In this document: piece after piece, positions 1-64,000 of the stretch
How positions within the stretch are numbered: position 1 is the first letter of the stretch
How the letters are laid out: every line of letters starts with the position of its first letter
Source of the DNA: Clostridiales bacterium
Lineage (GTDB): Bacteria; Bacillota; Clostridia; Monoglobales; WRBX01
DNA length: 64,000 nucleotides
Direction: 5' to 3'
Assembly: GCA_031261985.1 (NCBI GenBank)
Contig: JAISIR010000003.1
Span: 26,924 to 90,923 of the forward strand
The notes under the pieces: model-generated
The model's input: the letters and a program-made list of their open reading frames with translations, nothing else
Databases searched by the model: none
Told to the model about the DNA's origin: nothing
Program-made: the position numbers and the translations under genes

Positions 1-183
1 ATTTGTCTTAAATGTAATCAACTTGTTTTATGTTTGATATCTAACTTTCAAACTTCTGAAATAATTCTGTTAAAAAACATGGTAGATATTACATACCATG
101 TAAAAAATAGGGTTTTTTTGAAATATTTCGTTAACATAACGCCTTTTTGTAACGCTTTTGTAACATTAATATTTAAAGACATG

Positions 184-696
184 TTATATATCCATCAATC
201 TTTTAATATCCATAACCACATATCCGCCCTCAGCGTTCTTCTCTTTTACAAATTCATCTACATTAGGAACCAATACCTCTTTACCATTATTTAGCTTAAC
301 AATAAATATTATGTGCGCAGGATTATCCATAAAATCTTGAATCTTGCCTATCTCTTCACCATGCTCATCACGCACCGCCTGCCCTATTACATCAACTAAA
401 AAAGGCCTGCCATCGCCATTGTCCGCGCTATCACGGTCGGCATACAAAATTTTTCCCTTTAATAATTCCGCCTGCTCTATTGAATCTATCCCCTTAAACT
501 TTAAGATAACTTTGTTCTTAAAATATCTCACTTGCTCTATCTCACGCTCTATTCCGTCAATGCAACAACGCGTCATATTCTCAAACGTTATAGAGTCACC
601 CCACGGAAGACACTTAACCTCGCCCTTTAGTGCATGCGTATTTATTATTTTACCCATTTGTATAGTATACTCGCTGTTCGCCATATTCCCCTCCAT
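184..696 (-). CDS. rimM: 16S rRNA processing protein RimM
   Basis: 170-aa ORF with N-terminal 'MGKIINTHALKGEVKC' RimM-type motif and a PRC-barrel-like C-terminal half. Size is typical. Confidence 0.85.
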   Translation of the reverse strand: MEGNMANSEYTIQMGKIINTHALKGEVKCLPWGDSITFENMTRCCIDGIEREIEQVRYFKNKVILKFKGIDSIEQAELLKGKILYADRDSADNGDGRPFLVDVIGQAVRDEHGEEIGKIQDFMDNPAHIIFIVKLNNGKEVLVPNVDEFVKEKNAEGGYVVMDIKRLMDI

Positions 697-733
697 ATTA
701 CCTAACTAACCCGCCTGCTTCGCAAAAAAACAC

Positions 734-1372
734 TCAAGTATTCCGCTCTTTGTAAAACTTATACCATTTATATACACCCCAAAATGCAAGCAATACAAAC
801 AAGAATACAATCGAGAACTTATTCTTCGCCCACATTTGCACAAAAAACGATCCGAACAATCCGCCTAAGCTAACGCTCTCTAAATTATCCTCATCAACCG
901 CCTCTGGCGCACTTGCCGCAGGCGTCGCATTAGGGTCGGCAGATGTCTGCACACCGCCCCCCGCCTCGGGCGAGCTAGGGTTTGCCGCCACGTTAGGGTT
1001 AACAGGCGCCGCCCCCGTCCCCTTAGCTGTTATAACACAATCCGCGGTGAAATTCTCGGTCACTGTAACACTTTTAGGCGCCGAAAACGCAACGGTAGGT
1101 CTAAAGTTCTCATCTGCTGGGTCAACAAAAATGTAATACGTCCCAGGCTCTAACCCACTAATCAACGCGCTATATTCCGCCGAAGGATATAACGCAACCG
1201 TCGCACTCTCGTTAGTTGCGCCATTAGTATAAGTTACAATAATCCCCTCGGTATAATCAACACACTCTGCATTAAACGATATATTCCCCGCGGCTGCCAT
1301 AACCAATTGTATAGGCGCAATAAACATTATCAACATGATTACAATTAAAGATATCAAGTATATTTTCTTCAT
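734..1372 (-). CDS. Exported protein with C-terminal membrane anchor, unknown function
   Basis: Start moved to the ATG at 1372 (MKKIYLISL...), preceded by AAAGGGTG. Has a signal-peptide-like N-terminus, an Ala/Pro-rich linker and a C-terminal hydrophobic helix. Confidence 0.5.
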   Translation of the reverse strand: MKKIYLISLIVIMLIMFIAPIQLVMAAAGNISFNAECVDYTEGIIVTYTNGATNESATVALYPSAEYSALISGLEPGTYYIFVDPADENFRPTVAFSAPKSVTVTENFTADCVITAKGTGAAPVNPNVAANPSSPEAGGGVQTSADPNATPAASAPEAVDEDNLESVSLGGLFGSFFVQMWAKNKFSIVFLFVLLAFWGVYKWYKFYKERNT

Positions 1373-1420
1373 AATAACACCCTTTGTGAATAAAGTGAAA
1401 CACATTTCTGAAACAAGTAG

Positions 1421-1876
1421 CTGTTACTTTTTTTACGCTGCCCGAATGAGTTTTTCGCCGCAAACCTGACTAGCATTTTTCCGTTGCGAGTCAAGGGCGA
1501 TGCGAAGCATCGTGCATTTTACCTTTGACTAAGCAGGGAACCCATAAAAGCCGATTTTGCTTTTATGGGAATAGCGAAGCAATGCGAAACACAAGCGACG
1601 TTTTTGTGCTTTTGGCAAAAACAAGCGAGTGAAGCCATTGCGACGCATGCTAAGGTTGATAGGCGAAAGGCTCATCGGGCAAGCGTAAAATACGCAGCTT
1701 GAATAGATTTAGAGCTTTAAAGGTTCTAATTATCTTACCGGCTATCAACGTGGCAAAGTGGCGAAACTAAGCGAAGGAATAAAGAGCGCTTTCCTCGTCC
1801 TGACTGAGCGGTTTTGCCAATTTGCCGCGTTGATAGCTTTAAAAAATGTAATAAGTTTTCAGAAAAACAAGCCCCA
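1421..1876. repeat. Composite nested-hairpin repeat, copy 1 (partner at 10729-11082)
   Basis: Aligns end to end by eye with 10729-11082. Long imperfect inverted repeats, e.g. GCTATCAACGTGGCAAA...TTTGCCGCGTTGATAGC. Carries an extra ~110-bp module at about 1536-1647. Confidence 0.85.
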
Positions 1877-1956
1877 AACCACACATCAGCCTACCCCACC
1901 GCACCCATGCTCCTAAAAATTTGCGAACACCACGCAATTTTGCATATTTAAGTTTC

Positions 1957-3120
1957 TCACTCGTCCTCTACATCTATCCCATACTCGTCAATAAAAACTC
2001 TAACATCATCTTCGTCTATCGTCATCATGTCCGCCTTGCTAATATGCGCCCTCGAGCCCACACGCTCAGCCTGATGCTGAGCTAACTCTTCAAATATATT
2101 ACGCGCCAACCTACCATTAGCAAAATTCTTATCACGGTTGTCGATTAATGTCTGAAAAGCCTCTTCTAATAAATCCTTAGCCCCGTCTGTCAACGAATAA
2201 TCACGCTTCTTAGCATCTAACGTTAAAATCTTAACTAACTCAGCCGCTGTGTAATCGTCGAACTTAATATGCTTTGTAAACCTACTCTCTAGCCCTGGGT
2301 TGCTGGATATAAACTCGTGCATTAAATCGTCATACCCCGCAACAATTACAACTAAGTCTTCTTTATAATCCTCCATAATTTTAAGCAAAGTATCCACCGC
2401 TTCTTGCCCATAACTGTCCTTGCCTGCTGTTAAGGTATACGCCTCGTCGATAAACAATACACCGCCTAACGCACTCTCGGCTACCTCACGTGTCTTCATG
2501 GCTGTCTGCCCCTGATATTGCGCTATCAACGACGAACGGTCACACTCTATAAACACACCTGTAGATATAATCCCATTAGCCGCCAGCTCCTGCGCTAAAT
2601 ATCGCGCCACAACAGTTTTACCTGTTCCAGGATTGCCATAAAATACTAGGTTAAGGTTTAAATCACTTGCCGCCAAGCCCTTTTTCTTACGCTCACGCTG
2701 AACTTTATAATAGCCTATAATTTTCTCTAACTCACGCTTTACATTGGCAAGCCCTATCATCTCGTCTATATTTATCGCCGCAAACTTATCTACACGCGCC
2801 TTTTTAAGCCCCTTGCTGCGCCCAATCTCGCCCTTGTACTTTTTACTAAAGAAGAACATAAGCAACAGCCCTGCCACCAAGCAGATAAAGATGAATATGT
2901 ACAATGCGCTAACAAACACTTCTTTTTTAAACACAAACCCATGCTTAAGCGAGAATAGCACCGAAATAACTTGAGTAAAATTACTAACCCCCTGCAATAA
3001 GCTTAACCCTTTAAACGGGTAAAAGTTTAAAATAGTGGCTAATCGCATAGAAAAAACCGCCGCAATTATTATGCCAATAATGCTAAATGTTGTGTACCTG
3101 TTAGTGTTGTTTACCTTCAT
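1957..3120 (-). CDS. Membrane-anchored AAA+ ATPase, SpoVK/CbxX-like
   Basis: Walker A 'GNPGTGKTVVAR', Walker B 'LFIDEAY' and the CbxX/SpoVK-type 'VIVAGY' segment. The N-terminal ~95 aa is hydrophobic (2-3 TM helices). Confidence 0.7.
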   Translation of the reverse strand: MKVNNTNRYTTFSIIGIIIAAVFSMRLATILNFYPFKGLSLLQGVSNFTQVISVLFSLKHGFVFKKEVFVSALYIFIFICLVAGLLLMFFFSKKYKGEIGRSKGLKKARVDKFAAINIDEMIGLANVKRELEKIIGYYKVQRERKKKGLAASDLNLNLVFYGNPGTGKTVVARYLAQELAANGIISTGVFIECDRSSLIAQYQGQTAMKTREVAESALGGVLFIDEAYTLTAGKDSYGQEAVDTLLKIMEDYKEDLVVIVAGYDDLMHEFISSNPGLESRFTKHIKFDDYTAAELVKILTLDAKKRDYSLTDGAKDLLEEAFQTLIDNRDKNFANGRLARNIFEELAQHQAERVGSRAHISKADMMTIDEDDVRVFIDEYGIDVEDE

Positions 3121-3325
3121 ATTAAAATCACCACTTATTTTTTATATAAACTGCCATAATCATTATACCATACAATTCAACTAAAATAAAGAGATATTTT
3201 AAAATTTTACACAATTGTAAAAAATTTGTAATATTTTGCGACGAAAAAAACTTGCAAATAATAAACATCTGTGGTATATTTATCTATATGGAAGAATATG
3301 GAAATTTCCAAAGGAGGCTTCTCTC

Positions 3326-3676
3326 ATGCTGACCATTCTACGTCAAGACGACTCTATTATCGCGCAAATTTCAGGCGATTTAGACCATCATAATGCAATA
3401 GAAATTCGCTCTAAAATTGATGACCTATTAATTAAATACCCTAATTGCGATTTAATTTTAAATCTATCGGGCTTAAATTTTATGGATAGCTCGGGCATAG
3501 GCGTTATTATCGGTCGATACAGAAACCAGCAACAGCGCGGCAAAAAAACCTATATCTGCGGTGTTAATTCTAAGATATCTAAATTAATCGAACTCTCGGG
3601 CATTAAAAAGATAGTACCAATTATAGATAATCCCTCGGCAATTTCTACACTAAATAAAGGAGGCGAAGCGGTATGA
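3326..3676 (+). CDS. spoIIAA: Anti-sigma-F factor antagonist SpoIIAA (STAS domain)
   Basis: Start moved to the ATG at 3326, downstream of AAGGAGG (3311-3317). STAS motif 'LNFMDSSGIGVIIGR'. Immediately precedes spoIIAB and sigF. Confidence 0.85.
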   Translation: MLTILRQDDSIIAQISGDLDHHNAIEIRSKIDDLLIKYPNCDLILNLSGLNFMDSSGIGVIIGRYRNQQQRGKKTYICGVNSKISKLIELSGIKKIVPIIDNPSAISTLNKGGEAV

Positions 3677-4125
3677 GCAATAAAATACATAGCATCTTAA
3701 ACGAGGTTAAATTAGATTTTTTAGGGATCTCGCAAAACGAATCATTTGCGCGAGGCGTTGTGGCTAATTTTGTGTCACAGTGCGACGTTACCATCGAGCA
3801 GCTAAGCGATATAAAAACCGCGGTTTCGGAGGCTGTAACTAACGCAATCGTTCATGGCTATAAAGGTACAACTGGCATGGTAACTCTGGCTTGCAGGCTA
3901 TATTCTAGCAACGACAGATTCACCAAAACACTAGAGATTGCAATATCCGATAACGGCATAGGCATTAGCAATGTAGAAAAAGCGCGCGAGCCACTATTTA
4001 CTACCCAGCCCGAAATGGAACGCTCTGGCATGGGCTTTACTGTGATGGAAACCTTTATGGACGATGTAACCGTGCGCTCAGCACCCAAATGCGGCTGCAT
4101 TGTTACTATGAGAAAAACTTTATAA
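3673..4125 (+). CDS. spoIIAB: Anti-sigma-F factor SpoIIAB (serine kinase)
   Basis: HATPase N-box 'EAVTNAIVHG' and G-boxes 'DNGIGI' and 'GMGFTVM'. ATGA overlap with spoIIAA. Confidence 0.9.
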   Translation: MSNKIHSILNEVKLDFLGISQNESFARGVVANFVSQCDVTIEQLSDIKTAVSEAVTNAIVHGYKGTTGMVTLACRLYSSNDRFTKTLEIAISDNGIGISNVEKAREPLFTTQPEMERSGMGFTVMETFMDDVTVRSAPKCGCIVTMRKTL

Positions 4126-4216
4126 AGCATAATTCCTGTAATTTAAAATTATCAATTATGAATTATGATTGCCCCAAAGGAGTTGACACGCTATTTCTGT
4201 TGAAAACACTTACGAA

Positions 4217-4903
4217 ATGATAGAAAACGCTAAAAATGGCGATAGTGATGCGCGTCAATTTTTAGTAGAAAATAATATCGGCTTAATCTGGAATATCGCC
4301 AAAAAATTCTACGGTCGTGGCGTCGAGCCCGACGATTTATTCCAAATAGGCTCTATTGGTCTGCTTAAAAGTATCGATAAGTTCGACCCTAGCTTTGGCG
4401 TTAAATTCTCTACCTATGCCGTGCCAATGATACTTGGCGAAATCAAGCGTTTCTTGCGTGACGACGGTGCTGTAAAAGTAAGCCGCTCGCTTAAAGAACT
4501 AAATGGCAAAGTGCTTTTTGTGCGCGAAAGTTTAACAAAAGAACTAGGCCGCGAACCAACCATCCGCGAGATTGCCGAACATCTAGGAGTCGAGGTCGAA
4601 GACATTGTCCAAGCAGCAGACGCCATGCAAACCCCTACTTCACTATACGCAGGCGAGGGCGAGGATAGCCCCGTTGTAATAGACGGGCTTGCATCTAAGC
4701 AAAATGTCGAAGACGAGGTAGCGCATAAAGTTATGATACAAAACGCCCTCTCTAAATTTAAATCGCGCGAACGCCAAATAATTATAATGCGATATTTTGA
4801 AGAAAAATCTCAAACGCAAATAGCTAAAATGTTGGGTATCTCGCAGGTTCAAGTCTCTAGAATAGAAAAAAAAGTCCTGCTCGAAATGCGAAAATACATG
4901 TAA
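4217..4903 (+). CDS. sigF: Sporulation sigma factor SigF
   Basis: Close match to SigF regions 2-4: 'PDDLFQIGSIGLLKSIDKFD', 'FSTYAVPMILGEIKRFLRDDGAVKVSRSLKEL', 'ISQVQVSRIEKK'. The N-terminus is short and the start codon is uncertain. Confidence 0.9.
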   Translation: MIENAKNGDSDARQFLVENNIGLIWNIAKKFYGRGVEPDDLFQIGSIGLLKSIDKFDPSFGVKFSTYAVPMILGEIKRFLRDDGAVKVSRSLKELNGKVLFVRESLTKELGREPTIREIAEHLGVEVEDIVQAADAMQTPTSLYAGEGEDSPVVIDGLASKQNVEDEVAHKVMIQNALSKFKSRERQIIIMRYFEEKSQTQIAKMLGISQVQVSRIEKKVLLEMRKYM

Positions 4904-4989
4904 TCTACAATTCTCTCTGTTTTTACACGCATTATAAATCTTCCCCTACTTTTTTACAACCATTTTCTACTATGTGTTATTCAAACAAA

Positions 4990-5066
4990 CAAATTGCCAG
5001 CTTGTCGACAATTTGCACATAATAACTTTAGAAGCTTCAGTGGATTCATTCCACTGAAGCGTTTTT
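4990..5066 (+). repeat. Two-hairpin dispersed repeat (family H1)
   Basis: CAAATTGCCAGCTTGTCGACAATTTG hairpin followed by CTTTAGAAG plus the CTTCAGTGGA/TCCACTGAAG hairpin. Same architecture at 5133-5208, 22441-22518 (inverted), 47386-47464 and 48376-48406. Confidence 0.85.
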
Positions 5067-5132
5067 ATTTAATAAAAATATTATCCCTTGACATTTGCTG
5101 CAAAAATGTGATATAATGTAGTTATAAACATA

Positions 5133-5208
5133 CAAATTGCCAGGCAAGTCGGCAATTTGAACACAATACCTTTAGAAGTGTAGGCGGATTCATTCCGCCG
5201 GAACGTTT
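5133..5208 (+). repeat. Two-hairpin dispersed repeat (family H1)
   Basis: CAAATTGCCAGGCAAGTCGGCAATTTG followed by CCTTTAGAAG plus a GGCGGA/TCCGCC hairpin. Confidence 0.85.
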
Positions 5209-5250
5209 ATAATATAATATAATATTTTATCTGTTAGTTGGGGGATTTTT

Positions 5251-5409
5251 ATGCACGTCAAAAAAAGCATAGGTATATCGCTAGACACCGATGTTATAAC
5301 AAACATTAAAAAGCTTGCAAAAAAAGATTCGCGTCCACTCTCTCAATACATAAACCTTGTCTTGCGTAAACATTTAGAAGAGTATGCCGACGAGCTAGAT
5401 AATATCTAG
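5251..5409 (+). CDS. Small ribbon-helix-helix (CopG/Arc-like) protein, 52 aa, not in the ORF track
   Basis: ATG at 5251 after GGGGG. Encodes MHVKKSIGISLDTDVITNIKKLAKKDSRPLSQYINLVLRKHLEEYADELDNI, a beta-strand/helix/helix pattern typical of RHH DNA binders. Confidence 0.5.
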   Translation: MHVKKSIGISLDTDVITNIKKLAKKDSRPLSQYINLVLRKHLEEYADELDNI

Positions 5410-5428
5410 CCCTATCCTTTTAATTCCT

Positions 5429-6562
5429 TTGATTACTAATCCCACCCCAACGGATTCCGTTCTCACCAATACTCCCCCGCCAAAGCTAGGCCTCTATATC
5501 CATATCCCCTTTTGCCTTCGCAAATGCCATTATTGCGACTTTTTTTCGTTGTCATCATCTCCTGAATCGCGCACCAATTATATCAATTATCTTGTTAACA
5601 ATATAACAAGCTTCCCAAGCTCTCCCGCAGCACCTCACTGTAACAACGCCCTGGTAGATACTATCTTTTTTGGCGGCGGCACTCCTTCTGTTCTTTCGCC
5701 CAATCAGCTTAATTCTATCCTAACCGCCCTTCATTCCACCTTTACTATCAGCCCCTCAGCCGAAATCTCTATCGAGGTCAACCCTAAAACACACGCCGAC
5801 TATTCCGCCCTAAAATCTATCGGCTTCAACCGCCTTAGCCTTGGGCTACAGTCAGATAATAACGCCATCCTTAAACATTTAGGCCGTCTTCATACAGCCG
5901 AAGATTTTTTTGCAGAATACAATATAGCACAGCGTTATTTTGATAATATAAACATAGACCTTATGTTCGGTCTGCCACATCAAACGCTCGAATCTTGGCA
6001 ATCTACACTCAAAAATATAATCAACCTTAACCCTGCCCACATCTCGACATATTCACTTATTATCGAGCCCGGCACGCCCTTTTATAACCAAACCTTAACC
6101 CTTCCGCCCGAGGATATAGAGCGTAACATGTACTACACCGCCAGCCAAACACTTGCGCAAGCTGGGCTTAATAGGTACGAAATCTCTAACTTTTCGCACA
6201 TAAATAAAGAATGCAAACACAATTTAAAGTATTGGACGCGCCAAGATTATTTAGGCTTTGGCTCGAACGCCCATAGCATGGTAAACAATGTTAGGTACCA
6301 AAATTCATCTGAGCTTGAATATAAAACAAGTATAGAAGAAGTTGTTACCCCTAGCGAGCGTGTTAAAGAACAGATAATGCTAGGCCTGCGCTTGTCTTGC
6401 GGCGTATTAATAACACCTAAAATTCAAGGAAAATATGGTGACGCTCTGCGCAGGCAAGAACTCCTTGGCAACTTAAAAATTACTAACTCCCACGCCATTT
6501 TAACCCCCCGCGGCATAGATATTAGTAATGTTGTAATTTCAGAAATCTTGAACTTCGACTAA
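5429..6562 (+). CDS. hemW: Radical SAM heme chaperone HemW (HemN-like, oxygen-independent coproporphyrinogen oxidase family)
   Basis: 'LYIHIPFCLRKCHYCDF' CxxxCxxC radical-SAM motif, 'FFGGGTPS', and a HemN C-terminal domain. TTG start with a weak RBS. Confidence 0.8.
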   Translation: MITNPTPTDSVLTNTPPPKLGLYIHIPFCLRKCHYCDFFSLSSSPESRTNYINYLVNNITSFPSSPAAPHCNNALVDTIFFGGGTPSVLSPNQLNSILTALHSTFTISPSAEISIEVNPKTHADYSALKSIGFNRLSLGLQSDNNAILKHLGRLHTAEDFFAEYNIAQRYFDNINIDLMFGLPHQTLESWQSTLKNIINLNPAHISTYSLIIEPGTPFYNQTLTLPPEDIERNMYYTASQTLAQAGLNRYEISNFSHINKECKHNLKYWTRQDYLGFGSNAHSMVNNVRYQNSSELEYKTSIEEVVTPSERVKEQIMLGLRLSCGVLITPKIQGKYGDALRRQELLGNLKITNSHAILTPRGIDISNVVISEILNFD

Positions 6563-6610
6563 TGCGCAACCACCTTTCCCCACTATTTTAAAATTTTCGT
6601 CAAAAACCTA

Positions 6611-6639
6611 TTGACATTTAACATTTTTTGTAGTATAAT
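6611..6639 (+). promoter_or_regulatory. Sigma-A type promoter of tRNA-Lys
   Basis: TTGACA (6611-6616), 17-nt spacer, TATAAT (6634-6639). Nearly identical to the promoter at 42141-42169. Confidence 0.7.
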
Positions 6640-6687
6640 AGTCTAGTGAGATTTTTTTCTTGACGTTTTCTCACTTGTTAAAACTTT

Positions 6688-6763
6688 GGTCCATTAGCTC
6701 AGTTGGTAGAGCACTTGACTTTTAATCAAGGTGTCCCGCGTTCGAATCGCGGATGGATCACCA
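6688..6763 (+). tRNA. tRNA-Lys (anticodon UUU)
   Basis: Cloverleaf readable by eye: acceptor GGTCCAT/ATGGATC, anticodon loop CTTTTAA, T-arm GCGTTCGAATCGC, encoded CCA. Confidence 0.9.
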
Positions 6764-6908
6764 AAACTTTGCCTGCGGCAAAGAGATAAAAGATAAGAAT
6801 GAAAAGTTAAAAGTTGTTGAGGAAGTTTTGCTATCGCAAAACAATTAAAGGCAAAGTTTTGTACTTTTATCCTTTCACTTTTCATTTTTCTCTTTTCACT
6901 AAATCCTT
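6764..6908 (+). repeat. Structured tRNA trailer repeat (partner at 42262-42421)
   Basis: Begins right after CCA: AAAACTTTGCCTGCGGCAAAGAGATAAAAGATAAGAATGAAAAGT...GGCAAAGTTTTGTACTTTT. Near-identical to the trailer of tRNA(CAU). Confidence 0.85.
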
Positions 6909-6934
6909 TCCTTGCTACTTCGCAAGGATTTTTT
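6909..6934 (+). terminator. Intrinsic terminator of the tRNA-Lys unit
   Basis: TCCTTGC / GCAAGGA stem followed by TTTTTT. Confidence 0.7.
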
Positions 6935-7049
6935 AATTCCCCAAAACTTTACACAAATTTAACATAAATCCCCTTGACTTTTGTTGTGATTCGTGATATA
7001 TTTCAGTTATTCCATAACGATTATATAATAAAACTAAGGGGGATATATT

Positions 7050-7751
7050 ATGGAAAAAATATTTCAATGGCCAGATTACGATAAGTTTATTGATAATGTT
7101 TACAATGGTGAAAGTCCATTAAAAAATGCAATTAATGACTCCACATCTGCTTTTGATATGTCGTTAATGATTTGCATAAGAGCAAAATATTACGAACAAC
7201 AAAAACAGGACAGTAAAAACAATCCTGTTTATTCTAACGATATTAAGCAACGAATAGAACAAGATTTAAACACTAGTTTTTTAAATGAACTAAAAAGCCT
7301 ATCCGATAAACAATGGGAGAGTATTCTTTATTTAGCCTCGCGCAAAGTGAATGTGAATTCTTATTACGTTTATAATCGAGGTCAAAATATCGTTGATAAT
7401 AGAGCCGAGTCAATACCATCAAAAATCGCATGTGCGCTATTTGACCCTTCTTCTAATTACGGTTTTTATAATAAAACCGTTGATCTTTTATCTGTGGTTC
7501 CAACTAATTTGTTAGAAAAATATAAGCCGATTTTCTCTGAGTCAGCCGGCGACCAAAATAACTCGTACGTTCGTCCAACCAGCGACTATATCGGAATGTA
7601 CGGGGAGCCAGTTTCGATGATTACACATGAAATAACGCTTTTACATAATTTGCAACATCAATGCGCTGAGAATTTCACAAACGAGCTTAAATTAAGAAAC
7701 GGCAAAAACACAAGACAATTACTAAACACCCCTGCTCCGTTTAGTAAATAA
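7050..7751 (+). CDS. Hypothetical protein (233 aa)
   Basis: Clean ORF with GGGGGA RBS and its own TTGACT-17-TATATT promoter (6974-7001). No recognisable motif. Confidence 0.5.
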   Translation: MEKIFQWPDYDKFIDNVYNGESPLKNAINDSTSAFDMSLMICIRAKYYEQQKQDSKNNPVYSNDIKQRIEQDLNTSFLNELKSLSDKQWESILYLASRKVNVNSYYVYNRGQNIVDNRAESIPSKIACALFDPSSNYGFYNKTVDLLSVVPTNLLEKYKPIFSESAGDQNNSYVRPTSDYIGMYGEPVSMITHEITLLHNLQHQCAENFTNELKLRNGKNTRQLLNTPAPFSK

Positions 7752-7783
7752 TCCGTTAAGTACTAAATAAATTTTAGTATTAA

Positions 7784-7828
7784 AAAGACGAGGTGTTTCT
7801 AAAAACATTGCTCGTCTTTTATTTTTTC
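7784..7828. terminator. Bidirectional intrinsic terminator
   Basis: AGACGAG / CTCGTCT stem flanked by an A-run and a T-run, between convergent genes. Confidence 0.7.
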
Positions 7829-7843
7829 CTTTTTTCCTAATTG

Positions 7844-8851
7844 TCAATCACCTTTTTCTTCCCCCAACCAATGCAACTCAGCCCCCGCGGTCCGCCTAGC
7901 TATATCCTCGCGCATATCATCCATACTAAACTCCGCCCCTTGCTTCAGCGCGCCCACATATATCTCAAACTTAAGGTTGTAATTTATCGCCTCGGCAACC
8001 GCACGCGCACGCATATATGCAGGGGAAGATTCTGCCCCATCAATCACATCCACCATCGGCACAAAAATTACTTTATCTAGATTTAATTCTTTAATCCCAT
8101 GTTCTGCCAATTCCATATGCTCGCGCCCAATTTGGTCGAATCTTCCCATTATAATACCAATCTTCTTTGGCTCTAATAAATCAGGACGTTTTTTCTTAGT
8201 AACCTCATAGCTCTCACGCGCTCGCCATTTATCAATTTCCTTATGATTCCCACTTAACAACACACTCTCTACCTCTGCCCCGCGCCAACATGCAGGGCGC
8301 GTATATTGTGGATATTCCAAAGCAGATGTGTAAAAACTCTCGTCCGTTTGCTCAGCAATCACGCCATCTACACACCTCGCCGTCGCATCGATAATTGCCA
8401 TGGCAGGAATCTCGCCACCAGTTAAAACAAAATCACCAAGCGAAAGCTCCAGCGGCTCAAGCGCATCAATCGCCCTCTGGTCTATCCCCTCGTAATGCCC
8501 ACAAATTAGGTTAATCTTAGGCTGTGTCGATAAAAATTCCGCCATCGATTGGTCAAACTTGCGCCCCTGAGGCGTCAGCAAAACATTCAACGCATTATCA
8601 TCGGGCGGCGACACACTTTCTACCGCGGCAACAATAGGCTCTGCCTGCATAACCAGCCCTGTGCCACCGCCAAACGTGTAATCATCTACCTTTTTATGCT
8701 TGTTATCTGCAAAATCTCGAATATTAATCAAATTTATATTTATAACTCCGCCCGATACCGCCCGCGCAATAATGCTATCCTGCAACGGCGCAAACATGTT
8801 AGAGAACAGCGTGAACACATTAAACTGTGTTGGCGTTTTTTTATTACCCAT
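7844..8851 (-). CDS. trmD: tRNA (guanine37-N1)-methyltransferase TrmD fused to a degenerate NadD-like N-terminal half domain
   Basis: TrmD motifs 'VFTLFSNMF', 'DDYTFGGGTGLVM', 'ICGHYEGIDQR', 'SLGDFVLTGGEIPAM'. The extra ~105 aa, 'KKIGIIMGRFDQIGREHMELAEHGIKELNLDKVIFVP', resembles the (T/H)xGH nucleotidyltransferase start of NadD. Start set at the ATG at 8851. Confidence 0.85.
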   Translation of the reverse strand: MGNKKTPTQFNVFTLFSNMFAPLQDSIIARAVSGGVININLINIRDFADNKHKKVDDYTFGGGTGLVMQAEPIVAAVESVSPPDDNALNVLLTPQGRKFDQSMAEFLSTQPKINLICGHYEGIDQRAIDALEPLELSLGDFVLTGGEIPAMAIIDATARCVDGVIAEQTDESFYTSALEYPQYTRPACWRGAEVESVLLSGNHKEIDKWRARESYEVTKKKRPDLLEPKKIGIIMGRFDQIGREHMELAEHGIKELNLDKVIFVPMVDVIDGAESSPAYMRARAVAEAINYNLKFEIYVGALKQGAEFSMDDMREDIARRTAGAELHWLGEEKGD

Positions 8852-8993
8852 AAATATCAAACCTTCTTGGTTGCTTAATTTCACTTATTGTATCAGCTTT
8901 TTTTGCCATTGTCAAGGGAGTATTAACAAATTATAGCCACTTTTCATACTATATAAAGACATAACTATATCCTAAAAAGGAGAGATTTTTTTA

Positions 8994-9623
8994 ATGACAA
9001 ATTATTATGATCCAAACTGTGCAGAGGCATTGCTTGGTTTATCTACAAACGCTAATGTAACTAAACGCTGCACAGGAAAGTGTGGTGCAAGTGGCGCAGG
9101 CTGTTCTTGCTCATGCTGTTGTAGAGGTCCCGCGGGTCCTCAAGGCCCTATGGGTCCGGCTGGTATAGCAGGTCCTCAAGGCCCAACAGGCGCACAAGGC
9201 CCAATAGGTGCAACGGGCGCAACTGGCCCAATGGGTCCTCAGGGATTACAAGGCCCAGCAGGCGCAAGCGGCGCAACTGGCCCAACAGGACCCCAAGGTA
9301 TTCAAGGACCTCAGGGTGCAGCTGGAGCAACTGGACCTACAGGAGCAACAGGCGCGACTGGTGCAACAGGCGCGACGGGTGCAACAGGTGCAACTGGCGC
9401 AACAGGAGCGACGGGTGCAACAGGCCCAACTGGAGCAACTGGAGCAACGGGAGCGACAGGTGCAACTGGAGCAACAGGCCCAACCGGCCCAACCGGCCCT
9501 GCCGCTACACCTGCAGCTGATGTTGCCGATATTGCCAACCCATCAGAGGCTACAGCCCAGGAAAATGCTACTACCATCAATAGTATTCTAGCCGCTCTTA
9601 GAGCTGCTGGCTTGATGTCATAG
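8994..9623 (+). CDS. Collagen-like (Gly-X-Thr) repeat protein, BclA-like
   Basis: About 125 uninterrupted G-X-Y triplets (GPQ, GPT, GAT). Cys-rich segment '[18 protein letters not shown]' before the repeat and a short C-terminal tail. Confidence 0.75.
9340..9478 (+). repeat. Tandem 9-bp (GAT-triplet) repeat inside the collagen-like gene
   Basis: Runs of GGNGCNACN encoding (GAT)n. Likely length-variable. Confidence 0.8.
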
Positions 9624-9711
9624 TTAGATAAGACTTTTACCTCGCATTATCTGTTAAAAAACTAGCTTAAACCGAACATAACGTTCTTTAAGTAACAGAT
9701 GTTTTAGAGGC

Positions 9712-9746
9712 GCACAAGGCTGATTTTCTTCAGCCTTTTTGTGTTG
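9712..9746 (+). terminator. Intrinsic terminator after the collagen-like gene
   Basis: AAGGCTG / CAGCCTT stem followed by a T-run. Confidence 0.65.
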
Positions 9747-9792
9747 CATTCTTCAATTTAATCAAACACAATAGGCAATGCTCATTTAGGGC

Positions 9793-9821
9793 TTGACAAA
9801 CCGATATTTCTGTGATATAAT
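9793..9821 (+). promoter_or_regulatory. Sigma-A type promoter of rplU-rpmA
   Basis: TTGACA (9793-9798), 17 nt, TATAAT (9816-9821) with an upstream TG. Confidence 0.7.
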
Positions 9822-9828
9822 ATAACAG

Positions 9829-9989
9829 CTGTGATTTAAGCAAGTGCTAATTGCTTAAAAAGTGCCGCGTGAACAAGGCAACTAAGTGGTAAATTAGGGT
9901 TGTTACACTAATATCCAAAACCCCTTTGCCCGCCAATGTTTAGCGAGTCTTTTTCACAAATATTTTATAGAAAGAGGGTAACTAAGTTT
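9829..9989 (+). promoter_or_regulatory. Long 5' leader of rplU, a possible ribosomal-protein L21 leader
   Basis: About 160 nt of untranslated leader between a consensus promoter and rplU. Firmicutes are known to carry an L21 leader here. The structure was not verified. Confidence 0.3.
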
Positions 9990-10307
9990 ATGACAGCTAT
10001 TATTCAAACAGGCGGTAAGCAATATGACGTTCAAAAAGGAACTATTTTAAACATAGAGCTTTTGCCTAACGCTAACCCAGGTGATAAATACACTTTTGAC
10101 CAAGTGTTAGCCACCTTCGAAAATGGCGAACTTGTAACAGGCGCACCTTATATCGACGGTGCAAAAGTAGAGGCTAAGGTTATAGAGAACGGACGAGGAA
10201 AGAAAATCAAAATCTATAAGTATAAGCCAAAAAAAGGTAGCACTCGCAAACGCATGGGGCATAGGCAACCATTTACAAAAGTCGAGATTACTAAAATTTC
10301 TGCTTAA
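9990..10307 (+). CDS. rplU: 50S ribosomal protein L21
   Basis: Start moved to the ATG at 9990 ('MTAIIQTGGKQYDV'). Ends 'HRQPFTKVEI'. Confidence 0.9.
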   Translation: MTAIIQTGGKQYDVQKGTILNIELLPNANPGDKYTFDQVLATFENGELVTGAPYIDGAKVEAKVIENGRGKKIKIYKYKPKKGSTRKRMGHRQPFTKVEITKISA

Positions 10308-10366
10308 ATAACAATTTAGGCAATAGCAAAAACCATTTTTAAAAAACGAACGGAGTTGAATTATAC

Positions 10367-10621
10367 ATGGCACATAAAAAAGGTATGGGTAGTACTAAAA
10401 ACGGTCGCGATAGTGCTGCCAAACGATTAGGTGCAAAATGTGCAGACGGTCAAACAGTTACCGCTGGCATGATTATTTATCGTCAACGCGGAACACATAT
10501 CCACCCAGGCTTAAATGTAGGCAAGGGCGGCGACGATACCTTGTTTGCACTTGCTAATGGTGTTGTTAAATACGAACGCCTAGGTAGAGATAAAAAACAA
10601 GTAAGCGTGTACGCATCGTAA
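10367..10621 (+). CDS. rpmA: 50S ribosomal protein L27 (no N-terminal propeptide)
   Basis: '[22 protein letters not shown]...IIYRQRGT' begins directly with the mature AHKKG sequence. Confidence 0.9.
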
Positions 10622-10663
10622 AATTAGCAAATGCTAGTTAATTAGTAATTAATAAAATATAAA

Positions 10664-10696
10664 ATCGAGGCAGCCTATAGCTCCTCGATTTTTTTA
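10664..10696 (+). terminator. Intrinsic terminator after rpmA
   Basis: ATCGAGG / CCTCGAT stem followed by TTTTTT. Confidence 0.75.
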
Positions 10697-10728
10697 TATG
10701 TGCGAAACAAATTTGCATTCAGTAAGAA

Positions 10729-11082
10729 GCCTGCTTTTTTACGCTGCCCGAATGAGTTTTTCGCCGCAAACCTTGACAAGCATTTTTCCGCTGCGTGTCA
10801 AGGGCGATGCGTAGCATCGTGCATTTTACCCTTGACTAAGCAAGCGGAACAAATGCTAAGGTTGATAGGTGAAAGGCTCGTCGGGCAAGCGCAAAATTAC
10901 GCAGTTTGAATAGATTTAGAGCTCAAAGGATTCTAAATACTTGCCCGCTATCAACGTGGCAAAGTGGCGAAACTAAGCGAAGGAATAAAGAGCGATTTCC
11001 TCGTCCTGACTGAGCGGTTTTGCCAATTTGCCACGTTGATAGCTTGAAACAATACAATAAGTTTTCAGAAAAACAAGCCCCG
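10729..11082. repeat. Composite nested-hairpin repeat, copy 2
   Basis: Aligns with 1421-1876 but lacks the internal ~110-bp module. Lies between convergent rpmA and rny. Confidence 0.85.
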
Positions 11083-11101
11083 ATTCTGCATTGCCTTTAA
11101 A

Positions 11102-12655
11102 TCATGTCGCATACTCAACCGCACGAGTCTCGCGTATAACATTAACCTTTATCTGTCCTGGGTACTCCATCTCGCCCTCTATCTTCTTAACAATTTCTTT
11201 AGCCACAACAACCATCGAGCTATCGTTAACTTCTTCTGGCTTAACAATAATCCTAATTTCACGCCCCGCCTGGATAGCATACGTCTTCTCTACCCCGCCA
11301 AAGCTATTGCCAATTTCTTCTAATTGTTCCAAGCGTTTCACATAATTTTCTATGTTTTCCCTACGCGCTCCAGGCCTAGAAGCCGAAATCGCATCCGCCG
11401 CCTGAACAATAACCGCTATAACACTCTCTGGCTCTACATCGCCATGATGCGCGGCAATAGTGTTAATAATTACAGGGCTTTCTTTGTACTTTTTAGCAAT
11501 ATCCGCACCTATAGACGCGTGACTTCCCTCAACCTCGTGGTCTATTGCCTTACCAATATCGTGCAACAGCCCCGCACGCCTAGCCACTTTTACATCAGCG
11601 TGTAGCTCGGCAGCAATTAGCCCACTTATAATAGAAACTTCGCACGCATGCTTAAGCACGTTTTGCCCATAACTGGTGCGATATTTAAGCTTACCTAAAA
11701 TACGCACAAGTTCTGGATGCAATCCATACACATTAGTATCAAACGTTGCTTGGTTACCCGCCTTGCGAATAATCTCCTCAACTTCTTTTTTAGCCTTCTC
11801 GACCATTTCTTCTATACGCGTCGGATGAATTCGACCGTCTATAATCAACTTCTCAAGAGTTATGCGCGCAATCTCGCGCCTTACAGGGTCAAACCCGCTT
11901 AAAATAACCGCCTCTGGAGTATCGTCTATTATTAAATCTACACCCGTTAAATTCTCTATTACTCTAATATTCCTACCCTCGCGCCCGATAATCCTGCCTT
12001 TTATATCATCACTTGGCAGTTGAACAACCGAAACCGTCGACTCGGTAACTTGGTCAGACGCCACACGCTGGATAGCACCCACAATTATATTGCGCGCTTT
12101 ATCGTTCGCTTCTTCTTTAGCTTTTTCTTCAATTTCTTGAACACGTTGCGCCGCCTCATGCACCGCTTCGGTATGAATAGCATTTATCAGCTCTTGCTTA
12201 GCTTCTTCTGCCGACATATGCGCCACACGCTCTAGCTCTATTTTTTGCTTGTCTAACGCAACAAACAATTGTTGCTCTTTATCTGCAAGCTCTTTAACTT
12301 TATCGTCTAGCTGTTGTTCGCGCTTCTCTGCTGCTTCTTCTTTTTTATCTAACGATTCTTCTTTAAGCAAAACCCTACGCTCTTGGCGCGATATCTCTGC
12401 CCGACGTTCCTTAATCTCTTTATCAAGCTCCGTCTTGTTTTTTAAAATCTCTTCCTTAGCCTCAAGCAAAACCTCGCGCTTTTTAGCTTCCGACTTCTTT
12501 TTCGCTTCGTTAATAATGTCCTTAGCTTTATTTTCCGCCCCGCCAATTTCTGCCTCGGCAACTTTTTGACGATACGCCATTCCAAATTTAAAACATACAA
12601 AACCAGATACTCCGGCAAGTACCACTGCGATAACAATCGCTAACCATATATCCAT
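11102..12655 (-). CDS. rny: Ribonuclease Y
   Basis: N-terminal TM helix, long Lys/Glu coiled coil, KH domain '[12 protein letters not shown]', HD domain '[10 protein letters not shown]'. Confidence 0.9.
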
Positions 12656-12906
12656 CTTAATTTCTCCCTTTAAAAGTTAAGGCACAGGCTTTGTTAAAAC
12701 CTAAACCAAAACCATATATATAAACACTAAACACCATTTAAAAAAACAAATAGTTTTTAGCAGTTGTAAAACATTTTATCACATATTAAAAAAAAAGTCA
12801 AGTGGTATTGACAAATTGTAATATTTGTGATACAATTGTAAAGCAACAAATTTTTTAAACAAACAAAACGTATAAAGCAATCTTATTTTTAGGGGGTTAA
12901 TTAGCT

Positions 12907-13095
12907 ATGGCAAAATGTGATGTGTGCGGAAAAGGTGTTGCGTTTGGCAATAATGTAAGCCACTCGCACAGAAGGTCTAATCGTACATTTAAACCAAATA
13001 TACAAAAAATGTCTATATTTGTAGATAACGTTAAGCTTCGCTTTAATGTTTGTACTAAATGTATGCGTACTTTGCGCAAAAATTCAAACGCGTAA
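12907..13095 (+). CDS. rpmB: 50S ribosomal protein L28
   Basis: 'MAKCDVCGKGVAFGNNVSHSHRRSNRTFKPN' is the typical L28 N-terminus. 62 aa. Confidence 0.9.
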   Translation: MAKCDVCGKGVAFGNNVSHSHRRSNRTFKPNIQKMSIFVDNVKLRFNVCTKCMRTLRKNSNA

Positions 13096-13317
13096 AAAAA
13101 GTGATACAAAGATTTTTTATTTTATATAAAACTTTAGATATTTATTAATTCATTAAACAAATATTTATGTTTTATTAAAAATTTATAAATTTTGCTTGAC
13201 TTTTACCTTCTCTTTTTGATAAAATGTCCTTACACTAAACAAGGGCATTTTTTGTTTTTGCTTTTTTTGCAAAAACTAACCATGTGAAGCAGTTACGACG
13301 AGAAAGGAGGGGTTTCC

Positions 13318-14826
13318 ATGCAAGCACAACAAAATTTAGCAATTTCGGTTACTGCAGAAGATTTATCATCACCAAATACAACCGACGAACGCATTCCTAA
13401 CCAACTAATATGGAACAATATCCTTCCTCGCCTGGTTAAAAAGTTCTCGCAGGCTACTTTCGATGCCTGGTTTTCGTCGCTTAAACCCATGGGCATGACC
13501 AAAACTACCTTCTACATCGGCGCGCCTAATAACATTTTAGCAGATATCATTATGAAGATGTACACATCAACTCTTTCTCAAATTATCCACGAAATTACCG
13601 GCAAACAATACTTAATCGGTGTCGAAATTATTCAAAAGACTTCCCCTTTACCTAATAATCCTCAACAAACTAACACTAACACACCGCCTAAAACAACTAC
13701 GCTTCCCCTTAACACTAAACCTGTAGATAAACCTGTAGATTCACCTGTTAAAACCACATATACAATCCCGGCAAACATTACATATTCACAAACTACCACC
13801 CAAATTACCGAACCCTCTAATACAAATATAAAAAACCCTCATCTTTTGCCCGACCCTTCTTTTACCTTTAACAACTTTGTAGAAGGCGAGGATAACGAGT
13901 TTGCAAAATCGGCTGCTTTAAATGTAGCTCAAAGCAAAAATATTAAGTATAACCCATTAGTTATATATGGCGGAACAGGCGTGGGTAAAACTCATCTGCT
14001 TAATGCAATAGGTAACGAGATTCTTAAAAATAACCCAAGTTACATTGTTGCTTATGCCCCATCCGAAAAATTTACCAACGAACTTTTAGAAAGTTTATAT
14101 ACTAAAAACACTAGCGCATTTCGCAATAAATATCGCAAAGTAAACGCACTTTTGCTTGACGATATTCAGTTTTTGATGGAAAAAGAACGTACACAAGAAG
14201 AATTTTTCCATACCTTTAACGACCTTATTGCCGAAGATTGCTTGGTGGTTATTACTTCCGACCGACCACCTAAAGAGCTTACTAAACTTACCTCTCGCTT
14301 ACAATCTCGTCTACAAGGCGGCTTAATTGTAGATATTAAAAAACCTAATCTTTCTACTCGCTTAGGAATCTTACACTCTATGCTTAACGCCCTGCATGTT
14401 CCTTCCGATAAAATTGAGCCTGGCGCGTTAGAAGAATTAGCTAAAGATATAAAATCAAATACACGCGAACTTAAAGGGTTTGTTAATAAAATTGCCGCTT
14501 ATTACGATATTACAAATAAGCCTATATCCGTTTCTTACATAAAATCTCTTTTAGGTGAGTACTTTGGTACAACCGATAGTAATTTATCGTATACCGACAT
14601 AATCCGCCAGGTAGAACAACAATATAAACTACCTAGTAACTCGCTTGTTAGCAAAAGCCGAAATAAAAACGTAACTCTTCCGCGCCAAATTGCCATGTAC
14701 CTATGTAGAACTAAGCTTAACCTTAGCTATCCTAAAATAGGAAGCATTTTTGGCCGCTCTCATGCCACTGTTATACATAATGTTAAGATAATAGAAGAGA
14801 ATAAAGATATAATTAACTTCCTCTAA
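13318..14826 (+). CDS. dnaA: Chromosomal replication initiator DnaA
   Basis: AGGAGG RBS. Walker A 'GGTGVGKTHL', 'LLLDDIQF', and C-terminal DNA-binding 'LPRQIAMYLCR...SYPKIGSIFGRSHATVIHN'. Unusually long Pro/Thr/Asn-rich domain II. Confidence 0.95.
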   Translation: MQAQQNLAISVTAEDLSSPNTTDERIPNQLIWNNILPRLVKKFSQATFDAWFSSLKPMGMTKTTFYIGAPNNILADIIMKMYTSTLSQIIHEITGKQYLIGVEIIQKTSPLPNNPQQTNTNTPPKTTTLPLNTKPVDKPVDSPVKTTYTIPANITYSQTTTQITEPSNTNIKNPHLLPDPSFTFNNFVEGEDNEFAKSAALNVAQSKNIKYNPLVIYGGTGVGKTHLLNAIGNEILKNNPSYIVAYAPSEKFTNELLESLYTKNTSAFRNKYRKVNALLLDDIQFLMEKERTQEEFFHTFNDLIAEDCLVVITSDRPPKELTKLTSRLQSRLQGGLIVDIKKPNLSTRLGILHSMLNALHVPSDKIEPGALEELAKDIKSNTRELKGFVNKIAAYYDITNKPISVSYIKSLLGEYFGTTDSNLSYTDIIRQVEQQYKLPSNSLVSKSRNKNVTLPRQIAMYLCRTKLNLSYPKIGSIFGRSHATVIHNVKIIEENKDIINFL

Positions 14827-14970
14827 CCAACAACTTATCCAACAACTTTTTCAACACCCTCCATCCGTGGTTTTGACGAACCCCTTTTCCCTTTTTCAAC
14901 AGTTCCAACAACCATTACTACTACTACTTTCTTAATTATATTATATATTATATAAGGAACAAAAAAAGAG

Positions 14971-16200
14971 GTGTCTTTCATTAAAACATTAAAACAACTT
15001 AAAAACACAAAAAAACAAACTATCCTCTTTTGGTTAGCATTTATAATACTAATAAACATTCGTTTTTTATTAGCCTTTAAACTAGACATTAAACATAAAT
15101 ACGATTTTAATTGCTTCTGGGCATGGAGCAGCCACATCACACGCGTCGGATTCCGCGAATTTTACCCAACTATAAGCTTTTGCGATTATCCACCTTTTTA
15201 CATGATAATACTTTTCTTTGTAGGTAAACTTTCTAATCTTTTGCACATAACACAAGGAAGCATACCATATATAGGGCTAATAAAATCCCCTGCAATGATA
15301 TCCGACATCATAATAGCAATACTTTTATATATTTATGCAAAACAAAACAAAGCAGGCTCGGCAATACTTGCCACACTTTGGATATTACTAGACTTTGGCA
15401 TTGCAATAAACTCGGTCTTTTGGGGTCAAATAGATAGCGTTTGGGTATTAATGATAGTTGCATCTATAATTTTACTAACAAAAGATAAAAAAATCCCCGC
15501 TGTTTTCCTTTTTGTATTAGCAATCCTTACAAAAACTCAATCGTTTGTGTTTGCACCAATATATTTAGCATATTTTTTGACCGAAAAAAAGCCAAAAACA
15601 TGGGTGCTTTCGGTTGCAATAGCGCTTATAACTATATTTTTAGTGGCTATCCCCTTTACAAAAAACTTCGATTTTACTTGGCTGTACGAAAAATATCGCT
15701 ATGCTATGAATCTTTATAAATACAGAACCATGAACGCATTTAACTTTTACTATATGTTAGGTTGGAACTATAAAAGCTCTGAAGGAGCAATATTTAGTAT
15801 AATATCTATATTAGTAGCAGGAACATTATCTATATATAGCATGCTAACAATACTATTAAAAAAGAATAACAATAATATATTTTACACAGCCTTTTTATTA
15901 ATGTTTGGTATATTTGTTTTAATGCCCCAGATGCACGAAAGATACATCTTCCCCGCGCTTGTCTTTTTATACTTTGCATTTGTAGCATTCCCAATTACTT
16001 TGCGTAAAAAAGTATTACCATTATTAATTACCATATCGATAACAACATATGCAAATTGTCATTACGCATTAGTCTTTAACGAAGGACCAATACCAAACAA
16101 CTTTTTAACTTACGGATTATCATTAATTAACGTCATAGCCTTTATTTATTCAATAGTGTTTAGTATAAAGTTATGGAAAACACAACCAAGCAAAAATTAA
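14971..16200 (+). CDS. Polytopic membrane protein, GT-C-type glycosyl/mannosyltransferase-like
   Basis: About 11 predicted TM segments. N-terminal 'KYDFNCFWAWS...CDYPPFYMII' resembles the D..F..W / YPP motif of GT-C (DUF2029/Gpi18-like) transferases. GTG start is uncertain. Confidence 0.5.
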   Translation: MSFIKTLKQLKNTKKQTILFWLAFIILINIRFLLAFKLDIKHKYDFNCFWAWSSHITRVGFREFYPTISFCDYPPFYMIILFFVGKLSNLLHITQGSIPYIGLIKSPAMISDIIIAILLYIYAKQNKAGSAILATLWILLDFGIAINSVFWGQIDSVWVLMIVASIILLTKDKKIPAVFLFVLAILTKTQSFVFAPIYLAYFLTEKKPKTWVLSVAIALITIFLVAIPFTKNFDFTWLYEKYRYAMNLYKYRTMNAFNFYYMLGWNYKSSEGAIFSIISILVAGTLSIYSMLTILLKKNNNNIFYTAFLLMFGIFVLMPQMHERYIFPALVFLYFAFVAFPITLRKKVLPLLITISITTYANCHYALVFNEGPIPNNFLTYGLSLINVIAFIYSIVFSIKLWKTQPSKN

Positions 16201-16234
16201 AAATATATAAAACTCTAACAAAGGAGAAAAAACC

Positions 16235-16855
16235 ATGAGCAAAAAGAATCTAATGATTACAATACTAACCGTTGCAATCATAGCAATTTTAGGCGCGTTG
16301 GGTTATTACATCTACCTAAAAAACAGCACAATTAAACCAATGGCCGAAGAGCAAGCAAAACAAGTAAAAGCCGAGCAACAAAAACAAGTAGTAGCAAAGG
16401 TAGTTGGCGATAGCCGCCTTATTAAAATAAATAGCGAGGTTATGTTTAACTTCTTCCTAAAAAAAGATATAGAACTAACCGCGTTTGATAACAAAAAACT
16501 ATCTACTTTAATAAAAGAGAATTATGACCAAGACATCTCTAAATACTATGGCAAATATATAACTGTACGAACAGCCGATACCGTTTTAAGAACAACCACC
16601 GACCCTAACGAACCAGGCAACTTAACTTATGTGTTCGTGTTTGCAGAGGAAGAGCTTGTGTATAGCACAACCATCCCCGATAGCAGCGGAAGCGCAGAAT
16701 TTAACAATTTAATCCAAGTATGCGTTCAGCTAGAAAAAGAATATGGCATCCCAAGCCCAACACCTTCTCCTACTCCAACACCTACTCCAGAAGAAGAGCA
16801 AAACACAGAAGCACCAATCGAAGAAGTACCTGTAGAAGAAGTCCCAGCACAATAA
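16235..16855 (+). CDS. Membrane-anchored protein with Pro/Thr/Glu-rich tail
   Basis: N-terminal TM helix and a C-terminal 'PSPTPSPTPTPTPEEE' linker. AAGGAGA RBS. Confidence 0.5.
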   Translation: MSKKNLMITILTVAIIAILGALGYYIYLKNSTIKPMAEEQAKQVKAEQQKQVVAKVVGDSRLIKINSEVMFNFFLKKDIELTAFDNKKLSTLIKENYDQDISKYYGKYITVRTADTVLRTTTDPNEPGNLTYVFVFAEEELVYSTTIPDSSGSAEFNNLIQVCVQLEKEYGIPSPTPSPTPTPTPEEEQNTEAPIEEVPVEEVPAQ

Positions 16856-16881
16856 GCTAAAAATAAAATAAAAATAACCAA

Positions 16882-16920
16882 AAAACGGTCATCTGTCAAA
16901 TCAGGTGACCGTTTTGCTTT
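16882..16920 (+). terminator. Intrinsic terminator
   Basis: AAAACGGTCATCTG / CAGGTGACCGTTTT stem. Confidence 0.75.
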
Positions 16921-17147
16921 AATAATATGGAAAAAACAACATTAACAAAAAAACTTAACAGAAATTTAACAAAACGACAGTTTTACCCCTTGAAAAAGAT
17001 TTATATTTGTGTTATAATAGAAATGTAAGGAAAATAAGAAGGCTAGTCGGCATTAGTTAATCTGCTACGCCGCTAGCCCTTACTTGTATCCTTGACCCGC
17101 AAAAATGAATTTTTGCGGAATTTAATCACAAACAAGTAAAAAGAACG

Positions 17148-18050
17148 GTGGTGTTTCAATTGGCAAAATTCCCTAACAATTTAGATGTTATCTTAAAAGA
17201 CATCCCAGCACGCGATAAAAAGGCGGTTTTAGCCATTAAAAAGACCGACCCCGTTACCTTTGACCATGTTTGCGGTGTTGTCGAAACTGCCTATTTAATT
17301 GCCGATAATATCCAAAAACAAGGTATTAAAATAGATATGACCGCCGTTGTTCATGGCGCCCTGCTTCACGATATCGGCAAATGCGAGATAGACCCTACCA
17401 TGCTTCACTCGCCCGCCTGGCTTAACGACGAAGAAAGACGAGTTATGTCTAGCCATGTGCAATTAACCGCCGATTATATGGAAGGCAAGAACAATATATC
17501 ACCCCTTGCCAAAGATGTCGCCATTTATCACCACGAAAAACTAAGCGGCGGCGGAACATATGGCGTTAAACAATTACCCATCGAGGTAAGCATTGTAAGC
17601 GTTGCCGATGTATTCGATGCTCTAACTAAATATCGTTCGTATAAAGATGCAATGGAGCCAGAAGAAGCAATAGCCAAAATAAAAAAAGACACTATTGCAG
17701 GCGACTTCCCCGAAAGAGTTGCCGTTGCGCTAGAAAAGGTTAACCCTAAAATTAAAGGTTTAACTAAACAAGTAGTAGACGCGCACACAATTTTTTCTGC
17801 ATCTGGCGAGACCATTCCTAAACGAAAAATTAAAAGAATGAATAAAGAAGAAATTAAAGACACAATTGCTTACTTAAAAGATAATAAGTTCTTCGATTTA
17901 TTACAACTTCAGCATCGGACTAAAATTTCAAATGCGCTTACCGTTATTAACGATACAAAGAAGCGGAACACCATTATCAACATTCCTATAAATCAACACG
18001 GTAAACCAGTTGGCAAAATAACACCAATAAACGGAGGCGTTTTACAATGA
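17148..18050 (+). CDS. HD-GYP-type phosphohydrolase domain protein
   Basis: 'HGALLHDIGK' and 'HHEKLSGGGTYG' (degenerate HHExxDGxGYP). The exact start codon is uncertain. Confidence 0.65.
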   Translation: MVFQLAKFPNNLDVILKDIPARDKKAVLAIKKTDPVTFDHVCGVVETAYLIADNIQKQGIKIDMTAVVHGALLHDIGKCEIDPTMLHSPAWLNDEERRVMSSHVQLTADYMEGKNNISPLAKDVAIYHHEKLSGGGTYGVKQLPIEVSIVSVADVFDALTKYRSYKDAMEPEEAIAKIKKDTIAGDFPERVAVALEKVNPKIKGLTKQVVDAHTIFSASGETIPKRKIKRMNKEEIKDTIAYLKDNKFFDLLQLQHRTKISNALTVINDTKKRNTIINIPINQHGKPVGKITPINGGVLQ

Positions 18051-18571
18051 GCCATATAACAAATCAATTACGCGTCAGTAAAAAAAGGGAAAAAGCAATT
18101 AAAAAAGCACAAAGAATAAACCCTAATTTTAAAGAAATGGAAGCGAAATGCGAAGCTTTATGGGAATTAAAAGTTAGCTTGGTAGATAGCAATGAACAAA
18201 GCGACGGAAAATGGGAAGGCGGGCAACCAGATTCTAAAGCAACTATATATTCAGGCGAGCAAGAATATGTCCCCTTTGGCTCGTACATAACCGAGAAGCT
18301 AGGTATTACCGAGTCTATTATTATAGTGCCTCAAGAGTTCGATAACGTAGGCGACCGCGCATTTCATATAGAAATCCGTAAGCCGGGTGAAAAAGTAAAA
18401 ATAGGTCACACCCGTGAAGATAAAATGGACGCCACCGTTCTTACATATCTATCTGATAGCCTAGAGTTCTTTAATAGTAAACAGAATGTGCATGATAAAT
18501 CTACTCAAAACGCACGCGTCGAAGCCGCAATAAAAGCAACTCAAGCCAAAATAACCCCAAGGCAAATATAA
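18047..18571 (+). CDS. Hypothetical protein, translationally coupled to the HD-GYP gene
   Basis: ATGA start/stop overlap. No recognisable motif. Confidence 0.45.
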   Translation: MSHITNQLRVSKKREKAIKKAQRINPNFKEMEAKCEALWELKVSLVDSNEQSDGKWEGGQPDSKATIYSGEQEYVPFGSYITEKLGITESIIIVPQEFDNVGDRAFHIEIRKPGEKVKIGHTREDKMDATVLTYLSDSLEFFNSKQNVHDKSTQNARVEAAIKATQAKITPRQI

Positions 18572-18576
18572 CAAAC

Positions 18577-18607
18577 AAAAAATCCTTGAAATTCAAGGAT
18601 TTTTTTA
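18577..18607. terminator. Bidirectional intrinsic terminator
   Basis: AAAAAATCCTTGAA / TTCAAGGATTTTTT. Confidence 0.8.
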
Positions 18608-18626
18608 TAGGTTCAACTTATTATAT

Positions 18627-21600
18627 TCAATCAGTTTTAATTACATTTTCTATCATATTAAATAACGTCTGAGCTGTCTCGGCACGTGTTGCTGTGTTAT
18701 ATGGGTCGAACAAATTATTCAACCGCCCCTTCATAACACTCAAATTTTTAAGGAACAACACATTATCTCTCGCCCAAAGCGCAATATCGTTATCATCATC
18801 AAACGTATGAGGTAGCAAGGAATCATCATCTTTAATACCCTTATATCGTAAATAATTAGCAATAATCGTCGCCATTTCTTCGCGAGTTATGTTTTGCTCG
18901 GGTTTAAAAGTGCCATCACCATACCCTAAAATAATACCGTTTGCCGCACCCCATGCAACGCTCTTGGTATACCAAGTATCGCTGGCTACATCGCTAAACT
19001 CAGCATCAGGCGCACCCACAGGCTCACCCTCTAACCGCCAAAGAATAGTCGCTATCATGGCACGCGTTGTCGACATATCTGGTTCAAAATATGTATTGCT
19101 TGTGCCAATCATTAAATTATTATTAACCGCATACGCAATTGGCGCACTAAACCACGCATCAAGCGGAACGTCTGCAAACAAAGGAGTGTCTAGGCCGGGC
19201 CCAGGCGCAGGGCTAGGTTTTACGATAGGGCTAGGTGATGGCGAAGGACTCGGGCGTGGTCTAGAACCACCTCTGCCACCAATGTCATCTGTTGATGGGG
19301 CGTCAACATCCCACACAATTTGGCTTTCGGTATATCCAATGCTAGTGAACGCCGCAAAAACTTGAGCCTTTGTTAACGCACTTGTCCCGGTAAGATACAC
19401 ATAATCCCAACCGTCGCCAAGCACTTCCTCGGCAGCTGCCGCCGCCTCAGCCGCTGTCATACCTGTGATATCGCGCACATCCTCAAGTTTATTATGGTTT
19501 ATCGCAATATCATCGGTATGTGCAAAAGCCTCACCAATTATTTCACTACTTGGAGGAGAAGAAAGCGTTCCGTATTTTATTAGGAGCCTATAGAGCGATT
19601 CATCACCATAATCGTCATCGTCTGGGTTAAATGTAACGGCTGCGCCATATGGGTAAACGCCGATAGCCACTTCGTAAAAATAGGAACCAATGTTACTCCA
19701 CTTTAGCGTTATATTTTCTACTTCATCAGGAACATCAAAGTTATAATACACCGTGGTAAAACCGTCGCCCGATGTGCCATTATCAGGCATACCAATGCCA
19801 ACATGTTCACTAAGAACACCGTCAAAATAGATATCAAACTTGCTGTCGTTATCCCAACCGTCGCCATTGCTGTCATCCATTGCGATTGTATATCGCGTTA
19901 CAGGCACAACACTTTCATTCGCACCGTTTACCACCAAAGGCACAGCGTTCGAGACCGCCCTGCCCGCACTATTTTCCGCAAAGTATCGCAAGGTGTACCC
20001 ATCATGACGAGGATAGCTAGCGATATTGCGGTCAAGCACCGTCCAAGTCTCGTCGTCCGCACTTATCTCCCAGCCGACATCGGTTTCAGCACCCGATGGG
20101 TCAGCCGCACCAAACGTAACTTGCGGCGCTGTTAAATTTAGCGGGTCACCATGATTATACGCAGCCGGAGCATCGATATCTTCCAGCGTAGGCGCCTGGT
20201 ACACATAACGCCCACCAAAGACGATTTCACCAGAGTCGTCAACCGTCCAAGTGCGATATCTTGTCATAGCATACGCCATATCATAGCCAGCGTGCTCAGC
20301 GGTCAGCGCGGCACCTTTCCACATGCCACCAGTTCCAGGTGTGTCATCGTTTAGCCTTTCAACAGCATTGCCCGCAATCGCATCAGCATTCGTTAAAAAC
20401 CCAAGGTTCGCATCAAGCTTGTAATGATAATCGCTATCAAGGATTAAATTAAGCGCATGCCCAAAAAAGTCGCCGCCATCATATTCTCCCGCCGTGCCAC
20501 CGTTATTAAACTCATTGCCAATATAAAGATTGTTCACCACGCTATCGTTTACAACAAGCCCAGCTATACCACCTTTGTGGCTTCGATAATCTCCGCCACC
20601 GCCTACTTCAGCCAAATTAATGCTGATATCCGAGTATTCATAATCTGCAAAGTTATTAAGCAAGCAGAATTCCGACAATTCCTGAGTAGCCGAGGTAAAC
20701 CCTGCAATGCCACCGACAGCCATAATTGCTGTGCCATCGTCCGATAGATTCCCCTCAAGCTCAACAGATGAATAACAGCTAGTCACAACGCTGTCATAGT
20801 TCCAGCCGACAATGCCACCGACATACGCACCATAATCCGCGCCACCGTTATTATTATAACTATCACAAGGCACGTTATCCGCGGTGGCAGAGATAAGCCC
20901 AACGCCACCTCCATTATCTATATCGCCATACACTTCGCAATCGGTAAGGATAGCATTGCCCGATGTATATCCCACAATCCCGCCGACAACCGAAACGTTC
21001 ATATATTCGCTATCCATCGCCCTATCGTCAACTGTCAGCACAGGCTCTTCTACATTTACTTGCTTAATTTTCGCGCCGTCATACACGCCACCCGCCACCG
21101 AGCCAACATAGATGTTTGTAAACTCATCTACATAGTATGGTTTTGCATCAACCGTGACTTTTGGGCTTATTAGCGTAAAATCTTGCACGGTGCCACCGGT
21201 AATAGAAAGGAACAACCCACCACCTAGGTAGTCGTCGCTATTTGAAATGGGCATATCGTCTTCATCAGCGGCGTGGTATGTTGTATTTTCTACCTGCAAG
21301 CCCTCGATAGTATGCCCGTTACCGTTAAAGTTAGCATTCCACAGCACCCCTGGCATCCACAGATGAGCAGAAAGGTCGAGGTCGGCGCACAGCTCCACCG
21401 TAAAGCCCGCCCAATCCCACGGGTAGTCGGCTGATTCATACGCAAAGAGAGCAAACTCCTCTTCGTTATCTATGTATAACGTGGTTTCAACTTCTGCGCC
21501 ATCAGATTGCAGAAAGTCCATAATGTCATCAATATCCGCAGGGGTCTGCACATGTTCGCCACCCTCAAAATTGTCGGCGCGATTATCCTCATCCTGCCAA

Positions 21601-22397
21601 TAATCGGGAACGTGCGTCACTTTTAGATAACGCTCGTAGTCGTACGTGTAAAAATCCAATTCATCGCCGCGCAACATTTCAGGGTCTGCCGAAGTAACGC
21701 CTGCTTCCCATTCAAAATTCGGGCGCAGGGTGTTAATAGAGGTGCCAATAGCATAGCTTCCCGTCGCCTCGCCGCCTTGAGCGGTAATAGAACCAGTGTC
21801 AAGATTAATCCCCAAACCTATGCCGACAGAATAACCTGCTACTCCAAACACATCTCCGCCTGTAAAAGTTAGCTGCGGGCCGAGTATATTAACACTAGCA
21901 AAAACCTCTGCATAAAACCCTGTCGATTTCAAATTAGGCCCTGTGGCATCGGGCGCCGTTGCCGATAGCGCACCACTGCCAATAAAATTTAGCACACAGT
22001 CAGGTGACAAACTCGAAAAAATACCATATGTATCAGTCGCATAACCATAATCAGAAGCAAACGAGCTTTCGCTGCCCGTCGGCAAAGCGATATTAACAGC
22101 GCCAGAAAAGGTGTGGGCAATCTCGAATAAGATTTCCGCCGAAGAGGTAAAGTTAAAATTAATCAGCGTCAGCGTTTGAGAGGTTGCGTCCCACGTCCAA
22201 TTTTCGCCCTCACCTTGCGTGAACGCCGCGCCTCCAAAACCTCGCCTAAGCCCAGTCGAATCAAGATAAAGCGTGTAATCGCCACTAATTGATAACTCGC
22301 TTGGCAAACCTGCCGCCTGCACCGTCAAGGTAAACATAGGCATAAGCGAGAGTACCATTGCCAATATAATCAAACTGCTAGTTAGTTTTTTAAACAT
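18627..22397 (-). CDS. Large cell-surface protein with GLUG-like repeats and three C-terminal SLH domains
   Basis: Signal peptide 'LTVQAAG'. Repeated 'VGGIVGY / VGGIAGF / KGGIAGL' motifs, a PSPSPSP linker, and SLH repeats 'FADVPLDAWFSAPIAYAV', 'FSDVASDTWYTKSVAWGA', 'TRAETAQTLFNMIE'. Confidence 0.8.
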   Translation of the reverse strand: MFKKLTSSLIILAMVLSLMPMFTLTVQAAGLPSELSISGDYTLYLDSTGLRRGFGGAAFTQGEGENWTWDATSQTLTLINFNFTSSAEILFEIAHTFSGAVNIALPTGSESSFASDYGYATDTYGIFSSLSPDCVLNFIGSGALSATAPDATGPNLKSTGFYAEVFASVNILGPQLTFTGGDVFGVAGYSVGIGLGINLDTGSITAQGGEATGSYAIGTSINTLRPNFEWEAGVTSADPEMLRGDELDFYTYDYERYLKVTHVPDYWQDEDNRADNFEGGEHVQTPADIDDIMDFLQSDGAEVETTLYIDNEEEFALFAYESADYPWDWAGFTVELCADLDLSAHLWMPGVLWNANFNGNGHTIEGLQVENTTYHAADEDDMPISNSDDYLGGGLFLSITGGTVQDFTLISPKVTVDAKPYYVDEFTNIYVGSVAGGVYDGAKIKQVNVEEPVLTVDDRAMDSEYMNVSVVGGIVGYTSGNAILTDCEVYGDIDNGGGVGLISATADNVPCDSYNNNGGADYGAYVGGIVGWNYDSVVTSCYSSVELEGNLSDDGTAIMAVGGIAGFTSATQELSEFCLLNNFADYEYSDISINLAEVGGGGDYRSHKGGIAGLVVNDSVVNNLYIGNEFNNGGTAGEYDGGDFFGHALNLILDSDYHYKLDANLGFLTNADAIAGNAVERLNDDTPGTGGMWKGAALTAEHAGYDMAYAMTRYRTWTVDDSGEIVFGGRYVYQAPTLEDIDAPAAYNHGDPLNLTAPQVTFGAADPSGAETDVGWEISADDETWTVLDRNIASYPRHDGYTLRYFAENSAGRAVSNAVPLVVNGANESVVPVTRYTIAMDDSNGDGWDNDSKFDIYFDGVLSEHVGIGMPDNGTSGDGFTTVYYNFDVPDEVENITLKWSNIGSYFYEVAIGVYPYGAAVTFNPDDDDYGDESLYRLLIKYGTLSSPPSSEIIGEAFAHTDDIAINHNKLEDVRDITGMTAAEAAAAAEEVLGDGWDYVYLTGTSALTKAQVFAAFTSIGYTESQIVWDVDAPSTDDIGGRGGSRPRPSPSPSPSPIVKPSPAPGPGLDTPLFADVPLDAWFSAPIAYAVNNNLMIGTSNTYFEPDMSTTRAMIATILWRLEGEPVGAPDAEFSDVASDTWYTKSVAWGAANGIILGYGDGTFKPEQNITREEMATIIANYLRYKGIKDDDSLLPHTFDDDNDIALWARDNVLFLKNLSVMKGRLNNLFDPYNTATRAETAQTLFNMIENVIKTD

Positions 22398-22440
22398 TAT
22401 ACCGCTTCCTTTTATGAAAAGATATATATAAATACGCTTC

Positions 22441-22518
22441 AGCGGAATGAATCCGCTTTCGCTTCTAAAGTTATTTGGATATTTTCGGCGACAAGCTGCC
22501 GAAAAATTTTTTATATAA
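22441..22518 (-). repeat. Family H1 two-hairpin repeat in the 5' UTR of the SLH gene
   Basis: Reverse complement matches the H1 architecture (CGGCAGCTTGTCGCCG hairpin plus GCGGATTCATTCCGC hairpin). Confidence 0.8.
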
Positions 22519-22699
22519 TCTCAAAAAAATTAAGGAACGAACTCAAGTTGCAATATAGTTGCCCATGGTTCCACTCCTTATAGTATAATTATACATAAAG
22601 CTACACAAAAAGTCAACAAAACCTAAAATAATGTAACAAAAATGTAATAAAAAAACGCCTGTTTTCACAAGCGTTTTTAAAAATGAACATTGAAGAGTA

Positions 22700-23344
22700 T
22701 TAATATGCTACATATTCTGTATCATCTTCGGTAGAAATTGTGTATTGGTCTACAAGGAACAGCTTAATATCATCTTTACCCTCGCGTTTAATAAATATAA
22801 ACGCGCCGTCACTTTCGGTAGAATATGTCCCTCGCTCGGTCTCGCCATCACGCACAACATCGCATAAGCCATTGTTCTCGAATAAATAATACGAGCCACC
22901 GTCATAATCGGCATTTTTATAATACTCTACACCTGTTCTAAGCGCAACGTCTTTGTAAGGGCTTTCGCCTTCACCATAAAATACTTTGTTATTAAAAATC
23001 AAAGTAGTCTTGCCGTCCTCTTCACTAACCGAAACAACAAATTTGCCCGCTTCTTTAGAGGTAATATAGATATTGCCTTCTTCTTTAACTTTACCTTTAA
23101 ACTTTGCGCGAATCTGGTTAGATTCAGGTAAATCGCCAATTGGCATACCAGGGATAGAGTTAAAATCGACCGTGCCATCTTCATTAAACATTATGCCATT
23201 ACCGTTAGGATATCCCTCTTGATAATACCACATACCAGTTGTAACATTGCCGATATCGCCATACCCGCCACAGCCAGTTAAAAATAATGGAGCAAATAAC
23301 GCCACCGCTAAAAACAAAATGGTTTTAGAATTTTTTAATTTCAT
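22700..23344 (-). CDS. Lipoprotein, unknown function
   Basis: Lipobox 'FLTGCGG' after a signal peptide. Confidence 0.65.
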   Translation of the reverse strand: MKLKNSKTILFLAVALFAPLFLTGCGGYGDIGNVTTGMWYYQEGYPNGNGIMFNEDGTVDFNSIPGMPIGDLPESNQIRAKFKGKVKEEGNIYITSKEAGKFVVSVSEEDGKTTLIFNNKVFYGEGESPYKDVALRTGVEYYKNADYDGGSYYLFENNGLCDVVRDGETERGTYSTESDGAFIFIKREGKDDIKLFLVDQYTISTEDDTEYVAY

Positions 23345-23520
23345 AATTCTCCTCCTTGATAAAATTATTACTCCTATATTTTAACAAATATGATTTTAAA
23401 TGTCAATATTAAAAAAGCTAAATTTTACATAAACTTAACAATAAAGGCGAATAACACGTTGACATTCCTTGATTTTTATGGTATAATAGGTTTGTTACAA
23501 TCTAAGGGGGAGCAATTTTT

Positions 23521-24399
23521 ATGTCTTTAAACTCACTGCAAAATTTTTCTAAACCAAATAAACCAACAAGCGTTGCTGTTTCTAACGACGCAAGCAATTC
23601 TATTAAACGTCTGTCAAACTCTGTTAATTCTAGTAATCCCATTACAATTGGCGACAACTTAAAACAACGCGCACTTGCAAAAATTAATTCTGGCGAGGCG
23701 GGTAAACTTAAAGAGCTAGCTTACGACGAGGCAGAGCTTGTGTTTTTATTGGACGAAACAGGGTCTATAATTAATCAAGATGCCGACAATATTGCACAAG
23801 GCAGGCCAAGCGTTATCTTAGGTACAACAAAAGCTGTTAATTATGTGCTAGATAAAGAACGGCAAAATTCTAAAAACACATTAGTAACCATTGCTCAGTT
23901 TAGCGAGGATATGCGAACAGTTTGCGACCGCGCACATATCTCTAATGTTAAACCGTTTTCTTTTGAGCCAACAGGTGGAAACACTAGAATTTACGAAAAC
24001 TTATACAAAAAAATCAAACAAACAATGGCAATGCGCGCAAGCGAGCATCATGCTAATAACAATGTGTTGTTTGCAATAATGACCGACGGGCACGATTCAT
24101 ACTCTAGTTCTGCTCCGCAAGAATTACGCGACCTTATTAAAAAAAGTGGGTATAAATATATCCTGTTAGCAGAGGAAACACTAAATATTGCCTGGTTTGC
24201 TAACGATTTAGGCATAAATCAAAGCAACGCTGTTAGCTACTCTACCAAGGGTAAGTTTGGCGTTTCGGCAAACGGGCTTGCTATTTGCGCGGCAATCGAT
24301 GGTTTGCGCAAAACAGGCGATATACCTAAAAATTGGGCGCAAAATGTTATAGATAATAGAATCAACGACCCTTCTAAGCTACTAGGCAACAGGAAATAA
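23521..24399 (+). CDS. von Willebrand factor A (vWA) domain protein
   Basis: MIDAS elements 'LLDETGS', 'PTGGNT' and 'IMTDGHDS'. Confidence 0.65.
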   Translation: MSLNSLQNFSKPNKPTSVAVSNDASNSIKRLSNSVNSSNPITIGDNLKQRALAKINSGEAGKLKELAYDEAELVFLLDETGSIINQDADNIAQGRPSVILGTTKAVNYVLDKERQNSKNTLVTIAQFSEDMRTVCDRAHISNVKPFSFEPTGGNTRIYENLYKKIKQTMAMRASEHHANNNVLFAIMTDGHDSYSSSAPQELRDLIKKSGYKYILLAEETLNIAWFANDLGINQSNAVSYSTKGKFGVSANGLAICAAIDGLRKTGDIPKNWAQNVIDNRINDPSKLLGNRK

Positions 24400-24438
24400 T
24401 CGCAAAGCAAAGCATACACAAAAAAGGGGGGAGCCTTT

Positions 24439-26436
24439 TTGACACAGTGGCAACAAAGCTGGAAGGATTATTATAAAATATTAAATATAGCGCGAACCGC
24501 CGAGGCTAAAACTATCAAAAAGGCTTATCGTAAACTAGCCAAAAAGTATCACCCCGATATTAATCCTAACGATTCATCAGCCGAAGAAAACTTTAAACTT
24601 GTAAACGAAGCAAACGAATGCCTATCTAATGCAAGTTTAAAAAAAGAGTATGATGCTTCGTACGACGAATGGATACGTCTAGGCGAGCCAAAGCGTGAAG
24701 GCGATATCGGCAATTGGCAAGAGAATGTTAATAATTCTTACGCTGCCCCAAATAATGGCGATGCCGCAAACGCTCAAGCTAATTCATCTAGCCAATTCGA
24801 CGAGCAATTTTATGCAGAGGGCGAAGTATACCGTGAAGATATCCGCGCTTTTATAGATGAGTATTCTAAAGCATTCAATGATGCAATGGACGAAATCAAC
24901 CAAAAGTTAAACGATATAAACTACAACGATTATGAATCAGACTTTTTAGAACTAAGTAATTTTGCCGATGCTTTTGTTAAAAATTTGAAAGAGTATTTAG
25001 TGTATGCAAATCATTATGGCTTAGCAGAAGAAAAAACCGAGATAAACAATCTTATTAAAAAAACTAATCGGCGCACGTCAAAATTACAAACTAAAATTAG
25101 GCTGTTAAACACTACTCGTAAAATAGATGTTATGACACAAGAACTAAACGGAATTTTGTTCGATATGCCTAGCCTTTTAGAAGGAGTTTATACAGGAAAA
25201 GAAAATAACGAGAGCTATAGTAATAAGTATAATTTAATTTCGCAAAAGATGAAAGATTACCTTGCCGAACTAAACCCGCTTTTAGATATTCTCGACAAAG
25301 AAGGGTTCGTAAACGATTACCAAAAATTTGTTCGGCAAAAGGCAATTTTGCAGTTTCAGTTTAGAAGCATACCCAACTCTTTAGAGCATGCCTTAAAAGA
25401 CGTTAAAGTAGGCTCGCCGGGTGAAATGTATGGTCTAACGGTGTTTTGGGGTGCCAGCCACTCGTATATAAACGAGGATGCTAAAACTTATTATGGCATG
25501 CACTTTATAAAGAACTCTAATTTTAGAAGAAAGCACAATTTTATCAATTGTAGTTTTGATAGTAATTGCGACATAGCCGCTGGTTCAAACTTAACAAATT
25601 GCACTTTTGGCAGGTCGGTAAATATTAATTCCCATTTATATCCCGATGATGCACCCGACGAAGTTGACTTTGGCGAAGTAGTAAACAGCAGAATTATTAA
25701 TTGCAAATTTAGCAACGAAGCATTTATAGGCGGTTGCAATAAAGAGGGTCAAGGTATAACAGTTATTAATACTTCATTCGGAAGAGATTGCTCTTTAGGC
25801 GGCAACTCATTATTTACCGATTGTACTTTTGGCAGCAATTGCAAAGGCGGCTGGGGTGTCGATTACCCTATTTTTATAAACGGTGTTAAGTTCAAGAACC
25901 CTCCAACATCGGCGCATTCGTCTAGAAGTTCGGCTCAGCAAACGCAAAGCGGCAGTCAGCCGACGTTTAACACCTCGACCAGTTACGATTATAGCCCTTA
26001 TAACGACCCATACAACGATTTTTCTTACGGTTGGGAAGATATAGATGGCTGGCTACGATATACTAACTTTAAATCTAGCATTGTAGCACAAGCCGGGCAA
26101 AAGTTTTTATCTGGCGACCATACTATACAAATTGTAGAAGATGGAATACTAATTGACGGTGATGTGCCAAAGGTAAATGGAAAGCCTATAGATGTTTCGT
26201 TTTATGAACATCTAGACGGTAAAGAATACTTATGTTTTAAAAGAGAATGTATAGATTTTGCAGACAAAACTTTTTATTTTAACAACGAAAATGTTACGTA
26301 TAGAGATAAAACAAACGGCTTGATAATTTTTTTAGACCCATCGCCATATATATCTAATTCTTTTACACAAACAGCTCAGAACTCAGCTTCTAAGCCACAA
26401 AACAGCAACGCAAAATACGCAAGGAGGTTTATTTAA
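24439..26436 (+). CDS. J-domain (DnaJ-like) protein with a Cys/Asn-rich beta-helix-like repeat region
   Basis: 'DYYKILNIARTAEAKTIKKAYRKLAKKYHPDINP' (HPD motif). Later repeats 'NCSFDSNCDI / NCTFGRSVNI / NCKFSNEAFI / DCTFGSNCKG'. TTG start after AAGGGGGGAG. Confidence 0.7.
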   Translation: MTQWQQSWKDYYKILNIARTAEAKTIKKAYRKLAKKYHPDINPNDSSAEENFKLVNEANECLSNASLKKEYDASYDEWIRLGEPKREGDIGNWQENVNNSYAAPNNGDAANAQANSSSQFDEQFYAEGEVYREDIRAFIDEYSKAFNDAMDEINQKLNDINYNDYESDFLELSNFADAFVKNLKEYLVYANHYGLAEEKTEINNLIKKTNRRTSKLQTKIRLLNTTRKIDVMTQELNGILFDMPSLLEGVYTGKENNESYSNKYNLISQKMKDYLAELNPLLDILDKEGFVNDYQKFVRQKAILQFQFRSIPNSLEHALKDVKVGSPGEMYGLTVFWGASHSYINEDAKTYYGMHFIKNSNFRRKHNFINCSFDSNCDIAAGSNLTNCTFGRSVNINSHLYPDDAPDEVDFGEVVNSRIINCKFSNEAFIGGCNKEGQGITVINTSFGRDCSLGGNSLFTDCTFGSNCKGGWGVDYPIFINGVKFKNPPTSAHSSRSSAQQTQSGSQPTFNTSTSYDYSPYNDPYNDFSYGWEDIDGWLRYTNFKSSIVAQAGQKFLSGDHTIQIVEDGILIDGDVPKVNGKPIDVSFYEHLDGKEYLCFKRECIDFADKTFYFNNENVTYRDKTNGLIIFLDPSPYISNSFTQTAQNSASKPQNSNAKYARRFI

Positions 26437-27282
26437 ATGTTACCTTACAATAATCAAAACGAAAATTACGACCAAGACGGTGTTTCGCCTCAGGCAAGAT
26501 TAGCCGAGATGAATCGCAACCCATATAGCCGAGAATGGCGAATACCTAACGGGCCTCAACGTATAAAACCAATTAATAATCGAGTTTACAAGTTCTTTAT
26601 CGACGAGCATCAAGTTAGTGTAAGTAAAATGGACGAGAAAGACGGTATGGATGTTTTAATGGTACAAGTTGATGGTGCATCTTTACAAGTCTCGCGCTAT
26701 GATTTTAATTTCTTGTATTCATCTGATGGTTTTTTTGAAGTAAACCAAGAAGGTATTTTTACCACTCAAGACGATGTAACTTTTGAAAATGGCAATATAT
26801 ATTTTAATGGCAATTTAATTCGTCGCCCTACTAACCAAGTGACTAACGCTTATGGCAAGCCAACGGGCGACTGCCGAACGTATGCCGCCGACCGCCTTAG
26901 CGGCAAAATAGGCAAGCCAACCAACCCTAAAGAATGGTACCCAATAATCACTAGCGACATTACTAAAGAATATTGCCAAGTTGGCGAGGCAATTAATATT
27001 CTCGCACCGCTAATGAACCGAACAGTTGAACTTTTGCGTACCGAGGCAAAAGGCTTTAATGTTATTATCGACGATAAACTAGCAACGGTAAATGGCAAGC
27101 CAATAATGATTACATCTGGTGAAGGCGATGTTATATTTGGCAAAGATAAAGATGGAGATATCGCCATTAGCGGAATGACAGGTGATATCCTAAAAATCAA
27201 CGAGAATGCTACTCGAATTACCCTAAACGACGTTGCTGTTACTTGTAAAAACATGAATAACACTTTAAGCGCAACTAGGTAA
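26437..27282 (+). CDS. Hypothetical protein sharing a motif with the C-terminus of the J-domain protein
   Basis: The start abuts the stop of the upstream gene. 'VIIDDKLATVNGKPI' matches 'ILIDGDVPKVNGKPI' in the upstream protein. Confidence 0.5.
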   Translation: MLPYNNQNENYDQDGVSPQARLAEMNRNPYSREWRIPNGPQRIKPINNRVYKFFIDEHQVSVSKMDEKDGMDVLMVQVDGASLQVSRYDFNFLYSSDGFFEVNQEGIFTTQDDVTFENGNIYFNGNLIRRPTNQVTNAYGKPTGDCRTYAADRLSGKIGKPTNPKEWYPIITSDITKEYCQVGEAINILAPLMNRTVELLRTEAKGFNVIIDDKLATVNGKPIMITSGEGDVIFGKDKDGDIAISGMTGDILKINENATRITLNDVAVTCKNMNNTLSATR

Positions 27283-27290
27283 AACTCATT

Positions 27291-27320
27291 AAAAAAACGC
27301 CTTTATTATAGGCGTTTTTA
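27291..27320. terminator. Bidirectional intrinsic terminator
   Basis: AAAAACGCC / GGCGTTTTT. Confidence 0.8.
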
Positions 27321-27332
27321 ATATTTCAATTA

Positions 27333-27761
27333 CTATCGTCCAGGTCCCTTGCCGATATTCGGGTTCTTATTTAAATTAGAAGAACCATCGCGAATTCCGT
27401 CGAAAATTTGGCTAACGAGTTTTTCGTTATATAGCTCATTTGCCGTCGACAATAATTTTGAATATTTAGTAACCTTAGCTTTTTCTGCTTCCGTTAAATG
27501 CGGTTCAATGGTAGCATATTTTTCTTTAACGATAGCACAAAATTTGTCAAAGTCGTCTTTCGTAGCATTTAATTCTTTGCTTAACTCAAAAAGCGCAAAC
27601 TGGTTTTCGTCTCCCTTAAAATAATCGAAACAGATATTCGCCATTGCGGCATACATATCTTCAGATAAGCTGGCGCTAACAAAAACAAATAATTCATCGA
27701 CACTTTTGTCTGCATTCGGGTTTATTTCTTCGCGTGATTTAAGCGCTTCAGCAATATTCAT
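27333..27761 (-). CDS. Hypothetical protein (142 aa)
   Basis: GGGGGAG RBS. Promoter carries the shared TTAACACAAATTTAACATAA box (27828-27850). Confidence 0.5.
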   Translation of the reverse strand: MNIAEALKSREEINPNADKSVDELFVFVSASLSEDMYAAMANICFDYFKGDENQFALFELSKELNATKDDFDKFCAIVKEKYATIEPHLTEAEKAKVTKYSKLLSTANELYNEKLVSQIFDGIRDGSSNLNKNPNIGKGPGR

Positions 27762-27890
27762 TTTTTCTCCCCCTTATGTAACTATTATAACACAAAAGTA
27801 CCGCAAACGCAATAGCAAATTCGCGTTTTATGTTAAATTTGTGTTAAGTTATTTTGCAAAACTGTCATTCTAACCTTTGCTTAGATAATT

Positions 27891-28571
27891 TTAATAAGGT
27901 TTTTTAGGTTGATTTTTACTAGGCACATTTGGTTTAACATTAACATTAGGTGTATTAGCCCTATCTTGTTTAAACGTAGCTAGCTTCTTGCTTGGCGCTT
28001 GTTTGTTATGCTCTTCTACAGCCAAGTTAAAGTACATTTTTAAATTAGTTTCCTTACAGTCTTTAGCAATATCCATAATGCGTCTTTTAGCGTCTAAATA
28101 ATTTTCCACGTTATTAAAACTCATCCTGCTGTTCTTGCCTATTTCTATAACCTCATTACCATTAATTAAATATCCATTCCCAAAAACGTTTACAACAGCA
28201 CCAATGCCACCGTCTGTTTCCGCCTGTGTGTTGCCATAATAAACTCGTCCAAGAGCTGGGTTAAATGAAGCCACAATACCCTTAGCAGTTACAACAAAAC
28301 ATCCCTCGTTTAGGCTGTCACCAACGTTCGATTTTTCAGCCATTTCTAGTACATCGTTAAAAATATCTTTGGCGTAAACAGAAATATCACTTTGTGCAAT
28401 AATCTCGCACGAAATCTCTAAACTTTTCAATGGTAGACTAACATCGGTTCTATCATCAGATAAAGCGGCGAACCCCTTTAAGTGTTCGATGTTACTACTT
28501 ATCTCGCGCTCAAACTGGTCGTCAAGGTTTAACTTGTAATTATCGCTTTCAATAAAATTTGCAAAACTCAT
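27891..28571 (-). CDS. Hypothetical protein (226 aa)
   Basis: AAGGGGAG RBS, TTGACA-17-TATAAT promoter, and the shared upstream box at 28650-28672. Confidence 0.5.
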   Translation of the reverse strand: MSFANFIESDNYKLNLDDQFEREISSNIEHLKGFAALSDDRTDVSLPLKSLEISCEIIAQSDISVYAKDIFNDVLEMAEKSNVGDSLNEGCFVVTAKGIVASFNPALGRVYYGNTQAETDGGIGAVVNVFGNGYLINGNEVIEIGKNSRMSFNNVENYLDAKRRIMDIAKDCKETNLKMYFNLAVEEHNKQAPSKKLATFKQDRANTPNVNVKPNVPSKNQPKKPY

Positions 28572-28774
28572 TTTAAAACTCCCCTTTTATTGATTTTGCA
28601 AGCATTATATCACATTTTCTTACTTATGTCAACATAAAAACGCCCGATTTTATGTTAAATTTGTGTTAAGTTATCTAGCTTCCAAAAGCATCCTTGGTTC
28701 AAATTCATAAACAAAAAACATTTTGCTAAAAAGCAAAATGTCCTTCACAACTATTCATTGTTCGCTATTTATGT

Positions 28775-29164
28775 TTAATTCTCGTTTATATAATCTTCAA
28801 TGGTTTTCCCATCAACCCAAAGCCCAGTTACAACGCCTTTCTTCCCTAACACACTAATTGTAACATATGCCTTTTCTTGCCCATTACTTACCATTTCTTC
28901 TGCCTTTTGTGCATATTTTTCGTCGATGTAATATCTATCAAAAGTCGCAGTCGTCAAACCGACTTCTTCAGGGAATTCGCCTATTATATTAATAACAACA
29001 TATTTTCCACGGAAGGCATCATAAGGGTCTATTGGCGCAACTTCAAATTTATACTCCGTTCCATATTTTGCAATAAACGCATTAGAATTTAATGTGTAAC
29101 CGAGATATGAAAAAGTTAAAACTATCACAAGCAATGTAGCATATAATTTCAAGTTTTTACTCAA
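28775..29164 (-). CDS. GDYXXLXY-family-like membrane-anchored protein
   Basis: N-terminal TM helix and 'DPYDAFRGKYVVINI', which resembles the GDYXXLXY motif. Overlaps the upstream polytopic gene by 8 nt, the usual family pairing. Confidence 0.45.
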   Translation of the reverse strand: MSKNLKLYATLLVIVLTFSYLGYTLNSNAFIAKYGTEYKFEVAPIDPYDAFRGKYVVINIIGEFPEEVGLTTATFDRYYIDEKYAQKAEEMVSNGQEKAYVTISVLGKKGVVTGLWVDGKTIEDYINEN

Positions 29165-30473
29165 AACGATTCTCTCCTTTATTTAATCGCTGATTTTTCT
29201 TCGCATAAATATTTACACCTAAAAAAACACACCCTACTAGGATAAACACCAATGCTTTAATGCCTAATGCAAAATTACTGTCAAAAAATCTTGTTAAAAT
29301 TATTAAACAAACAAGGAACATTCCGCTATTCATATTCTTAAAATTGCCATCAATCATTCCAAAATAAATACGCATAGCACCAATAATTAAAACAACCCCA
29401 TTTGCAATAAGCATAGGAATAATAATTTTACCGGCAAGCGATGACAAAAATAATAGAGAAAAAGCAATAATCGTTACTCTAAAATACTTGCTATCGTTTT
29501 TATAAGACGCAATAGTCGCCAGCGCAATTGTAATTAAACCCAAAACAATCAAGGCTGCCCATTGCCCGCCAACAGGAACGCGCTCCGCTGTTGCATAGTT
29601 AATTGTTGCAAAAAACGAGTCGCCGAATCCCTTAAAAGTACAAAGATAAGTTATTACTAACAATGACGCTATGCTCCATTTTAAAATAGAAGCAAAAAAC
29701 TCATTTTTGTAATATTGCAAAATTATACTAACCGCAAGCAATAAAAGAGGCACCAAGTAAATAAAATCCATTATAATTTGGTTATTGTTAAAAGAGAGGA
29801 TAAAAGTATATATAAATATCCCAACAAAGCTGACCGAACCAAGGAACTTATTCAACCTATGGGAAGCGTTTAGTTTAAGTAAATGTATAATCCTTGGAGC
29901 AATTAATAACAATTCTATTGTGAACCAAATATTTTGTTCAACAATGCTTTTGTATTCAATTGCCGAATATGAACTTAAAACCGTTGCTATATATATTGGA
30001 ACTAAAGAAATTGAATCCAACAAATAAATCATGGGCAAGGTTAAAATCCCACAAGTTAAAAAATAAGAATGATTATCTACATGAAAAATTCTTGAGATTA
30101 ACGCAACAGCTGTGAACACCGACGCTGAATATAAAATGGCTGTTATTTCTTTGAAATTTTGTGAATCAATGCGATTTCCAACAATATAAATTGCTCCGCA
30201 ACTCGAAAGAATCAAAGGTAATAGTGAAATCACGGTCTTAGTTGCTACCGAAAACGAGTGCCAATTAATAGACGCAAACACTATAACGCCCAATCCTATT
30301 AATAGTGCGCCGATAATTGCAAACATCATGCTCGATGTTCTGGAACTTTCGTTATTCTTGCGGACTTTAATTTTGCTATAATACATTTCCATTTTGGTGG
30401 CTGTCTCTTGATCAATTATCCCACTAGCAAGCAAATTAGTAATTTCCTCGTTTGGAACAAAAAAATCTTTCAT
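29157..30473 (-). CDS. Polytopic membrane protein (DUF2157/DUF4401-like partner of the GDYXXLXY protein)
   Basis: About 12 TM segments after a short soluble N-terminus. Call rests on gene pairing. Confidence 0.4.
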   Translation of the reverse strand: MKDFFVPNEEITNLLASGIIDQETATKMEMYYSKIKVRKNNESSRTSSMMFAIIGALLIGLGVIVFASINWHSFSVATKTVISLLPLILSSCGAIYIVGNRIDSQNFKEITAILYSASVFTAVALISRIFHVDNHSYFLTCGILTLPMIYLLDSISLVPIYIATVLSSYSAIEYKSIVEQNIWFTIELLLIAPRIIHLLKLNASHRLNKFLGSVSFVGIFIYTFILSFNNNQIIMDFIYLVPLLLLAVSIILQYYKNEFFASILKWSIASLLVITYLCTFKGFGDSFFATINYATAERVPVGGQWAALIVLGLITIALATIASYKNDSKYFRVTIIAFSLLFLSSLAGKIIIPMLIANGVVLIIGAMRIYFGMIDGNFKNMNSGMFLVCLIILTRFFDSNFALGIKALVFILVGCVFLGVNIYAKKNQRLNKGENRFE

Positions 30474-30517
30474 ACATAAATCCTCCGCAACTGTTCATTA
30501 TTCACTTAGAAATATTG

Positions 30518-31213
30518 TTATCGCAATTTATTTATAAATTTTAACACATTTTGTTTTGCTGAGTTTTCAAAATTATCGACAATTCTCTCATTTTGTCTTT
30601 GAGCACTTGATTTAAATATTTTTTTCCTAGATGAGTTTTGTAACCGTTCTTTGGTGCGTTGTGCCATTTCCATTTCCTCTTTAGCTGCTGATATAAATTC
30701 TTCTGGGTTTTGCAAATAGTTTCTGCACTCTTTGATAAAAGCAACTTTCTCTTTTACTCTAACCACGTCATAAGAATCATGAGCTAAGCGAAAGTCATCA
30801 AATATTTTTGCAATTTCGTTTAGAATAGATACAGTCTTGTCGTTCGTTTCAGCATTCTTAACGAATCCTAACACTTTTTGTTTCTCAGAGTTTTCAAAAT
30901 TATTGACAATTCTCTCGTTTTGTCTTTGAGCACTTGATTTAAATATTTTTTTCCTAGATGAGTTTTCTAACCGTTCTTTGGTGCGTTGTGCCATTTCCAT
31001 TTCTTCTTTAGCTTTTGATATAAATTCTTCTGGGTTTTGCAAATATTCGCTACATTCTTTGACAAAATCAAGTATCCCATTTACATCATCGGCGCGATAA
31101 TAATCACTTCCTGCTATCATCATATTACCACAATATGTATAATCACACGTTGGATTGAGGCCATTAAATCTTTGTATTATTTCATTTAGAATAAATACAG
31201 CCTTATCGTCCAT
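30518..31213 (-). CDS. Protein with an internal ~107-aa tandem duplication, unknown function
   Basis: Start moved to the ATG at 31213, because the ORF-track N-terminus runs through the TTGACT-17-TATAAT promoter. Two near-identical units 'YLQNPEEFISxAKEEMEMAQRTKERLxNSSRKKIFKSSAQRQNERIV'. Confidence 0.55.
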   Translation of the reverse strand: MDDKAVFILNEIIQRFNGLNPTCDYTYCGNMMIAGSDYYRADDVNGILDFVKECSEYLQNPEEFISKAKEEMEMAQRTKERLENSSRKKIFKSSAQRQNERIVNNFENSEKQKVLGFVKNAETNDKTVSILNEIAKIFDDFRLAHDSYDVVRVKEKVAFIKECRNYLQNPEEFISAAKEEMEMAQRTKERLQNSSRKKIFKSSAQRQNERIVDNFENSAKQNVLKFINKLR

Positions 31214-31593
31214 TAGTATCATCCCCTTACTTATATTATAACAGATTTTCGCGTAAAAGTCAAGCAAAAAGATATGAATTATGTTAAATTTGTGTAAAGG
31301 TATTAAGGTAAAAAGTGCACCCCCGGTTCAAATCTGTTTTTAGGCTCTAAGTAACCCCCTAAACACTACAAATAAAAAAATGAAGAATGATAAGTGATGA
31401 ACGATAAATGTTGAATACAAAAAGTGCACTATAGCATGCCTTTCATTCATCATTTACAATTGATCATTTTTCATTGCCAAGCTTGCTTGGCACTTTTTGT
31501 TTGGTTTGGACAAAAAAGATACCCAAGAAGGTTTATAAGCAACTTTCAAAGTTTTATCAATTTTTTAATTCTTTTTTGTAGCTTGTTGGCAAT

Positions 31594-31872
31594 TTAATAG
31601 CCTCTTTCCCGATAAGAGCCATAAGGATTTTTCTTTCTCAATTCTTCGATATATTTTAATTGTGCTTTTTCTAAATCTTCTTTTTCCATTTTCTCAGTTG
31701 CCTTTTTGAAATAAGTTTCCCCTGCTTCATTATATTTTTGTGCTTTTTTTGCACTTTTGCGAGCAGATATGGCACTGCATAATGACCATATAGCACTTCC
31801 AACGGCGATATAAATAGTAATTATATCTCCTACTGTTATGTTTTCTTTCATAAATGTCATAAAACTTTCCAT
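31594..31872 (-). CDS. Small single-pass membrane protein (92 aa), island cassette A
   Basis: Start at ATG 31872, 7 nt after the AAGAGGTG of the conserved module. One TM helix 'ITIYIAVGSAIWSLCSAI' followed by a charged tail. Confidence 0.5.
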   Translation of the reverse strand: MESFMTFMKENITVGDIITIYIAVGSAIWSLCSAISARKSAKKAQKYNEAGETYFKKATEKMEKEDLEKAQLKYIEELRKKNPYGSYRERGY

Positions 31873-31877
31873 ATTAC

Positions 31878-31923
31878 TCACCTCTTACATAATTATATAT
31901 ATTTCGTCATACAAAGTCAATAC
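31878..31923 (-). promoter_or_regulatory. Conserved island promoter+RBS module, copy 1
   Basis: Minus strand reads TTGACTTTGTATGACGAAATATATATAATTATGTAAGAGGTGA (-35, 17 nt, -10, RBS). Confidence 0.75.
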
Positions 31924-32203
31924 TCAAAATGCCCCCCGTTCAAATCTGTTTTTAGGGGTGGAGAGGAACAGTGAAGTATTTTGGTTGCACCAAAAAGTGA
32001 AGCAGTTGGCTTTCAGCCAACAGTGAAGTATAGCGTGAACGCTAAATGAAGTAAAGTTTGCATAAAAATTACGAAGCAACTTCATTCGCCGATAGGCGAA
32101 CTTCACTTCGCAAGATACTTCACTTGCCCGACAGGGCAAACTTAGTTGCAATTTGCTATGCAAATTGCATGTCCCATTTGGACAAAAAAGATACCCGAGA
32201 GAT

Positions 32204-32329
32204 TTATGTTATCACGCCATGCGTCTGTTTAATTATAGTTCTATATCCTTTAACAACCCAAATCTCGCAATTCTTAGTAAAAGAAAAACTCTGTGCATAT
32301 CGAAAAATATTGCTTTTATTATTTTTCAT
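32204..32329 (-). pseudogene. 41-codon ORF behind a degenerate copy of the island module; possible decayed cassette
   Basis: MKNNKSNIFRYAQSFSFTKNCEIWVVKGYRTIIKQTHGVIT. RBS is GGAAGGGTG. The stop abuts the same GATACCCGAGAGAT junction that follows gene 37066-38616. Confidence 0.25.
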
Positions 32330-32496
32330 CACCCTTCCAAAATTATATTTAAATCGGTTTGTGAAGAAATTATAAATTTTCGTGTTTTATAATATAGCGT
32401 TCTGTTGACTTTTACATTATTATGTGCTAAAATAATAAAAAGATGTTGTCGTCATAATCGAATATTATTAAAAGTTTGATGAAGTGGAGGGCTATT

Positions 32497-33042
32497 GTGG
32501 CTAAAAGAGAGGCTATTAAAACAACACTTAATTCAATTGTGGAATATTGGGGCTCGAGGGTTGATGAATGTGATCTTAGTGTTGACTGGGCAGAAGCGGA
32601 CAGCCATTGTTGGAGGTGTGGGTGCGAAAAAAATTTAGAACGGTGTCATATAATCCCGCATTCATTACAGGGAAAGGATGAGCCTTCTAATTATGTGTTA
32701 CTATGCAAAAGATGTCATTTGGAAAATCCTAATGTCGCCGATAAGGAAATTATGTGGGATTGGCTAAAAGCATATAAAACATCTTTTTATGAAACTTTTT
32801 GGCTAATTCAAGGTTTAGAAGAATACAAACGCATATATGGAAAAAGCGTTGTTGAGGAACTCAAAAAGCTAGGAATTAAAGATAGAAATAAAGTTTTAAG
32901 CTCGTTCAAAGCTACCCATAATATGGCAAGCTTTCATTTCGGGCAACCATATTTCAACTCAGCAACTGTTGCAGGATTATTGAGGATGATGATAAAGGAA
33001 TTGGAAGCGGAAACGGAAACTATTGAGAAATGCAACGCATAA
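32497..33042 (+). CDS. Free-standing HNH endonuclease
   Basis: GTG start 6 nt after GGAGG. 'CWRCGCEKNLERCHIIPHSLQGKDEPSNYVLLCKRCH' is an HNH motif. Confidence 0.7.
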   Translation: MAKREAIKTTLNSIVEYWGSRVDECDLSVDWAEADSHCWRCGCEKNLERCHIIPHSLQGKDEPSNYVLLCKRCHLENPNVADKEIMWDWLKAYKTSFYETFWLIQGLEEYKRIYGKSVVEELKKLGIKDRNKVLSSFKATHNMASFHFGQPYFNSATVAGLLRMMIKELEAETETIEKCNA

Positions 33043-33097
33043 AATTCTCATAAATTAATTTGTTCTATTTATATCAGCTCGTTTATTTTTAAAAACA

Positions 33098-33910
33098 TTA
33101 TTGTTGAATAGCTTTAGTCAAGCCATGCATCCCAGCTTCAAAATCTTCTCTAAAATCAATATACTTTTTATTCTTTAATAAATGTGGGATTTCACAATCT
33201 TTTAGCAAAATAGGTATAACCTTGATTCTGTTTTCACCTATTTCACGCCAAAACATAGACTGCCATTCCGTTTTAACCCAGTTAGATTCAATAGAATTCG
33301 GAGATAGGATAACCAATATATAGTCGCTGGCATCAAGAGCTTTTGATATTTCATCGGGTATAGATTGCCCGCCACATATCTCACTATCTATCCAAGGGTC
33401 ATGCCCATCTTCTGCCAATTGAACAAATAAACTTTCTGCAAATGGCTTATCTTTTGTTGCGTGAGAGATGAAAATTTTCAAGCCTTTTTTATTGCCAAAC
33501 CTAGTTTTAACATGTCGCTCATACATTAAAGCTATAGTAAGATTAAGTTCCAATAATAAGTCTTCTTTTTGTTGCATTAATTCCTTTTCATCGCCCTCGC
33601 CAGACATAATTTTTTCGGTAATCCCCCAAATTTCATATTCTATAGATTTCATTCTATTTGAGCAAGCAGACATAGGAATAGTGTTTGTTATATTACCTTT
33701 TGGTACATAAGCAAATGTATTGCAATGCAATATATTTCCCCAATAGATAATCGCATATTGATTATGCAACATTTCACAATCTTCATCAATGCCATCTGTA
33801 CATAATTCACAAATGTCACATTCGCAAGCATCATCGTCAAAAATTCCAATTCTCCCTTTATACTCTCCTTTTATACATAAAACTGGACCATAGCTTAATT
33901 CAGAATGCAT
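33098..33910 (-). CDS. TIR-domain protein with a Cys/Asp-rich N-terminal domain
   Basis: C-terminal 'LKIFISHATKDKPFAESL...DPWIDSEICGGQSI...YILVILSPNSIESNWVKTEW' is TIR-like. The N-terminal ~130 aa contains 'DDDACECDICELCTDGIDEDCE'. Confidence 0.75.
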   Translation of the reverse strand: MHSELSYGPVLCIKGEYKGRIGIFDDDACECDICELCTDGIDEDCEMLHNQYAIIYWGNILHCNTFAYVPKGNITNTIPMSACSNRMKSIEYEIWGITEKIMSGEGDEKELMQQKEDLLLELNLTIALMYERHVKTRFGNKKGLKIFISHATKDKPFAESLFVQLAEDGHDPWIDSEICGGQSIPDEISKALDASDYILVILSPNSIESNWVKTEWQSMFWREIGENRIKVIPILLKDCEIPHLLKNKKYIDFREDFEAGMHGLTKAIQQ

Positions 33911-33948
33911 GTATTATCCTCTCTTTCGATGAGAATTATTTTAAAAAC

Positions 33949-34857
33949 TTAAACACATATTTTCGCACCTTTTTTTCTATTACATCTCCAACACAAACAT
34001 TGAAGGTTTTCCTCTACAGATAAACCACCTTTAGAAATTGGAATTATGTGGTCTATTTCTAGAAGTAGTGTGGGTTCATCTTTTATAGAAACATTACATA
34101 ACTTGCAAGCATAGTTATCTCTTTTTTTAATTTTTTCTCTTAATTGTGGAGTCATTATAACTCTTTGGTATTGAGCAGATTTTTTATATTTGATACTGTC
34201 GTCTAGCCAATGCATAAAACCCTCTAAATTATTGGGGTTGAGCTTTAAAGTGTAAGACAATCCACTATTGCCACCTGAACTTGTATAAGAGAAAACATAT
34301 TGCGGATAAATAACTGAAACTAAATCTAATTCAGTTAATCCTAACTTTTTATAAAGAGATTTTTTCAAAATTTTAATCAAAAATGGTAAATTGTTTTTAA
34401 TCTTATCAAATAAATTATTACGTTTTGTCCTAAGTAGTTCTCTCGATTCTTCATAAGAATTAAAATTATTCAGCATGTCGTTTGCATAATTACGATGCGT
34501 TTCATCTATAGGTATATTAAAATACTTACAAATATACTTATAGCCATTTAGCTGAGCATTACTAACAACAGAACGAGAACAATGATATATGTATTGTTTG
34601 TTTTCTCTACTAAAAAGCCCAGAATGTTTATAACCCCATCGGCTTTCATTTGAGATTTCTCCAACAAAAGTTTGCTTAGTTTGGCCTCCTAAAAGATTTA
34701 TGCTTAAAAAATCGGCATACTCATTCAGCTCGTTAAAATCGTTAGTTAAATCCTCTACACTTTTCTTTATGGAAGCAAATTCATCAGAATTAAAATAAAC
34801 ATTTCTATAAATGATAATACCTATCCAAACTATAAAAATTATTGCTAAAGGATTCAT
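33949..34857 (-). CDS. Membrane-anchored HNH nuclease
   Basis: N-terminal TM 'LAIIFIVWIGIIIY' and C-terminal 'CKLCNVS...LEIDHIIPISKGGLSVEENLQCLCWRCNRKKG'. Confidence 0.7.
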   Translation of the reverse strand: MNPLAIIFIVWIGIIIYRNVYFNSDEFASIKKSVEDLTNDFNELNEYADFLSINLLGGQTKQTFVGEISNESRWGYKHSGLFSRENKQYIYHCSRSVVSNAQLNGYKYICKYFNIPIDETHRNYANDMLNNFNSYEESRELLRTKRNNLFDKIKNNLPFLIKILKKSLYKKLGLTELDLVSVIYPQYVFSYTSSGGNSGLSYTLKLNPNNLEGFMHWLDDSIKYKKSAQYQRVIMTPQLREKIKKRDNYACKLCNVSIKDEPTLLLEIDHIIPISKGGLSVEENLQCLCWRCNRKKGAKICV

Positions 34858-34936
34858 GGTATTCCGCCTTTATGTTTTTGTATTTTACCGCTTAGAAATT
34901 ATAGTGAAATGAAAAATCTCAGGAGTTTTTTCATGC

Positions 34937-35521
34937 CTATTGTAATTTAAATCCATTTTGTTTGTCTGCTAATTTTGCGATTTCGGTTCTTTGAAGTTTT
35001 ATTTCTTTAAGAAATTTTTCTTCAAAAGTTTCAATAGTATGAAAATGAGCGTAATTCATTAAATTAATATGAAAATTTTGTTCTTTAATATCATCGTTGA
35101 TATCTTTATAATAAACAACTCCAGAAGCAGGTTCTTTCCTTGCGTTTCTTCTGATCTTTGTTGTACCAATAGGAACCTCATATGTTTGACCTATACCAAT
35201 TATACATTCCATGGTTTTTAATTCCTTAAGAATTCTAATTATATCGTTTTCCATGAGACTATTGATAAAGTTATCATCAAATACAATTTTTACATTTTTA
35301 GCTATTTTTCTTCCGTTATTTGTAAATTTTAACATGTAAAAAGCTCGATTCACAAAAACGACTTCTACGGTGATATAAGCCCGATTTTCTTCGTCAAATT
35401 GGCGCTTTATTTCTATAGTTTGTTCTTTAGTAGCTTTAGTGGATTTATAATTAAAAAAGCATATAAAAATTGTAGCTACTGTATAAATAAAAGTTATAAT
35501 AACATTAAGCCAATCTGCCAT
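34937..35521 (-). CDS. Single-pass membrane protein, first gene of the TIR operon
   Basis: Start at ATG 35521 after GGAAGAGGTGG. TM helix 'WLNVIITFIYTVATIFICFF'. The rest is unrecognised. Confidence 0.5.
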   Translation of the reverse strand: MADWLNVIITFIYTVATIFICFFNYKSTKATKEQTIEIKRQFDEENRAYITVEVVFVNRAFYMLKFTNNGRKIAKNVKIVFDDNFINSLMENDIIRILKELKTMECIIGIGQTYEVPIGTTKIRRNARKEPASGVVYYKDINDDIKEQNFHINLMNYAHFHTIETFEEKFLKEIKLQRTEIAKLADKQNGFKLQ

Positions 35522-35526
35522 ATCTC

Positions 35527-35570
35527 CACCTCTTCCATAATTATACATTATTCGCACTTTGATGTCAAGC
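35527..35570 (-). promoter_or_regulatory. Conserved island promoter+RBS module, copy 2 (more diverged)
   Basis: Minus strand reads TTGACATCAAAGTGCGAATAATGTATAATTATGGAAGAGGTGG. Confidence 0.7.
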
Positions 35571-35834
35571 CTCAGCTAAAATCCGCATTCAGCCTATAAC
35601 CAACTCTTAAACGCTATTTTTAAACTGCATCTTAAAAAACAAAAAAACCTGCGAGGCAGGCGTTAGAAATATATTTTTAATGGATAATGAAAAGTGGGGA
35701 AATATTAAAAACGTCGTTTAATAATTCGAAACAGCGTATTATCGCAGTTTTTGCTAAATAATCTTCCCTGTTTTCTTCTAAGGATGGCTTTATCTCACTT
35801 GGTAAAAGATATGAGAAATTTATACTTTCCCCAA

Positions 35835-36836
35835 CTAATATGGATTTTCAAGATCTAATCCATAATGATTTCCAATGCATCTATAGATACCTTCAACGGC
35901 ATTGCAAATATCTGATATATAGCTTGATATAATTTCATCTGTTATATCGATATTAATTTCAGCAGCGTGGACTATCGCATTTCTAATAGTAATTATATCA
36001 TCAATACTATCTAATAATGTATCGGAACGGGCAGGAATGGGTTTTGAAAATACAGCGTTTATATCAAGATTTTCGTTCACCATTTTATAATTGTCTATAA
36101 TAGATTTAGGTCTTTGAAAACTTAACCATTCGCTCAAAACCCATTCTACTTTTTCATTATCTTGCGAAAATGTTTCTATGTGTTGTGGAAGAATTTTTAT
36201 TTTATTTATTACTTTTTTAAATGCTTTTTTCCTGTCATCCGCAAATTTCAAAAGTACAACGAAAGTGGATTTAAGATATTTTTCCCAAGCACCAACAATA
36301 TAAGGTATAAGTAGATTGTTAAATATGGTATTTGCATTAAATTCCATAAGCCAAGGAATATTTGTATTATTACCTTCTATTCTAGTCTGATATTCGAGCA
36401 AAGCCACCTTTTTAATATTATTATCGAAAATCCACTTTTGATAGTACAACCCAACTTCTATTTCAGATTTCTCTGGTAATTCTACTCCGAGCTTAAGGTC
36501 GTCCCAATCATCTTCTTCAAATTCACCACCAAAAAAATTGCTTAAAGCTATTACGGTTTCGTGTTGATGCTTATGCTCCCAATAACTACGCCCAATACGC
36601 GTTCGCGTACAAACCGATATAACTCCATTTTCCTCGTAAAGAGTCAATTCAAGTCCAACAAGTGATTGGAATTCTTTTGCTCCAACCCACACATAACTCC
36701 CTTTGCGTTGCGGAATTTCTTCCTTAGGCACGATTTCAAAGCCATCGTATATCTCATAGTCAAGCCATTTAATAACATCTTTTACTCTTTCAATGTTTGT
36801 TCCAATAGGAAAGGTATTAGTGGTTTCATAACTCAT
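35835..36836 (-). CDS. HEPN-motif protein (ApeA/Abi-like), island cassette C
   Basis: Start moved to ATG 36836; the ORF-track N-terminus crosses the promoter module and spacer repeats. C-terminal 'IITIRNAIVHAAE' contains an Rx4H motif. Confidence 0.55.
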   Translation of the reverse strand: MSYETTNTFPIGTNIERVKDVIKWLDYEIYDGFEIVPKEEIPQRKGSYVWVGAKEFQSLVGLELTLYEENGVISVCTRTRIGRSYWEHKHQHETVIALSNFFGGEFEEDDWDDLKLGVELPEKSEIEVGLYYQKWIFDNNIKKVALLEYQTRIEGNNTNIPWLMEFNANTIFNNLLIPYIVGAWEKYLKSTFVVLLKFADDRKKAFKKVINKIKILPQHIETFSQDNEKVEWVLSEWLSFQRPKSIIDNYKMVNENLDINAVFSKPIPARSDTLLDSIDDIITIRNAIVHAAEINIDITDEIISSYISDICNAVEGIYRCIGNHYGLDLENPY

Positions 36837-36841
36837 GCTTT

Positions 36842-36887
36842 TCACCTCTTTCATAATTATATATAATTCGTCATGCGAAGTCAATAC
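36842..36887 (-). promoter_or_regulatory. Conserved island promoter+RBS module, copy 3
   Basis: Minus strand reads TTGACTTCGCATGACGAATTATATATAATTATGAAAGAGGTGA. Confidence 0.75.
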
Positions 36888-37006
36888 AAAAAAATGCGCC
36901 CCCAGTTTAAATCTGTTTTTTGGGGGTGGGCAACCCCCTAAAGCGCCCTTGCAAAAATTTGCACTTAGAAATGCGAAAAACGCCCATAAATACAGGCGTT
37001 TTTGGC

Positions 37007-37058
37007 TGGGTATCTTTTTTGTCCAAACAACTTGTCCTGTTTGGACAAAAAAGATACC
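37007..37058. terminator. Perfect 21-bp-stem palindrome between cassettes (bidirectional terminator/insulator candidate)
   Basis: GGGTATCTTTTTTGTCCAAAC, 10 nt, GTTTGGACAAAAAAGATACCC. Half copies at 31511-31531 and 32175-32197. Confidence 0.7.
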
Positions 37059-37065
37059 CGAGAGA

Positions 37066-38616
37066 TTAAGACTCTTCGTCATCGTCAACTTCATCGAAAA
37101 TGATATTAGAATTCCCTATTAAATAATCGACGCCTTCTAATCTTTCTTTCCATTTTTGTTTATTTTCTTCGCATAATTCATCATATAACACATCGACAGC
37201 ATCAGATAAATACTCACATCCATTTTTATTATCAAATATTTCGCTTATATAAGTCCCAATATTCGCACGGTCAAAATCTAATTCTTGAAAAACATTTAAA
37301 AATTCATGTTCAGGGTGTTTTTGCCCATATTTTAACAGCCAAAAGATAAGTTCTTTTTTCGATTGTTTTATTTGTAAAAATATATTATATAGTTTTTTGG
37401 ATTTTTCGCCTCTAAATACAAGACAAGCTGTTGATTCGCTTTCTAATTCGTATGCGTAAATATTAAGTTCTGAACACAAACTATACACTAGATTATAATA
37501 CGAAAAAGCTATTTTGCCCAAAGCAGTACCAAAAGCTTTTTTAATATTCTCAGAATATTCTTCTTTATTCCCACCACCTATTTTTTCTAATAATTTAAGT
37601 TCTTTGTTTATATCATCCTGTGTGCTAAATCTGGAATATCGTGCGTCATTATAGAATTGCAGCAATACGTCAAACAGGATGTTTTCATTATCCTTAAAAT
37701 CATTTTCTGCTATTTTATTTATATAATCACGAAGTCCTGTGTGATTGTGACTCATAAGCAGTCTTCTTATTCGATCTTGCTCGCTTCTTAAATCTTTGTT
37801 TTTATAATACATTAGCTCAATTATTATTTTTTGTAATCTTTCTACTCCTTGAGCTGCGAAATACAAAGCCAAAAATGGATACTCGCATAGGTATTCTTTG
37901 TTTTGAAACAAACTTTTATCATCGGGATGGAAAAATTTAATTTTACTTATCTCTTCTATTGATTTCCAAATCATTGCTCCAGAAATTTGCAACTCCTTTC
38001 TTAAAGCAAAATTCATTTCCGATAGATCTCTATCTAAATCAACTTCTATTTTTTCATCAAAATGTTCATTTTCTTCATGAGTGTAACTACCAATACTAAT
38101 TGCATAACTTAATTTTTTTGTTGCTTCTTCAAAAACAAAATTTTCTTCTTCACCGTCGCATTCATTGTGGAAAGCTGTTATTAAGTTTTCTTTTACAGAA
38201 CAAAGAGGTATCAAATTCTTCCAAAACTGTTTCCTTTCATCTTTAGACAACATATCAACCCTTGCCATTCCTTTGTAAGCAACTAGTTTTTTATTCAAAA
38301 TGTCGTCAATTACTTTCGCTGCTTTTTCTGAAATATTTTGCAACACCCAGCAAAAAGGCCAGCCTTTTAATCCGCCCCAAGATATCGGTTGAAAATCAAT
38401 GGTGCATAAATCGTCTTTAATGAGAAATGGCGATAAGTCTCCAAATACACGCCTATCAAGAATATCACCTGCTCTTATAACTATTTCATCTGAACAATTT
38501 TTCAATTCTTCAACACTCATAATTACTTCAAAAACTTCTTCGCCATACCAACCAGTGTTGAATTTTCCACTATCAAAAATAAAAGCAATATTAAGTTGTT
38601 CATTTATATTTCCCAT
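37066..38616 (-). CDS. Large Abi-like protein with a candidate Rx4H HEPN motif, island cassette D
   Basis: ATG at 38616 after GGAAGAGGTG. Central 'RIRRLLMSHNHTG' contains RLLMSH. Otherwise unrecognised. Confidence 0.45.
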   Translation of the reverse strand: MGNINEQLNIAFIFDSGKFNTGWYGEEVFEVIMSVEELKNCSDEIVIRAGDILDRRVFGDLSPFLIKDDLCTIDFQPISWGGLKGWPFCWVLQNISEKAAKVIDDILNKKLVAYKGMARVDMLSKDERKQFWKNLIPLCSVKENLITAFHNECDGEEENFVFEEATKKLSYAISIGSYTHEENEHFDEKIEVDLDRDLSEMNFALRKELQISGAMIWKSIEEISKIKFFHPDDKSLFQNKEYLCEYPFLALYFAAQGVERLQKIIIELMYYKNKDLRSEQDRIRRLLMSHNHTGLRDYINKIAENDFKDNENILFDVLLQFYNDARYSRFSTQDDINKELKLLEKIGGGNKEEYSENIKKAFGTALGKIAFSYYNLVYSLCSELNIYAYELESESTACLVFRGEKSKKLYNIFLQIKQSKKELIFWLLKYGQKHPEHEFLNVFQELDFDRANIGTYISEIFDNKNGCEYLSDAVDVLYDELCEENKQKWKERLEGVDYLIGNSNIIFDEVDDDEES

Positions 38617-38622
38617 TGATTT

Positions 38623-38668
38623 TCACCTCTTCCATAATTATATATAATTCGTCATACAAAGTCAATAC
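38623..38668 (-). promoter_or_regulatory. Conserved island promoter+RBS module, copy 4
   Basis: Minus strand reads TTGACTTTGTATGACGAATTATATATAATTATGGAAGAGGTGA. Confidence 0.75.
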
Positions 38669-39872
38669 AAATTATCGTGATTTTGGTATAATACACCGCA
38701 TTTTATCCCAAGCTTTCATTATGAGTAAATACACTAACGAACAAAAAGAAAAAGCGTTGGAACTTTATGCTTCTGGGGTAAGTGTTGCGAGCGTTGTTAA
38801 GGAATGCAAAATCCCGCGAAGCACGGTGTATGGGTGGATTTCAGCCGAAAATCTAAACGGCAATGACGAGCTTGCGTTCACTCCGAAAAACTTTCGCATG
38901 CTTAAAACAAAGGCGGACAAGTTGGAGCAGATTGTCGCTGTGCTTAAATCGTCTGATTGCACCCTTAACGCTCCATTACACGAAAAACTTAAAGTTATCA
39001 AAAAGCTGTATGGGCAATATAGTGTGCATATTTTATGCGAGGCGTTCTCAGTTAGCCGTGGGACTTTCTATAATTATCTACTACGCAACAAAAACGAAAA
39101 CACCACTTATGCAAAGCGGCGTGAGGTTTTTAGCAAACTCGTTAAAGATGTTCACGATGAGTTTAATCAGATTTTGGGTGCAAAGAAAATCACGGCGGTA
39201 CTAAATGAGCTAGGGCACAGGACGACTGAGAAATATGTGCGAAGCATTATGCAGGATATGGGGCTTGCGAGCATTCGGCAGGGGGCAAAAGCATTTTACC
39301 ACAAGGAACAATCAAAGGCAAAAAATCATCTAAATCAAAATTTCAAGGTGGACACCCCTAACGAGGTTTGGGTTAGCGATGTTAGTTTCTTCCATTTGCA
39401 CAAGCACACATATTACATTTGCGTGATTATCGACCTTTTCGCTCGAAAAGTTGTGAGTCATAAAGTGTCGCACAAAAACAGCACACAACTTACAAAATCA
39501 ACTTTTAAGCAAGCGTATTTAACACGAAAGCCCAAAGATGGTTTGATTTTCCATACCGATCAAGGCTCAAATTATCGCTCATTCACTTTTATGAGCTATC
39601 TAAAAGAGTTAGGCGTTACGCAATCGTTTTCGAGGGCTCATATTCCTTACGATAATTCTGTTGCGGAGGCGTTCTTTTCGTCTTTGAAGCAAGAAGATCT
39701 TTATCGCCATAAGTTCAAAACCGAAAAAGATTTCCGCAAAGCCGTCGATGAATATATTGTTTTTTATAACACCAAACGCCCACATACTTATAACAAGAAT
39801 AAAACGCCTGTTAAGGTGGAGGATGAGTTTTATAGCAATAATGAGAAGAATTCACAATAACAATATAGATGT
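38669..39872 (+). mobile_element. IS3-family insertion sequence (ends approximate)
   Basis: Contains the transposase ORF and fills exactly the gap between the copy-4 module and the stop of gene 39873-41279. Terminal inverted repeats are only weakly visible. Confidence 0.55.
38721..39860 (+). CDS. IS3-family transposase (HTH + DDE/rve), single uninterrupted ORF
   Basis: HTH region 'IPRSTVYGWI'. rve core 'VWVSDVSFF...YICVIIDLFARKVV...HTDQGSNYRS...YDNSVAEAFFSSLKQE'. Start set at ATG 38721. Confidence 0.8.
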   Translation: MSKYTNEQKEKALELYASGVSVASVVKECKIPRSTVYGWISAENLNGNDELAFTPKNFRMLKTKADKLEQIVAVLKSSDCTLNAPLHEKLKVIKKLYGQYSVHILCEAFSVSRGTFYNYLLRNKNENTTYAKRREVFSKLVKDVHDEFNQILGAKKITAVLNELGHRTTEKYVRSIMQDMGLASIRQGAKAFYHKEQSKAKNHLNQNFKVDTPNEVWVSDVSFFHLHKHTYYICVIIDLFARKVVSHKVSHKNSTQLTKSTFKQAYLTRKPKDGLIFHTDQGSNYRSFTFMSYLKELGVTQSFSRAHIPYDNSVAEAFFSSLKQEDLYRHKFKTEKDFRKAVDEYIVFYNTKRPHTYNKNKTPVKVEDEFYSNNEKNSQ

Positions 39873-41279
39873 CTATTTAGGTTTTTTCTTACTGTCTTTA
39901 TTGGTTTTGAATCTATTTTTATAATTAAAATAGAACATAAGTAATTCTTCTGGTGGCAGCTCGTTAATTTGTAAGGTTCTAGCGAAACTTCTCATTTGCC
40001 GCAGTAAAGCTTGTTCCGAAGGCGGAGAGTTTCTGTATTCTTCTTTTGAAAGTTCGTATTCCATTGCTTCATAAATACATTTTGCAGTAACAGGCGGAAC
40101 CCCCTGACTTTGCTTTAATGCAGTGTTATGCCAATTGCGGCAATACTTTACCCAAACATCATTTACATTTTTTATTTCAACTAAATTGTTAAACTTTTCT
40201 AACATATCAGGCAATTTCATATTTTTAGGATTAGTGCAATAATAAACAACTTTTTCCAAATTGCCGTTTTCTAAACTTTTACAAATGCAATCAAATATGT
40301 GAGAGTCGTTTTGGGGATTCACACCTATTATAAAAAGTGCACCTTCTATATTTTCAAACTCTGAAAAATGGTAATCAGACCAACCTTGCAATTCTGGATG
40401 CTCAATTGCTATATTTGGAGTTAATTGCAAGTAATGTTCGTCTGGAAATATTGTTTTATACAAGTCGACTATTCCTCTTTTGAGATTTTCCTGTTGGGTT
40501 CCAGTGCCACCCTTTAACTTATTATAATAATTATTAGCATTTTGAAAATCTTTAGCAAATGTATATTTTTTATTCCCTGAATAGCTTAATAAGGCATTGC
40601 AAAAACAATGTTCGAAATTTAGTGGTATATAAATCGAAGCCCCATCTTGTCGTCTTGCAAAGCCAGGAATAGTATGAGGATTTTCGCTATCTGGCAAAAC
40701 AGAATAGTCTCCATGCAAGTGATAAACAGGGACTTCCGTAATTTTTTCAATATTATTATCATAATTAAGTGTGAATATTTGTTCAAATTGTTTGAAAAAT
40801 TTCTTAGCTGTCATCATCGTTTTATATGTTTCTTGTAATCTGCCGTCACAATATATCGCATCTAAAATCATGCGTTCAACACCTTGAAGTGTAGCTCGCT
40901 TTTGAGAAATAACATCTGGGTTATCAATATAGAAAAACTCAAAAACTAAAAGCCAATCTTCTATCCCAATTTGGTCTGGCTTAGAAATTGGTTCATTATA
41001 TGTTTTTTTAAACTCAGTTAAAGCACTTTTTAAATTTTTTGGTACTTTTTCATCATATTTACCATTTATCGCATTGTTAATTAGAGGAACAAAGTTGTTA
41101 AATATATTCACTATGCCATCGCCTTCAATAGCCGCCTCTGAAGTTTCGTCTGCTTTGAATAAATCATTATATAAATTTTGCTTAGCTTTTGCAATCATAC
41201 GGATAAAAATCCATTTTGAAAGAAAATCCTTACCACCAAACTCAATATTAATGCCATTGCCTACTAATAAATTCTTCAT
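39873..41279 (-). CDS. AbiH-like / SIR2-like abortive-infection candidate, island cassette E
   Basis: Start at ATG 41279 after GGAAGAGGTG. N-terminal 'LLVGNGINIEFGG' resembles the AbiH 'IIGNGFDLAHG' start, and there is an 'YHLHGDY' motif. Confidence 0.4.
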   Translation of the reverse strand: MKNLLVGNGINIEFGGKDFLSKWIFIRMIAKAKQNLYNDLFKADETSEAAIEGDGIVNIFNNFVPLINNAINGKYDEKVPKNLKSALTEFKKTYNEPISKPDQIGIEDWLLVFEFFYIDNPDVISQKRATLQGVERMILDAIYCDGRLQETYKTMMTAKKFFKQFEQIFTLNYDNNIEKITEVPVYHLHGDYSVLPDSENPHTIPGFARRQDGASIYIPLNFEHCFCNALLSYSGNKKYTFAKDFQNANNYYNKLKGGTGTQQENLKRGIVDLYKTIFPDEHYLQLTPNIAIEHPELQGWSDYHFSEFENIEGALFIIGVNPQNDSHIFDCICKSLENGNLEKVVYYCTNPKNMKLPDMLEKFNNLVEIKNVNDVWVKYCRNWHNTALKQSQGVPPVTAKCIYEAMEYELSKEEYRNSPPSEQALLRQMRSFARTLQINELPPEELLMFYFNYKNRFKTNKDSKKKPK

Positions 41280-41284
41280 TTCAA

Positions 41285-41329
41285 TCACCTCTTCCATAAT
41301 TATATATAATTCGACTTATAAAGTCAATC
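41285..41329 (-). promoter_or_regulatory. Conserved island promoter+RBS module, copy 5
   Basis: Minus strand reads TTGACTTTATAAGTCGAATTATATATAATTATGGAAGAGGTGA. Confidence 0.75.
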
Positions 41330-41588
41330 TCATAAAAACAAAACTTCGCAAAAGGGGTAAGCGAATTTTTACGGTAATAATCATCGGATTTCTAAAATCT
41401 ATTTCAGACATTTGTGTTCAAAAGTAAACTTTTTTGCGATTTAGTTCCAAAATTTTCACTGTTTTGTATAAGTGTCCGAAAGTTGTTTATAACACGGAAA
41501 GATTAAACCCCTCATTAATTCAAGCGAAAATAAAAATAGCGACTGCACTTTTGGACACGGGGGTTCAAAAGTGAGCCACTAATTCACT

Positions 41589-41662
<74 letters not shown>

Positions 41663-41665
41663 GTG

Positions 41666-41880
41666 TCGTCGCAACTGCTACGCTCAGCTATTTTTTGCCA
41701 AAAGCGCAAAAACGTCGCTTATGCTCCGAGTTGCTCCTCTTATCCCACAAAACGGAAATCGCGTTTTGCGGGAGCCCTATGCGCTTACGCGCATAGCAAC
41801 TGCTACGCTTAGCTTATTTTCACAAAAAGCGTGAAAATATCACCTTGCTCCGCGTTACCTCTCTTTATAATAATATGTAA
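41666..41880 (-). repeat. Two-unit modular hairpin repeat immediately 5' of tRNA-Cys (family U)
   Basis: On the minus strand, 41666-41784 matches 48528-48646 with about 9 differences in 119 nt by eye. Units consist of a GGGCTCCC hairpin, ATAAGAGGAGCAAC, a TTTTTGCG..GCAAAAA hairpin and AGCAGTTGC. Confidence 0.85.
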
Positions 41881-41978
41881 TAGAGAGGACTAAGATTCCT
41901 TTTAAAAAAATAGAACGGAACAAAACGCTCCACCCTAAATTATATATCGCTGCAAAAAAGTGGATATTTAGCAGCTTT

Positions 41979-42053
41979 TGGAGCGGAAGACGAGATTCGA
42001 ACTCGCGACTTTCACCTTGGCAAGGTGACACTCTACCACTGAGTCACTCCCGC
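41979..42053 (-). tRNA. tRNA-Gly (anticodon GCC)
   Basis: Reverse complement is GCGGGAGTGACTCAGTGGTAGAGTGTCACCTTGCCAAGGTGAAAGTCGCGAGTTCGAATCTCGTCTTCCGCTCCA. Confidence 0.9.
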
Positions 42054-42140
42054 ATGACCAATTGCATAAAACATTATAGCATAAAGATGATACTTTGTCA
42101 ACCCCTTTTAAAAAAATATTACCAAATTTAATTAAAAGTA

Positions 42141-42169
42141 TTGACATATTTAATATTTTGTAGTATAAT
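42141..42169 (+). promoter_or_regulatory. Sigma-A type promoter of tRNA(CAU)
   Basis: TTGACA, 17 nt, TATAAT. The spacer ...TTTTGTAG matches the tRNA-Lys promoter. Confidence 0.7.
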
Positions 42170-42184
42170 GGTTAAGGTCAATGT

Positions 42185-42261
42185 GCACCTTTAGCTCAGT
42201 TGGTTAGAGCAACCGGCTCATAACCGGTTTGTCCGGGGTTCAAGTCCCTGAAGGTGCACCA
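42185..42261 (+). tRNA. tRNA with CAU anticodon (Met, or Ile2 if lysidine-modified)
   Basis: GCACCTTTAGCTCAGTTGGTTAGAGCAACCGGCTCATAACCGGTTTGTCCGGGGTTCAAGTCCCTGAAGGTGCACCA. The Ile-like body leaves the identity ambiguous. Confidence 0.85.
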
Positions 42262-42421
42262 AAACTTTGCATGCAGCAAAGAGTTAAAAGATAAGAGAGA
42301 AAAGTTAAAAGTTAAGGAAGTTTTGCTAACGCAAACAATTAAAGGCAAAGTTTTGTACTTTTCATTTTTCTCTTTTAACTTTTCACGCTTCACTAAAAAG
42401 CTAACTTCACAAATACCTTTT
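42262..42421 (+). repeat. Structured tRNA trailer repeat, copy 2
   Basis: AAAACTTTGCATGCAGCAAAGAGTTAAAAGATAAGAGAGAAAAGT...GGCAAAGTTTTGTACTTTT, matching 6764-6908. Confidence 0.85.
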
Positions 42422-42446
42422 TCCTTGCTTATAGCAAGGATTTTTT
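42422..42446 (+). terminator. Intrinsic terminator of the tRNA(CAU) unit
   Basis: TCCTTGC / GCAAGGA followed by TTTTTT, the same stem as at 6909-6934. Confidence 0.7.
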
Positions 42447-42508
42447 ATGTTTATTACTAATCATTTATTATTCATAAATTTTTTAATTTATACATTAATT
42501 CCGCACTT

Positions 42509-42559
42509 TGTAACAATTCTGTAATATTTCTGTAACAATTTTGTAAAAAACTCTTGACA
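42509..42559 (+). promoter_or_regulatory. Four 11-bp-phased TGTAAY repeats abutting the cysS -35 box
   Basis: TGTAAC 42509, TGTAAT 42520, TGTAAC 42531, TGTAAA 42542, then TTGACA 42554-42559. Confidence 0.6.
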
Positions 42560-42812
42560 TTTTAACCTCTTTATGATATAGTATGCAATAATTAACTAGC
42601 GTTTAGCTATTTTTAGGATAAATTTTTCTTTTTGAAACAAACGAGTAAGGCAAGGCTGGCGCCTGCCGCAATGAGTTTGTGCGCAAAAAGGGGGATTTAA
42701 CTAAAAAGAGCAAATGATAGTTATTTATTGCATACTAAAGTATGCTAAATTCGATATTACAACCACTTCTATCCGCTTTAATTTTTAATATTTACAAGGG
42801 GGAGCAATGCAA

Positions 42813-44369
42813 ATGAAAATTTACAACACGTTAAAAAAGCAAAAAGAAGATTTCATCCCGCTAGAACCTGGTAAAGTTAAGATGTACGCTTGTGGTATTA
42901 CTGTGTATGACCAATGCCATATTGGCCACGCCCGACAAGCCATTGCTTACGATATGATTACAAAATATCTCCGATTTAAAGGTTTAGAAGTTAAATATGT
43001 ACGTAATTACACAGATGTTGATGATAAAATAATCGCCCGAGCAAACGACTTAGGCGTTAATGCACTAGATTATTCTGCCGATAGAATTATAGATGCAGAA
43101 GCCGATTTAAAAGCGCTAGATATTGCAGATGCCACCGTTAAACCTCAGGCATCGCAATACATACCACAAATTCAAAAATTCGTCGAAGGGTTAATCAACA
43201 AAGGTAATGCGTATGCCACCGATAATGGCGATGTATACTTTTCGGTAGATAGTTTCCCTCAATATGGCGAGCTATCTGGCATAAAATCGGACGAACTAAT
43301 AGAAGGAACGCGCAAAGATATAGAGCCAGGCAAAAGAAGCCCTAAAGACTTCGCACTTTGGAAGTCTGCCAAGCCAGGTGAGATTTCGTGGGAATCGCCT
43401 TGGGGAGAAGGCCGCCCAGGTTGGCATATAGAGTGTTCTGCCATGGCAATAGATAATTTAGGCGAAACCATTGATATCCATGGCGGCGGTCAAGATTTAG
43501 TCTTCCCGCATCACGAGAACGAAAAAGCTCAAAGCGAGGCATTAACTGGTAAGACATTTGTTAAAACCTGGACTCATAGCGGGCTTATTACCGTTGACGG
43601 TCAAAAAATGGGTAAATCGCTTGGTAACTCGGTTACAATTAAGCAAGCACTTAATGCCTACGATAAAGAAGTAATCCGCTACGCCATGCTTTCTAAGCAT
43701 TATTCGTCACCGGTAGATTATAACGACAAAGAGTTTTCTCTTGCCGAAAAGCATTTGTATTATTTTTATAATTCGTTAAAATCGGTTAAGGATTATCTTG
43801 CCAAAGCCGACGCAACTAATGCACCTACCACTAAAGAAATGATGGACATAAACAAAAAAGTCTCTCAAATCCGCGAGAATTTTATAAACGCAATGGACGA
43901 TGACTTTAATTCAGCATCGGCTTTATCACAACTATTTGCTACTTTTAAAAACGTTAATAGTGTTTTAAATTCAAAGGGAGTATCCGAAGAATATAAAGCC
44001 GAGTTCTTTAAACAATTTAACTCGACCGTTTTAGAGTTATACAAAGTGTTTGGTGTTTTGCAATATCAGCCCGAGCAATTTATCGACCAAACGCGCGAGA
44101 AATACATGAAGGGGTTAGACATAACCGTCCCCGAGATTCAGCAATCTATAGCTGAAAGAGCAACGGCAAAAGAGAATAAAGATTACGCAAAATCGGACGA
44201 AATTAGAAACAACCTAGATGCCCGAGGTATTATTTTAAAAGATACCCGAGCAGGTACCACTTGGGATATAAAAGAGCTTTATATAAGAGACTTAGCCGCG
44301 TTAGAAAAAAATGCCGAGCAAGCAAAAGAAGTAAAGCCTATTAGTGGTACAATTAAATTTAACAGATAA
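42813..44369 (+). CDS. cysS: Cysteinyl-tRNA synthetase
   Basis: 'CHIGHAR' (HIGH) and 'KMGKSLGN' (KMSKS). Start chosen at the second ATG (42813, 8 nt from GGGGGAG). The ATG at 42807 is also possible. Confidence 0.9.
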   Translation: MKIYNTLKKQKEDFIPLEPGKVKMYACGITVYDQCHIGHARQAIAYDMITKYLRFKGLEVKYVRNYTDVDDKIIARANDLGVNALDYSADRIIDAEADLKALDIADATVKPQASQYIPQIQKFVEGLINKGNAYATDNGDVYFSVDSFPQYGELSGIKSDELIEGTRKDIEPGKRSPKDFALWKSAKPGEISWESPWGEGRPGWHIECSAMAIDNLGETIDIHGGGQDLVFPHHENEKAQSEALTGKTFVKTWTHSGLITVDGQKMGKSLGNSVTIKQALNAYDKEVIRYAMLSKHYSSPVDYNDKEFSLAEKHLYYFYNSLKSVKDYLAKADATNAPTTKEMMDINKKVSQIRENFINAMDDDFNSASALSQLFATFKNVNSVLNSKGVSEEYKAEFFKQFNSTVLELYKVFGVLQYQPEQFIDQTREKYMKGLDITVPEIQQSIAERATAKENKDYAKSDEIRNNLDARGIILKDTRAGTTWDIKELYIRDLAALEKNAEQAKEVKPISGTIKFNR

Positions 44370-44382
44370 GGGGAATAATAAA

Positions 44383-46137
44383 ATGCCAAACAAATACAAC
44401 TTTGATGTTTACACCGATAGAACTGGCACCCACTCTGCGCAACACGACGACGCACCAGCCGACGGGTTACCTCTTTGGGTTGCCGATACCGACTTTCCTA
44501 CAGTTAAAGAAGCAAACGAAGCCATTATAAAAGCCGCCGAAAAAGGCATTTATGGCTACGAGCGATTAGGCGATGAGTATTATAAAGCTATCATTAATTG
44601 GTTCGATAGGCATCATGGTTTAAAAATAAAAAAAGATTGGGTAGTAAACACTCCAGGCGTAGTGACGGCCGTGGGCCTTGCAATTAACGCGTATACCGAA
44701 AAAGGCGAGAGCGTAATGATAAACCGCCCTGTTTATTATCCATTCTCTAATACAATTAATGCAAGCGACAGAAAGTTAATTAACAGCCCCATGGTATACA
44801 AAAATGGCGAGTACACATTAGACTTTGCCGATTTTGAAGAGAAGATTAAAAACAATAACGTAAAGCTTTATATACTCTGTTCACCTCATAATCCTATTAG
44901 TAAAGTATGGAAGAAAGACGAGCTTAAAAAGATAGGTGATATCTGCCATAAGTATGGAGTAAAAGTAATTTCCGACGAGATTCACGCAGACTTAGCATTG
45001 TTCGGTAATAAACACACACCGTTTGCCTCACTAGGCAAAAAATATGCAGATATCTCGATAACCTGCACATCGCCAAGTAAAACCTTTAACCTAGCAGGCT
45101 TGCAGATGTCTAATATAGTAATATCTAACCCTCAAATGCGCGAGAAATTTAAAAAAGCCTACACGGGCGCAGGTCTAATGTGGCCAACCTTCTTCTCTGC
45201 CTTTGCAATAGAGGCGGCATATAATAACGGCGACGAGTATTTGGCACAATTAAAAGAGTACATAGAAGGCAACTTTAAACTAGCCGAAGAGTTTTTTAAA
45301 GAAAAACTCCCTAAAGTTAAAATTGTTAAGCCAGAAGGTACATACTTAGGCTGGTTCGATTTCTCGGAATATGGCTTAACTGGCGACGAAATGGAGCACT
45401 TGCTACAGAATAAAGCTAAGCTGTTCCTAGACGGTGGCAACTGGTTTGGTCCCGAGGGCGACCAGTTCCAAAGGGTTAATATGGCATACCCGCGTTCTAC
45501 TATACAAACCGCACTCGAGAAGTTAGAGATGGCGTTAACACCTACAAACGATATAAATGCCAAGCTAGATTTTGGTGACGCGCTAGACTTAACCGATAAG
45601 GACGAAAAAATTGCACTTGCTCATTATAAATTACGAATTGCCGATAGCAATATCCCAGAAAGCGAAGCAAGGGCGATTGTATCCGACCTTTTAGTAGCAG
45701 GCGATTACAAGTTTGTATTAAATGTGTTATCTAACCCCAAAACATCGTCTAATTTAAAAGAAATTATAGTAGAAGAGACCGCCAAACACATCCCACAGGT
45801 TGAAGATTACTTTTTAAACTCTAAGTTAGTAAATGCGCAATTGTATAAAGAATATAAAGAGTTCTTAAAAGGTTTTAACGCCATCAACGGCACAGAATAC
45901 TCGATACCAAAAGAGATTCAATGGAAAAACATGCCGTCTAAGGCAGACGAGCAAATAATGTTGGGCGAATATGTATCTGACACTAAAGTAGGCACAAACA
46001 AAAGCTTAAAAAGAATTTTAGATGCGTTTGATGAAGGAACAAAAGATAGAACAAGATTACAAAAGGCAATTGATAGAAATCCACAAACAAATCTAGGGGC
46101 AACACATAAAAACACAGCAATGGGCCACAAAAGATAA
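44383..46137 (+). CDS. PLP-dependent C-S lyase (PatB/MalY-type aminotransferase) with a ~190-aa C-terminal extension
   Basis: Start at ATG 44383 after AAGGGGA. 'SPHNPISKVW', 'SDEIHADL' and 'SPSKTFNLAGL' (PLP lysine). Residues after about 395 are unrecognised. Confidence 0.75.
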   Translation: MPNKYNFDVYTDRTGTHSAQHDDAPADGLPLWVADTDFPTVKEANEAIIKAAEKGIYGYERLGDEYYKAIINWFDRHHGLKIKKDWVVNTPGVVTAVGLAINAYTEKGESVMINRPVYYPFSNTINASDRKLINSPMVYKNGEYTLDFADFEEKIKNNNVKLYILCSPHNPISKVWKKDELKKIGDICHKYGVKVISDEIHADLALFGNKHTPFASLGKKYADISITCTSPSKTFNLAGLQMSNIVISNPQMREKFKKAYTGAGLMWPTFFSAFAIEAAYNNGDEYLAQLKEYIEGNFKLAEEFFKEKLPKVKIVKPEGTYLGWFDFSEYGLTGDEMEHLLQNKAKLFLDGGNWFGPEGDQFQRVNMAYPRSTIQTALEKLEMALTPTNDINAKLDFGDALDLTDKDEKIALAHYKLRIADSNIPESEARAIVSDLLVAGDYKFVLNVLSNPKTSSNLKEIIVEETAKHIPQVEDYFLNSKLVNAQLYKEYKEFLKGFNAINGTEYSIPKEIQWKNMPSKADEQIMLGEYVSDTKVGTNKSLKRILDAFDEGTKDRTRLQKAIDRNPQTNLGATHKNTAMGHKR

Positions 46138-46166
46138 TCTTAGAAAAGAAAAACGGAGGTTATAAA

Positions 46167-47357
46167 ATGGTTTATTTAGATAACGCAGCCACAACACCTG
46201 TCCGCGATGAAGTACTAGAAGCAATGATGCCTTATTTTAAGGAAGAGTTTGGTAATGCTTCAACTTCGTATAAACTTGGGCATAACGCAAAAAACGCGTT
46301 AGAGAACTCTCGAACTAAAGTAGCCGAAGTATTAAACACAAACGCTAACGAAATCCTTTTTACTAGCGGCGGAACAGAGAGCGATAATTTTGCCATAAAA
46401 GGTTATGCTCGAGCACACGCAAATAAAGGCAAGCACATTATCACTTCAAATATTGAACATCACGCTGTCTCTCATAGCCTTAAATCTTTGCAAAAAGAGG
46501 GCTTTGAAGTTACCGAGGTGCCCGTTAATAGCGAGGGCATTGTCGAAATCGCAGAGTTTGAAAAAGCAATCAGGCCCGACACTATTTTAGCAACAATTAT
46601 GCAGGCGAATAATGAGATAGGTACCATTCAACCTATAAAAGAGCTAGCCGAAATCGCGCATAAAAACGGATTTGCTTTTCATACCGATGCAGTTCAATCC
46701 ATCGCTCATATACCAGTTGATATAAACGATTTAGGTGTCGACATGCTATCCCTTTCTGGTCATAAATTTGGTGCCATGAAAGGCATCGGCGCAATATATG
46801 TTAAAAAAGGAATCAAACTAGACATCTTTAACGATGGCGGCGGTCAAGAAAAAGGCAGACGCGCAGGCACCGAGAATATCGCTGGTATTGTAGGCTTAGC
46901 AAAAGCTTTAGAGCTAGCACAGCAAGAATTACCAGAAGAAATGCCAAGGCTATCAAAATTGCGCGACACGCTAATGGACGGGCTATTAGAGAGAATTCCT
47001 GGCAGCAGGGTAAACGGCTCTAGAACTCAGCGCGTGCCTGGCAATGTTAACATGAGCTTCCCGTATGTAGAGGGCGAAAGCATGCTAATTCATCTAGATT
47101 TAATAAACACTTGCGCCGCTTCTGGCTCGGCTTGCACAAGCGGTTCACTCGACCCATCACATGTGCTATTAGCAATAGGGTTAGACCATGCCACCGCTCA
47201 CGGTTCAATAAGGTTCTCAATAGGCAAAGACAACACCGAGGAAGACATTAAATTTGTGCTAGACAATATGCCTAAAATTGTTGAAAAATTACAAGCCATG
47301 AGCCCGTTAAAACCACAAGGTAATACAAAAATGCCAATGTATAGTAGAGCAATGTAA
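46167..47357 (+). CDS. iscS: Cysteine desulfurase (NifS/IscS type)
   Basis: 'YLDNAATTP', 'SLSGHKFGAMKGIGAIYV' and the active-site loop 'AASGSACTSG'. Confidence 0.9.
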   Translation: MVYLDNAATTPVRDEVLEAMMPYFKEEFGNASTSYKLGHNAKNALENSRTKVAEVLNTNANEILFTSGGTESDNFAIKGYARAHANKGKHIITSNIEHHAVSHSLKSLQKEGFEVTEVPVNSEGIVEIAEFEKAIRPDTILATIMQANNEIGTIQPIKELAEIAHKNGFAFHTDAVQSIAHIPVDINDLGVDMLSLSGHKFGAMKGIGAIYVKKGIKLDIFNDGGGQEKGRRAGTENIAGIVGLAKALELAQQELPEEMPRLSKLRDTLMDGLLERIPGSRVNGSRTQRVPGNVNMSFPYVEGESMLIHLDLINTCAASGSACTSGSLDPSHVLLAIGLDHATAHGSIRFSIGKDNTEEDIKFVLDNMPKIVEKLQAMSPLKPQGNTKMPMYSRAM

Positions 47358-47385
47358 TCATTGCTTACATTGTATATGATATAAA

Positions 47386-47464
47386 CAAATTGCCAGCTTG
47401 TCGGCAATTTGCACAAAAGGGCTTTAGAAGCGCAGACGCGATTTACTCGCGTCGAAGCGTATTT
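47386..47464 (+). repeat. Family H1 two-hairpin repeat
   Basis: CAAATTGCCAGCTTGTCGGCAATTTG followed by GCTTTAGAAG plus a GACGCGA/TCGCGTC hairpin. Confidence 0.85.
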
Positions 47465-47492
47465 ATAAAAATTAATTAGGGGGAAACCAAAA

Positions 47493-48311
47493 ATGAAAAA
47501 GTTTCACGTAGAAGACGGAATTTTGTGTTATGTTAATCCAAAAACAGCAGGCGAGTTTGTAATACCCGAGGGCGTTACAGAAATTGCCGACCAAGCGTTT
47601 TACGACTGCTCACAATTAACAGGCGTTAAAATTCCCGACACAGTTACCACAATAGGCGCTCTTGCGTTTGAAGGCTGCTCGTCACTAAAAGAGGTAATTT
47701 TACCCGATAGCGTTACGTCTTTGGGCGAAGGCGCGTTTGCAAATTGCGAAAATTTAGAAAGCATCGACCTATCTAGCAATATCAAAAATTTAGAAGATGT
47801 TACATTCTCTAATTGCAAAAAGTTAAAACATGTTAGTGGTTTAGACTCGGTAGAAACAATCGGTTCAAAAGCCTTTTACTTTGCAGGGCTAGAAGCAATT
47901 TCGCTTCCTAAAGGTTTAACAACGCTTGCCGACAACGCGTTTTATGGCACAAAAATTAAAAAAGTTACATTTAATGGTAGTGTCGAAAACATCGTTTCAC
48001 AAGCGTTTGTTGGTGCAAACGATATTTCGGAACTAGAGTTTAACTTTAATGGCAAAAATGCTGGCGTCATTAATTTACAACAAAACAAAAGCCGCCTGCC
48101 TATGTTGCGCAAACCTTTAATGCTAACAGTTGTTCCCGATGCTCAAACCAAGGGCTACAACGTGTACCTAGGTAACGATGATACTAACCTAGCAGACGAA
48201 GTTTATAAAGTAAGCCAAAACTACATCCAAAAGTTCGAGAAAACATCAACAGGCTTCGATTATAAAACACGTCAAGAAGTGCCTGTTTATACACCATCAT
48301 TAATAAAATAG
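47493..48311 (+). CDS. BspA-type leucine-rich repeat protein (no signal peptide seen)
   Basis: Repeats 'IPEGVTEIADQAFYDCSQL', 'IPDTVTTIGALAFEGCSSL', 'LPDSVTSLGEGAFANCENL'. Confidence 0.7.
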   Translation: MKKFHVEDGILCYVNPKTAGEFVIPEGVTEIADQAFYDCSQLTGVKIPDTVTTIGALAFEGCSSLKEVILPDSVTSLGEGAFANCENLESIDLSSNIKNLEDVTFSNCKKLKHVSGLDSVETIGSKAFYFAGLEAISLPKGLTTLADNAFYGTKIKKVTFNGSVENIVSQAFVGANDISELEFNFNGKNAGVINLQQNKSRLPMLRKPLMLTVVPDAQTKGYNVYLGNDDTNLADEVYKVSQNYIQKFEKTSTGFDYKTRQEVPVYTPSLIK

Positions 48312-48331
48312 CATAAATTTTTAAAAAAGTA

Positions 48332-48360
48332 TTGACAAATTCGCATTTTTAGAATATAAT
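48332..48360 (+). promoter_or_regulatory. Sigma-A type promoter upstream of the cys leader/cysE-cysK
   Basis: TTGACA (48332-48337), 17 nt, TATAAT (48355-48360). Confidence 0.65.
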
Positions 48361-48375
48361 ACTATATAGTAAAAA

Positions 48376-48650
48376 ACAAATTGCCAGCTTGTCGGTAATT
48401 TGCACAAAAGGGCTCCCACAAAACGCGGGTTCCATTTTGTGGGATAAGAGGAGCAACGCGGAACAAAAGCGACGTTTTTGCGAATTTTGCAAAAACTAGC
48501 CGCGTGAAGCAGTTGCATTGCGCGAAAGCGCAAAGGGCTCCCGCAAAAGCCGATTTTGCTTTTGTGGGATAAGAGGAGCAACGCGGAGCATAAGCGACGT
48601 TTTTGCGCTTTTGGCAAAAACTAGCGGAGCGTAGCAGTTGCGACGAAAGG
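48376..48650 (+). repeat. H1 hairpin plus a two-unit family U modular repeat in the cysE leader
   Basis: 48528-48646 closely matches the sequence 5' of tRNA-Cys (41666-41784, minus strand). ORF-track minus-strand ORFs here are artefacts. Confidence 0.85.
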
Positions 48651-48659
48651 AAGGTAATT

Positions 48660-48743
48660 ATGCAAACTAACAAAGCAAATTTAGTATGTTGTTGCTGCGC
48701 TTGCTGTATTAAGCAAGTTAGTTTGTGTTGCATATTTATCTAA
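48660..48743 (+). CDS. Cys-codon-rich leader peptide (27 aa, 8 Cys), not in the ORF track
   Basis: ATG at 48660, 5 nt after AAAGGAAGG. Encodes MQTNKANLVCCCCACCIKQVSLCCIFI. Lies 104 nt upstream of cysE, with a terminator and alternative pairings. Confidence 0.65.
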   Translation: MQTNKANLVCCCCACCIKQVSLCCIFI

Positions 48744-48770
48744 AAAACATTGTAAAAGTAATTAGATAGA

Positions 48771-48805
48771 TACCGTGAGCAAACTAACTTGCCCACGGTG
48801 TTTTT
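48771..48805 (+). terminator. Attenuator terminator between the leader ORF and cysE
   Basis: Stem (T)ACCGTG-A-GC / GC-C-CACGGT(G), loop AAACTAACTT, then TTTTT. Confidence 0.7.
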
Positions 48806-48846
48806 ATGTAAAAAGCAAATATGTTAATAATTTAGAGGAGAATATT

Positions 48847-49506
48847 ATGTTTATCAATATGAAAAGCGAAATCGAAGCAGCAATAAAAAACGACCCCGCG
48901 GCAACATCTAGTTTTCAAGTAAAAATGCTTTATCCTAGTGTTAAAGTATTAAAAATGCACAAGATAGCCCATTATTTGTACAAGCACAAACACTTCTTTT
49001 TAGCAAGGCTTATATCGCAGATGGCAAGGCATAAAACAGGGATAGAAATCCACCCAGGCGCAACCATCGGCAAAGGTTTATTTATAGACCACGGAATGGG
49101 CGTTGTTATAGGCGAAACAGCCGAGATTGGTGATAATTGCCTAATGTATCATGGCGTAACCCTAGGCGGCGTGGGGCTAGAAGCAACCAAAAGGCACCCA
49201 ACAATAGGCAACAACGTAATGATAGGCGCAGGCGCAAAAGTTCTAGGGAACATTACAATCGGCGATAACGTAAAAATCGGCGCAAATAGTGTTGTTCTAA
49301 AAGACGTGCCCGCTAACTCGACAGTTGTAGGCATACCCGGCAGAATAATTAACAAAAGTAATAATACAATTAATAATAAAAATAATAAAGGAGAGCAAAT
49401 TAATGAAGGTTTACAAGAACTTAACCGAATTAGTAGGAAATACCCCGTTGGTAGAACTAGCTCGATATTCAAAGGAAGAGGGGCTGCAATCCAACTTAAT
49501 AGCTAA
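48847..49506 (+). CDS. cysE: Serine O-acetyltransferase
   Basis: Start at ATG 48847 after GGAGG; the ORF-track start lies in the terminator. '[33 protein letters not shown]' hexapeptide repeats. The Asn-rich tail overlaps cysK. Confidence 0.85.
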
Positions 49507-50314
49507 GGTAGAGTATTTTAATCCACTATCTAGCGTTAAAGACCGCGTAGGGCTTGCAATGATACAAGATGCAGAAGAGAAAGGCTTGCTAAAGCCAGGC
49601 GCAACCATAATAGAGCCAACCAGCGGAAACACAGGTGTAGGTCTTGCCTTTGTATCAGCTATTAAAGGATACAAACTAATACTAACCATGCCCGAATCGA
49701 TGAGCGATGAGCGCAAAAAATTACTAGCTAATTTAGGTGCCGAGCTTATTTTAACCCCTGCCAAAGAAGGCATGAGCGGCTCAATAGCTAAAGCAGAAGA
49801 ACTTAATAAACAAATAGAAGGCTCAATAATTTTAGGTCAGTTTGTAAACCCTGCCAACCCTGCCATTCATAAAAAAACCACCGCGGTAGAGATATGGAAC
49901 GACACCGACGGTAAAGTTGATTATATAGTAGCAGGCGTGGGCACAGGCGGAACGCTAACAGGTGTGGGCGAATATTTTAAAGAGAAAAACCCTAACGTTA
50001 AAATCATTGCCGTCGAGCCAGCCGAATCGGCAGTTTTATCTGGCAAGCCAAAAGGCACGCATGGGATTCAAGGCATAGGCGCAGGCTTTGTGCCAGAGAT
50101 TTTGGATACTAAAGTAATCGACGAAATTATGCCGATAGAAACCGAAGCCGCGTATGCGACTCTTCGTAAATTAGCCAAAACAGAGGGATTATTCGTCGGA
50201 ATCTCTGCATCTGCCGCTATTACAGCCGCTTCTATTATTGCAAAAACTCAAAAGGATAAAAACATTGTAGTAATTTTGCCCGACACTGGCGAAAGATATT
50301 TATCACTTTTGTAA
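49403..50314 (+). CDS. cysK: Cysteine synthase A (O-acetylserine sulfhydrylase)
   Basis: 'NPLSSVKDR' (PLP lysine), 'PTSGNTG' and '[10 protein letters not shown]'. AAAGGAG RBS. Confidence 0.9.
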
Positions 50315-50344
50315 TAAAATGTAGTTACAGTGTAGTTGCAATGT

Positions 50345-50375
50345 AAAAAACCACCTTGATTTGGTGGTTTTTTTA
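50345..50375 (+). terminator. Intrinsic terminator after cysK
   Basis: AAAAAACCACC / GGTGGTTTTTT. Confidence 0.8.
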
Positions 50376-50421
50376 ACGTTTAGTGACAAAAATATTACCA
50401 AAATGTAGAAAAATTTAAAAA

Positions 50422-50567
50422 TGTAACCAAAATGTTAAGTTATTGTAAAGAAAATGTAACAAAAGGCGAGTTGCCAAAATACCTAGGTTTACCCTTGCAA
50501 AAAGCCCTGTAATTTCTAATAATTTAACATTCTCTTAACACTAATTTAACACAAATTTAACTTGCAA
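50422..50567 (+). promoter_or_regulatory. Two blocks of 11-bp-phased (T/G)TAAC repeats ending at a promoter
   Basis: TGTAAC 50422, TGTTAA 50433, TGTAAA 50444, TGTAAC 50455. Then TTAAC at 50524, 50535, 50546 and 50557, then TTGCAA (50562), 17 nt, TATAAT. Confidence 0.6.
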
Positions 50568-50710
50568 TTTTCGACATTTGATTGTATAATAGAACTATAG
50601 CATTAGTATTATGCGTTCATTTTGCATACCTATATTAATGTAAGTAAAAAAACAAGCAAAAAACACAGACAACAACTCAAATAATAGATTTTTCTTAGGG
50701 GGAAATTTTT

Positions 50711-51499
50711 ATGTCAGATGAAAAGACAGAACTTACGTTCCAAGATAGCGGCGCAATTCAGATGGCTACAAGCCAAGCAATTATGACGGCAAACGCTGCA
50801 CGGATGAGCAAAAACGCAAATAAAAAAGACGAGAATTTACGTCGTCTGCCAAAAGCTTTAGCCGATCAGCCCGAGTCAGTTAAAAACCTTTACCGCGAGC
50901 TTACTAAAAAAGATAAAAAAACTTTTGCCGACCTTGTTAAAGGCGAACATATCCCACTAACTAAAGAGGGAATGACACATGTTTTAGAAAAATTTGTTGC
51001 TACTAAATCACCCGCTCAGCTTGGTAATAACTCTACAGATGAAGAAAGACTTAAAAACGATATGCTTTACCAAATGCTAGAGAGTTTAGCGCGCGCAGTT
51101 GGCGTTCCAGAAGAAGACTTACAAAAGATTCGTCGCGGCGAGGACCCTCACCCCGAAGAGCTTAAAGACACCGAGCAACAACTAAGCGCAAATAAAGAGC
51201 AAGATAAAATTGAAGTTAAGCACGCAGAAGCTAAAATTCGTGATGATTATAACAATAGCGATATATTAAAAGAAATTAGCCAGGACGATACCTTAAAGAA
51301 GCATACTAAACGTATAGAAGATGCTATGGATAAAGCTCCTGAAAAAGTAGGCAAAGAGATTAACGCTCTAGAGCGCACTTTCGATAACAGAAAATATTCT
51401 AACGAGAAGCGCAACGATATCCGTGAAGCGTTAATGCAAAAAAGCCCTAAAGTACGCGAGGCTTATGCACTACATCCGCCTGCTGGGCTATCAAAATAA
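50711..51499 (+). CDS. Hypothetical charged protein, first gene of the conjugation-module transcription unit
   Basis: GGGGGA RBS. Lys/Glu-rich with no motif recognised. Confidence 0.5.
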   Translation: MSDEKTELTFQDSGAIQMATSQAIMTANAARMSKNANKKDENLRRLPKALADQPESVKNLYRELTKKDKKTFADLVKGEHIPLTKEGMTHVLEKFVATKSPAQLGNNSTDEERLKNDMLYQMLESLARAVGVPEEDLQKIRRGEDPHPEELKDTEQQLSANKEQDKIEVKHAEAKIRDDYNNSDILKEISQDDTLKKHTKRIEDAMDKAPEKVGKEINALERTFDNRKYSNEKRNDIREALMQKSPKVREAYALHPPAGLSK

Positions 51500-51532
51500 T
51501 TTAACAATAAAAAACAAGGAGTGAGATAAATC

Positions 51533-53524
51533 ATGGCTGGAGAAGGAACCGAACTAAAACAAACCTTTGGGCAAAAACTAAGCAGCACCTTTTTGAACCC
51601 ATTTATGTTCAACTATTACTTTGCAATTATTAAGGCAATCAAACGTGCTATCCAAATTGGCGATGTTGGGCCTTTAAAAGACGAGCTTAAAACTTTAGGC
51701 GAGGTAATAGATAAAAATATAGAGGCACAAGGTAATTACTTAAACAAGCTAGGTAAAGCGCGCGATGGCGTGGCAAACGATTTAAAGAAAAAGAACGTCG
51801 AGCTTGTTGATGTTAATAACGACCTTGCAGATATTGCCGATAAAAATTCGCCCGCGTATAAAGAGGCAGCAGCTAAGCGTAATGCTATACAAAAAGAGAT
51901 TAACGGGCTTAACGAAGATATGTCTAACCTAGACGGCATGATAAAGAAAAATAGTGACTTTGCCAACCAATTGCAATCTCAAAGTGCCGAGATTAAAAAG
52001 TATACGCAAATGAGTAAAGAGCAATTTAAAGGCGTCGTAAGTAGCATGGACGCTAAACGTTGTAAAGAAGTATTTTACGATAATATGTTTAAACCGTTTG
52101 AGACTACAATGAATAACATGAGCATGGGCTATGGTGCCGATAAAGATATTTTGGCATCTGCTCATAGCCAGGCAGTCCAAGGCTTTATCCCCGAGTTGCA
52201 CGATGCAATGTCTAACGCTGTTGCTATTCAGTCGGTAGGTTCAAACTTTGCTCTAGAGCGCAAGCTAACTAAAGAAGAGTGGGAGACTTTAGCGCCAGCC
52301 TTTAAGCAATTAGATGTAGCTTCAGGAAAAGCTAAAAACGCTATCCACGATAAAGCTCCAGAGCTAACTAAACAGGTTCATGAAGAGGCATTAAACGCTG
52401 TGTTTGAAAAAGCTAAGGGTAACGCCGAGTTAGTTGCCGAATTAACCGACCCTAAAAAATTCACGCAACACATGACAGATTATATGGTAGACAAAGGCTA
52501 TATGAACCTAGAGCGTCAAAAGGAAATATTAGCAGACCCAAGATTAGCACAAGTTCAAGCCAACGATATAAACGTATTAAACAACCGTGGCAGTGGTCCA
52601 GATGGTCCTAGTGTCCCAACTCCTGGCGATCTTGGGGAGCCTGCACAGGAGCCAAATATCCAAAGCCCAGGGCAAGGCACTCCGCAGGGTAATGGTCAAC
52701 CAATAAACGCTACACGACCTCAGCCTGTGCAGCTTACTTCTGAGCAAATACAAGAGTTTACTAAAGCCAACGGGTTTTTACAAAAAAATGGGATTACAGA
52801 TGAACAGATTGGCGCTGCACTTCAAGAATCATTAGCCGAAGGAAAGATTCTCCCTACCGATAGAGCGAATGATATAGCTAAAAAAATTACCGATAAATTA
52901 TACGATAACCGCGAGATTAATAACGAGCAAAAGGCGATCCTAGAAAAAACTAGGTATGAGCAATTATCCGAGGCGGCTGTAGATACAAATTTGACCGTCG
53001 GGCAAATGGAAAAAACTCTCGACCCGCACGAAAATGCGTTCGACGGTGCTAACTTAAGCGAAGCATCGCGCACGGTAGAAGCAGCCAAGGTTCGCGGCGA
53101 TCGCGTGGTAGATAAAGCTAATAAGTTTCAGATGGACCTAGATAAAACTCTAGAGCTTGAAGGCGTTTCTCAAAGAGAGCGTAACAAAATAGCTAAAAGG
53201 TATGGTAAGCAACAATATAACCAATACAAGGTAGAGTTTAAAATTATCGAAGGTACAGGCATGTTAGATTATAAAGAACCAATGCTTGTGTCACCTATTG
53301 GCGTTCCAATACTCGACCCAAGGGTTAGCAAGCACTTAAAGCAGATTGATAAACACAGAGCCATAGGCGATAAGATATATCAGCATTTTAGAGAACATGT
53401 TAAAGGTGAACTCGCTGGATTTACCGATAAAAAAGTAAATGAAGTATTAGGTTCCGAGCCAGCCAAACAACTTGCGCAGTCCAGGGCACCAAAAGGTGGA
53501 CTTCCTGCACCTTTGCCTGTGTAA
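51533..53524 (+). CDS. Large coiled-coil protein, unknown function
   Basis: AAGGAG RBS. Long heptad-like charged regions and a Pro/Gln-rich linker. Confidence 0.5.
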   Translation: MAGEGTELKQTFGQKLSSTFLNPFMFNYYFAIIKAIKRAIQIGDVGPLKDELKTLGEVIDKNIEAQGNYLNKLGKARDGVANDLKKKNVELVDVNNDLADIADKNSPAYKEAAAKRNAIQKEINGLNEDMSNLDGMIKKNSDFANQLQSQSAEIKKYTQMSKEQFKGVVSSMDAKRCKEVFYDNMFKPFETTMNNMSMGYGADKDILASAHSQAVQGFIPELHDAMSNAVAIQSVGSNFALERKLTKEEWETLAPAFKQLDVASGKAKNAIHDKAPELTKQVHEEALNAVFEKAKGNAELVAELTDPKKFTQHMTDYMVDKGYMNLERQKEILADPRLAQVQANDINVLNNRGSGPDGPSVPTPGDLGEPAQEPNIQSPGQGTPQGNGQPINATRPQPVQLTSEQIQEFTKANGFLQKNGITDEQIGAALQESLAEGKILPTDRANDIAKKITDKLYDNREINNEQKAILEKTRYEQLSEAAVDTNLTVGQMEKTLDPHENAFDGANLSEASRTVEAAKVRGDRVVDKANKFQMDLDKTLELEGVSQRERNKIAKRYGKQQYNQYKVEFKIIEGTGMLDYKEPMLVSPIGVPILDPRVSKHLKQIDKHRAIGDKIYQHFREHVKGELAGFTDKKVNEVLGSEPAKQLAQSRAPKGGLPAPLPV

Positions 53525-53602
53525 ATATTAAAAAAAGTTAAAAATTTTTTGGGGGAGCAAATCAATAAAGAATCATAAACAAAAAAATTCGAGGTGCTCT
53601 AT

Positions 53603-55324
53603 ATGCCAAAATTAAAACCAAATGACATCTTAATAAATGCAATAGCCCTAGTACTAACTGTTCTGTTGGGCATGCGCATAGGCACCGCTTTAACCGAGTT
53701 TCCGGGTAAAGATTTAATCGTAACCGCACTAAACGATGCCTTAGCCCGCCCGCAACATATAGTGCTTGGCTTACCGCAAACCTTCCAGTTTGGAGCATAC
53801 GCCTTCTTCATCTACGCAGTTACATTTTTGTATATCCAAACTAATAAAAAGAACCTTATGCAAGGTAAAGAACATGGTACAGCCGAGTGGGGCAACCATA
53901 AAGACATCGCATCTATTATAGATTCTGACGATGACAAAAACATATTGTTTACCGAGTCAGAAAAAATGAGCCTAGACACTCATAAAACTCGTAAGAACCT
54001 AAACGTTATGGTTATCGGTGGTTCAGGTAGTGGTAAAACTCGCTTCTTTGTTAAACCTAATATAATGCAGCGTAACACTAGCTATATTATAACCGACCCA
54101 AAAGGCGAGCTGTTATCATCTACCAGCGGATTATTAGCCGAGGCAGGCTACAAAATAAGGGTGTTTAACCTAATAGATATGGCACATAGCAATTGCTATA
54201 ATCCATTTGCCTATCTAAAAGAAGATAAAGACGTAATGCGCCTTATCCGCACACTTATTAAAAATACTACCCCGCCTAACGCACAAGCTAACGACCCATT
54301 TTGGGAGAAATCCGAGACCGCGTTGCTAATGGCGCTTGTGTATTACTTGTTTTACGAGGCTCCACCAGAAGAACAAAACTTTAGCATGATAATGGAGTTA
54401 TTACGTGCCGCCGAAGTCCGCGAGACCGATGAGAACTTTGAAAGTGATTTAGATAGACTGTTTAATATGCTAGAAGAGAAAGACCCTAACCACGTTGCCC
54501 TAAAGCAATACAAGGTGTTTAAACAGGCAGCTGGTCAAACGGCAAAATCTATCTTGGTAAGTGCAAGCGTGCGTTTAGCACCATTTAATATCCGCGATAT
54601 TGGCGCACTAACCATCGACGATAATATCGATCTAGATAAAATTGGCGACGAAAAAACTGTTTTATATGCCGTTATCCCCGATAGTCACGATACTTACAAC
54701 TTTATAGTAGCCATGATGTATAGCCAAGTTTTCGAGTCACTATTCTATAAGGCAGACTTTGAATATGGCGGTAGGCTGCCAGTGCATGTGCGCTTCCTAC
54801 TAGACGAGTTTGCTAACATAGGTCAAATCCCCGATTTCGAGAAGATGGTTGCTACTATCCGAAGCCGCGAGATTTCTACTAGCATAATCATCCAGAACTT
54901 AGCTCAGCTTAAAACAATGTATAAAGATAGTTGGGAGAGTATAACCGGTAACTGCGATAGCACACTTTTCTTGGGCGGTCAAGAGCAATCTACGCTAGAG
55001 TACATATCTAAAGCCCTTGGCAAAAAAACTATCGATACCAAAACCACTAGCAAAAATAAAGGTAAAAGCGGTGGTACAACCGTTAACTTTAACATCCATG
55101 GGCGCGAACTTATGATGCCTGACGAAATAGGACGCATGCCCGACAACACTTGCATTTTGATGATGCGTGGCATGAGGCCGTTTAAATCTCATAAAATAGT
55201 GTTAGAGAAGCATAAAATGTATGGTAAATTATTCGATGGCAAAGGCGCACAAAGTTACGACTATCGCGACCACTTCGCTACACCTTACGATAAACTCGAC
55301 CACTTCTTTAATGAGTTTAAGTAA
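53603..55324 (+). CDS. Type IV coupling protein (VirD4/TraG family)
   Basis: Two N-terminal TM helices, Walker A 'VIGGSGSGKT', Walker B 'RFLLDEFANIG'. Start at ATG 53603 after GAGGTG. Confidence 0.85.
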   Translation: MPKLKPNDILINAIALVLTVLLGMRIGTALTEFPGKDLIVTALNDALARPQHIVLGLPQTFQFGAYAFFIYAVTFLYIQTNKKNLMQGKEHGTAEWGNHKDIASIIDSDDDKNILFTESEKMSLDTHKTRKNLNVMVIGGSGSGKTRFFVKPNIMQRNTSYIITDPKGELLSSTSGLLAEAGYKIRVFNLIDMAHSNCYNPFAYLKEDKDVMRLIRTLIKNTTPPNAQANDPFWEKSETALLMALVYYLFYEAPPEEQNFSMIMELLRAAEVRETDENFESDLDRLFNMLEEKDPNHVALKQYKVFKQAAGQTAKSILVSASVRLAPFNIRDIGALTIDDNIDLDKIGDEKTVLYAVIPDSHDTYNFIVAMMYSQVFESLFYKADFEYGGRLPVHVRFLLDEFANIGQIPDFEKMVATIRSREISTSIIIQNLAQLKTMYKDSWESITGNCDSTLFLGGQEQSTLEYISKALGKKTIDTKTTSKNKGKSGGTTVNFNIHGRELMMPDEIGRMPDNTCILMMRGMRPFKSHKIVLEKHKMYGKLFDGKGAQSYDYRDHFATPYDKLDHFFNEFK

Positions 55325-55364
55325 GGGCAAGCAATAAGCCAGAAGCCAGAAATATTGTAAAATT

Positions 55365-55400
55365 CCCGTCATTGCGGGCTACGACCCGCAATCTACACGC
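55365..55400 (+). repeat. Terminal hairpin motif, left of the GIY-YIG gene
   Basis: CCCGTCATTGCGGGCTACGACCCGCAATCTACACGC. The inverted partner is at 55833-55865. Confidence 0.8.
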
Positions 55401-55434
55401 AAATAAGGAATAGCAAAATAAAGAAGGGTAATAG

Positions 55435-55749
55435 ATGGATAAAAAATATTACGTCTACTTTATGAGTAATTACGATAATTCTGTTTTATATATAGGCGTA
55501 ACAAACAATTTAGTCCGTCGAGTATCTGAACATATAGAGAAACAAAAGTTAAAAGGCAAAAAGAAACCATTCACTTTTAAATATAATTGCAATCGTTTAG
55601 TTTATTATGAAGATTTTAATAGCATAAATCAAGCCATAGAGCGCGAGAAACAATTAAAAAATTGGAAGCGTGAGTGGAAAAACGAATTAGTAGAGAGGCG
55701 TAATCCAAATTGGTCAGATTTAAGTAGAATGATAGGCGCAAAGATGTAA
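55435..55749 (+). CDS. Small GIY-YIG nuclease (UPF0213/COG2827 type)
   Basis: 'YYVYFMSNYDNSVLYIGVTNNLVRRVSEH' carries the GIY...YIG...R motifs, with a downstream 'EREKQLKNW' glutamate. 104 aa. Confidence 0.8.
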   Translation: MDKKYYVYFMSNYDNSVLYIGVTNNLVRRVSEHIEKQKLKGKKKPFTFKYNCNRLVYYEDFNSINQAIEREKQLKNWKREWKNELVERRNPNWSDLSRMIGAKM

Positions 55750-55764
55750 AACAAGGTAGAGAGT

Positions 55765-55865
55765 TCCGTCATCCTGAACTTGATTCAGGATCTACACGCA
55801 ATGTTGTAATCGACTACTATCATTCAAAACAAGCATATAGATTGCGGGTCAAGCCCGCAATGACG
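55765..55865. repeat. ~100-bp double-hairpin palindromic unit right of the GIY-YIG gene
   Basis: TCCGTCATCCTGAACTTGATTCAGGATCTACACGC, 33 nt, GCATATAGATTGCGGGTCAAGCCCGCAATGACG. Confidence 0.8.
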
Positions 55866-56003
55866 TAACCAGATTTCTGCATTCTGCATTAGAACGAAGT
55901 TCTGCGTTCTGCATTATATACATTGTCCGCAACGACACTAAACTAACCCAACATGTAAAAATTTACAATATATATTCATCAAATCAAAAAGGAGATGTTT
56001 ACC

Positions 56004-56318
56004 ATGTTAAAATTCATCAAAGAGAAATTCACAAGGCTTGCAGTTTCTACAGGTGTTATGCTTAGCATGCCAATGACAGCGTTTGCAGTTACTATGCCAG
56101 CGATTGGCAGCGCAAACATGGATTCAGCCGATAGCGTGCTTTCATTGCTTTACAAAGGCATTCAGTACATTGGCGTAATATTTGTAGTATTCGGTGCTGT
56201 TCAAGCCGGCTTAGGTTTTAAAAACGACGATGCTGAGGGCAAAGCTAAAGGTATGCGTTCAGTTATCGCTGGTGCTATTGTTTGGGGTATTGGTGCACTT
56301 GTATCAGGAGTATCCTAA
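56004..56318 (+). CDS. Maff2-like small membrane protein, paralogue 1
   Basis: Signal/TM region then 'GAVQAGLGFKNDDAEGKAKGMRSVIAGAIV'. Start at ATG 56004. Confidence 0.5.
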   Translation: MLKFIKEKFTRLAVSTGVMLSMPMTAFAVTMPAIGSANMDSADSVLSLLYKGIQYIGVIFVVFGAVQAGLGFKNDDAEGKAKGMRSVIAGAIVWGIGALVSGVS

Positions 56319-56366
56319 ATAACATTTTAGTTAGCAGCAATAAAAGGAATTAAGGGGGAAGCAATC

Positions 56367-56939
56367 ATGCTTAACTTACATAAAAAAACTAAATTTTTCT
56401 GTGCAGGGTTATCAGCGCTGATTCTTCCCTTGCTTTTGCTGCCGCAACAAGTGCTTGCAGCCATTAATTTAGACCCTTCACAAGTAACCTCGGCAATGGA
56501 TGGCATTGGCGGCGGCGCGTATGGCAAAATAGGTAGCTACTTTTTAGGCGGCATATTTTGCATAGGCGTTGTATTGGTTACATTCGGTGCAGTTAAGTCT
56601 GGCATGGGTTTTAAAGATGAAGACTCTGCCGCAAAAATTCAAGGTATGCAATCAGTTATTGCGGGTGCATTATTAGCAGCTATTTCGTTAGTAACAGGCG
56701 TTTTTGGCTCGGCTACACGCCGAATTGCCGAAATCGAAGGCGTAGGCGAGACTATATCTCTACTATCGCAAGGAATTACATATTTAGGCGTAGCAACGCT
56801 TGTCTTTGGCGCAGTCCAAGCAGGCGCGGGCTTTAAAAACGACGATGCCGATGGTAAAGTAAAAGGTATGCGCACAGTTATTGCAGGTGCAATCGTCTTT
56901 GCCGTTGGTCAAGCAGCAGCTGCTGCAAGCGGTACTTAA
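56367..56939 (+). CDS. Maff2-like protein, paralogue 2 (two domains in tandem)
   Basis: 'GAVKSGMGFKDEDSAAKIQGMQSVIAGALL' and 'GAVQAGAGFKNDDADGKVKGMRTVIAGAIV'. Confidence 0.5.
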   Translation: MLNLHKKTKFFCAGLSALILPLLLLPQQVLAAINLDPSQVTSAMDGIGGGAYGKIGSYFLGGIFCIGVVLVTFGAVKSGMGFKDEDSAAKIQGMQSVIAGALLAAISLVTGVFGSATRRIAEIEGVGETISLLSQGITYLGVATLVFGAVQAGAGFKNDDADGKVKGMRTVIAGAIVFAVGQAAAAASGT

Positions 56940-56983
56940 TTGATTACTTTAAAAAAGCAAAATATCCCAAAGGGGTGTTTAAA

Positions 56984-57286
56984 ATGTATACAATAATACA
57001 AAAACTCAAAAAAATTGCATACGTCTGGGCGGTAACATTAGCCATTCCGCTGCAAGTTTGTGCTGCAGGATGGTCTGCCCCTGGTGGATATAGCACCATC
57101 GGCGGGTTCCTTGGCGAAGGCATTAAATATGTCGGCGCAGCAACCGCTTTGTTCGGCGCGGTTCAAGCTGCCATGGGCTTCCGTAAGGACGATAACGATG
57201 GCAAGATAAAAGGCATTCAAGGCGTTGTAGCAGGCGCGTTAACCTTTGCTATCGGTGGAATGGGCGCACAATTCTTTACCGCATAA
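56984..57286 (+). CDS. Maff2-like protein, paralogue 3
   Basis: 'GAVQAAMGFRKDDNDGKIKGIQGVVAGALT'. Start at ATG 56984 after AGGGGTG. Confidence 0.5.
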   Translation: MYTIIQKLKKIAYVWAVTLAIPLQVCAAGWSAPGGYSTIGGFLGEGIKYVGAATALFGAVQAAMGFRKDDNDGKIKGIQGVVAGALTFAIGGMGAQFFTA

Positions 57287-57346
57287 TTATTTGACATATA
57301 TCTGTCATTTAACACGCAAGATTTATCACGAAAGCAGGTGATTGCA

Positions 57347-57883
57347 ATGAAAAAACTCAAAACTATAGTGCTTGCACTTGTTGCCATTGCAATTATCCTT
57401 GTACCATCACCCGCCCTAGCAGAAGGCGAAGCCCAAGCTGTAAACGAATGGCTAGGCGGCGCATTTAACACGTTCGCTGGTGCCATGCTCTTCTTTGGCA
57501 TGGTCTCACTTAGCTTAGGGTTTATGGGTAACGACGATGCAGGCTTCCACTTTGACCGCGGCTGGAACAGTCGCAAACAACAAGGCTTAATTTTACTGTT
57601 TAGCGCAGGAATTTTAAATAGCCTAGGCGCAGACGGAGGCAGCATATTTAGCGCAATAACACCAGCCGATTGCACCGTTCCAGGTTTCACATGGATAGGA
57701 AAAGGCGCTAAGGAAATTGGCGGCATAGTAATGATGTATGGCATGGGGCAATTCGCCCTTAATATAGCAATGCCAGATATCGGCAGCCGCTTATGGGGCA
57801 TACGCTTGATAGTCGCTGGCGCGGCAATAACGCAGATAGGCGGCATTGCAAACCTTATATTGCCAGGGCTAGGAATAAGCTAA
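57347..57883 (+). CDS. Diverged Maff2-like membrane protein, paralogue 4
   Basis: Signal peptide 'PALAEG'. 'SLSLGFMGNDDAG' and a second hydrophobic/Gly-rich half. Confidence 0.4.
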   Translation: MKKLKTIVLALVAIAIILVPSPALAEGEAQAVNEWLGGAFNTFAGAMLFFGMVSLSLGFMGNDDAGFHFDRGWNSRKQQGLILLFSAGILNSLGADGGSIFSAITPADCTVPGFTWIGKGAKEIGGIVMMYGMGQFALNIAMPDIGSRLWGIRLIVAGAAITQIGGIANLILPGLGIS

Positions 57884-57936
57884 AGACTTTACCAAACCAA
57901 ACATATACCACTAACCAAAAAAAGGGGTTGTTTCCC

Positions 57937-58476
57937 ATGCTTATTACAAAACAAAAACTAAAAAAATTCTTTTCTAGCATCGGCGCTCGCGTTATAGCCC
58001 TTAGTGCTATTTTCGCCCTAACCCCTATCATCGCTTTAGCCGACCCTATAGCAGACGTCGCCGCCCCAGCAATAGGCTTTGCATCAAGGCTTATCGGCGG
58101 AGGCATAGTGCTTTTTGGCGCGTATCAAACAGCTTTAGCTTTTAAAGACGAAGCAGTGGGCGGCAAGGTAAAAGGTATTATGGTAATTGTAGCAGGCGCA
58201 ATGTTATACGCCTTAGGCGCAATGGATTTAAGCGGGTTTAGCGTGTATAGCAGCGGGCCAACACCCTTCCCAGGTGAAGGAAGCCTTTTACAAATTGCCA
58301 ACTCGATAGCTCAATGGATACCTGGTTTTGGCAGCGCAGCGGCATTATATGGCATATTTACCTTGATAATCGGCTTTAAAGACGATGCGCCAGGCGAGAA
58401 AATAAAAGGCATGAAGTTTATAGTCGGCGGCATAATGATGGCACAGATATGTGGCGTTGCACAAGCCTTGCTGTAA
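57937..58476 (+). CDS. Maff2-like protein, paralogue 5 (two domains)
   Basis: 'GAYQTALAFKDEAVGGKVKGIMVIVAGAML' and 'LIIGFKDDAPGEKIKGMKFIVGGIMM'. Start at ATG 57937. Confidence 0.5.
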   Translation: MLITKQKLKKFFSSIGARVIALSAIFALTPIIALADPIADVAAPAIGFASRLIGGGIVLFGAYQTALAFKDEAVGGKVKGIMVIVAGAMLYALGAMDLSGFSVYSSGPTPFPGEGSLLQIANSIAQWIPGFGSAAALYGIFTLIIGFKDDAPGEKIKGMKFIVGGIMMAQICGVAQALL

Positions 58477-58521
58477 AGGGAAATGATAAATGATAAATGA
58501 TAAATGATATTTCCTGGGCAC

Positions 58522-58620
58522 CTGTTATTGTGGACTTGATTCGCAATCTACACGCTAATGAGGAATGATATCAGTCAATTTCGACGAAGTGTATAGATCC
58601 TGAGTCAAGCTCAGGATGAC
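58522..58620. repeat. Gene-less ~100-bp double-hairpin palindromic unit (MITE-like)
   Basis: ...GGACTTGATTCGCAATCTACACGC, 33 nt, GTGTATAGATCCTGAGTCAAGCTCAGGATGAC. Same architecture as 55765-55865. Confidence 0.8.
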
Positions 58621-58712
58621 TATTTATAAATTGGAGCGTAGCGAGAATTTATTTCATTCATTCTCAATTCTCAATTATTCATTATTAATTGTTTTTTAGA
58701 GGGGTGTTTAAA

Positions 58713-60002
58713 ATGACAACACAATTAAGTATGAACCTACCAAAATTACATCGGTTCAAAAAAATACTACTCATTTTTATACTTAGCTTAACGCTAATCA
58801 CTACGGTGGCTAGTGTTTGCGATGTTGCCCCTATTTTAAGCCAATCAACCGGCAACACTGTGTATGCAGAACCTGTGATACCTACAGGCGAGAATCCGGA
58901 TGACTTATTAGGGCCAGCATTTGATGAAATAGCTGTTGCTGTAAATAGAGGATTAGGCTTAGATTTCAGCGATGGGTTTGGAGATGCAGTGGCTGCAATG
59001 GCACTATCGTTAGTTGCACTCTTTTTTGTAATAGAAGTTGTAAATAAAAGCGTGGCGTTAGAGAAAGTAACGATGGAAACAGTTATAAAGCTATTACTTC
59101 AATTGCTTGTAGCTAAAATATTAGTTGAAAATGCGCCAGAATTTATGGCAAAATTAGAATCGGGACTTACCGGGTTAGGTAACAAAATAGGAACAATAAC
59201 GTTAGCCGGTGGGGATGATGGCTGGAAAGGATTATTTAAAGGTTACACACATTTAGCTGGCACAAATGCCGAAACAGCATTAATAACTGATGGCGGCGGT
59301 GTATTTATAATAGTAAACTTATTAGCCTTAGCTAATACTATGGTTTTCTTTAACTTTATTATGCCGATAATCCAACTTATAGGTGGAGACCCATTTACAG
59401 GTAAGGCAATGGGCTTACTACTTCTTGTTCTTATCCCAGTGTATTATATTCAGTCGGGCGTAGCTATAGGTGCAGGCTTGGGGCTTGAAGCAGCATTCAG
59501 CGGTGCACCACCTGAGTTAGGCGTGCTTGAAGCTATTCTATCGGGCTGGACCAATTTGTTTGTAATGTGGGCTAATCTATTGATGATCGCATTAAATGGA
59601 GTTGCGTATTTATTATCTATTGTAGTTGTTAAAGTATTGCAGTTTTTTATATACATAGATTTATTACTAAGAGCTCTAGAACTGCAACTATTATTAGCTC
59701 TATCTCCATTGGCTATGGCAGCGTTTGTATCCGACGAATTTAGAAGCAACACCAAAAAGTTTATAATGAGTTTTGCAACCGTTTGTTTGCAAGGTGTTAT
59801 AATTGTTATTATGTGTAGAGTGTGTAAAGCGTTGTTTACCTTCGACGAAGGCACAGGGCTTTTAGGTAAAATGATGATAGCTGGCAATATAATGATGCCA
59901 AACCCTTTTAATACACTACTTACGCCTATAATAGGAATGTTATCGCTTAAAATGCTAATCGGTAAATCACGCGGGTTCGCCAGCGCAATTTTGGGCGGTT
60001 AA
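58713..60002 (+). CDS. VirB6/TrbL-like polytopic T4SS membrane protein (CD3337/EF1877-type)
   Basis: Signal/TM region plus at least 6 TM helices. Sits between the Maff2 and PrgI/VirB4 genes, as in Firmicute ICEs. Start at ATG 58713. Confidence 0.6.
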   Translation: MTTQLSMNLPKLHRFKKILLIFILSLTLITTVASVCDVAPILSQSTGNTVYAEPVIPTGENPDDLLGPAFDEIAVAVNRGLGLDFSDGFGDAVAAMALSLVALFFVIEVVNKSVALEKVTMETVIKLLLQLLVAKILVENAPEFMAKLESGLTGLGNKIGTITLAGGDDGWKGLFKGYTHLAGTNAETALITDGGGVFIIVNLLALANTMVFFNFIMPIIQLIGGDPFTGKAMGLLLLVLIPVYYIQSGVAIGAGLGLEAAFSGAPPELGVLEAILSGWTNLFVMWANLLMIALNGVAYLLSIVVVKVLQFFIYIDLLLRALELQLLLALSPLAMAAFVSDEFRSNTKKFIMSFATVCLQGVIIVIMCRVCKALFTFDEGTGLLGKMMIAGNIMMPNPFNTLLTPIIGMLSLKMLIGKSRGFASAILGG

Positions 60003-60110
60003 TGTAGAATTGAGAATGAACACAATTAAATTTTAGAAAGTAAAATTTAATTTCCTTCATTTTGTATTATTAGTTATTAATTTTTAATTGTTTTTTAAGG
60101 TGGTGATTGT

Positions 60111-60500
60111 ATGATAGAAATTAGAATACCAAAAGAGATTAACGAATATAAAGAGCGGTTATTCTTAAGCTTTACCCTACGTCAAACATTATCTATCGTA
60201 GGTATATTAGCCATAAACGTACCGCTGTGGTGGTTGGTTGCTCCCATAATTGGTAACGATTTAGCCGGGTGGATTTGTATCATCAACGCACCCATAATTG
60301 GCGCGATAGGCTTTTACCGCCCTAACGGAATGCCGCTAGAAAAATATATAGGCTTTATTTTTGTCACTACTTTTATTTATCCACCTAATAGAGCATATAA
60401 AACCGATAATATATTCGAGGAGATTGCACTTATTATAGATAGAGAGCGCGAGGCTGCAGAACGTGGCGGCTCACGCGGGTTTAAGTTGGGGAAGAGGTAA
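60111..60500 (+). CDS. PrgI/TcpE-like (VirB3-like) small T4SS membrane protein
   Basis: 129 aa with two adjacent TM helices, directly upstream of VirB4. AAGGTGG RBS. Confidence 0.55.
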   Translation: MIEIRIPKEINEYKERLFLSFTLRQTLSIVGILAINVPLWWLVAPIIGNDLAGWICIINAPIIGAIGFYRPNGMPLEKYIGFIFVTTFIYPPNRAYKTDNIFEEIALIIDREREAAERGGSRGFKLGKR

Positions 60501-60586
60501 AACCAAGCCACACAACACAACCACGAATTACTAAATATTGATACAATAGTTGCTCCGGGGAGGGAGTGAGATAGGGTGAATTAATT

Positions 60587-63376
60587 ATGCCAGATTTAAC
60601 AAAACTACCTCGAAACCATTCTAACCATGTGCAAGGCGCAGGGATAGGTACAAATGGCAAGCTCGAGGCAAACAAACATCTTTTAAATAATCCGCTAAAA
60701 AAAGGAGCTAAAAAAACTCCTCAATCTAAAAAAACTATACCTAAATCCTCGCAGGATACCGTGCCATATAAACGCATTCTGCCCGATGGTGTAGTGTACC
60801 TTGGCGGTAATAAATATTGCAAAAGTATTAGTTTTACAGATATTAACTACCAAATTGCGCGTCAAGAGGACCAAGAGAATATCTTTATTCGTTATGGCGA
60901 GTTTTTAAACTCGTTCGATGTATCTACCGGCGTGCAAATTACCATTGTAAACAAAGCCATGAACCGCGCTAAGTTCGAGAAGGATATGATGGTTAAGTAC
61001 CGTCACGACTTTTTAGACCACTTGCGCGAAGAGTATAACCAAATGCTTAAAAAGCAGATGACTCAAGGTAGTAACGAAATAGAACGCGAGAAGTTTGTCA
61101 CCCTAAGCATAACTGCTAAAGATGACGAAAAAGCTGTTGCCACTTTAACTAGGCTAGAGAACGAAACTATCGCTAACCTTAAAAAGCTAGGCAGTAAGGG
61201 CGAGAGCGTTGGGGTTAAAAAACGTATCGAGCTATTGCACGAGTTCTTCCGCCCGCTCGATTTACAAAGCACTAAAATAGATTACGACCGCTTGCAAGAG
61301 CAAGGTATAACAACCAAAGACCTTATCGCACCCGATAGCTTCTCGTTTAAACGCAATTACTTTATGATGGGCGAGAAATACGCGCGTGCGTTATATGTTA
61401 ACCAGCTTCCTAGCTTTTTAAGCGATAAATTTATAGCATCAATGACCGAGAACGCTATCCAAATGATGCTTACCATGAATATTAAAAATATCAACCCCGA
61501 AGAAGCACTTCGTATAGTTAGGCACCAAATAACGGGCATGGAAACTAATAAAATAGACCAGCAAAAAAAGGCGTTACGCTCGGGCTACGATATGACCATG
61601 ATTTCGCACGATTTAAAACACAGTCTAGACGAAGCCGAAGAGTTGCTAGACGACCTTATCAATAAAAACCAAAAGATGTTCTTAACTAATATAGTTATCG
61701 TCCACACAGCCGATACTTTAGAGCAGCTAAATGGTGATACCGATACGCTAATGTCTACTGGGCGTAAAGCCTTGTGTAACCTAGGCGTGCTTAACTTCCA
61801 GCAAGAGCAAGGAATGAACTCTGCTCTGCCACTTGGAATCAACACTATCCACGCAACTCGAAGCCTAACAACCGAGAGCACCGCTGTGTTTATGCCTTTT
61901 ACCTCGCAAGAGCTTATGCAAAAAGATGGTATGTACTATGGTCTTAATGCGGTTTCTAAAAACTTGCTAATGTTTAACCGCAAGCACCTTAAAAACCCTA
62001 GCGGATTCATCTTGGGTACTCCTGGTAGTGGTAAATCGTTTAGTGCTAAGCGCGAGATGGTTAATGTATTGCTTAACACCGACGATGACGTGCTAATTAT
62101 CGACCCCGAGCGCGAGTATACACCTGTCGCTCAAAACTTCCGTGGCACGCTAATCAATATTTCTACATCTAGTCAAAACTATATTAACCCAATGGATATG
62201 ACATCCGACTACTCAGACGACGAGAACCCGGTTGTCTTAAAGTCCGAGTTTATACTATCGCTTTGCGAAACATTGCTTGGCGGTAACGTAGGGCTATCGG
62301 GTACCGAGCGTACAATTATCGACCGTTGCGTGCGTAACGTGTATGCCGAGTATATACAAGACTTTAACCAAGACAAAATCCCTACCCTGTTAGACTTCCA
62401 ATTAATGCTAGAACGTCAGCCCGAGCCAGAAGCCCGCGGCATTGCCCTAGCGTTAGAGATTTATACTAAAGGTAGTCTTTCCATCTTTGCTAACAAAAGT
62501 AACGTTAACTTGGCTAACCGCCTAGTAGTATTCGATATTAAAGACCTAGGCAAGCAGCTTAAAACAATGGGTATGCTTATTGTGCTAGATGCTATCTGGA
62601 ACCGCATCACCACCAACCGATTAAGCGGCAAACGCACATGGATATACATGGATGAGATTTACCTACTATTCACTAACGAGCATTCGGCGCAATTCTTGTT
62701 CGAGCTATACAAGCGCGCGCGTAAGTGGGGTGGTATTCCAACAGGTATCACGCAGAACGTAGAGGATTTATTACAATCCGATTTAGCTAGGCGTATGCTT
62801 TCAAACTCCGACTTTTTGCTTATGCTTAACCAAGCAGGGCCCGATAGAATTGAGCTTGCAAACTTGCTTAATATATCTAATACTCAGCTAAGTTATGTAA
62901 CCAATGCAGATGCAGGTCAAGGCTTGCTATTTAGTGGTGACGCAATCATTCCATTTGTCGATAAGTTCCCAACTAATACCAAGCTATATCACATGATGAC
63001 AACTAAGCCAGAGGAAGTTGAGGCTAATAAGGTATCGGCAACTGGTATGAACAATACACCGGTAGATAGTAACAATGGCGATAGTGGCAATAACGCGCAG
63101 CCAGGCGCGGGCGATGCAAGCGCAGAATCGCTTATACCTAATAAATTTAGGCCAAAAGGCCCTGGTATAGGTCACGCGGCAACATCTGCTAAAACTGCAA
63201 TGGACGGGCTAGATGTAAGCCAGTTTATCCCTGGCGCGGCGGTGCCAACTACTCCTGTTATTGGCGCACCAAGCGAAGGCGGGGGGACAGCGGCTACACC
63301 TGCAACCGATGCTAATCCATTTATCCAAAAACTAAAAGATAACCCTAATATACCAAAGCCGGATAGTAATAATTAA
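60587..63376 (+). CDS. VirB4-family conjugal transfer ATPase with a low-complexity C-terminal tail
   Basis: Walker A 'GTPGSGKSF', Walker B 'WIYMDEIY' and 'GIPTGITQN'. The last ~120 aa are Gly/Ala/Pro/Asn-rich. Confidence 0.85.
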   Translation: MPDLTKLPRNHSNHVQGAGIGTNGKLEANKHLLNNPLKKGAKKTPQSKKTIPKSSQDTVPYKRILPDGVVYLGGNKYCKSISFTDINYQIARQEDQENIFIRYGEFLNSFDVSTGVQITIVNKAMNRAKFEKDMMVKYRHDFLDHLREEYNQMLKKQMTQGSNEIEREKFVTLSITAKDDEKAVATLTRLENETIANLKKLGSKGESVGVKKRIELLHEFFRPLDLQSTKIDYDRLQEQGITTKDLIAPDSFSFKRNYFMMGEKYARALYVNQLPSFLSDKFIASMTENAIQMMLTMNIKNINPEEALRIVRHQITGMETNKIDQQKKALRSGYDMTMISHDLKHSLDEAEELLDDLINKNQKMFLTNIVIVHTADTLEQLNGDTDTLMSTGRKALCNLGVLNFQQEQGMNSALPLGINTIHATRSLTTESTAVFMPFTSQELMQKDGMYYGLNAVSKNLLMFNRKHLKNPSGFILGTPGSGKSFSAKREMVNVLLNTDDDVLIIDPEREYTPVAQNFRGTLINISTSSQNYINPMDMTSDYSDDENPVVLKSEFILSLCETLLGGNVGLSGTERTIIDRCVRNVYAEYIQDFNQDKIPTLLDFQLMLERQPEPEARGIALALEIYTKGSLSIFANKSNVNLANRLVVFDIKDLGKQLKTMGMLIVLDAIWNRITTNRLSGKRTWIYMDEIYLLFTNEHSAQFLFELYKRARKWGGIPTGITQNVEDLLQSDLARRMLSNSDFLLMLNQAGPDRIELANLLNISNTQLSYVTNADAGQGLLFSGDAIIPFVDKFPTNTKLYHMMTTKPEEVEANKVSATGMNNTPVDSNNGDSGNNAQPGAGDASAESLIPNKFRPKGPGIGHAATSAKTAMDGLDVSQFIPGAAVPTTPVIGAPSEGGGTAATPATDANPFIQKLKDNPNIPKPDSNN

Positions 63377-63475
63377 GAAACAAGCCAGAAATAATGATAA
63401 ATTTGAGCATAGCGAAAATTTATTGCATTAACTTTTCACTCTTCATTCTTCACTTTTTTAAAAGGGGGTGTTCCC

Positions 63476-64000
63476 ATGGCTACTTATAAAAACGGAAAGA
63501 ATAAAAGTAAAGAGCACTTGGGAAGCGGCGACACCTCTAAAACGCCTCCACCCAAAGATACCACCAAATCAGGCGGCAGCACCAAAAGTACGGGATCTCT
63601 TAATAAAAAAGAGCCTAAAGAAGCTAAAGAGCCAAAGGGCAGCACATCCACTCGCTCTTCTGGCGGCTCATACGATAATACTCATATCGATACCTCTAAA
63701 ATAGCCGACCAAGTACGCGAGAAAGTTGGCAAGTCTTATCAAGAACAAGCAGCCGAGCGCGCAGCAGCAACACGTTCTAAAGAATCCACCTCTAGCAGCT
63801 CATCACGCTCAAGTTCGTCGCGTTCAAGCTCTTATAATCGCTCCAGCACGCCCGAACGTTCAAGCTCTAGCTATGGTTCTTCTAGCGGTTCAGGCTCACG
63901 TGGGAGTAAATCGACTAGCTCATTAAATAGTAAAGAAACAAAGGCACCCAAGCAATCTCGGGCGCCTAAAAGTGTTGCAGAAGTTGCCGAATCAAAAGTA
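63476..64000 (+). CDS. Partial ORF (runs off the window), Ser/Lys-rich disordered N-terminus; absent from the ORF track
   Basis: ATG at 63476 after AAGGGGGTG. 175 codons without a stop: MATYKNGKNKSKEHLGSGDTSKTPPPKD...SSSSRSSSSRSSSYNRSS. In an ICE this position often holds a cell-wall hydrolase, but no catalytic domain is visible yet. Confidence 0.5.
   Translation, partial: MATYKNGKNKSKEHLGSGDTSKTPPPKDTTKSGGSTKSTGSLNKKEPKEAKEPKGSTSTRSSGGSYDNTHIDTSKIADQVREKVGKSYQEQAAERAAATRSKESTSSSSSRSSSSRSSSYNRSSTPERSSSSYGSSSGSGSRGSKSTSSLNSKETKAPKQSRAPKSVAEVAESKV

Follow-up and report, generated by a model that had tools for sequence, protein, structure and literature searches.

Recurrent promoter and spacer elements link unrelated defence-like genes in an island beside tRNA-Cys of an uncultured Clostridiales bacterium

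How do genes that bear no relation to one another come to stand behind nearly the same promoter, and why would the spacers between them reuse the same pieces? We addressed this for a stretch of 64 kb (the window) from the lone metagenome-assembled genome (MAG) of an uncultured Clostridiales bacterium, whose closest CysS is 62% identical. At 31.3-41.5 kb we see, as the best reading, the right-hand half of an accessory island of defence type, low in GC and adjoining tRNA-Cys in a bacterial chromosome. The GC content of the cargo genes is 27-34% and that of the island's plus-strand HNH gene 38%, compared with 37-44% in dnaA, rny, cysS, nifS and virB4. The genes are as follows.

31594-31872, minus strand: G5, a 92-aa predicted membrane protein with no family
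32476-33042, plus strand: convergent HNH gene, 188 aa (Pfam HNH_5/HNH)
33098-35521, minus strand: TM-HNH-TIR operon of three genes (PADLOC PDC-S66, 5e-19)
33098-33910, minus strand: TIR protein of the operon, 270 aa (Pfam TIR_2, 3e-30)
33949-34857, minus strand: HNH protein of the operon, 302 aa (Pfam HNH, 2e-12)
34937-35521, minus strand: TM protein of the operon, 194 aa
35835-36836, minus strand: G3, 333 aa, HEPN of the RiboL-PSP type (Pfam PF18735, 6.6e-11)
37066-38616, minus strand: G2, 516 aa, unannotated two-domain family (257 representatives at E<=1e-3)
38672-39860, plus strand: IS3-family insertion sequence, between the G1 stop and copy 4 of the promoter module
39873-41282, minus strand: G1, 469 aa, AbiH/SIR2-like family (PADLOC PDC-S21, 4e-9)
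41589-41662, minus strand: tRNA-Cys (GCA), the right-hand island boundary (ARAGORN; Rfam 63.7 bits)

The cargo is defence-like by its domain matches (TIR, HNH, HEPN and AbiH/SIR2-like) and mutually unrelated. No pairwise similarity among the proteins was found by BLASTP of all against all or by hhalign of G2 with G3, in agreement with the initial annotation, made from the letters alone. G1 has 341 homologues, all at <=44% identity, one of which carries the NCBI name AbiH family; members of the family give weak SIR2/DUF4917 matches. The initial annotation had described two Rx4H-motif proteins, and the profile match bears this out for G3 as a HEPN protein but leaves G2 unconfirmed as one. G2 has no match in Pfam, NCBIfam, PADLOC or PHROG, and its AF2 model (pLDDT 88) has none in PDB or BFVD at E<=0.001. 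Six of the cargo and neighbouring proteins are present in the protein collection, all as singletons at 90% identity; the other four are absent from it under the tested start. We identified no regulator gene in the island.

Five of the minus-strand units open with a module of 43-46 nt (P) that consists of TTGACT, 17 nt, TATAAT and then AAGAGGTGA. All copies lie on the minus strand, no more than a few bases from the positions first reported for them.

31878-31923, minus strand: P copy 1, predicted to drive G5 (43-mer match 31878-31920, 2 mismatches)
35526-35570, minus strand: P copy 2, predicted to drive the TM-HNH-TIR operon (12/12 promoter match)
36842-36887, minus strand: P copy 3, predicted to drive G3 (43-mer match 36842-36884, 3 mismatches)
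38623-38671, minus strand: P copy 4, the reference copy, predicted to drive G2 (43-mer match 38623-38665, 0 mismatches)
41285-41329, minus strand: P copy 5, predicted to drive G1 (43-mer match 41285-41327, 3 mismatches; 11/12 promoter match)
32204-32376, minus strand: decayed mini-unit, a degenerate P with a 42-aa ORF and the same stop/Y junction as G2

Shuffled sequences give 0.00 expected matches to the 43-mer, found at <=3 mismatches in copies 1, 3, 4 and 5. The 3' core of the module, TATAATTATGGAAGAGGTG, has five matches (0.01 expected) and includes copy 2 (35527-35545, 0 mismatches), a mosaic whose 5' half is diverged and whose 3' half is identical to copies 4 and 5. Copies 1, 3, 4 and 5 are mutually 88-96% identical over 44-52 nt (94% over 52 nt for copies 3 and 4), and copy 2 differs by about 23%. 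The degenerate sixth copy suspected near 32330-32375 lies at 32322-32376 and is 64% identical. A scan allowing 30% substitutions found no further copies within the 64 kb; thus P does not behave there as a generic promoter, a possibility raised at the outset, and is confined to the island in the window.

P resembles a near-consensus sigma-A promoter, with a strong Shine-Dalgarno (SD) sequence within about 8 nt of the -10 box and a predicted leader of only about 15 nt; its promoter activity is predicted from this layout. Outside both hexamers, the copies share 0.55-0.83 identity with each other, compared with a mean of 0.27 and a maximum of 0.45 at the same positions between P and 14 other strong sigma-70-like promoters of the window. 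Since this identity is far above that of the other promoters, the comparison establishes, at the level of sequence, that the copies are homologous and not merely consensus promoters. Conserved positions without apparent function include the spacer TTGTATGACGAATTATA and TATGG between the -10 box and the SD. The homology blocks end 0-3 nt past GAGGTGA on the 3' side and at the -35 box or X on the 5' side, where the limit varies from the -35 box in copy 5 to about 45 nt further out in copies 1 and 3. Divergence between copies is 4-12% (higher for copy 2), so some of the duplication, at least, is old. The conservation of P might reflect selection on function or shared regulation more than ongoing exchange.

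The spacers between units contain the following elements, and their reuse of X and Y, with homology that starts or stops at start and stop codons, is as initially described.

31319-31346, unstranded: X copy 1, followed by Z and a different promoter (31235-31263)
31505-31530, minus strand: half copy of Y
31931-31958, unstranded: X copy 2, immediately upstream of P copy 1
31975-32148, unstranded: variable core of spacer IGf, with a Gut-1-like RNA motif and mirrored hairpin+GTGAAGT units
32177-32202, minus strand: half copy of Y with a TCTCTC junction (0 mismatches over 26 nt)
36889-36942, unstranded: X copy 3, a C5/G5 element with CAGATTTAAAC, immediately upstream of P copy 3 (X match at 36898)
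36976-37003, unstranded: bidirectional intrinsic-terminator-like hairpin, AAAAACGCC...GGCGTTTTT
37008-37059, unstranded: full copy of Y, a perfect palindrome with 22-bp arms and an 8-nt centre, 7 nt past the G2 stop

Both the Y palindrome and its half copies were thus recovered. Y homology runs from the stop codon onward, with the element 7, 8 and 69 nt from the upstream stop in the three copies. The common junction noted at stop codons 32204 and 37066 is real: TAA is followed by TCTCTCGGGTATCTTTTTTGTCCAAA, and both copies are identical over the first 26 nt past the stop. Full Y and the next hairpin have an RNA fold of -52.7 kcal/mol (z = -11.4). The three copies of X are present as claimed; the hairpin ascribed to them is not a stable one (fold z-scores -0.4 to +1.0), and X lies upstream of just two of the five P copies. 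The Gut-1-like motif (32074-32148, minus strand) scores 49.5 bits against Rfam RF01706, for which the gathering score is 50 (E 2e-8). In the same core, the minus-strand unit folds with z -4.2 and the mirrored plus-strand hairpin+GTGAAGT unit with z -0.47. A further upstream element, Z, is common to three promoters just left of the array and occurs throughout the window and also in two IMG/VR contigs. The convergent 188-aa HNH gene has its own, different promoter at 32405-32433.

Spacer IGc consists of Y, the terminator, X and P; IGf of Y, a hairpin, the Gut-1-like pair, X and P; and IGg of Y, a hairpin, X, Z and another promoter. Alignment shows these to be mosaics that have their ends in common and differ in their cores. 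The decayed P-ORF-Y mini-unit shows what appears to be turnover in the island.

Logan contigs of run SRR14710920 reproduce the array junctions at 100% identity, and therefore mis-assembly of the MAG is unlikely.

37034-32120: Logan contig L091
41590-38642: Logan contig L092
38671-37005: Logan contig L001

One within-array break, the only one that the palindrome leaves unexplained, coincides exactly with the 5' boundary of P copy 4; the contigs share k-1 = 30 nt there, which suggests that this 30-mer also occurs in another sequence context in the sample. The insertion sequence at this junction, placed there initially as was tRNA-Cys at 41589, has a single 380-aa transposase ORF (38718-39860; NCBIfam transpos_IS3, 2.6e-90; rve/HTH domains), and its ends are inferred from imperfect inverted repeats TTATYGTGAWTT. 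It looks single-copy, because the Logan contig is unbroken by it. P was not found in GTDB representatives, IMG/VR, JGI metagenomes or INPHARED phages, and no related strain or species was found in searchable collections.

The nearest known likeness is to the promoter-early stem-loop (PeSL) cassettes of T4-like phages, which comprise an upstream stop codon, a stem-loop that is often polyG/polyC, a sigma-70 promoter, SD and start codon, and which mediate indels and mini-circles (Arbiol et al., 2010, PMC2839356; Comeau et al., 2014, PMC4122927). Both recur as composite intergenic motifs, about 50-100 nt long, that reach from the stop codon of one gene to the start codon of the next, include a consensus sigma-70-type promoter, SD and G/C-tract stem-loop, cluster ahead of unrelated accessory ORFs in a region that is variable or, here, presumed to be, and offer homology for deletion, insertion and replacement. 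The array differs in lying in a bacterial chromosome rather than a phage, in carrying full-size defence-type genes and an operon rather than small ORFans, and in having 5-6 copies versus about 50. It is known from one genome, in which exchange of cargo between linkers is proposed by analogy. The PeSL terminator component is weak here or replaced by other hairpins, because the fold of X is unremarkable and X is present at so few of the copies. In phage contig L094, at least 12 modules made up of a GC hairpin, a promoter and an RBS sit between small ORFs; a PeSL-like design therefore also occurs outside T4-like phages.

Other systems share parts of this architecture. Putative mobile promoters (Matus-Garcia, Nijveen & van Passel, 2012; PMC3575422) are likewise closely similar upstream sequences before non-paralogous genes of one genome. 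They are defined on the -150 to -50 interval (>=80% over >=50 nt) and are mostly genome-scattered pairs, whereas the P repeat spans -50 to -5, -10 box and SD included, and forms a clustered, co-oriented array with common 3' elements. P2/P4-like defence hotspots and chromosomal defence islands (Rousset et al., 2022, PMC9122126) also gather diverse anti-phage-type genes at one locus, with an adjacent tRNA gene, low GC and an IS element. Their variability is framed by conserved flanking mobile-element genes, in contrast to the array, where the conserved frame is a non-coding linker repeated inside the island and variability of the cargo is presumed. The initial annotation had likened the array to an integron, and both do line up unrelated accessory genes in one orientation, with repeated sequences at the junctions. 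The likeness fails at every testable defining feature: no tyrosine integrase (IntI) or attC/attI was found, each unit has its own promoter in place of one Pc, and the repeats are promoter and RBS.

The same locus might instead reflect shared regulation rather than mobility, with one operator through which one repressor or activator switches the defence genes, old duplications and a static array. A perfect 14-bp palindrome, AATTATATATAATT, overlaps the -10 box of copies 3, 4 and 5 and could bind a dimeric repressor; P lacks the TGn extended -10 that most other strong promoters of the window have, and is therefore a distinct promoter class; and Z clearly acts as a common promoter-associated site in the same genome. 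We nevertheless consider this account unlikely, given that copies 1 and 2 lack an intact palindrome, that the whole 43-52 nt is conserved beyond it, including the 5' spacer and leader, that a regulator gene is missing from the island, and that Y/X reuse and mosaic spacers are left unexplained. Such control is compatible with recombination and does not exclude it. The repeated promoter+RBS layout is also typical of phage early regions (as in PeSLs and contig L094), and a low-GC island adjoining a tRNA gene, together with the presence of Z in IMG/VR contigs, would suit the remnant of a prophage or satellite early region, with P as phage early promoters and the genes as morons left after decay. 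Each unit does resemble a moron in being an autonomous promoter-gene-terminator insertion, but morons normally lack one common promoter sequence and there is no prophage at the array, and a phage origin seems distinctly improbable.

Were X and Y recombination sites in the manner of integrons or pdif, served by an enzyme encoded elsewhere, the form of both elements would make sense. X is similar in sequence to the tRNA-Cys next to the array, over its T-arm and 3' part (16-17 of 18 nt in the T-arm region; four matches in the window, 0.03 expected), tRNA 3' halves are classic integrase targets, and the outermost X (31319) and tRNA-Cys are inverted repeats that bracket the whole array. Y has inverted arms around a short centre, like a recombinase core site, and one full palindrome with two arm-intact half sites is what core cleavage would produce. 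However, the inversion of X relative to the tRNA gene is the opposite of a tRNA-integration product, X and Y flank three units each at inconstant positions relative to the ORFs, neither was found in IMG/VR, and no tyrosine or serine recombinase is present among the island ORFs scanned (about 22.7 to 41.3 kb), where the sole recombinase is the IS3 DDE transposase. We regard such a system as very unlikely. Hardly credible is the placement of P by transposition, as a small mobile element (MITE or IS fragment) with an outward-facing promoter like the Correia elements of Neisseria. Repeats of such a size that carry a promoter have been described (PMC3575422) and IS3 directly abuts copy 4, but P has neither terminal inverted repeats nor target-site duplications, its 5' homology limit is not fixed, it has no sequence in common with the IS3, and all copies are co-oriented and end at a start codon.

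The explanation we prefer, to which we give about an even chance, is an island of self-contained expression units whose P/X/Y linkers, of common descent, could guide the gain, loss and swapping of genes as PeSLs do. Each unit opens with a compact predicted promoter (P) and SD, with hairpin or terminator elements (Y, X and ordinary terminators) before or after most units. The P copies and the Y/X spacer pieces owe their likeness to duplication and recombination, not convergence. As homology patches of 45-90 nt, the linkers would allow general recombination to delete, duplicate or swap the genes between them, and they may supply each newly placed gene with ready-made, insulated expression.

The array lies in a chromosomal window. 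Its other genes include dnaA (13318), cysS and nifS as well as those for RNase Y and a PatB-type lyase, and near 50 kb a conjugative element of the Tn916/CD1110 type begins. The source is a GenBank MAG, 'Clostridiales bacterium', and the contig is 106,855 bp long. Proteins MDR0930318-MDR0930325 and locus tags LBM38_01010-01055 belong to this MAG. The array forms the right part of a low-GC tract (~27-42 kb) and, judged from its sequence, consists of autonomous expression units for defence-type genes that have a duplicated promoter plus RBS (module P, copies 1 to 5) in common and reuse 3' and putative insulator elements. The other recurring elements are X (C5...G5), Y (a palindrome or half palindrome) and Z (an upstream promoter element). 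From tRNA-Cys leftward, the features are:

41589-41662, tRNA-Cys, where the low-GC tract ends; tRNA-Gly and tRNA-Met follow
minus strand, P copy 5 and cargo protein G1 (469 aa; 341 family members at no more than 44% identity, one named AbiH by NCBI)
38672-39860, plus strand, IS3-family element (2.6e-90)
minus strand, P copy 4 and cargo protein G2 (37066-38616; 516 aa; no family in four libraries)
minus strand, after G2: Y palindrome, bidirectional terminator, X copy 3, P copy 3 and cargo protein G3 (HEPN RiboL-PSP, 6.6e-11)
minus strand, after G3: terminator, P copy 2 and an operon for a TM protein, an HNH protein and a TIR protein (TIR_2, 3e-30)
plus strand, convergent HNH gene with its own promoter, unrelated to P
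minus strand, degenerate P, 42-aa ORF and Y
minus strand, after the 42-aa unit: hairpin, Gut-1-like block, X copy 2, P copy 1 and cargo protein G5 (predicted 92-aa membrane protein)
after G5: Y, hairpin, X copy 1, Z and a different promoter

The IS3-family element at a junction and the end of the array at tRNA-Cys are both as described in the initial annotation. Likewise, the genes behind P proved unrelated, with no similarity among the cargo proteins. The unit of degenerate P, 42-aa ORF and Y looks like a decayed cassette. To the left of the island, an operon-like trio (23521-27282, plus strand) encodes a VWA-domain protein, a 665-aa J-domain (DnaJ N-terminal) protein and a 281-aa protein without a family. 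Within the gene for a 231-aa protein at 30518-31213, 327 nt are duplicated in tandem, so that a ~109-aa domain is present twice (30528-30779 vs 30855-31106, 252 nt at 86% identity).

The cargo genes have a GC content of 27-34%, and the plus-strand HNH gene 38%, compared with 37-44% for housekeeping genes. We identified genes for TIR (3e-30), two HNH, HEPN RiboL-PSP and AbiH/SIR2-like proteins, along with the PADLOC candidates PDC-S66 and PDC-S21, so that several predicted anti-phage-type genes are clustered as in a defence island. No complete named defence system was matched among the cargo. G1 has the PDC-S21 match (4e-9), and members of its family give weak SIR2/DUF4917 signals; at the locus of one G1 homologue the gene is the last of a four-gene operon, and no repeated promoter is present there. 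G2 is a candidate new defence protein. It has 257 representatives among 1.84 billion proteins and a confident AF2 model (pLDDT 88) with no PDB or BFVD match. In the two-domain G2 family an alpha/beta domain (N-terminal, ~190 aa) is joined to an all-helical one (C-terminal, ~310 aa) that is also found alone, and the residues E208, Y252, G257, E259, R260, K263, H290, Y322, R326, Y327, E390 and E422 are invariant. Lacking from the island are phage genes, and blastn of the whole array against the INPHARED phages gave no match.

The 43-mer TTGACTTTGTATGACGAATTATATATAATTATGGAAGAGGTGA occurs at four minus-strand sites (31878, 36842, 38623 and 41285) with 0-3 mismatches, where dinucleotide-preserving shuffles predict 0.00. 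The 3' core of P is also exact at 35527, giving five sites against 0.01 expected, and a degenerate copy, 64% identical, is located at 32322-32376; the five copies and a degenerate sixth reported initially are thus borne out. An example 31-mer of P is TTTGTATTGACTTTGTATGACGAATTATATA. All five copies are sigma-70 consensus promoters (TTGACT or TTGACA, 17 nt, TATAAT; 11-12 of 12 hexamer matches). We compared them within a set of 19 window sites with a 17-nt spacer in which 11 or more of the 12 hexamer positions match. Among themselves the P copies are 0.55-0.83 identical outside the hexamers, whereas their identity to the other 14 promoter-like sites averages 0.27 and reaches 0.45 at most. Thus, common descent of the P copies appears to be the only reasonable reading. 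The copies lack the TGn extended -10 motif that most of the other 14 sites have. As read from the sequence, the SD starts ~8 nt past the -10 box, so the leader, counted from a predicted transcription start, would be only ~15 nt. The homology stops 0-3 nt past GAGGTGA and 4-6 nt ahead of ATG. In copies 3, 4 and 5 a 14-bp perfect palindrome, AATTATATATAATT, covers the -10 box, which results in a weaker plus-strand promoter-like match (TTTTCA-17-TATAAT) at 36839 and 38620. The 46-nt module may represent a compact natural promoter and RBS part for Clostridia.

A scan of the 64-kb window tolerating 30% substitutions found no further copies of P, which is therefore not a generic promoter within this region, a possibility raised in the initial annotation. 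Z, by contrast, behaves as a generic element. It consists of CTTAACACAAATTTAACATAA, in which TTAACA occurs twice at an interval of 11 bp, and precedes the -35 box of six promoters by 5-20 nt. These six copies (6947, 16954, 27828, 28650, 31279 and 50534) are distributed over the window, those at 6947, 16954 and 50534 before genes far outside the island. The copy at 50534 has four phased repeats, and the exact 21-mer of Z is also present in two IMG/VR contigs. Z appears to serve this lineage as a general site of UP-like or activator type.

X (31319, 31931 and 36898) and Y (31505, 32177 and, as a perfect palindrome, 37008-37059) each occur at three sites, and the 26 nt that follow the two stop codons (32204 and 37066) are identical, so these repeats stand as first described. 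Y homology begins at the stop codon in two units. Y with the adjoining terminator folds at -52.7 kcal/mol (z = -11.4); Y itself has no U tract, and only one arm is left at two of the three sites. X, followed by a T run, is directly upstream of P copies 1 and 3. Its folds give z = -0.4 to +1.0 relative to shuffles and are not notable. The hairpin first reported for X is therefore not a stable one, and we rejected X as an intrinsic terminator. Copy 5 instead carries another short hairpin, a terminator precedes copy 2 by ~80 nt, and the IS interrupts this region at copy 4. The spacer between the 42-aa ORF and P copy 1 includes a match to the Gut-1 RNA (RF01706; 32074-32148, minus strand) near threshold (49.5 bits vs a gathering score of 50, E = 2e-8), with three hairpins each followed by GUGAAR, along with a mirrored set of three hairpin and GTGAAGT units at 31975-32058 (plus strand). 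Gut-1, a motif of no known function, was recorded solely in metagenomes of the human gut (PMC2864571). The end of one Logan contig (32120) falls inside this block, which suggests that there are more copies of it in the sample.

We compared all spacers pairwise and by alignment. The homology blocks stop at functional borders, and the 5' limit of P homology varies, being the -35 box in copy 5 and the IS cut in copy 4, whereas in copies 1 and 3 the homology continues through X. Copy 2 keeps P in its 3' half and departs from it in the 5' half. Three spacers have common ends and differing middles:

spacer c: Y, terminator, X and P
spacer f: Y, hairpin, Gut-1-like pair, X and P
spacer g: Y, hairpin, X, Z and another promoter

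Such a mosaic would be the product expected from repeated recombination between similar linkers. It is not the trace of a transposable element, because P has no terminal inverted repeats, target duplications or fixed ends, nor flanking inverted or direct repeats. P as a discrete MITE or Correia-like element is therefore very unlikely, given its variable 5' limits and its lack of terminal inverted repeats and target-site duplication. Two other candidates were rejected on the sequence. A dif/Xer site fits the TATATA centre, and the conserved XerD arm TTATGTnAAnT is missing; for the 5' part of a tRNA pseudogene running into X, there is no likeness to the 5' half of tRNA-Cys and ARAGORN identified nothing. 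Putative mobile promoters come closer, in that, over 52 nt, copies 3 and 4 share 94% identity in front of unrelated cargo, where the published criterion is at least 80% over at least 50 nt; the other P pairs are 44-46 nt long. Unlike the published set, for which -150 to -50 was used, the P repeat is at -50 to -5, and it forms a clustered, co-oriented array including the -10 box and SD (PMC3575422).

The resemblance to an integron proposed in the initial annotation does not hold. No IntI tyrosine integrase was identified among the island ORFs (~22.7-41.3 kb), where the sole recombinase is the IS3 DDE transposase, and no attC-like repeat is present at every unit, since Y follows only three ORFs and X precedes only three promoters. 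These absences had been correctly noted. Each unit also has its own consensus promoter, the only repeat common to all units, whereas integron cassettes are promoterless and share a common Pc. X matches the T-arm region of the neighbouring tRNA-Cys at 16-17 of 18 nt (four matches in the window against 0.03 expected). A tRNA-integrated genomic island would have an integrase and, at the far border, a direct repeat of the tRNA 3' end. No integrase was identified among the island ORFs, and all three X fragments are inverted relative to the tRNA-Cys gene, the opposite of the expected trace of tRNA integration. As a consequence, the outermost X and tRNA-Cys bracket the whole 10.2-kb array as 34-nt inverted repeats (31319-31352 vs 41586-41619, 76% complementary). 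Just downstream of tRNA-Cys is a direct repeat, ACTTTTGAAC-N6-GTCYRAAA (41402-41425 and 41549-41572, 147 nt apart), the first ACTTTTGAAC copy of which belongs to an 8-bp-stem hairpin (CACTTTTG...CAAAAGTG). The repeat may once have served for attachment or processing.

The closest described system is the promoter-early stem-loop cassette (PeSL) of T4-like phages. PeSLs span the upstream stop codon, a stem-loop (often polyG/polyC), a consensus sigma-70 promoter, the SD and the start codon. They cluster ahead of ORFans in hyperplastic regions and have been shown to mediate deletions, insertions, replacements and mini-circles via homologous recombination (PMC2839356, PMC4122927). As in PeSLs, the repeated motif here contains a sigma-70 consensus promoter (all five P copies), begins at the upstream stop codon (through Y, in two units), runs to the SD and start codon, and is associated with accessory genes of variable type. 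Unlike PeSLs, the array is in a bacterial chromosome (dnaA, rny, cysS, nifS) and not in a T4-like phage. The counterpart of the stem-loop would be X, which adjoins copies 1 and 3 and folds no better than shuffles. An IMG/VR phage contig found via Z (L094, IMGVR_UViG_3300028832_000471) encodes a phage sigma factor, a deoxyribonucleotidase and an exonuclease, among others, and between small ORFs (1-8700, minus strand) it repeats an intergenic module of 60-100 nt at least 12 times. The module comprises TTAACA-type repeats, a CGGGCCGGCCCG hairpin, TTGACTT-17-TATACT and an RBS. We read this as a PeSL-like early region in a phage not obviously T4-like, so the hairpin, promoter and RBS design is also used by phages other than T4-likes. 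Adjoining the L094 modules are CACTTTACC/GGTAAAGTG repeat clusters and the phage sigma factor gene, and positions 2050-2330 of a second contig, L093, were noted for the same module type.

The degenerate P pattern ATNTATAATTATGNAAGAGGTG has no matches in 185,579 GTDB species genomes or in IMG/VR. Its eight matches in JGI metagenomes, several inside genes, have no upstream similarity and were all dismissed as chance. Looser and stricter P variants found nothing homologous in IMG/VR, where Y and X also have no matches. The best CysS elsewhere is 62% identical among 5.8 billion proteins and 47% in the 185,579 GTDB species genomes. At these identities synteny via CysS offers no usable relative, and the lineage is effectively alone in public data. 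Exact-protein look-ups returned the same strain from run SRR14710920 only, or nothing. Six cargo and neighbouring proteins in the collection are all singleton clusters at 90% identity, and four others are absent under the tested start. A search of concatenated six-frame translations of P, X and Y against the 5.8 billion proteins, aimed at over-called ORFs, recovered no more than the over-extended G3 of the MAG itself; its sensitivity is low, since it covers cluster representatives only.

Logan contigs from SRR14710920 match the array at 100% identity over P copies 2, 3, 4 and 5 and the IS. Thus, independent contigs reproduce the structure, which is unlikely to be an artefact of MAG assembly. 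The contigs also give an indirect hint of other copies. Two of them abut with an overlap of exactly k-1 = 30 nt (38642-38671) at the 5' edge of P copy 4, where the IS also ends; assembly runs unbroken through the IS and past its far end. The break implies that the 30-mer TTTGTATTGACTTTGTATGACGAATTATAT has a second sequence context in the sample, which could reflect either a variant arrangement or a further copy somewhere else in the genome. No such further copy is present in the window. A similar break occurs 29 nt downstream of tRNA-Cys (contig start at 41590).

Overall, the repeats described in the initial annotation are confirmed, and its interpretation holds in part: past recombination between linkers has left clear signs. 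By analogy with PeSLs, it is plausible, though unproven, that cassettes are still being exchanged. It is possible, if rather unlikely, that the chromosome uses phage-style promoter and terminator linkers as a recombinase-free exchange scaffold for immune genes. A gene between two linkers could then be looped out, duplicated or replaced through homologous recombination, and an incoming gene would arrive pre-wired to a strong, insulated promoter and RBS. The tRNA-Cys-like X and palindromic Y could add a site-specific layer. Defence islands turn over fast, and the entry, exit and instant expression of their genes are mostly ascribed to mobile elements and integrons. If true, the scaffold would be a third way to organise a shuffling defence repertoire, besides integrons and mobile-element hotspots. 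Genome searches for repeated promoters could also flag unannotated defence genes (e.g., G2). A non-coding linker that provided expression signals as well as homology for recombination would explain gene turnover in a simple and general way, and would connect the immune loci of chromosomes with the mechanism known from phage PeSLs.

Follow-up and report, generated by a model that had tools for sequence, protein, structure and literature searches.

In Thoeris, a TIR sensor (ThsB) is paired with an effector (ThsA) that joins a SLOG or Macro signal-binding domain to a SIR2 or transmembrane (TM) module, and the effector is activated by the TIR product gcADPR or His-ADPR. SpbK of ICEBs1 is a one-gene TIR NADase triggered by a phage portal protein (PMC12847820), and single-protein TIR defence systems have been validated in E. 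coli (PMC11350192). PDC-S66 is an uncharacterised 'phage defence candidate' of PADLOC (PMC12482510). In the P2-like phage AC1, a TIR gene and two membrane-protein genes make up a three-gene locus that was validated as a unit; the published description of its proteins gives transmembrane helices only and mentions no nuclease (PMC9122126).

The locus analysed here lies in a stretch of 64,000 nucleotides (the window) and consists of three minus-strand ORFs, g1 (34937–35521, 194 aa), g2 (33949–34857, 302 aa) and g3 (33098–33910, 270 aa), separated by gaps of 79 bp (g1–g2) and 38 bp (g2–g3); these coordinates, lengths and gaps, given in an initial annotation, were borne out by ORF analysis. The same annotation proposed the trio as a candidate Thoeris-like system and took the combination of a TIR with membrane proteins for an unrecognised one. 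Neither view was supported: the AC1 locus is a validated precedent for the combination (PMC9122126), and the three genes do not co-occur at the other loci examined. We consider it likely that they are three independent, self-sufficient single-gene modules sharing one expression cassette, not one system.

As to co-occurrence, no g1- or g3-family gene was found near a g2 homologue at any of 83 genomic or 80 viral loci (163 in total, with flanks of 8 kb and 5 kb, respectively), and the 83 genomic loci (7,076 ORFs, 1.05 Mb) contain no TIR even at E ≤ 10, with an HMM that finds out-of-training TIRs at 1e-26 to 1e-46. Similarly, none of 84 g3-related loci, including 80 metagenome loci, has a g2-family gene, and none of 7 g1 contexts has a g2- or g3-family partner. 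The loci examined were the best 80 per scan, drawn from at least 439 genome matches for g2 and from 268 metagenome matches for g3; relatives in one database number more than 667 (full-length) for g2, 30 for g1 and 13 for g3. The closest relatives are likewise without partners (g2 at 69–76% identity in 7 contexts, g3 at 53%). The gene upstream of this g3 relative encodes 302 aa and was, for its equal length, a candidate TM-HNH protein, but it proved unrelated (BLASTP best E = 0.06). Because the relatives of each gene occur without the other two, g1, g2 and g3 look like three separate single-gene candidates for phage defence rather than a three-part system. Searches of NCBIfam and PHROGs assigned none of the three to a whole-protein family, and neither g1 nor g2 has a SLOG, Macro, SAVED or SIR2 profile match in Pfam, PADLOC or NCBIfam.

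The operon-like arrangement described by the initial annotation is real, with one promoter module, an RBS for each gene and no internal terminators. The promoter/RBS module (35520–35574, minus strand) has a perfect TTGACA-17-TATAAT consensus ahead of g1 (12/12; 35568–35540), with the -35 TTGACA at 35568–35563 and the -10 TATAAT at 35545–35540, followed by the RBS GGAAGAGGTGGAG and the ATG. Six copies of this module of about 55 nt are present in the island, where other cassettes also have one module each, and the sole copy serving g1–g2–g3 is the one that precedes g1; no match to it was found in the viral contigs or in all 185 fetched loci. The g1–g2 spacer (34858–34936, minus strand, 79 bp) carries the g2 RBS AAAGGCGGAA, without terminator, module copy or translational coupling, and the g2–g3 spacer (33911–33948, minus strand, 38 bp) carries the g3 RBS AGAGAGGA, again without terminator. 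A consensus scan detected no terminator between the three genes, and the spacers fold much like shuffled sequence (g1–g2, MFE -7.7 kcal/mol, z = 0.07; g2–g3, z = -1.09). Further upstream, the HEPN cassette ends in an intrinsic terminator (35647–35661, minus strand; GCCTGC-CTC-GCAGGT, then a T-run), so that the g1 promoter is insulated from upstream transcription. Judged from these sequence elements, g1, g2 and g3 are probably co-transcribed from the single module before g1.

The surrounding island is low in GC (29–34%, compared with 38.6% for the window), has a tRNA cluster at its border, and is a chromosomal island of defence-type genes without integrase or T4SS. Its expected defence setting is supported by the neighbours: the HEPN protein is a RiboL-PSP protein (Pfam 9e-11), as had been anticipated in outline, and the 474-aa gene once called AbiH-like has no Pfam match at E ≤ 0.001, matching PADLOC PDC-S21 at 2.7e-9 instead. 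The convergent HNH gene reported at the 3' end of g3 is also present (32476–33042, plus strand; HNH_5 2.6e-6, HNH 5.4e-6). We note that the GC contents of the three genes are slightly unequal (27.0/28.9/33.7%), as is GC3, which is not decisive.

The TIR protein g3 is a single chain, for which a hydropathy scan gives no TM helix. From its N-terminus, it comprises a small beta-barrel domain with a variable Cys-rich insert (about aa 1–75, 33686–33910), a helical hairpin (aa 80–137, 33500–33673) and the TIR domain (aa 145–269, 33104–33478), all on the minus strand. The C-terminal TIR and the Cys/Asp-rich N-terminus had both been noted before; the former is confirmed by Pfam (TIR_2 over aa 146–262, 3.1e-30, 105.6 bits, cutoff 28), and the latter exists as a stretch of sequence but is a variable insert, which two family members do not have. 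Across 12 family sequences, W211-x3-E215 is invariant (Glu215 codon 33266–33268), and g3 thus resembles the single-gene TIR proteins in being one polypeptide with an NADase-type TIR and its catalytic Glu. The nearest solved relatives of the family, by profile against PDB sequences, are the NAD+-cleaving bacterial TIRs AbTir, BtTir and Cat1, together with SpbK, with TIR matches only, and a Foldseek search of the PDB with the g3 model also returned the TIR domain only. PDC-S66 is the best PADLOC match for all 11 family members tested (4.8e-19 for g3 itself). Around 23 full- or near-full-length g3 relatives (one split in two ORFs), 85 neighbours fall into 67 clusters; no partner gene is conserved across lineages, and the clusters that recur do so in near-identical contigs only. 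By its sequence and by analogy, g3 would be a single-chain TIR NADase of SpbK-like architecture.

The second protein, g2, is a predicted membrane-tethered HNH nuclease. It has an N-terminal TM helix (aa 4–22, 34792–34848), a family-specific middle domain (aa 23–235, 34153–34791) and a C-terminal HNH domain (aa 236–300, 33958–34152), all on the minus strand; the helix, like that of g1, was already in the initial annotation and is seen by the hydropathy scan, and the HNH, also annotated, matches Pfam PF01844 over aa 251–298 (2.3e-12, 47.3 bits, cutoff 21.4). The domain has the beta-beta-alpha-Me motif, catalytic His, Asn and Cys4 zinc site of the HNH superfamily, with His270 (codon 34048–34050) and the zinc ligands C251, C254, C289 and C292. 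In 32 family sequences, C251, C254, N284, C289, C292 and N293 are invariant and D269 and H270 nearly so. Profile matches of the HNH in PADLOC are to PtuB, ZorE and REase_II, and fold matches of the model in the PDB are to McrA, Cap5 and Gme HNH, all confined to the HNH domain; Foldseek against PDB and BFVD gave no match outside it, and the profile search of PDB sequences gave HNH matches only. Of 32 complete-looking representatives, 31 have the middle domain directly before the HNH and the other one is truncated; the reading of the domain as a swappable sensor was rejected on this constancy. The flanking charges of both the 1-TM and the 2-TM variants of the family indicate a cytoplasmic C-terminus, and one member has RNase_T, BRCT and Lsr2 domains C-terminal to the HNH; on these two grounds an extracellular, EndA-like orientation was rejected.

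The g2 family was found in at least 439 of about 185,000 species-representative genomes scanned, from several phyla, in 148 viral contigs of IMG/VR and on five plasmids. Among the 80 viral loci kept, an integrase lies on the same strand and within 1 kb of the gene in 33, and in 57 the gene is no more than 3.7 kb from a contig end. In prophiGD13-2, a prophage of Mycobacterium abscessus, the homologue is gene 29; it belongs to a reverse-oriented block flanked by the replication genes and the packaging genes, and is separate from the HNH gene next to the terminase. Such reverse-oriented blocks often house defence genes expressed by the lysogen. Overall, clustering of the 432 genes neighbouring g2 gave 395 clusters, and the families that recur in the 77 close same-strand neighbours are integrase (8), XRE HTH (5) and ImmA/IrrE (4), with TIR absent from the recurrent families listed. 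Members of the family are mostly integrase-adjacent cargo of prophages, ICEs and plasmids. No paper on HNH defence genes with a membrane anchor or transmembrane helix turned up in the literature under the names searched. We give about even chances to the g2 family being, by itself, a single-gene nuclease for defence or exclusion that is widespread, so far undescribed and carried by prophages.

The remaining protein, g1, is a single-pass membrane protein with no known domain. Its 194 residues are counted from the ATG, and the mechanical ORF begins upstream, at GTG 35557. The single N-terminal helix (aa 5–23, 35453–35509) is polar and highly conserved, with invariant T10, Y13, A16-T17-I18, C21, N24 and S27 in and just beyond it. 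Neither PADLOC nor a profile search of PDB sequences gave a credible match (best E = 0.079 in the latter). The sample of g1 contexts is small, with 7 independent ones. In three ICEs, a g1 relative fills the Maff2/TrbL-T4CP cargo slot, in one of them all by itself. In two type I R-M operons that are unrelated to each other, the relative is placed between hsdS and hsdM and overlaps them, and one relative is followed by AbiJ, with overlapping reading frames. From these contexts, g1 probably belongs to the Abi- or exclusion-type membrane proteins, the least secure of the three assignments.

On the preferred reading, three modules would stand in tandem in one cassette within a low-GC, tRNA-adjacent defence island of a Clostridiales MAG. 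By analogy with SpbK and the single-protein TIR systems, the N-terminal beta-barrel and helical hairpin of g3 may bind a phage component or oligomerise, upon which the TIR domains would cluster and cleave NAD+ via Glu215, leading to abortive infection. The most likely role of g2 would be exerted at the membrane, facing the cytoplasm, where it may cut incoming or replicating foreign DNA, or kill the cell once activated, and thereby protect the host of its carrier element. More tentatively, g1 would act as a small single-pass membrane protein of defence contexts, in which it travels by itself. For the g1 and g2 families, 'defence' is a putative role assigned through guilt by association.

A lineage-restricted signalling system, in which an NAD-derived messenger made by the TIR activates the membrane-tethered HNH with g1 as membrane co-factor, would account for the single promoter, the tight spacing and the missing internal terminators, all of which are features of real multi-gene systems. 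It also has precedents, both for a TIR with two membrane proteins as a three-gene unit in phage AC1 (PMC9122126) and for a signal-activated HNH in CBASS Cap5, a fold match of the g2 HNH. We nevertheless find it very unlikely, as the genes fail to co-occur in the 163 g2 loci, 84 g3-related loci and 7 g1 contexts, closest relatives included; profile and fold searches with g2 found no SAVED, SLOG, Macro or CARF domain, the fold matches ending at the HNH; the g2 middle domain is not found apart from the HNH, with the one truncated exception given above; and g3 has every part of the layout seen in TIR proteins that work as autonomous single genes. That the trio was assembled recently as such a lineage-specific system, the TIR product switching on g2 and g1 serving as co-factor, is highly improbable, and the single-gene reading of the TM-HNH is graded far likelier. 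If the former were true, TIR signalling to a membrane-tethered HNH would be a new effector class in Thoeris-like immunity.

A dependency between g1 and g2 that leaves g3 independent, for example g1 gating or localising the nuclease in a complex, draws on the N-terminal anchors of both proteins and on the translational coupling of g1 relatives to AbiJ, hsdS and hsdM, which would fit an accessory role. This, too, appears highly unlikely: no g1-family gene occurs in the fetched flanks of any of the 163 g2 loci, one g1 relative is entirely alone in its ICE cargo slot, and the 79-bp spacer is uncoupled. Some or all of the genes might instead have no anti-phage function, the TM-HNH being a toxin, an addiction module or a factor that processes DNA for its own element, and g1 an entry-exclusion protein of conjugation. 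Although g2 is mostly integrase-adjacent cargo, at times after XRE/ImmA regulators, and g1 is found among T4SS genes in three ICEs, g1 and g2 here belong to a chromosomal island of defence-type genes free of integrase and T4SS, g1 relatives lie inside two type I R-M operons and ahead of AbiJ, and the mycobacterial prophage homologue of g2 is in a reverse-oriented block away from the terminase-adjacent HNH; we regard this alternative as unlikely.

We return to the probable reading of three single-gene modules in one cassette. Genes packed like an operon within a defence island need not make up a multi-gene system, and the two cases can be told apart cheaply by reciprocal co-occurrence tests; here their result removes a tempting false positive, a new three-gene system. 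The most worthwhile lead is the g2 HNH family, a well-defined candidate single-gene anti-phage or superinfection-exclusion nuclease with an unannotated 210-aa domain. In addition, g1 represents a small membrane protein family found repeatedly within type I R-M operons and in the cargo slots of ICEs, and g3 a SpbK/PDC-S66-like TIR protein bearing a putative new N-terminal sensor domain.

Like Thoeris, the locus has a TIR with a catalytic-type Glu beside genes for putative effectors, here within a defence island; g3 weakly matches ThsB models of PADLOC (best 8.6e-7) and falls just short of the Pfam ThsB_TIR cutoff (20.9 against 21.2 bits). However, there is no ThsA-like gene, g1 and g2 being devoid of SLOG, Macro and SIR2; the adjacency of g3 and its partners is not conserved across genomes; and the top PADLOC match of g3 is PDC-S66, not ThsB. 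Like SpbK-type proteins, g3 is one chain of about 270–290 aa in which a non-TIR N-terminus and a helical linker precede a C-terminal NADase-type TIR, and like single-gene TIR proteins its family stands alone in genomes. The family profile matches SpbK over the linker and TIR (4.7e-6), and BtTir and AbTir at 1e-18 to 1e-19. Unlike SpbK, the N-terminal beta-barrel and Cys-rich insert match nothing known, and the PADLOC spbK model is matched at 0.0021 over 32 residues. PDC-S66 is the best PADLOC match of g3 and ten relatives (1e-14 to 1e-23) and shares a similar profile length (282) and the C-terminal TIR, but only profile positions of about 105–240 of 282 align; since the N-terminal 100 or so positions are never matched by the g3 family, the sensor domain is a different one.

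The AC1 system, 'Rst_2TM_1TM_TIR' in DefenseFinder, comes closest among published systems to the proposed TIR and membrane-protein arrangement. The g1–g2–g3 trio is not conserved. In PADLOC, a copy that may be without AC1 models, g1 has no match and g2 matches only HNH models. Finally, as in CBASS Cap5 (SAVED-HNH), type IV McrA, Septu PtuB and Zorya ZorE, the C-terminus of g2 is a canonical Cys4 HNH. The similarity to these defence nucleases is limited to the HNH domain of about 65 aa, and with Cap5 the fold match spans 66–83 columns, HNH only, with no SAVED by profile; where others have SAVED or DNA-modification readers, g2 has a TM anchor and an unrecognised, family-specific 210-aa middle domain.

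The genes g1 (34937–35521, 194 aa counted from the ATG), g2 (33949–34857, 302 aa) and g3 (33098–33910, 270 aa) lie on the minus strand and are separated by spacers of 79 bp (g1–g2) and 38 bp (g2–g3); these coordinates and spacings agree with the initial annotation, which had proposed a single Thoeris-like defence system. Its domain assignments also hold. A hydropathy scan places one N-terminal membrane helix in g1 (aa 5–23), one in g2 (aa 4–22) and none in g3, Pfam HNH matches g2 at aa 251–298 (2.3e-12; 47.3 bits against a cutoff of 21.4), and Pfam TIR_2 matches g3 at aa 146–262 (3.1e-30; 105.6 bits against 28). Upstream, the HEPN gene ends at an intrinsic terminator (35661–35647), and a perfect TTGACA-17-TATAAT promoter (35568–35540), the single promoter before g1, is followed by a strong ribosome-binding site (RBS) and the g1 ATG. 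A terminator scan of the two spacers was empty, in keeping with the operon-like layout first described; neither spacer folds more stably than shuffled controls (z = 0.07 and –1.09), and g2 and g3 are each preceded by their own RBS. From this arrangement, co-transcription of the three genes is plausible.

In the loci surveyed, relatives of g1, g2 and g3 do not co-occur, an outcome that the initial annotation had itself named as refuting, and the trio is therefore not a conserved system. Full-length relatives in one database number more than 667 for g2, 30 for g1 and 13 for g3, which is already at odds with one system. Scanning one genome per species yielded at least 439 confirmed g2 matches, across Bacillota, Bacteroidota, Pseudomonadota, Bifidobacterium and Saccharibacteria. 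Among 83 g2 loci (the best 80 of these matches and three metagenomic contexts; 1.05 Mb, 7,076 ORFs), there is no g1- or g3-family HMM match at E ≤ 1e-3 and no TIR match even at E ≤ 10; the same HMM detects TIR domains of other architectures, outside its training set, at 1e-26 to 1e-46. The 432 proteins neighbouring g2 relatives fall into 395 clusters, and for the 77 same-strand neighbours no more than 200 bp away the recurrent Pfam families listed, namely integrase of phage type (8), XRE-type HTH (5) and ImmA/IrrE peptidase (4), do not include TIR. Neither 80 additional g2 loci on viral contigs nor the seven contexts of a close g2 subclade with 69–76% identity (L001, L011, L012, L018–L021) contain g1 or g3 relatives.

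The same result is obtained in the opposite direction. In a metagenome scan covering the best 80 of 268 g3-related loci (about 25 full-length, 27–42% identity), none has a g2-family gene nearby, and no neighbour is common to different lineages. The closest g3 relative (P0122, 53% identity) is preceded by a 302-aa gene, which we considered as a g2 homologue and found to be unrelated; other relatives stand beside a gene with a weak HSDR_N_2 match and Tex, alone, or beside weakly matching RelE-type and HicB-like genes. No HNH or TIR neighbours occur in the contexts of g1 relatives, i.e., conjugative-element slots, restriction-modification (R-M) operons and an IS3-adjacent site. Of the earlier interpretation, the domain calls, the operon-like arrangement and the defence setting stand, and the three-component system does not. 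The best explanation, which we consider likely, is three stand-alone single-gene defence candidates behind one common promoter. That the trio, or g2 and g3 as a pair, instead forms a lineage-specific signalling system would fit the close spacing of the genes, and is very improbable given the missing partners in both scans.

In the AlphaFold model of g3 (pLDDT 79.6), a small beta-barrel (strands 8–12, 21–24, 52–56 and 66–70) is followed by a helical hairpin (aa 80–137) and the TIR domain (aa 145–269). The Cys/Asp-rich stretch interrupts the barrel as a variable insert, from which two family members are free, and W211-x3-E215 is invariant in the family. Against solved structures, the g3 profile matches the NAD+-cleaving bacterial TIRs BtTir, AbTir and Cat1 at 1e-17 to 1e-19, and it matches SpbK across the linker and TIR at 4.7e-6. 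PADLOC PDC-S66 is the top match for every family member tested (1e-14 to 1e-23), aligning only over profile positions ~105–240 of 282 and never in its N-terminal part; the PDC label denotes 'phage defence candidates' that are uncharacterised (PMC12482510). A phage portal protein clusters and activates the TIR domains of SpbK, which is a TIR NADase encoded by one gene (PMC12847820), and work in E. coli has validated several systems that consist of one TIR protein (PMC11350192). Because of these precedents and the PDC-S66 and TIR matches, we read g3 as an autonomous sensor-effector that would act in the manner of SpbK and other single-protein TIR systems, with a new N-terminal domain. In one lineage (L009 4575–5537 and L010 112–1074) two adjacent ORFs take the place of a single g3-type gene, one for a 120-aa N-domain (HMM 2e-22) and the other for 178 aa of linker plus TIR, owing to a frameshift or as a genuine two-gene version.

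The g2 family is conserved over its entire length, with the middle-domain motifs CSR...CKYF and YTSSGGNS; in the HNH domain, C251, C254, N284, C289, C292 and N293 are invariant and D269/H270 nearly so. The g2 model is confident (pLDDT 84), and against PDB and BFVD only its last ~65–80 residues match, to the HNH domains of Gme HNH, McrA and Cap5. No named family beyond the HNH domain was found in Pfam, NCBIfam, PHROGs or PADLOC, and we found no literature on membrane-anchored or transmembrane HNH defence genes. When the middle domain was searched exhaustively on its own, 164 representatives at 50% clustering were recovered; of 32 complete-looking proteins, 31 have the HNH directly after it and the other is truncated. 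This makes the middle domain a constant partner of the nuclease and not a swappable sensor. Members with a single membrane helix have a short uncharged N-flank (0.52 K/R, versus 2.24 K/R past the helix) and those with two have a basic N-terminus, charges that agree in placing the predicted nuclease domain in the cytoplasm. Extensions at the C-terminus comprise, among others, Ltp repeats, SHOCT and, for one 896-aa protein, RNase_T, BRCT and Lsr2 DNA-binding domains. Some of these are long and follow a Pro-rich linker (L184 1406–3070, L096 7968–10190 and the relative P0275), and two Psychrobacter proteins carry 3–6 Ltp (superinfection-exclusion lipoprotein) repeats.

IMG/VR contains 148 g2 relatives. 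Of the 80 viral loci kept, 57 have the gene no more than 3.7 kb (median 1.7 kb) from a contig end, and 33 have a same-strand tyrosine integrase within 1 kb. Mycobacterium prophage prophiGD13-2 carries a relative, distinct from the HNH adjoining terminase, in a reverse-oriented block between replication and packaging genes, and full-length copies occur on five plasmids. The family is mostly cargo of mobile elements. Most likely, g2 would be a stand-alone membrane-tethered nuclease shielding the lysogen or host from incoming DNA, or else an abortive effector. This widespread, uncharacterised, integrase-adjacent family is the most useful lead from the locus.

The g1 protein has no known domain, and its membrane helix is polar and highly conserved. 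It has no phage matches, viral contigs yielding N-terminal fragments only. In three different Firmicutes conjugative elements (L005, L015 and L100, around 5001–5640 in each), a g1-family gene occupies, on the opposite strand, the same cargo slot, flanked by Maff2/TrbL and the type IV coupling protein; in one case it stands alone, and in L015 an overlapping AbiJ/Abi_C gene lies downstream. Two unrelated type I R-M operons each contain a relative, inserted between hsdS and hsdM, one on a wolf-gut metagenome scaffold (L006 5001–5612, overlapping both neighbours) and one on the Pusillibacter faecalis megaplasmid pMM59_01 (L185 5992–6567); another relative adjoins an IS3 element. This recurrence inside R-M operons, before AbiJ and in cargo slots suggests that g1 is an independent membrane protein of the Abi or exclusion type, the weakest of our assignments.

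The genes lie in a low-GC island (~30.5–41.4 kb; 29–34% GC versus 38.6% for the window), bordered by cysS and a tRNA-Cys/Gly/Met cluster (41589–42261) on one side and a DUF2157/GDYXXLXY pair on the other. Between the tRNA genes are 42-nt direct repeats (41671–41712 and 41796–41837), and the cluster may be an integration or hotspot boundary. The island (31300–41340) is organised as a series of expression cassettes. A promoter/RBS module of ~55 nt (consensus TTGACTTTGTATGACGAATTATATATAATTATGGAAGAGGTGA) occurs in it six times, at 31872–31926, 32322–32376, 35520–35574, 36836–36890, 38617–38671 and 41279–41333, and was found neither in viral contigs nor in any of the 185 fetched loci. Five of the six directly precede a different minus-strand gene; among the trio only g1 has one, so g1, g2 and g3 belong to one cassette. 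Most of the genes are followed by repeated hairpin and spacer modules, GCCCCC.GTT.AAATCTGTTTTT.GGGG (31310–31363, 31931–31958 and 36889–36942) and TTTGGACAAAAAAGATACCCGAGAGATT (31497–31528, 32152–32204 and 37015–37067). Such an array could allow cassettes to be exchanged by recombination.

The products of adjacent cassettes are a RiboL-PSP HEPN protein, a protein of 516 aa that has no annotation and a PDC-S21-like protein. The neighbour previously called AbiH-like (39873–41297, 474 aa) has no Pfam match at E ≤ 0.001 and instead matches PADLOC PDC-S21 at 2.7e-9. The mechanical 419-aa HEPN ORF (35835–37094) reads through repeat modules; the true start is most likely an ATG just past the promoter/RBS module (~36824–36836, MSYETTN.../MKEVKSMSY...), giving a RiboL-PSP protein of ~330 aa. 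Region 31926–32376 looks like an empty cassette: a degenerate module copy (64% identity) is followed immediately by the repeated spacer and hairpin modules, and its ORFs are spurious, reading through repeats. An IS3-family transposase gene (38616–39860, plus strand; NCBIfam 3.5e-90) is inserted between two cassettes, the first ~35 codons of the ORF as called being read-through of a reverse-complemented promoter module. The 249-aa ORF at 30518–31267 contains a 252-nt direct duplication (30528–30779 and 30855–31106, 86% identity) and therefore two ~84-aa protein repeats. The convergent free-standing HNH gene (32476–33042) is preceded by a promoter-like site of its own (32405–32433), which reads TTGACT-17-TAAAAT and has a TG upstream, and the gene has only weak PADLOC matches (PDC-M01B, 8.9e-4; DpdF, 1.3e-3).

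Two defining features separate the locus from Thoeris, to which it had been likened: Thoeris has a ThsA-type effector or signal-binding domain and conserved co-occurrence, whereas g1–g2–g3 has neither. The nearest published analogue of the proposed arrangement is a validated three-gene locus of the P2-like phage AC1, comprising a TIR protein and two membrane proteins (PMC9122126); in PADLOC comparisons we detected no homology between it and g1 or g2. With McrA, Cap5, PtuB and ZorE, g2 has the HNH domain as the sole common part. Like the single-gene TIR proteins of the SpbK and PDC-S66 types, of whose profiles it is a full-length member of neither, g3 may combine sensing and effector action in one protein.

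Follow-up and report, generated by a model that had tools for sequence, protein, structure and literature searches.

The RiboL-PSP-HEPN proteins (Pfam PF18735) belong to an Abi-related clade that also holds AbiD and AbiF (Anantharaman et al. 2013), and they owe their name to architectures with an endoRNase L-PSP fusion or a ParB neighbour. [quoted passage not shown] Ex3[KR] was defined as a HEPN motif by the same study (PMC3710099) that described HEPN-T (PF05168; TT1696/1ufb, TM0613/1o3u, AF0298/2hsb) and AbiV as proteins in which the motif His is missing while the R, Ex3[KR] and an upstream His are retained. Gabija combines GajA, an OLD-type ATPase/TOPRIM protein, with the UvrD-like GajB.

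We compared with these systems two adjacent minus-strand genes within a 64,000-nucleotide stretch of a Clostridiales MAG (hereafter, the window), both of which a preliminary description had put forward as possible single-gene Abi systems carrying an Rx4H motif. Gene 1 resembles RiboL-PSP-HEPN in matching the profile nearly end to end and in possessing Ex3K as well as an Rx4H whose R is followed by N; it differs in having neither the endoRNase L-PSP fusion nor the ParB neighbour. Like ApeA, PD-T4-2, PD-T4-5 and PD-T7-3, it is a single polypeptide from a defence island with its HEPN domain at the C-terminus, but the N-terminal domains of those systems are unrelated to the ones found here, and neither gene matched the PADLOC v2 models (ApeA, AbiD/F, PD-T4-x and others) at E up to 1. 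The reading that we favour, and consider probable, is that these are two independent island cargo genes, gene 1 coding for a RiboL-PSP HEPN protein and gene 2 for a member of an unnamed family that is not canonical HEPN.

Gene models, promoters and island context

The genes and the elements around them are as follows.

35647..35661, minus strand: terminator-like hairpin and T-run, downstream of gene 1
35835..36836, minus strand: gene 1 coding sequence, 333 aa (NCBI LBM38_01040), with N-terminal α/β domain, long helix and C-terminal HEPN domain
36837..36884, minus strand: gene 1 promoter module (TTGACT, 17 nt, TATAAT, then GAGGTG, 7 nt, ATG)
36885..37065, minus strand: structured spacer from the gene 2 stop to the gene 1 promoter, with three hairpins and repeats I5 and D4-D7
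37066..38616, minus strand: gene 2 coding sequence, 516 aa (NCBI LBM38_01045, hypothetical protein)
38617..38665, minus strand: gene 2 promoter module (TTGACT, 17 nt, TATAAT, then GAGGTG, 7 nt, ATG)

Gene 1 starts at the ATG at 36836. The NCBI model (P0075), of 415 aa, is over-extended, as is the ORF track, and the 5' correction made in the preliminary description was borne out: the full-length homologues are all ~330 aa long and begin MS(L/Y)..., and GAGGTG stands 7 nt before the ATG. The claim that each gene has its own promoter module also proved right, TTGACT-17-TATAAT and a Shine-Dalgarno (SD) sequence being present at both. Allowing up to 2 mismatches in 42 nt, four copies of the module occur where 0 are expected, and each of the two genes has its own near-consensus copy and its own terminator. 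The spacer contains a 23-bp perfect hairpin, a 12-bp hairpin with a U-tract and a CCCCCA...UGGGGG hairpin (MFE -76.4 kcal/mol, z = -6.6), and insulates gene 1 from gene 2. The module was found neither at homologue loci nor in public genome and metagenome collections, and is therefore genome-specific and does not belong to either gene family. Fragments resembling tRNA 3' ends were considered as att sites and rejected; they are inverted relative to tRNA-Cys and are better read as hairpins.

Neighbours in the window include a TIR protein, two HNH proteins and a PDC-S21-like protein. Members of the gene 2 family adjoin DpnII restriction-modification (R-M) with GmrSD and Abi_2, type I and type IIG R-M, Gabija-like pairs and HNH genes, and also occur on ICEs and on Bacillus and Lactococcus plasmids. 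The full-length gene 1 family is rare (14 clusters at 90% identity, among which no plasmid or phage members were found), and its members adjoin IS3 and serine recombinases. Both genes are thus placed in a defence island or as MGE cargo beside defence genes. The two proteins had been called unrelated, and we agree because hhalign (A1 vs A2) gave no match, N-terminal domains included; we regard the genes as independent because homologues of each are found without the other, and the two sets do not co-occur in other genomes. In the reading that we favour, gene 1 and gene 2 are independent monocistronic cargo of a variable defence island downstream of tRNA-Cys. Each is probably transcribed from its own copy of a consensus promoter/SD module specific to the island, up to its own terminator.

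Gene 2 and its helical-core family

Gene 2 outweighs gene 1 in importance, since it represents a large family that has no name in Pfam or in the defence databases. Its parts are listed here.

38089..38616, minus strand: N-terminal α/β domain, residues 1-176, with conserved Y24, G25, E37, G50, D51, D60, Y114, G116 and W132
37066..38025, minus strand: C-terminal all-helical domain, residues ~198-516, ~310 aa
37828..37842, minus strand: E259-R260-x-x-K263 (Ex3K), invariant in the long and short families
37747..37764, minus strand: R285...H290 ('R-LLMS-H'); R variable, H290 invariant and H292 nearly so in the long and short branches
37636..37641, minus strand: R326-Y327 in FYxxxRYxR[YF], invariant, aligning with HEPN-T ...YIPTRYP...

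Gene 2 is a member of an unnamed, widespread, defence-island-associated family with a ~310-aa helical core. The core also exists as stand-alone proteins of 300-400 aa, and the C-domain family comprises at least 471 clusters at 50% identity, in most of which the domain occurs alone; 74 homologues of gene 2 are full-length. The family is found in Clostridia, Bacilli (including Lactococcus dairy plasmids), Alphaproteobacteria and Cyanobacteria, and Y252, E259, R260, K263, H290, Y322, R326, Y327 and E422 are invariant in it. The N-terminal α/β domain is confined to the long branch (~500-550 aa); Foldseek returned weak matches to S6/ACT ferredoxin-like folds for it, and in the AF2 model (pLDDT 82) it appears to be an extra, fused ferredoxin/ACT-like part. 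Gene 2 has no match in Pfam, NCBIfam, PADLOC or PHROG, PADLOC gave no recurrent match in 76 family members or in the plasmid homologues, and PHROG likewise yielded nothing consistent for either set.

The C-domain shows the order of elements known from HEPN-T and AbiV, namely Ex3K (E259/K263), a conserved His on the N-terminal side of the motif (H290) and a basic residue at the motif R position (R326), a pattern that is unspecific when taken alone. The family is like HEPN-T/AbiV in carrying Ex3K on a long helix, followed by an invariant His that opens a later helix and by a Y-x3-R-Y that lacks a His downstream of the R. It differs in size (~310 aa vs ~120-200 aa), in an extra helix between the Ex3K helix and the His, in a large conserved C-terminal extension, and in having neither an MNT partner nor an antitoxin RNA. 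PF05168 was the most recurrent weak Pfam match in the family (11 of 76 members, best E 0.002), always at profile positions 51-99, which cover the His and RY motifs; these matches come from homologous sequences and are not independent observations, and the family consensus reached PF05168 at E 0.46. Direct comparison of gene 2 with the HEPN-T proteins 1ufb, 1o3u and 1wol by hhalign and hmmsearch, with HEPN-T sequences drawn from the PDB by a made-up consensus as bait and hhalign run in local, greedy and global modes, gave P values of 0.03 to 0.45, which are not significant, and the Pfam scan of family consensus sequences was no more successful. The alignments covered the FYxxxRY/YIPTRY stretch alone, with the His added in the greedy alignment. 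Gene 2 may still have a non-canonical HEPN-T/AbiV-like site, though on residues other than those first named. Since the invariant Ex3K, upstream His and R-Y fit such a site, our most likely single guess, drawn from the motif pattern and sub-threshold matches, is that gene 2 may be an RNA-targeting effector; the N-terminal α/β domain attached to the helical core would then act as its sensor.

It is also conceivable, if on balance unlikely, that the gene 2 family is neither an RNase nor a HEPN family and acts in another way as effector or adaptor (say, as a metal-binding hydrolase through H290/H292/E390/E422, or as a scaffold for sensing phage proteins), and that a role in MGEs (exclusion, addiction or anti-restriction) takes the place of abortive infection. 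The family has no significant sequence or fold link to known families; the invariant acidic residues E390 and E422, together with HxH, are unusual in HEPN; and many members reside on plasmids, ICEs and transposons, adjoining ArdA, relaxase and IS elements. P0030, moreover, fuses the family with a distinct Abi_2 HEPN domain, so that a second HEPN would be redundant. However, the order and spacing of Ex3K, upstream His and R-Y parallel HEPN-T, as does the helix order in the AF2 model, PF05168 tops the recurrent weak matches, and defence genes dominate the neighbourhoods of the family.

As mentioned above, Gabija-like pairs are among these neighbours. A gene 2 homologue follows a GajA/GajB-like pair in two separate mobile elements, as a third gene in the same orientation and at a distance of 63-83 nt; these third genes are 36% identical, compared with 60% for the GajB-like proteins. 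The pair is absent from the window and from four long-branch contexts (L005, L006, L017 and L020), and any linkage of gene 2 homologues to such pairs is putative. A more far-reaching version of the effector reading, to which we assign a small though appreciable chance, would make the ~310-aa helical domain a new, widespread family (the at least 471 clusters) of single-gene anti-phage effectors with a non-canonical HEPN-like site (Ex3K/upstream His/R-Y), to which a ferredoxin/ACT-like sensor was added at the N-terminus in the window's version, and which may serve in some elements as the third component of Gabija-like OLD/UvrD pairs. If protective, the gene 2 family would amount to a novel single-gene defence system that could be of practical interest in starter cultures, and to another instance of the alternative active site that was put forward for HEPN in 2013.

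Gene 1, a RiboL-PSP-type HEPN protein

The regions and motifs of gene 1 are as follows.

36357..36836, minus strand: N-terminal region, residues 1-160, an α/β domain of ~110 aa followed by a long helix (125-153)
36270..36284, minus strand: E185-x3-K189, the second HEPN motif Ex3[KR], invariant
35871..36344, minus strand: HEPN domain, residues 165-322, Pfam PF18735 HEPN_RiboL-PSP
35967..35984, minus strand: catalytic-type motif R285-N-A-I-V-H290, with conservation assessed in 14 sequences

On its sequence, gene 1 qualifies as a genuine RiboL-PSP-type HEPN protein. It matched PF18735 at E 6.6e-11 with 42.9 bits (gathering score 28.4 bits) over profile positions 23-190 of 191; the same domain is precomputed on 12 of 13 homologues, and homologues are named 'HEPN domain-containing protein'. 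In the 14 sequences, R285 and H290, whose conservation the preliminary description had proposed to check, are invariant, and so are E185 and K189, while position 286 is N in 13 and H in 1. Gene 1 therefore has the Rx4-6H motif with a polar residue (N/D/H) directly after the R. The AF2 model (pLDDT 84) is all-helical at residues 161-324. Foldseek gave no fold match against the PDB at E < 0.05, the sole HEPN-bearing matches, RnlA (E 0.16) and Csm6 (E 0.37), both being weak, and the family sequence profile searched against the PDB returned noise only. The HEPN domain is predicted to be a metal-independent RNase.

The N-terminal ~160 aa had no match in Pfam, PADLOC, NCBIfam or PHROG, and Foldseek found weak ferredoxin/S6-like matches (E 0.06-0.1); we propose that this region is a sensor or regulatory part. 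Gene 1 would represent one further N-terminal 'sensor' architecture among HEPN toxins, which helps cataloguing and is unsurprising.

Gene 1 might not be a self-contained sensor-effector but the toxin of a type II toxin-antitoxin (TA) module, or of a type III module like AbiF, AbiV or ToxIN, whose antitoxin was overlooked. AbiD/AbiF are distant relatives of RiboL-PSP-HEPN (PMC3710099), AbiF and AbiV are type III TA toxins that an RNA encoded upstream neutralises (PMC13064643), and structured RNA-like elements are abundant in the flanks of gene 1. We nevertheless judge this improbable. The promoter of gene 1 abuts the SD and ATG, leaving a leader of ~20 nt, and an upstream antitoxin RNA therefore cannot fit in the same transcript; in both genes the -10 lies ~20 nt from the ATG, and neither has an antitoxin RNA just upstream within its transcript. 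Tandem repeats and Rfam matches were not found in the surroundings of gene 1, nor at gene 2. No conserved small neighbour gene was found across the gene 1 homologue loci L012, L015 and L016, and the structured elements upstream of gene 1 are common to other island junctions, not to its homologues.

A HEPN toxin with no visible antitoxin, be it a second gene or an upstream repeat RNA, needs intramolecular control, which is assumed here for the self-contained sensor-effector that we prefer. The HEPN domain (E185x3K189, R285-N-x3-H290) may be held inactive by, or activated via, the N-terminal ~160 aa, and on infection it would cleave cellular or phage RNA, resulting in abortive-infection-style defence.

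The Rx4H motif in the two genes

Both motifs named in the preliminary description are present: R285-NAIV-H290 of gene 1 lies at its C-terminal end (...DDIITIRNAIVHAAEINI), and R285-LLMS-H290 of gene 2 within QDRIRRLLMSHNH. The Rx4H motif alone is not above chance. A bare Rx4H arose in 19% of gene 1 shuffles and 25% of gene 2 shuffles, and one is present in 12 of the 39 ORFs in the window that reach 200 aa. The motif is meaningful in gene 1 because neither R285 nor H290 varies, N286 hardly does, and the motif lies inside the Pfam HEPN match. It is without meaning in gene 2 because R285 is not conserved: most of the 35 homologues have D, E, K, N, A, T or Q at position 285, so that R-LLMS-H fails the conservation test proposed beforehand. 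No conserved R with a conserved H at +5 to +7 was found in 36 long or in 76 short and long sequences of the gene 2 family.

That gene 2 is a canonical HEPN RNase with R285 and H290 as its catalytic dyad is highly improbable, and was rejected on residue conservation: R-LLMS-H does occur in the protein and H290 is invariant, but R285 varies in the long homologues and the short family alike, no position after it is conserved as polar, Rx4H arises as often by shuffling as stated above, and neither profile comparison nor Foldseek gave a significant HEPN match. In the latter searches, the best E against the PDB and BFVD was 0.23, with HEPN entries absent from the top 50, and family profiles against PDB sequences gave nothing significant. 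PDB profile matches of both families (TIM-barrel design, cofilin, arenavirus L) were dismissed as noise.

The preliminary proposal is supported in part: gene 1 is, as proposed, a HEPN gene (of the RiboL-PSP type), monocistronic and in a defence island, with an unassigned N-terminal domain, whereas R-LLMS-H does not make gene 2 a HEPN protein. Gene 2 still resembles a lone defence-island gene, and its case illustrates that an Rx4H match by itself is no evidence for a HEPN domain.

HEPN assignment of gene 1

Although the preliminary description proposed an Rx4H, HEPN-like motif in both gene 1 (35835-36836, minus strand, 333 aa) and gene 2 (37066-38616, minus strand, 516 aa), and the motifs lie where it placed them (R285-NAIV-H290 and R285-LLMS-H290), its interpretation held for gene 1 and failed in its specifics for gene 2. 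The bare Rx4H motif is uninformative by itself; it arose in 19% of gene 1 shuffles and 25% of gene 2 shuffles, and 12 of the window's 39 ORFs that reach 200 aa contain it.

Gene 1 belongs to a known HEPN family, and its N-terminal domain has no assigned family. Pfam HEPN_RiboL-PSP (PF18735) aligned residues 165-322 with profile positions 23-190 of 191 (42.9 bits vs a cut-off of 28.4, E 6.6e-11), and R285, H290, E185 and K189 (Ex3K) were invariant in the family alignment, with N286 nearly so. Catalytic HEPN domains are defined by Rx4-6H and Ex3K-type motifs, both found in gene 1, and Ribo L-PSP-HEPN proteins, distant relatives of AbiD/AbiF, possess the Rx4-6H motif (Anantharaman et al., PMC3710099). 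The family is small (14 clusters), and some members already bear the name "HEPN domain-containing protein". In the AF2 model (pLDDT 84), an α/β domain (3-108) is followed by a long helix (125-153) and then by a C-terminal half made up entirely of helices. Foldseek gave no significant match in PDB, where HEPN domains were represented solely by RnlA (E 0.16) and Csm6 (E 0.37) and the N-terminal domain had weak ferredoxin/S6-like matches.

No PADLOC, NCBIfam or PHROG model matched gene 1. PD-T4-2, PD-T4-5, PD-T7-3 and ApeA carry a PF18735-type HEPN according to a review table (PMC10952713), but gene 1 matches no model of these systems. Homologues were found neither on plasmids nor in phages, and at the loci examined each stood alone beside serine recombinases or an IS3 transposase, no partner gene being conserved. 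AbiF and AbiV are now shown to be under type III TA control (PMC13064643); such control of gene 1 is unlikely, because its promoter abuts the SD and its surroundings contain neither tandem repeats nor an Rfam match. We infer RNase and Abi roles for gene 1, which would act as a HEPN RNase gated by its own N-terminal domain.

The helical module of gene 2

The canonical R-LLMS-H motif proposed for gene 2 fails, as far as the R is concerned, the conservation check that the preliminary description itself set, since D, E, K, N, A, T or Q stands at position 285 in most of 36 aligned sequences; H290 and H292, inside "LLxSHNH", are invariant. Gene 2 has homologues in 74 clusters. Most are full-length (~500-550 aa, 34-41% identity); all are annotated "hypothetical", and none has a Pfam domain except one fusion protein, P0030, with an N-terminal Abi_2. 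Gene 2 itself had no match in Pfam, PADLOC or NCBIfam and no PDB sequence match. In its AF2 model (pLDDT 82, pTM 0.73) a disordered linker joins an α/β domain (8-176) to a region that is helical throughout (198-501). Foldseek searches of PDB and BFVD returned no significant match; the best ones paired the N-terminal domain with ferredoxin folds of the S6/ACT-like type.

An exhaustive profile search gave 471 clusters at E up to 1e-3, and the weaker matches in the best 150 of these were mostly proteins of 300-400 aa covering only profile positions ~217-520, which indicates that the C-terminal helical domain is a stand-alone module; the window's gene 2 is a long form, with an N-terminal domain added to it. 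Y252, E259, R260, K263, H290, Y322, R326, Y327 and E422 are invariant in long and short forms, and E208, G257, E390 and a few others nearly so, with no conserved Rx4-6H across the two forms aligned. All members found lack a name; they include Rhodovulum and cyanobacterium proteins as well as plasmid-borne ones from the Bacillus cereus group, Lactiplantibacillus and Lactococcus lactis. A short-form example is WP_209599527.1 from L. lactis plasmid pAH1-1 (hhalign probability 99.7%). This 339-aa 'hypothetical protein' of a dairy Lactococcus plasmid (locus L022, 4803-5822) is a candidate unnamed lactococcal Abi, as it matches no PADLOC Abi model.

Classical HEPN (PF05168, "HEPN-T") was the commonest weak Pfam match, in 11 of 76 members scanned singly (best E 0.002), on profile positions 51-99 of 117 in two cases inspected. 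HEPN-T sequences 1ufb, 1o3u and 1wol, taken from PDB via a bait sequence, show the same ordered motif pattern as the gene 2 family: Ex3K (...QQAAE-x3-K... vs AAQG(V/I)E-R-x-x-K), a His at a helix start (G-H-S vs S-H-N-H) and an R-Y stretch (...YIPTRYP vs FYxxxRYxRY). HEPN-T (AF0298-like) and AbiV proteins keep the R without the motif His; a conserved His further upstream could provide them with an alternative active site, and Ex3[KR] is often present (PMC3710099). Gene 2 helices in the AF2 model (198-224; 245-272, with Ex3K; 292-303, starting at His; 309-325, ending at RY; 351-384) fit the HEPN-T order save for one extra helix (274-288). However, the sequence statistics do not support homology: hhalign of the gene 2 family alignments A4 or A1 against a HEPN-T alignment gave E 0.45-0.67 with the RY stretch alone aligned, greedy local alignment also paired the His residues but not Ex3K (P 0.33), hmmsearch gave P 0.03-0.1, and PF05168 against family consensus sequences gave E 0.46. 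That the C-domain is a non-canonical HEPN-T/AbiV-like effector is thus the leading hypothesis, not a finding, and we give it somewhat less than an even chance.

Genomic contexts of the gene 2 family

Two members, P0039 on a transposon-like and P0037 on an ICE-like element, each follow a GajA-like (AAA_15/OLD-TOPRIM) and GajB-like (UvrD) pair at a distance of 63-83 nt; they are 36% identical, whereas their GajB-like proteins are 60% identical. Such loci could be a variant of Gabija with three genes, or a hotspot for gene swapping. The third gene is co-oriented with the pairs (L001, 5167-9575; L018, 4109-8566) on different mobile elements. P0048 sits between DpnII R-M with GmrSD_N and an Abi_2 gene. 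P0030 (741 aa; L020, 4363-7226), in which Abi_2 (AbiD/F-type HEPN) is fused to a full gene 2-like protein, adjoins type IIG R-M and an HNH gene and has a 4-nt overlap with a 213-aa upstream ORF. Among short members, one follows type I R-M, one shares an integrase island with HNH and GmrSD_C, and one is on an MGE with methylase, HATPase and kinase; P0017 is solitary among small ORFs. At the loci examined no partner gene was kept throughout, and gene 1 homologues were never adjacent to the family. Defence-gene contexts without a constant partner support a stand-alone role associated with defence islands. From domain split, conservation and context, we infer that gene 2 encodes an unnamed helical module that would serve as an effector and may be a non-canonical HEPN, and that its added ferredoxin/ACT-like domain could bind a ligand or phage product. 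The family is an uncharacterised candidate family.

Cassettes and junctions in the island

Both genes, LBM38_01040 and LBM38_01045 in NCBI (Clostridiales MAG, 106,855-nt contig), lie on the minus strand of an AT-rich stretch (29-35% GC) downstream of tRNA-Cys (41589-41662, minus strand). Genes around them look like a defence island:

39873-41297, minus: PDC-S21-like protein, 474 aa, partial matches to PADLOC candidate PDC-S21
~38721-39860, plus: IS3-family transposase (HTH and rve domains), with the PDC-S21-like gene on one side and the gene 2 promoter module on the other
between gene 1 and the HNH protein: small membrane protein
33949-34857: HNH protein
33098-33910, minus: TIR protein, 270 aa, Cys-rich N-terminal part, PDC-S66-like (TIR_2 E 3e-30)
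32476-33042: second HNH

The listed transposase start (38616) is an upstream over-extension through the gene 2 module; at three loci (L012, L013, L016) homologues of gene 1 are likewise flanked by transposases of this IS3 kind. ORF 30518-31267 contains a 252-nt direct repeat (30528-30779 and 30855-31106, 86% identity), hence a duplicated protein segment.

The promoter module that had been attributed to each gene was confirmed as a 42-nt unit (TTGACT, 17 nt, TATAAT, then GAGGTG), with four copies at no more than 2 mismatches where 0 are expected, and five or six genes in total once more diverged copies are counted. Module promoters are the region's six best sigma-70-like sites, all minus strand:

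41286-41327, 38624-38665, 36843-36884, 35527-35568 and 31879-31920, minus: expression module (GAGGTG followed by 5-7 nt and ATG; ~45 nt)
31235-31263: promoter only

The corrected gene 1 start was likewise upheld, by the full-length homologues, all of ~330 aa and starting MS(L/Y)(T/E)S, and by a GAGGTG spaced 7 nt from the ATG at 36836; at 419 aa in the ORF track and 415 aa in the NCBI model, both annotated versions are too long and extend upstream through the promoter. Whereas the four copies are near-identical (at most 2 of 42 nt apart), the genes behind them are unrelated, and searches of genome and metagenome collections and of homologue loci, including the regions upstream of gene 1 homologues, turned up no copy. 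The pattern is suggestive of recombination or cassette-like assembly in this island. A terminator-like hairpin lies 3' of gene 1 (35661-35647), and the 181 nt from the gene 2 stop to the gene 1 promoter fold (MFE -76.4 kcal/mol, z = -6.6) into three hairpins, one of 23 bp with perfect pairing, one of 12 bp with a U-tract, and one more; with their own promoters, both genes therefore look monocistronic. Two independent single-gene cassettes is the best-supported reading.

Repeated elements at cassette junctions (37008-37059; 31504-31525; 32177-32196; 36898-36925; 31931-31958; 31319-31346) could be terminators or recombination sites. They include a 22-bp perfect palindrome (GGGTATCTTTTTTGTCCAAACA...), half-copies of which recur at a distance of 5 kb, and a hairpin (CCCCCA...TGGGGG) with a loop that is similar to a tRNA T-arm and matches the 3' part of tRNA-Cys at 76% in inverted orientation. 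Within an island junction (32074-32148, minus strand), the Rfam Gut-1 RNA motif (RF01706) gave a near-threshold match over the full model length (49.5 bits vs a gathering score of 50, E 1.7e-7).
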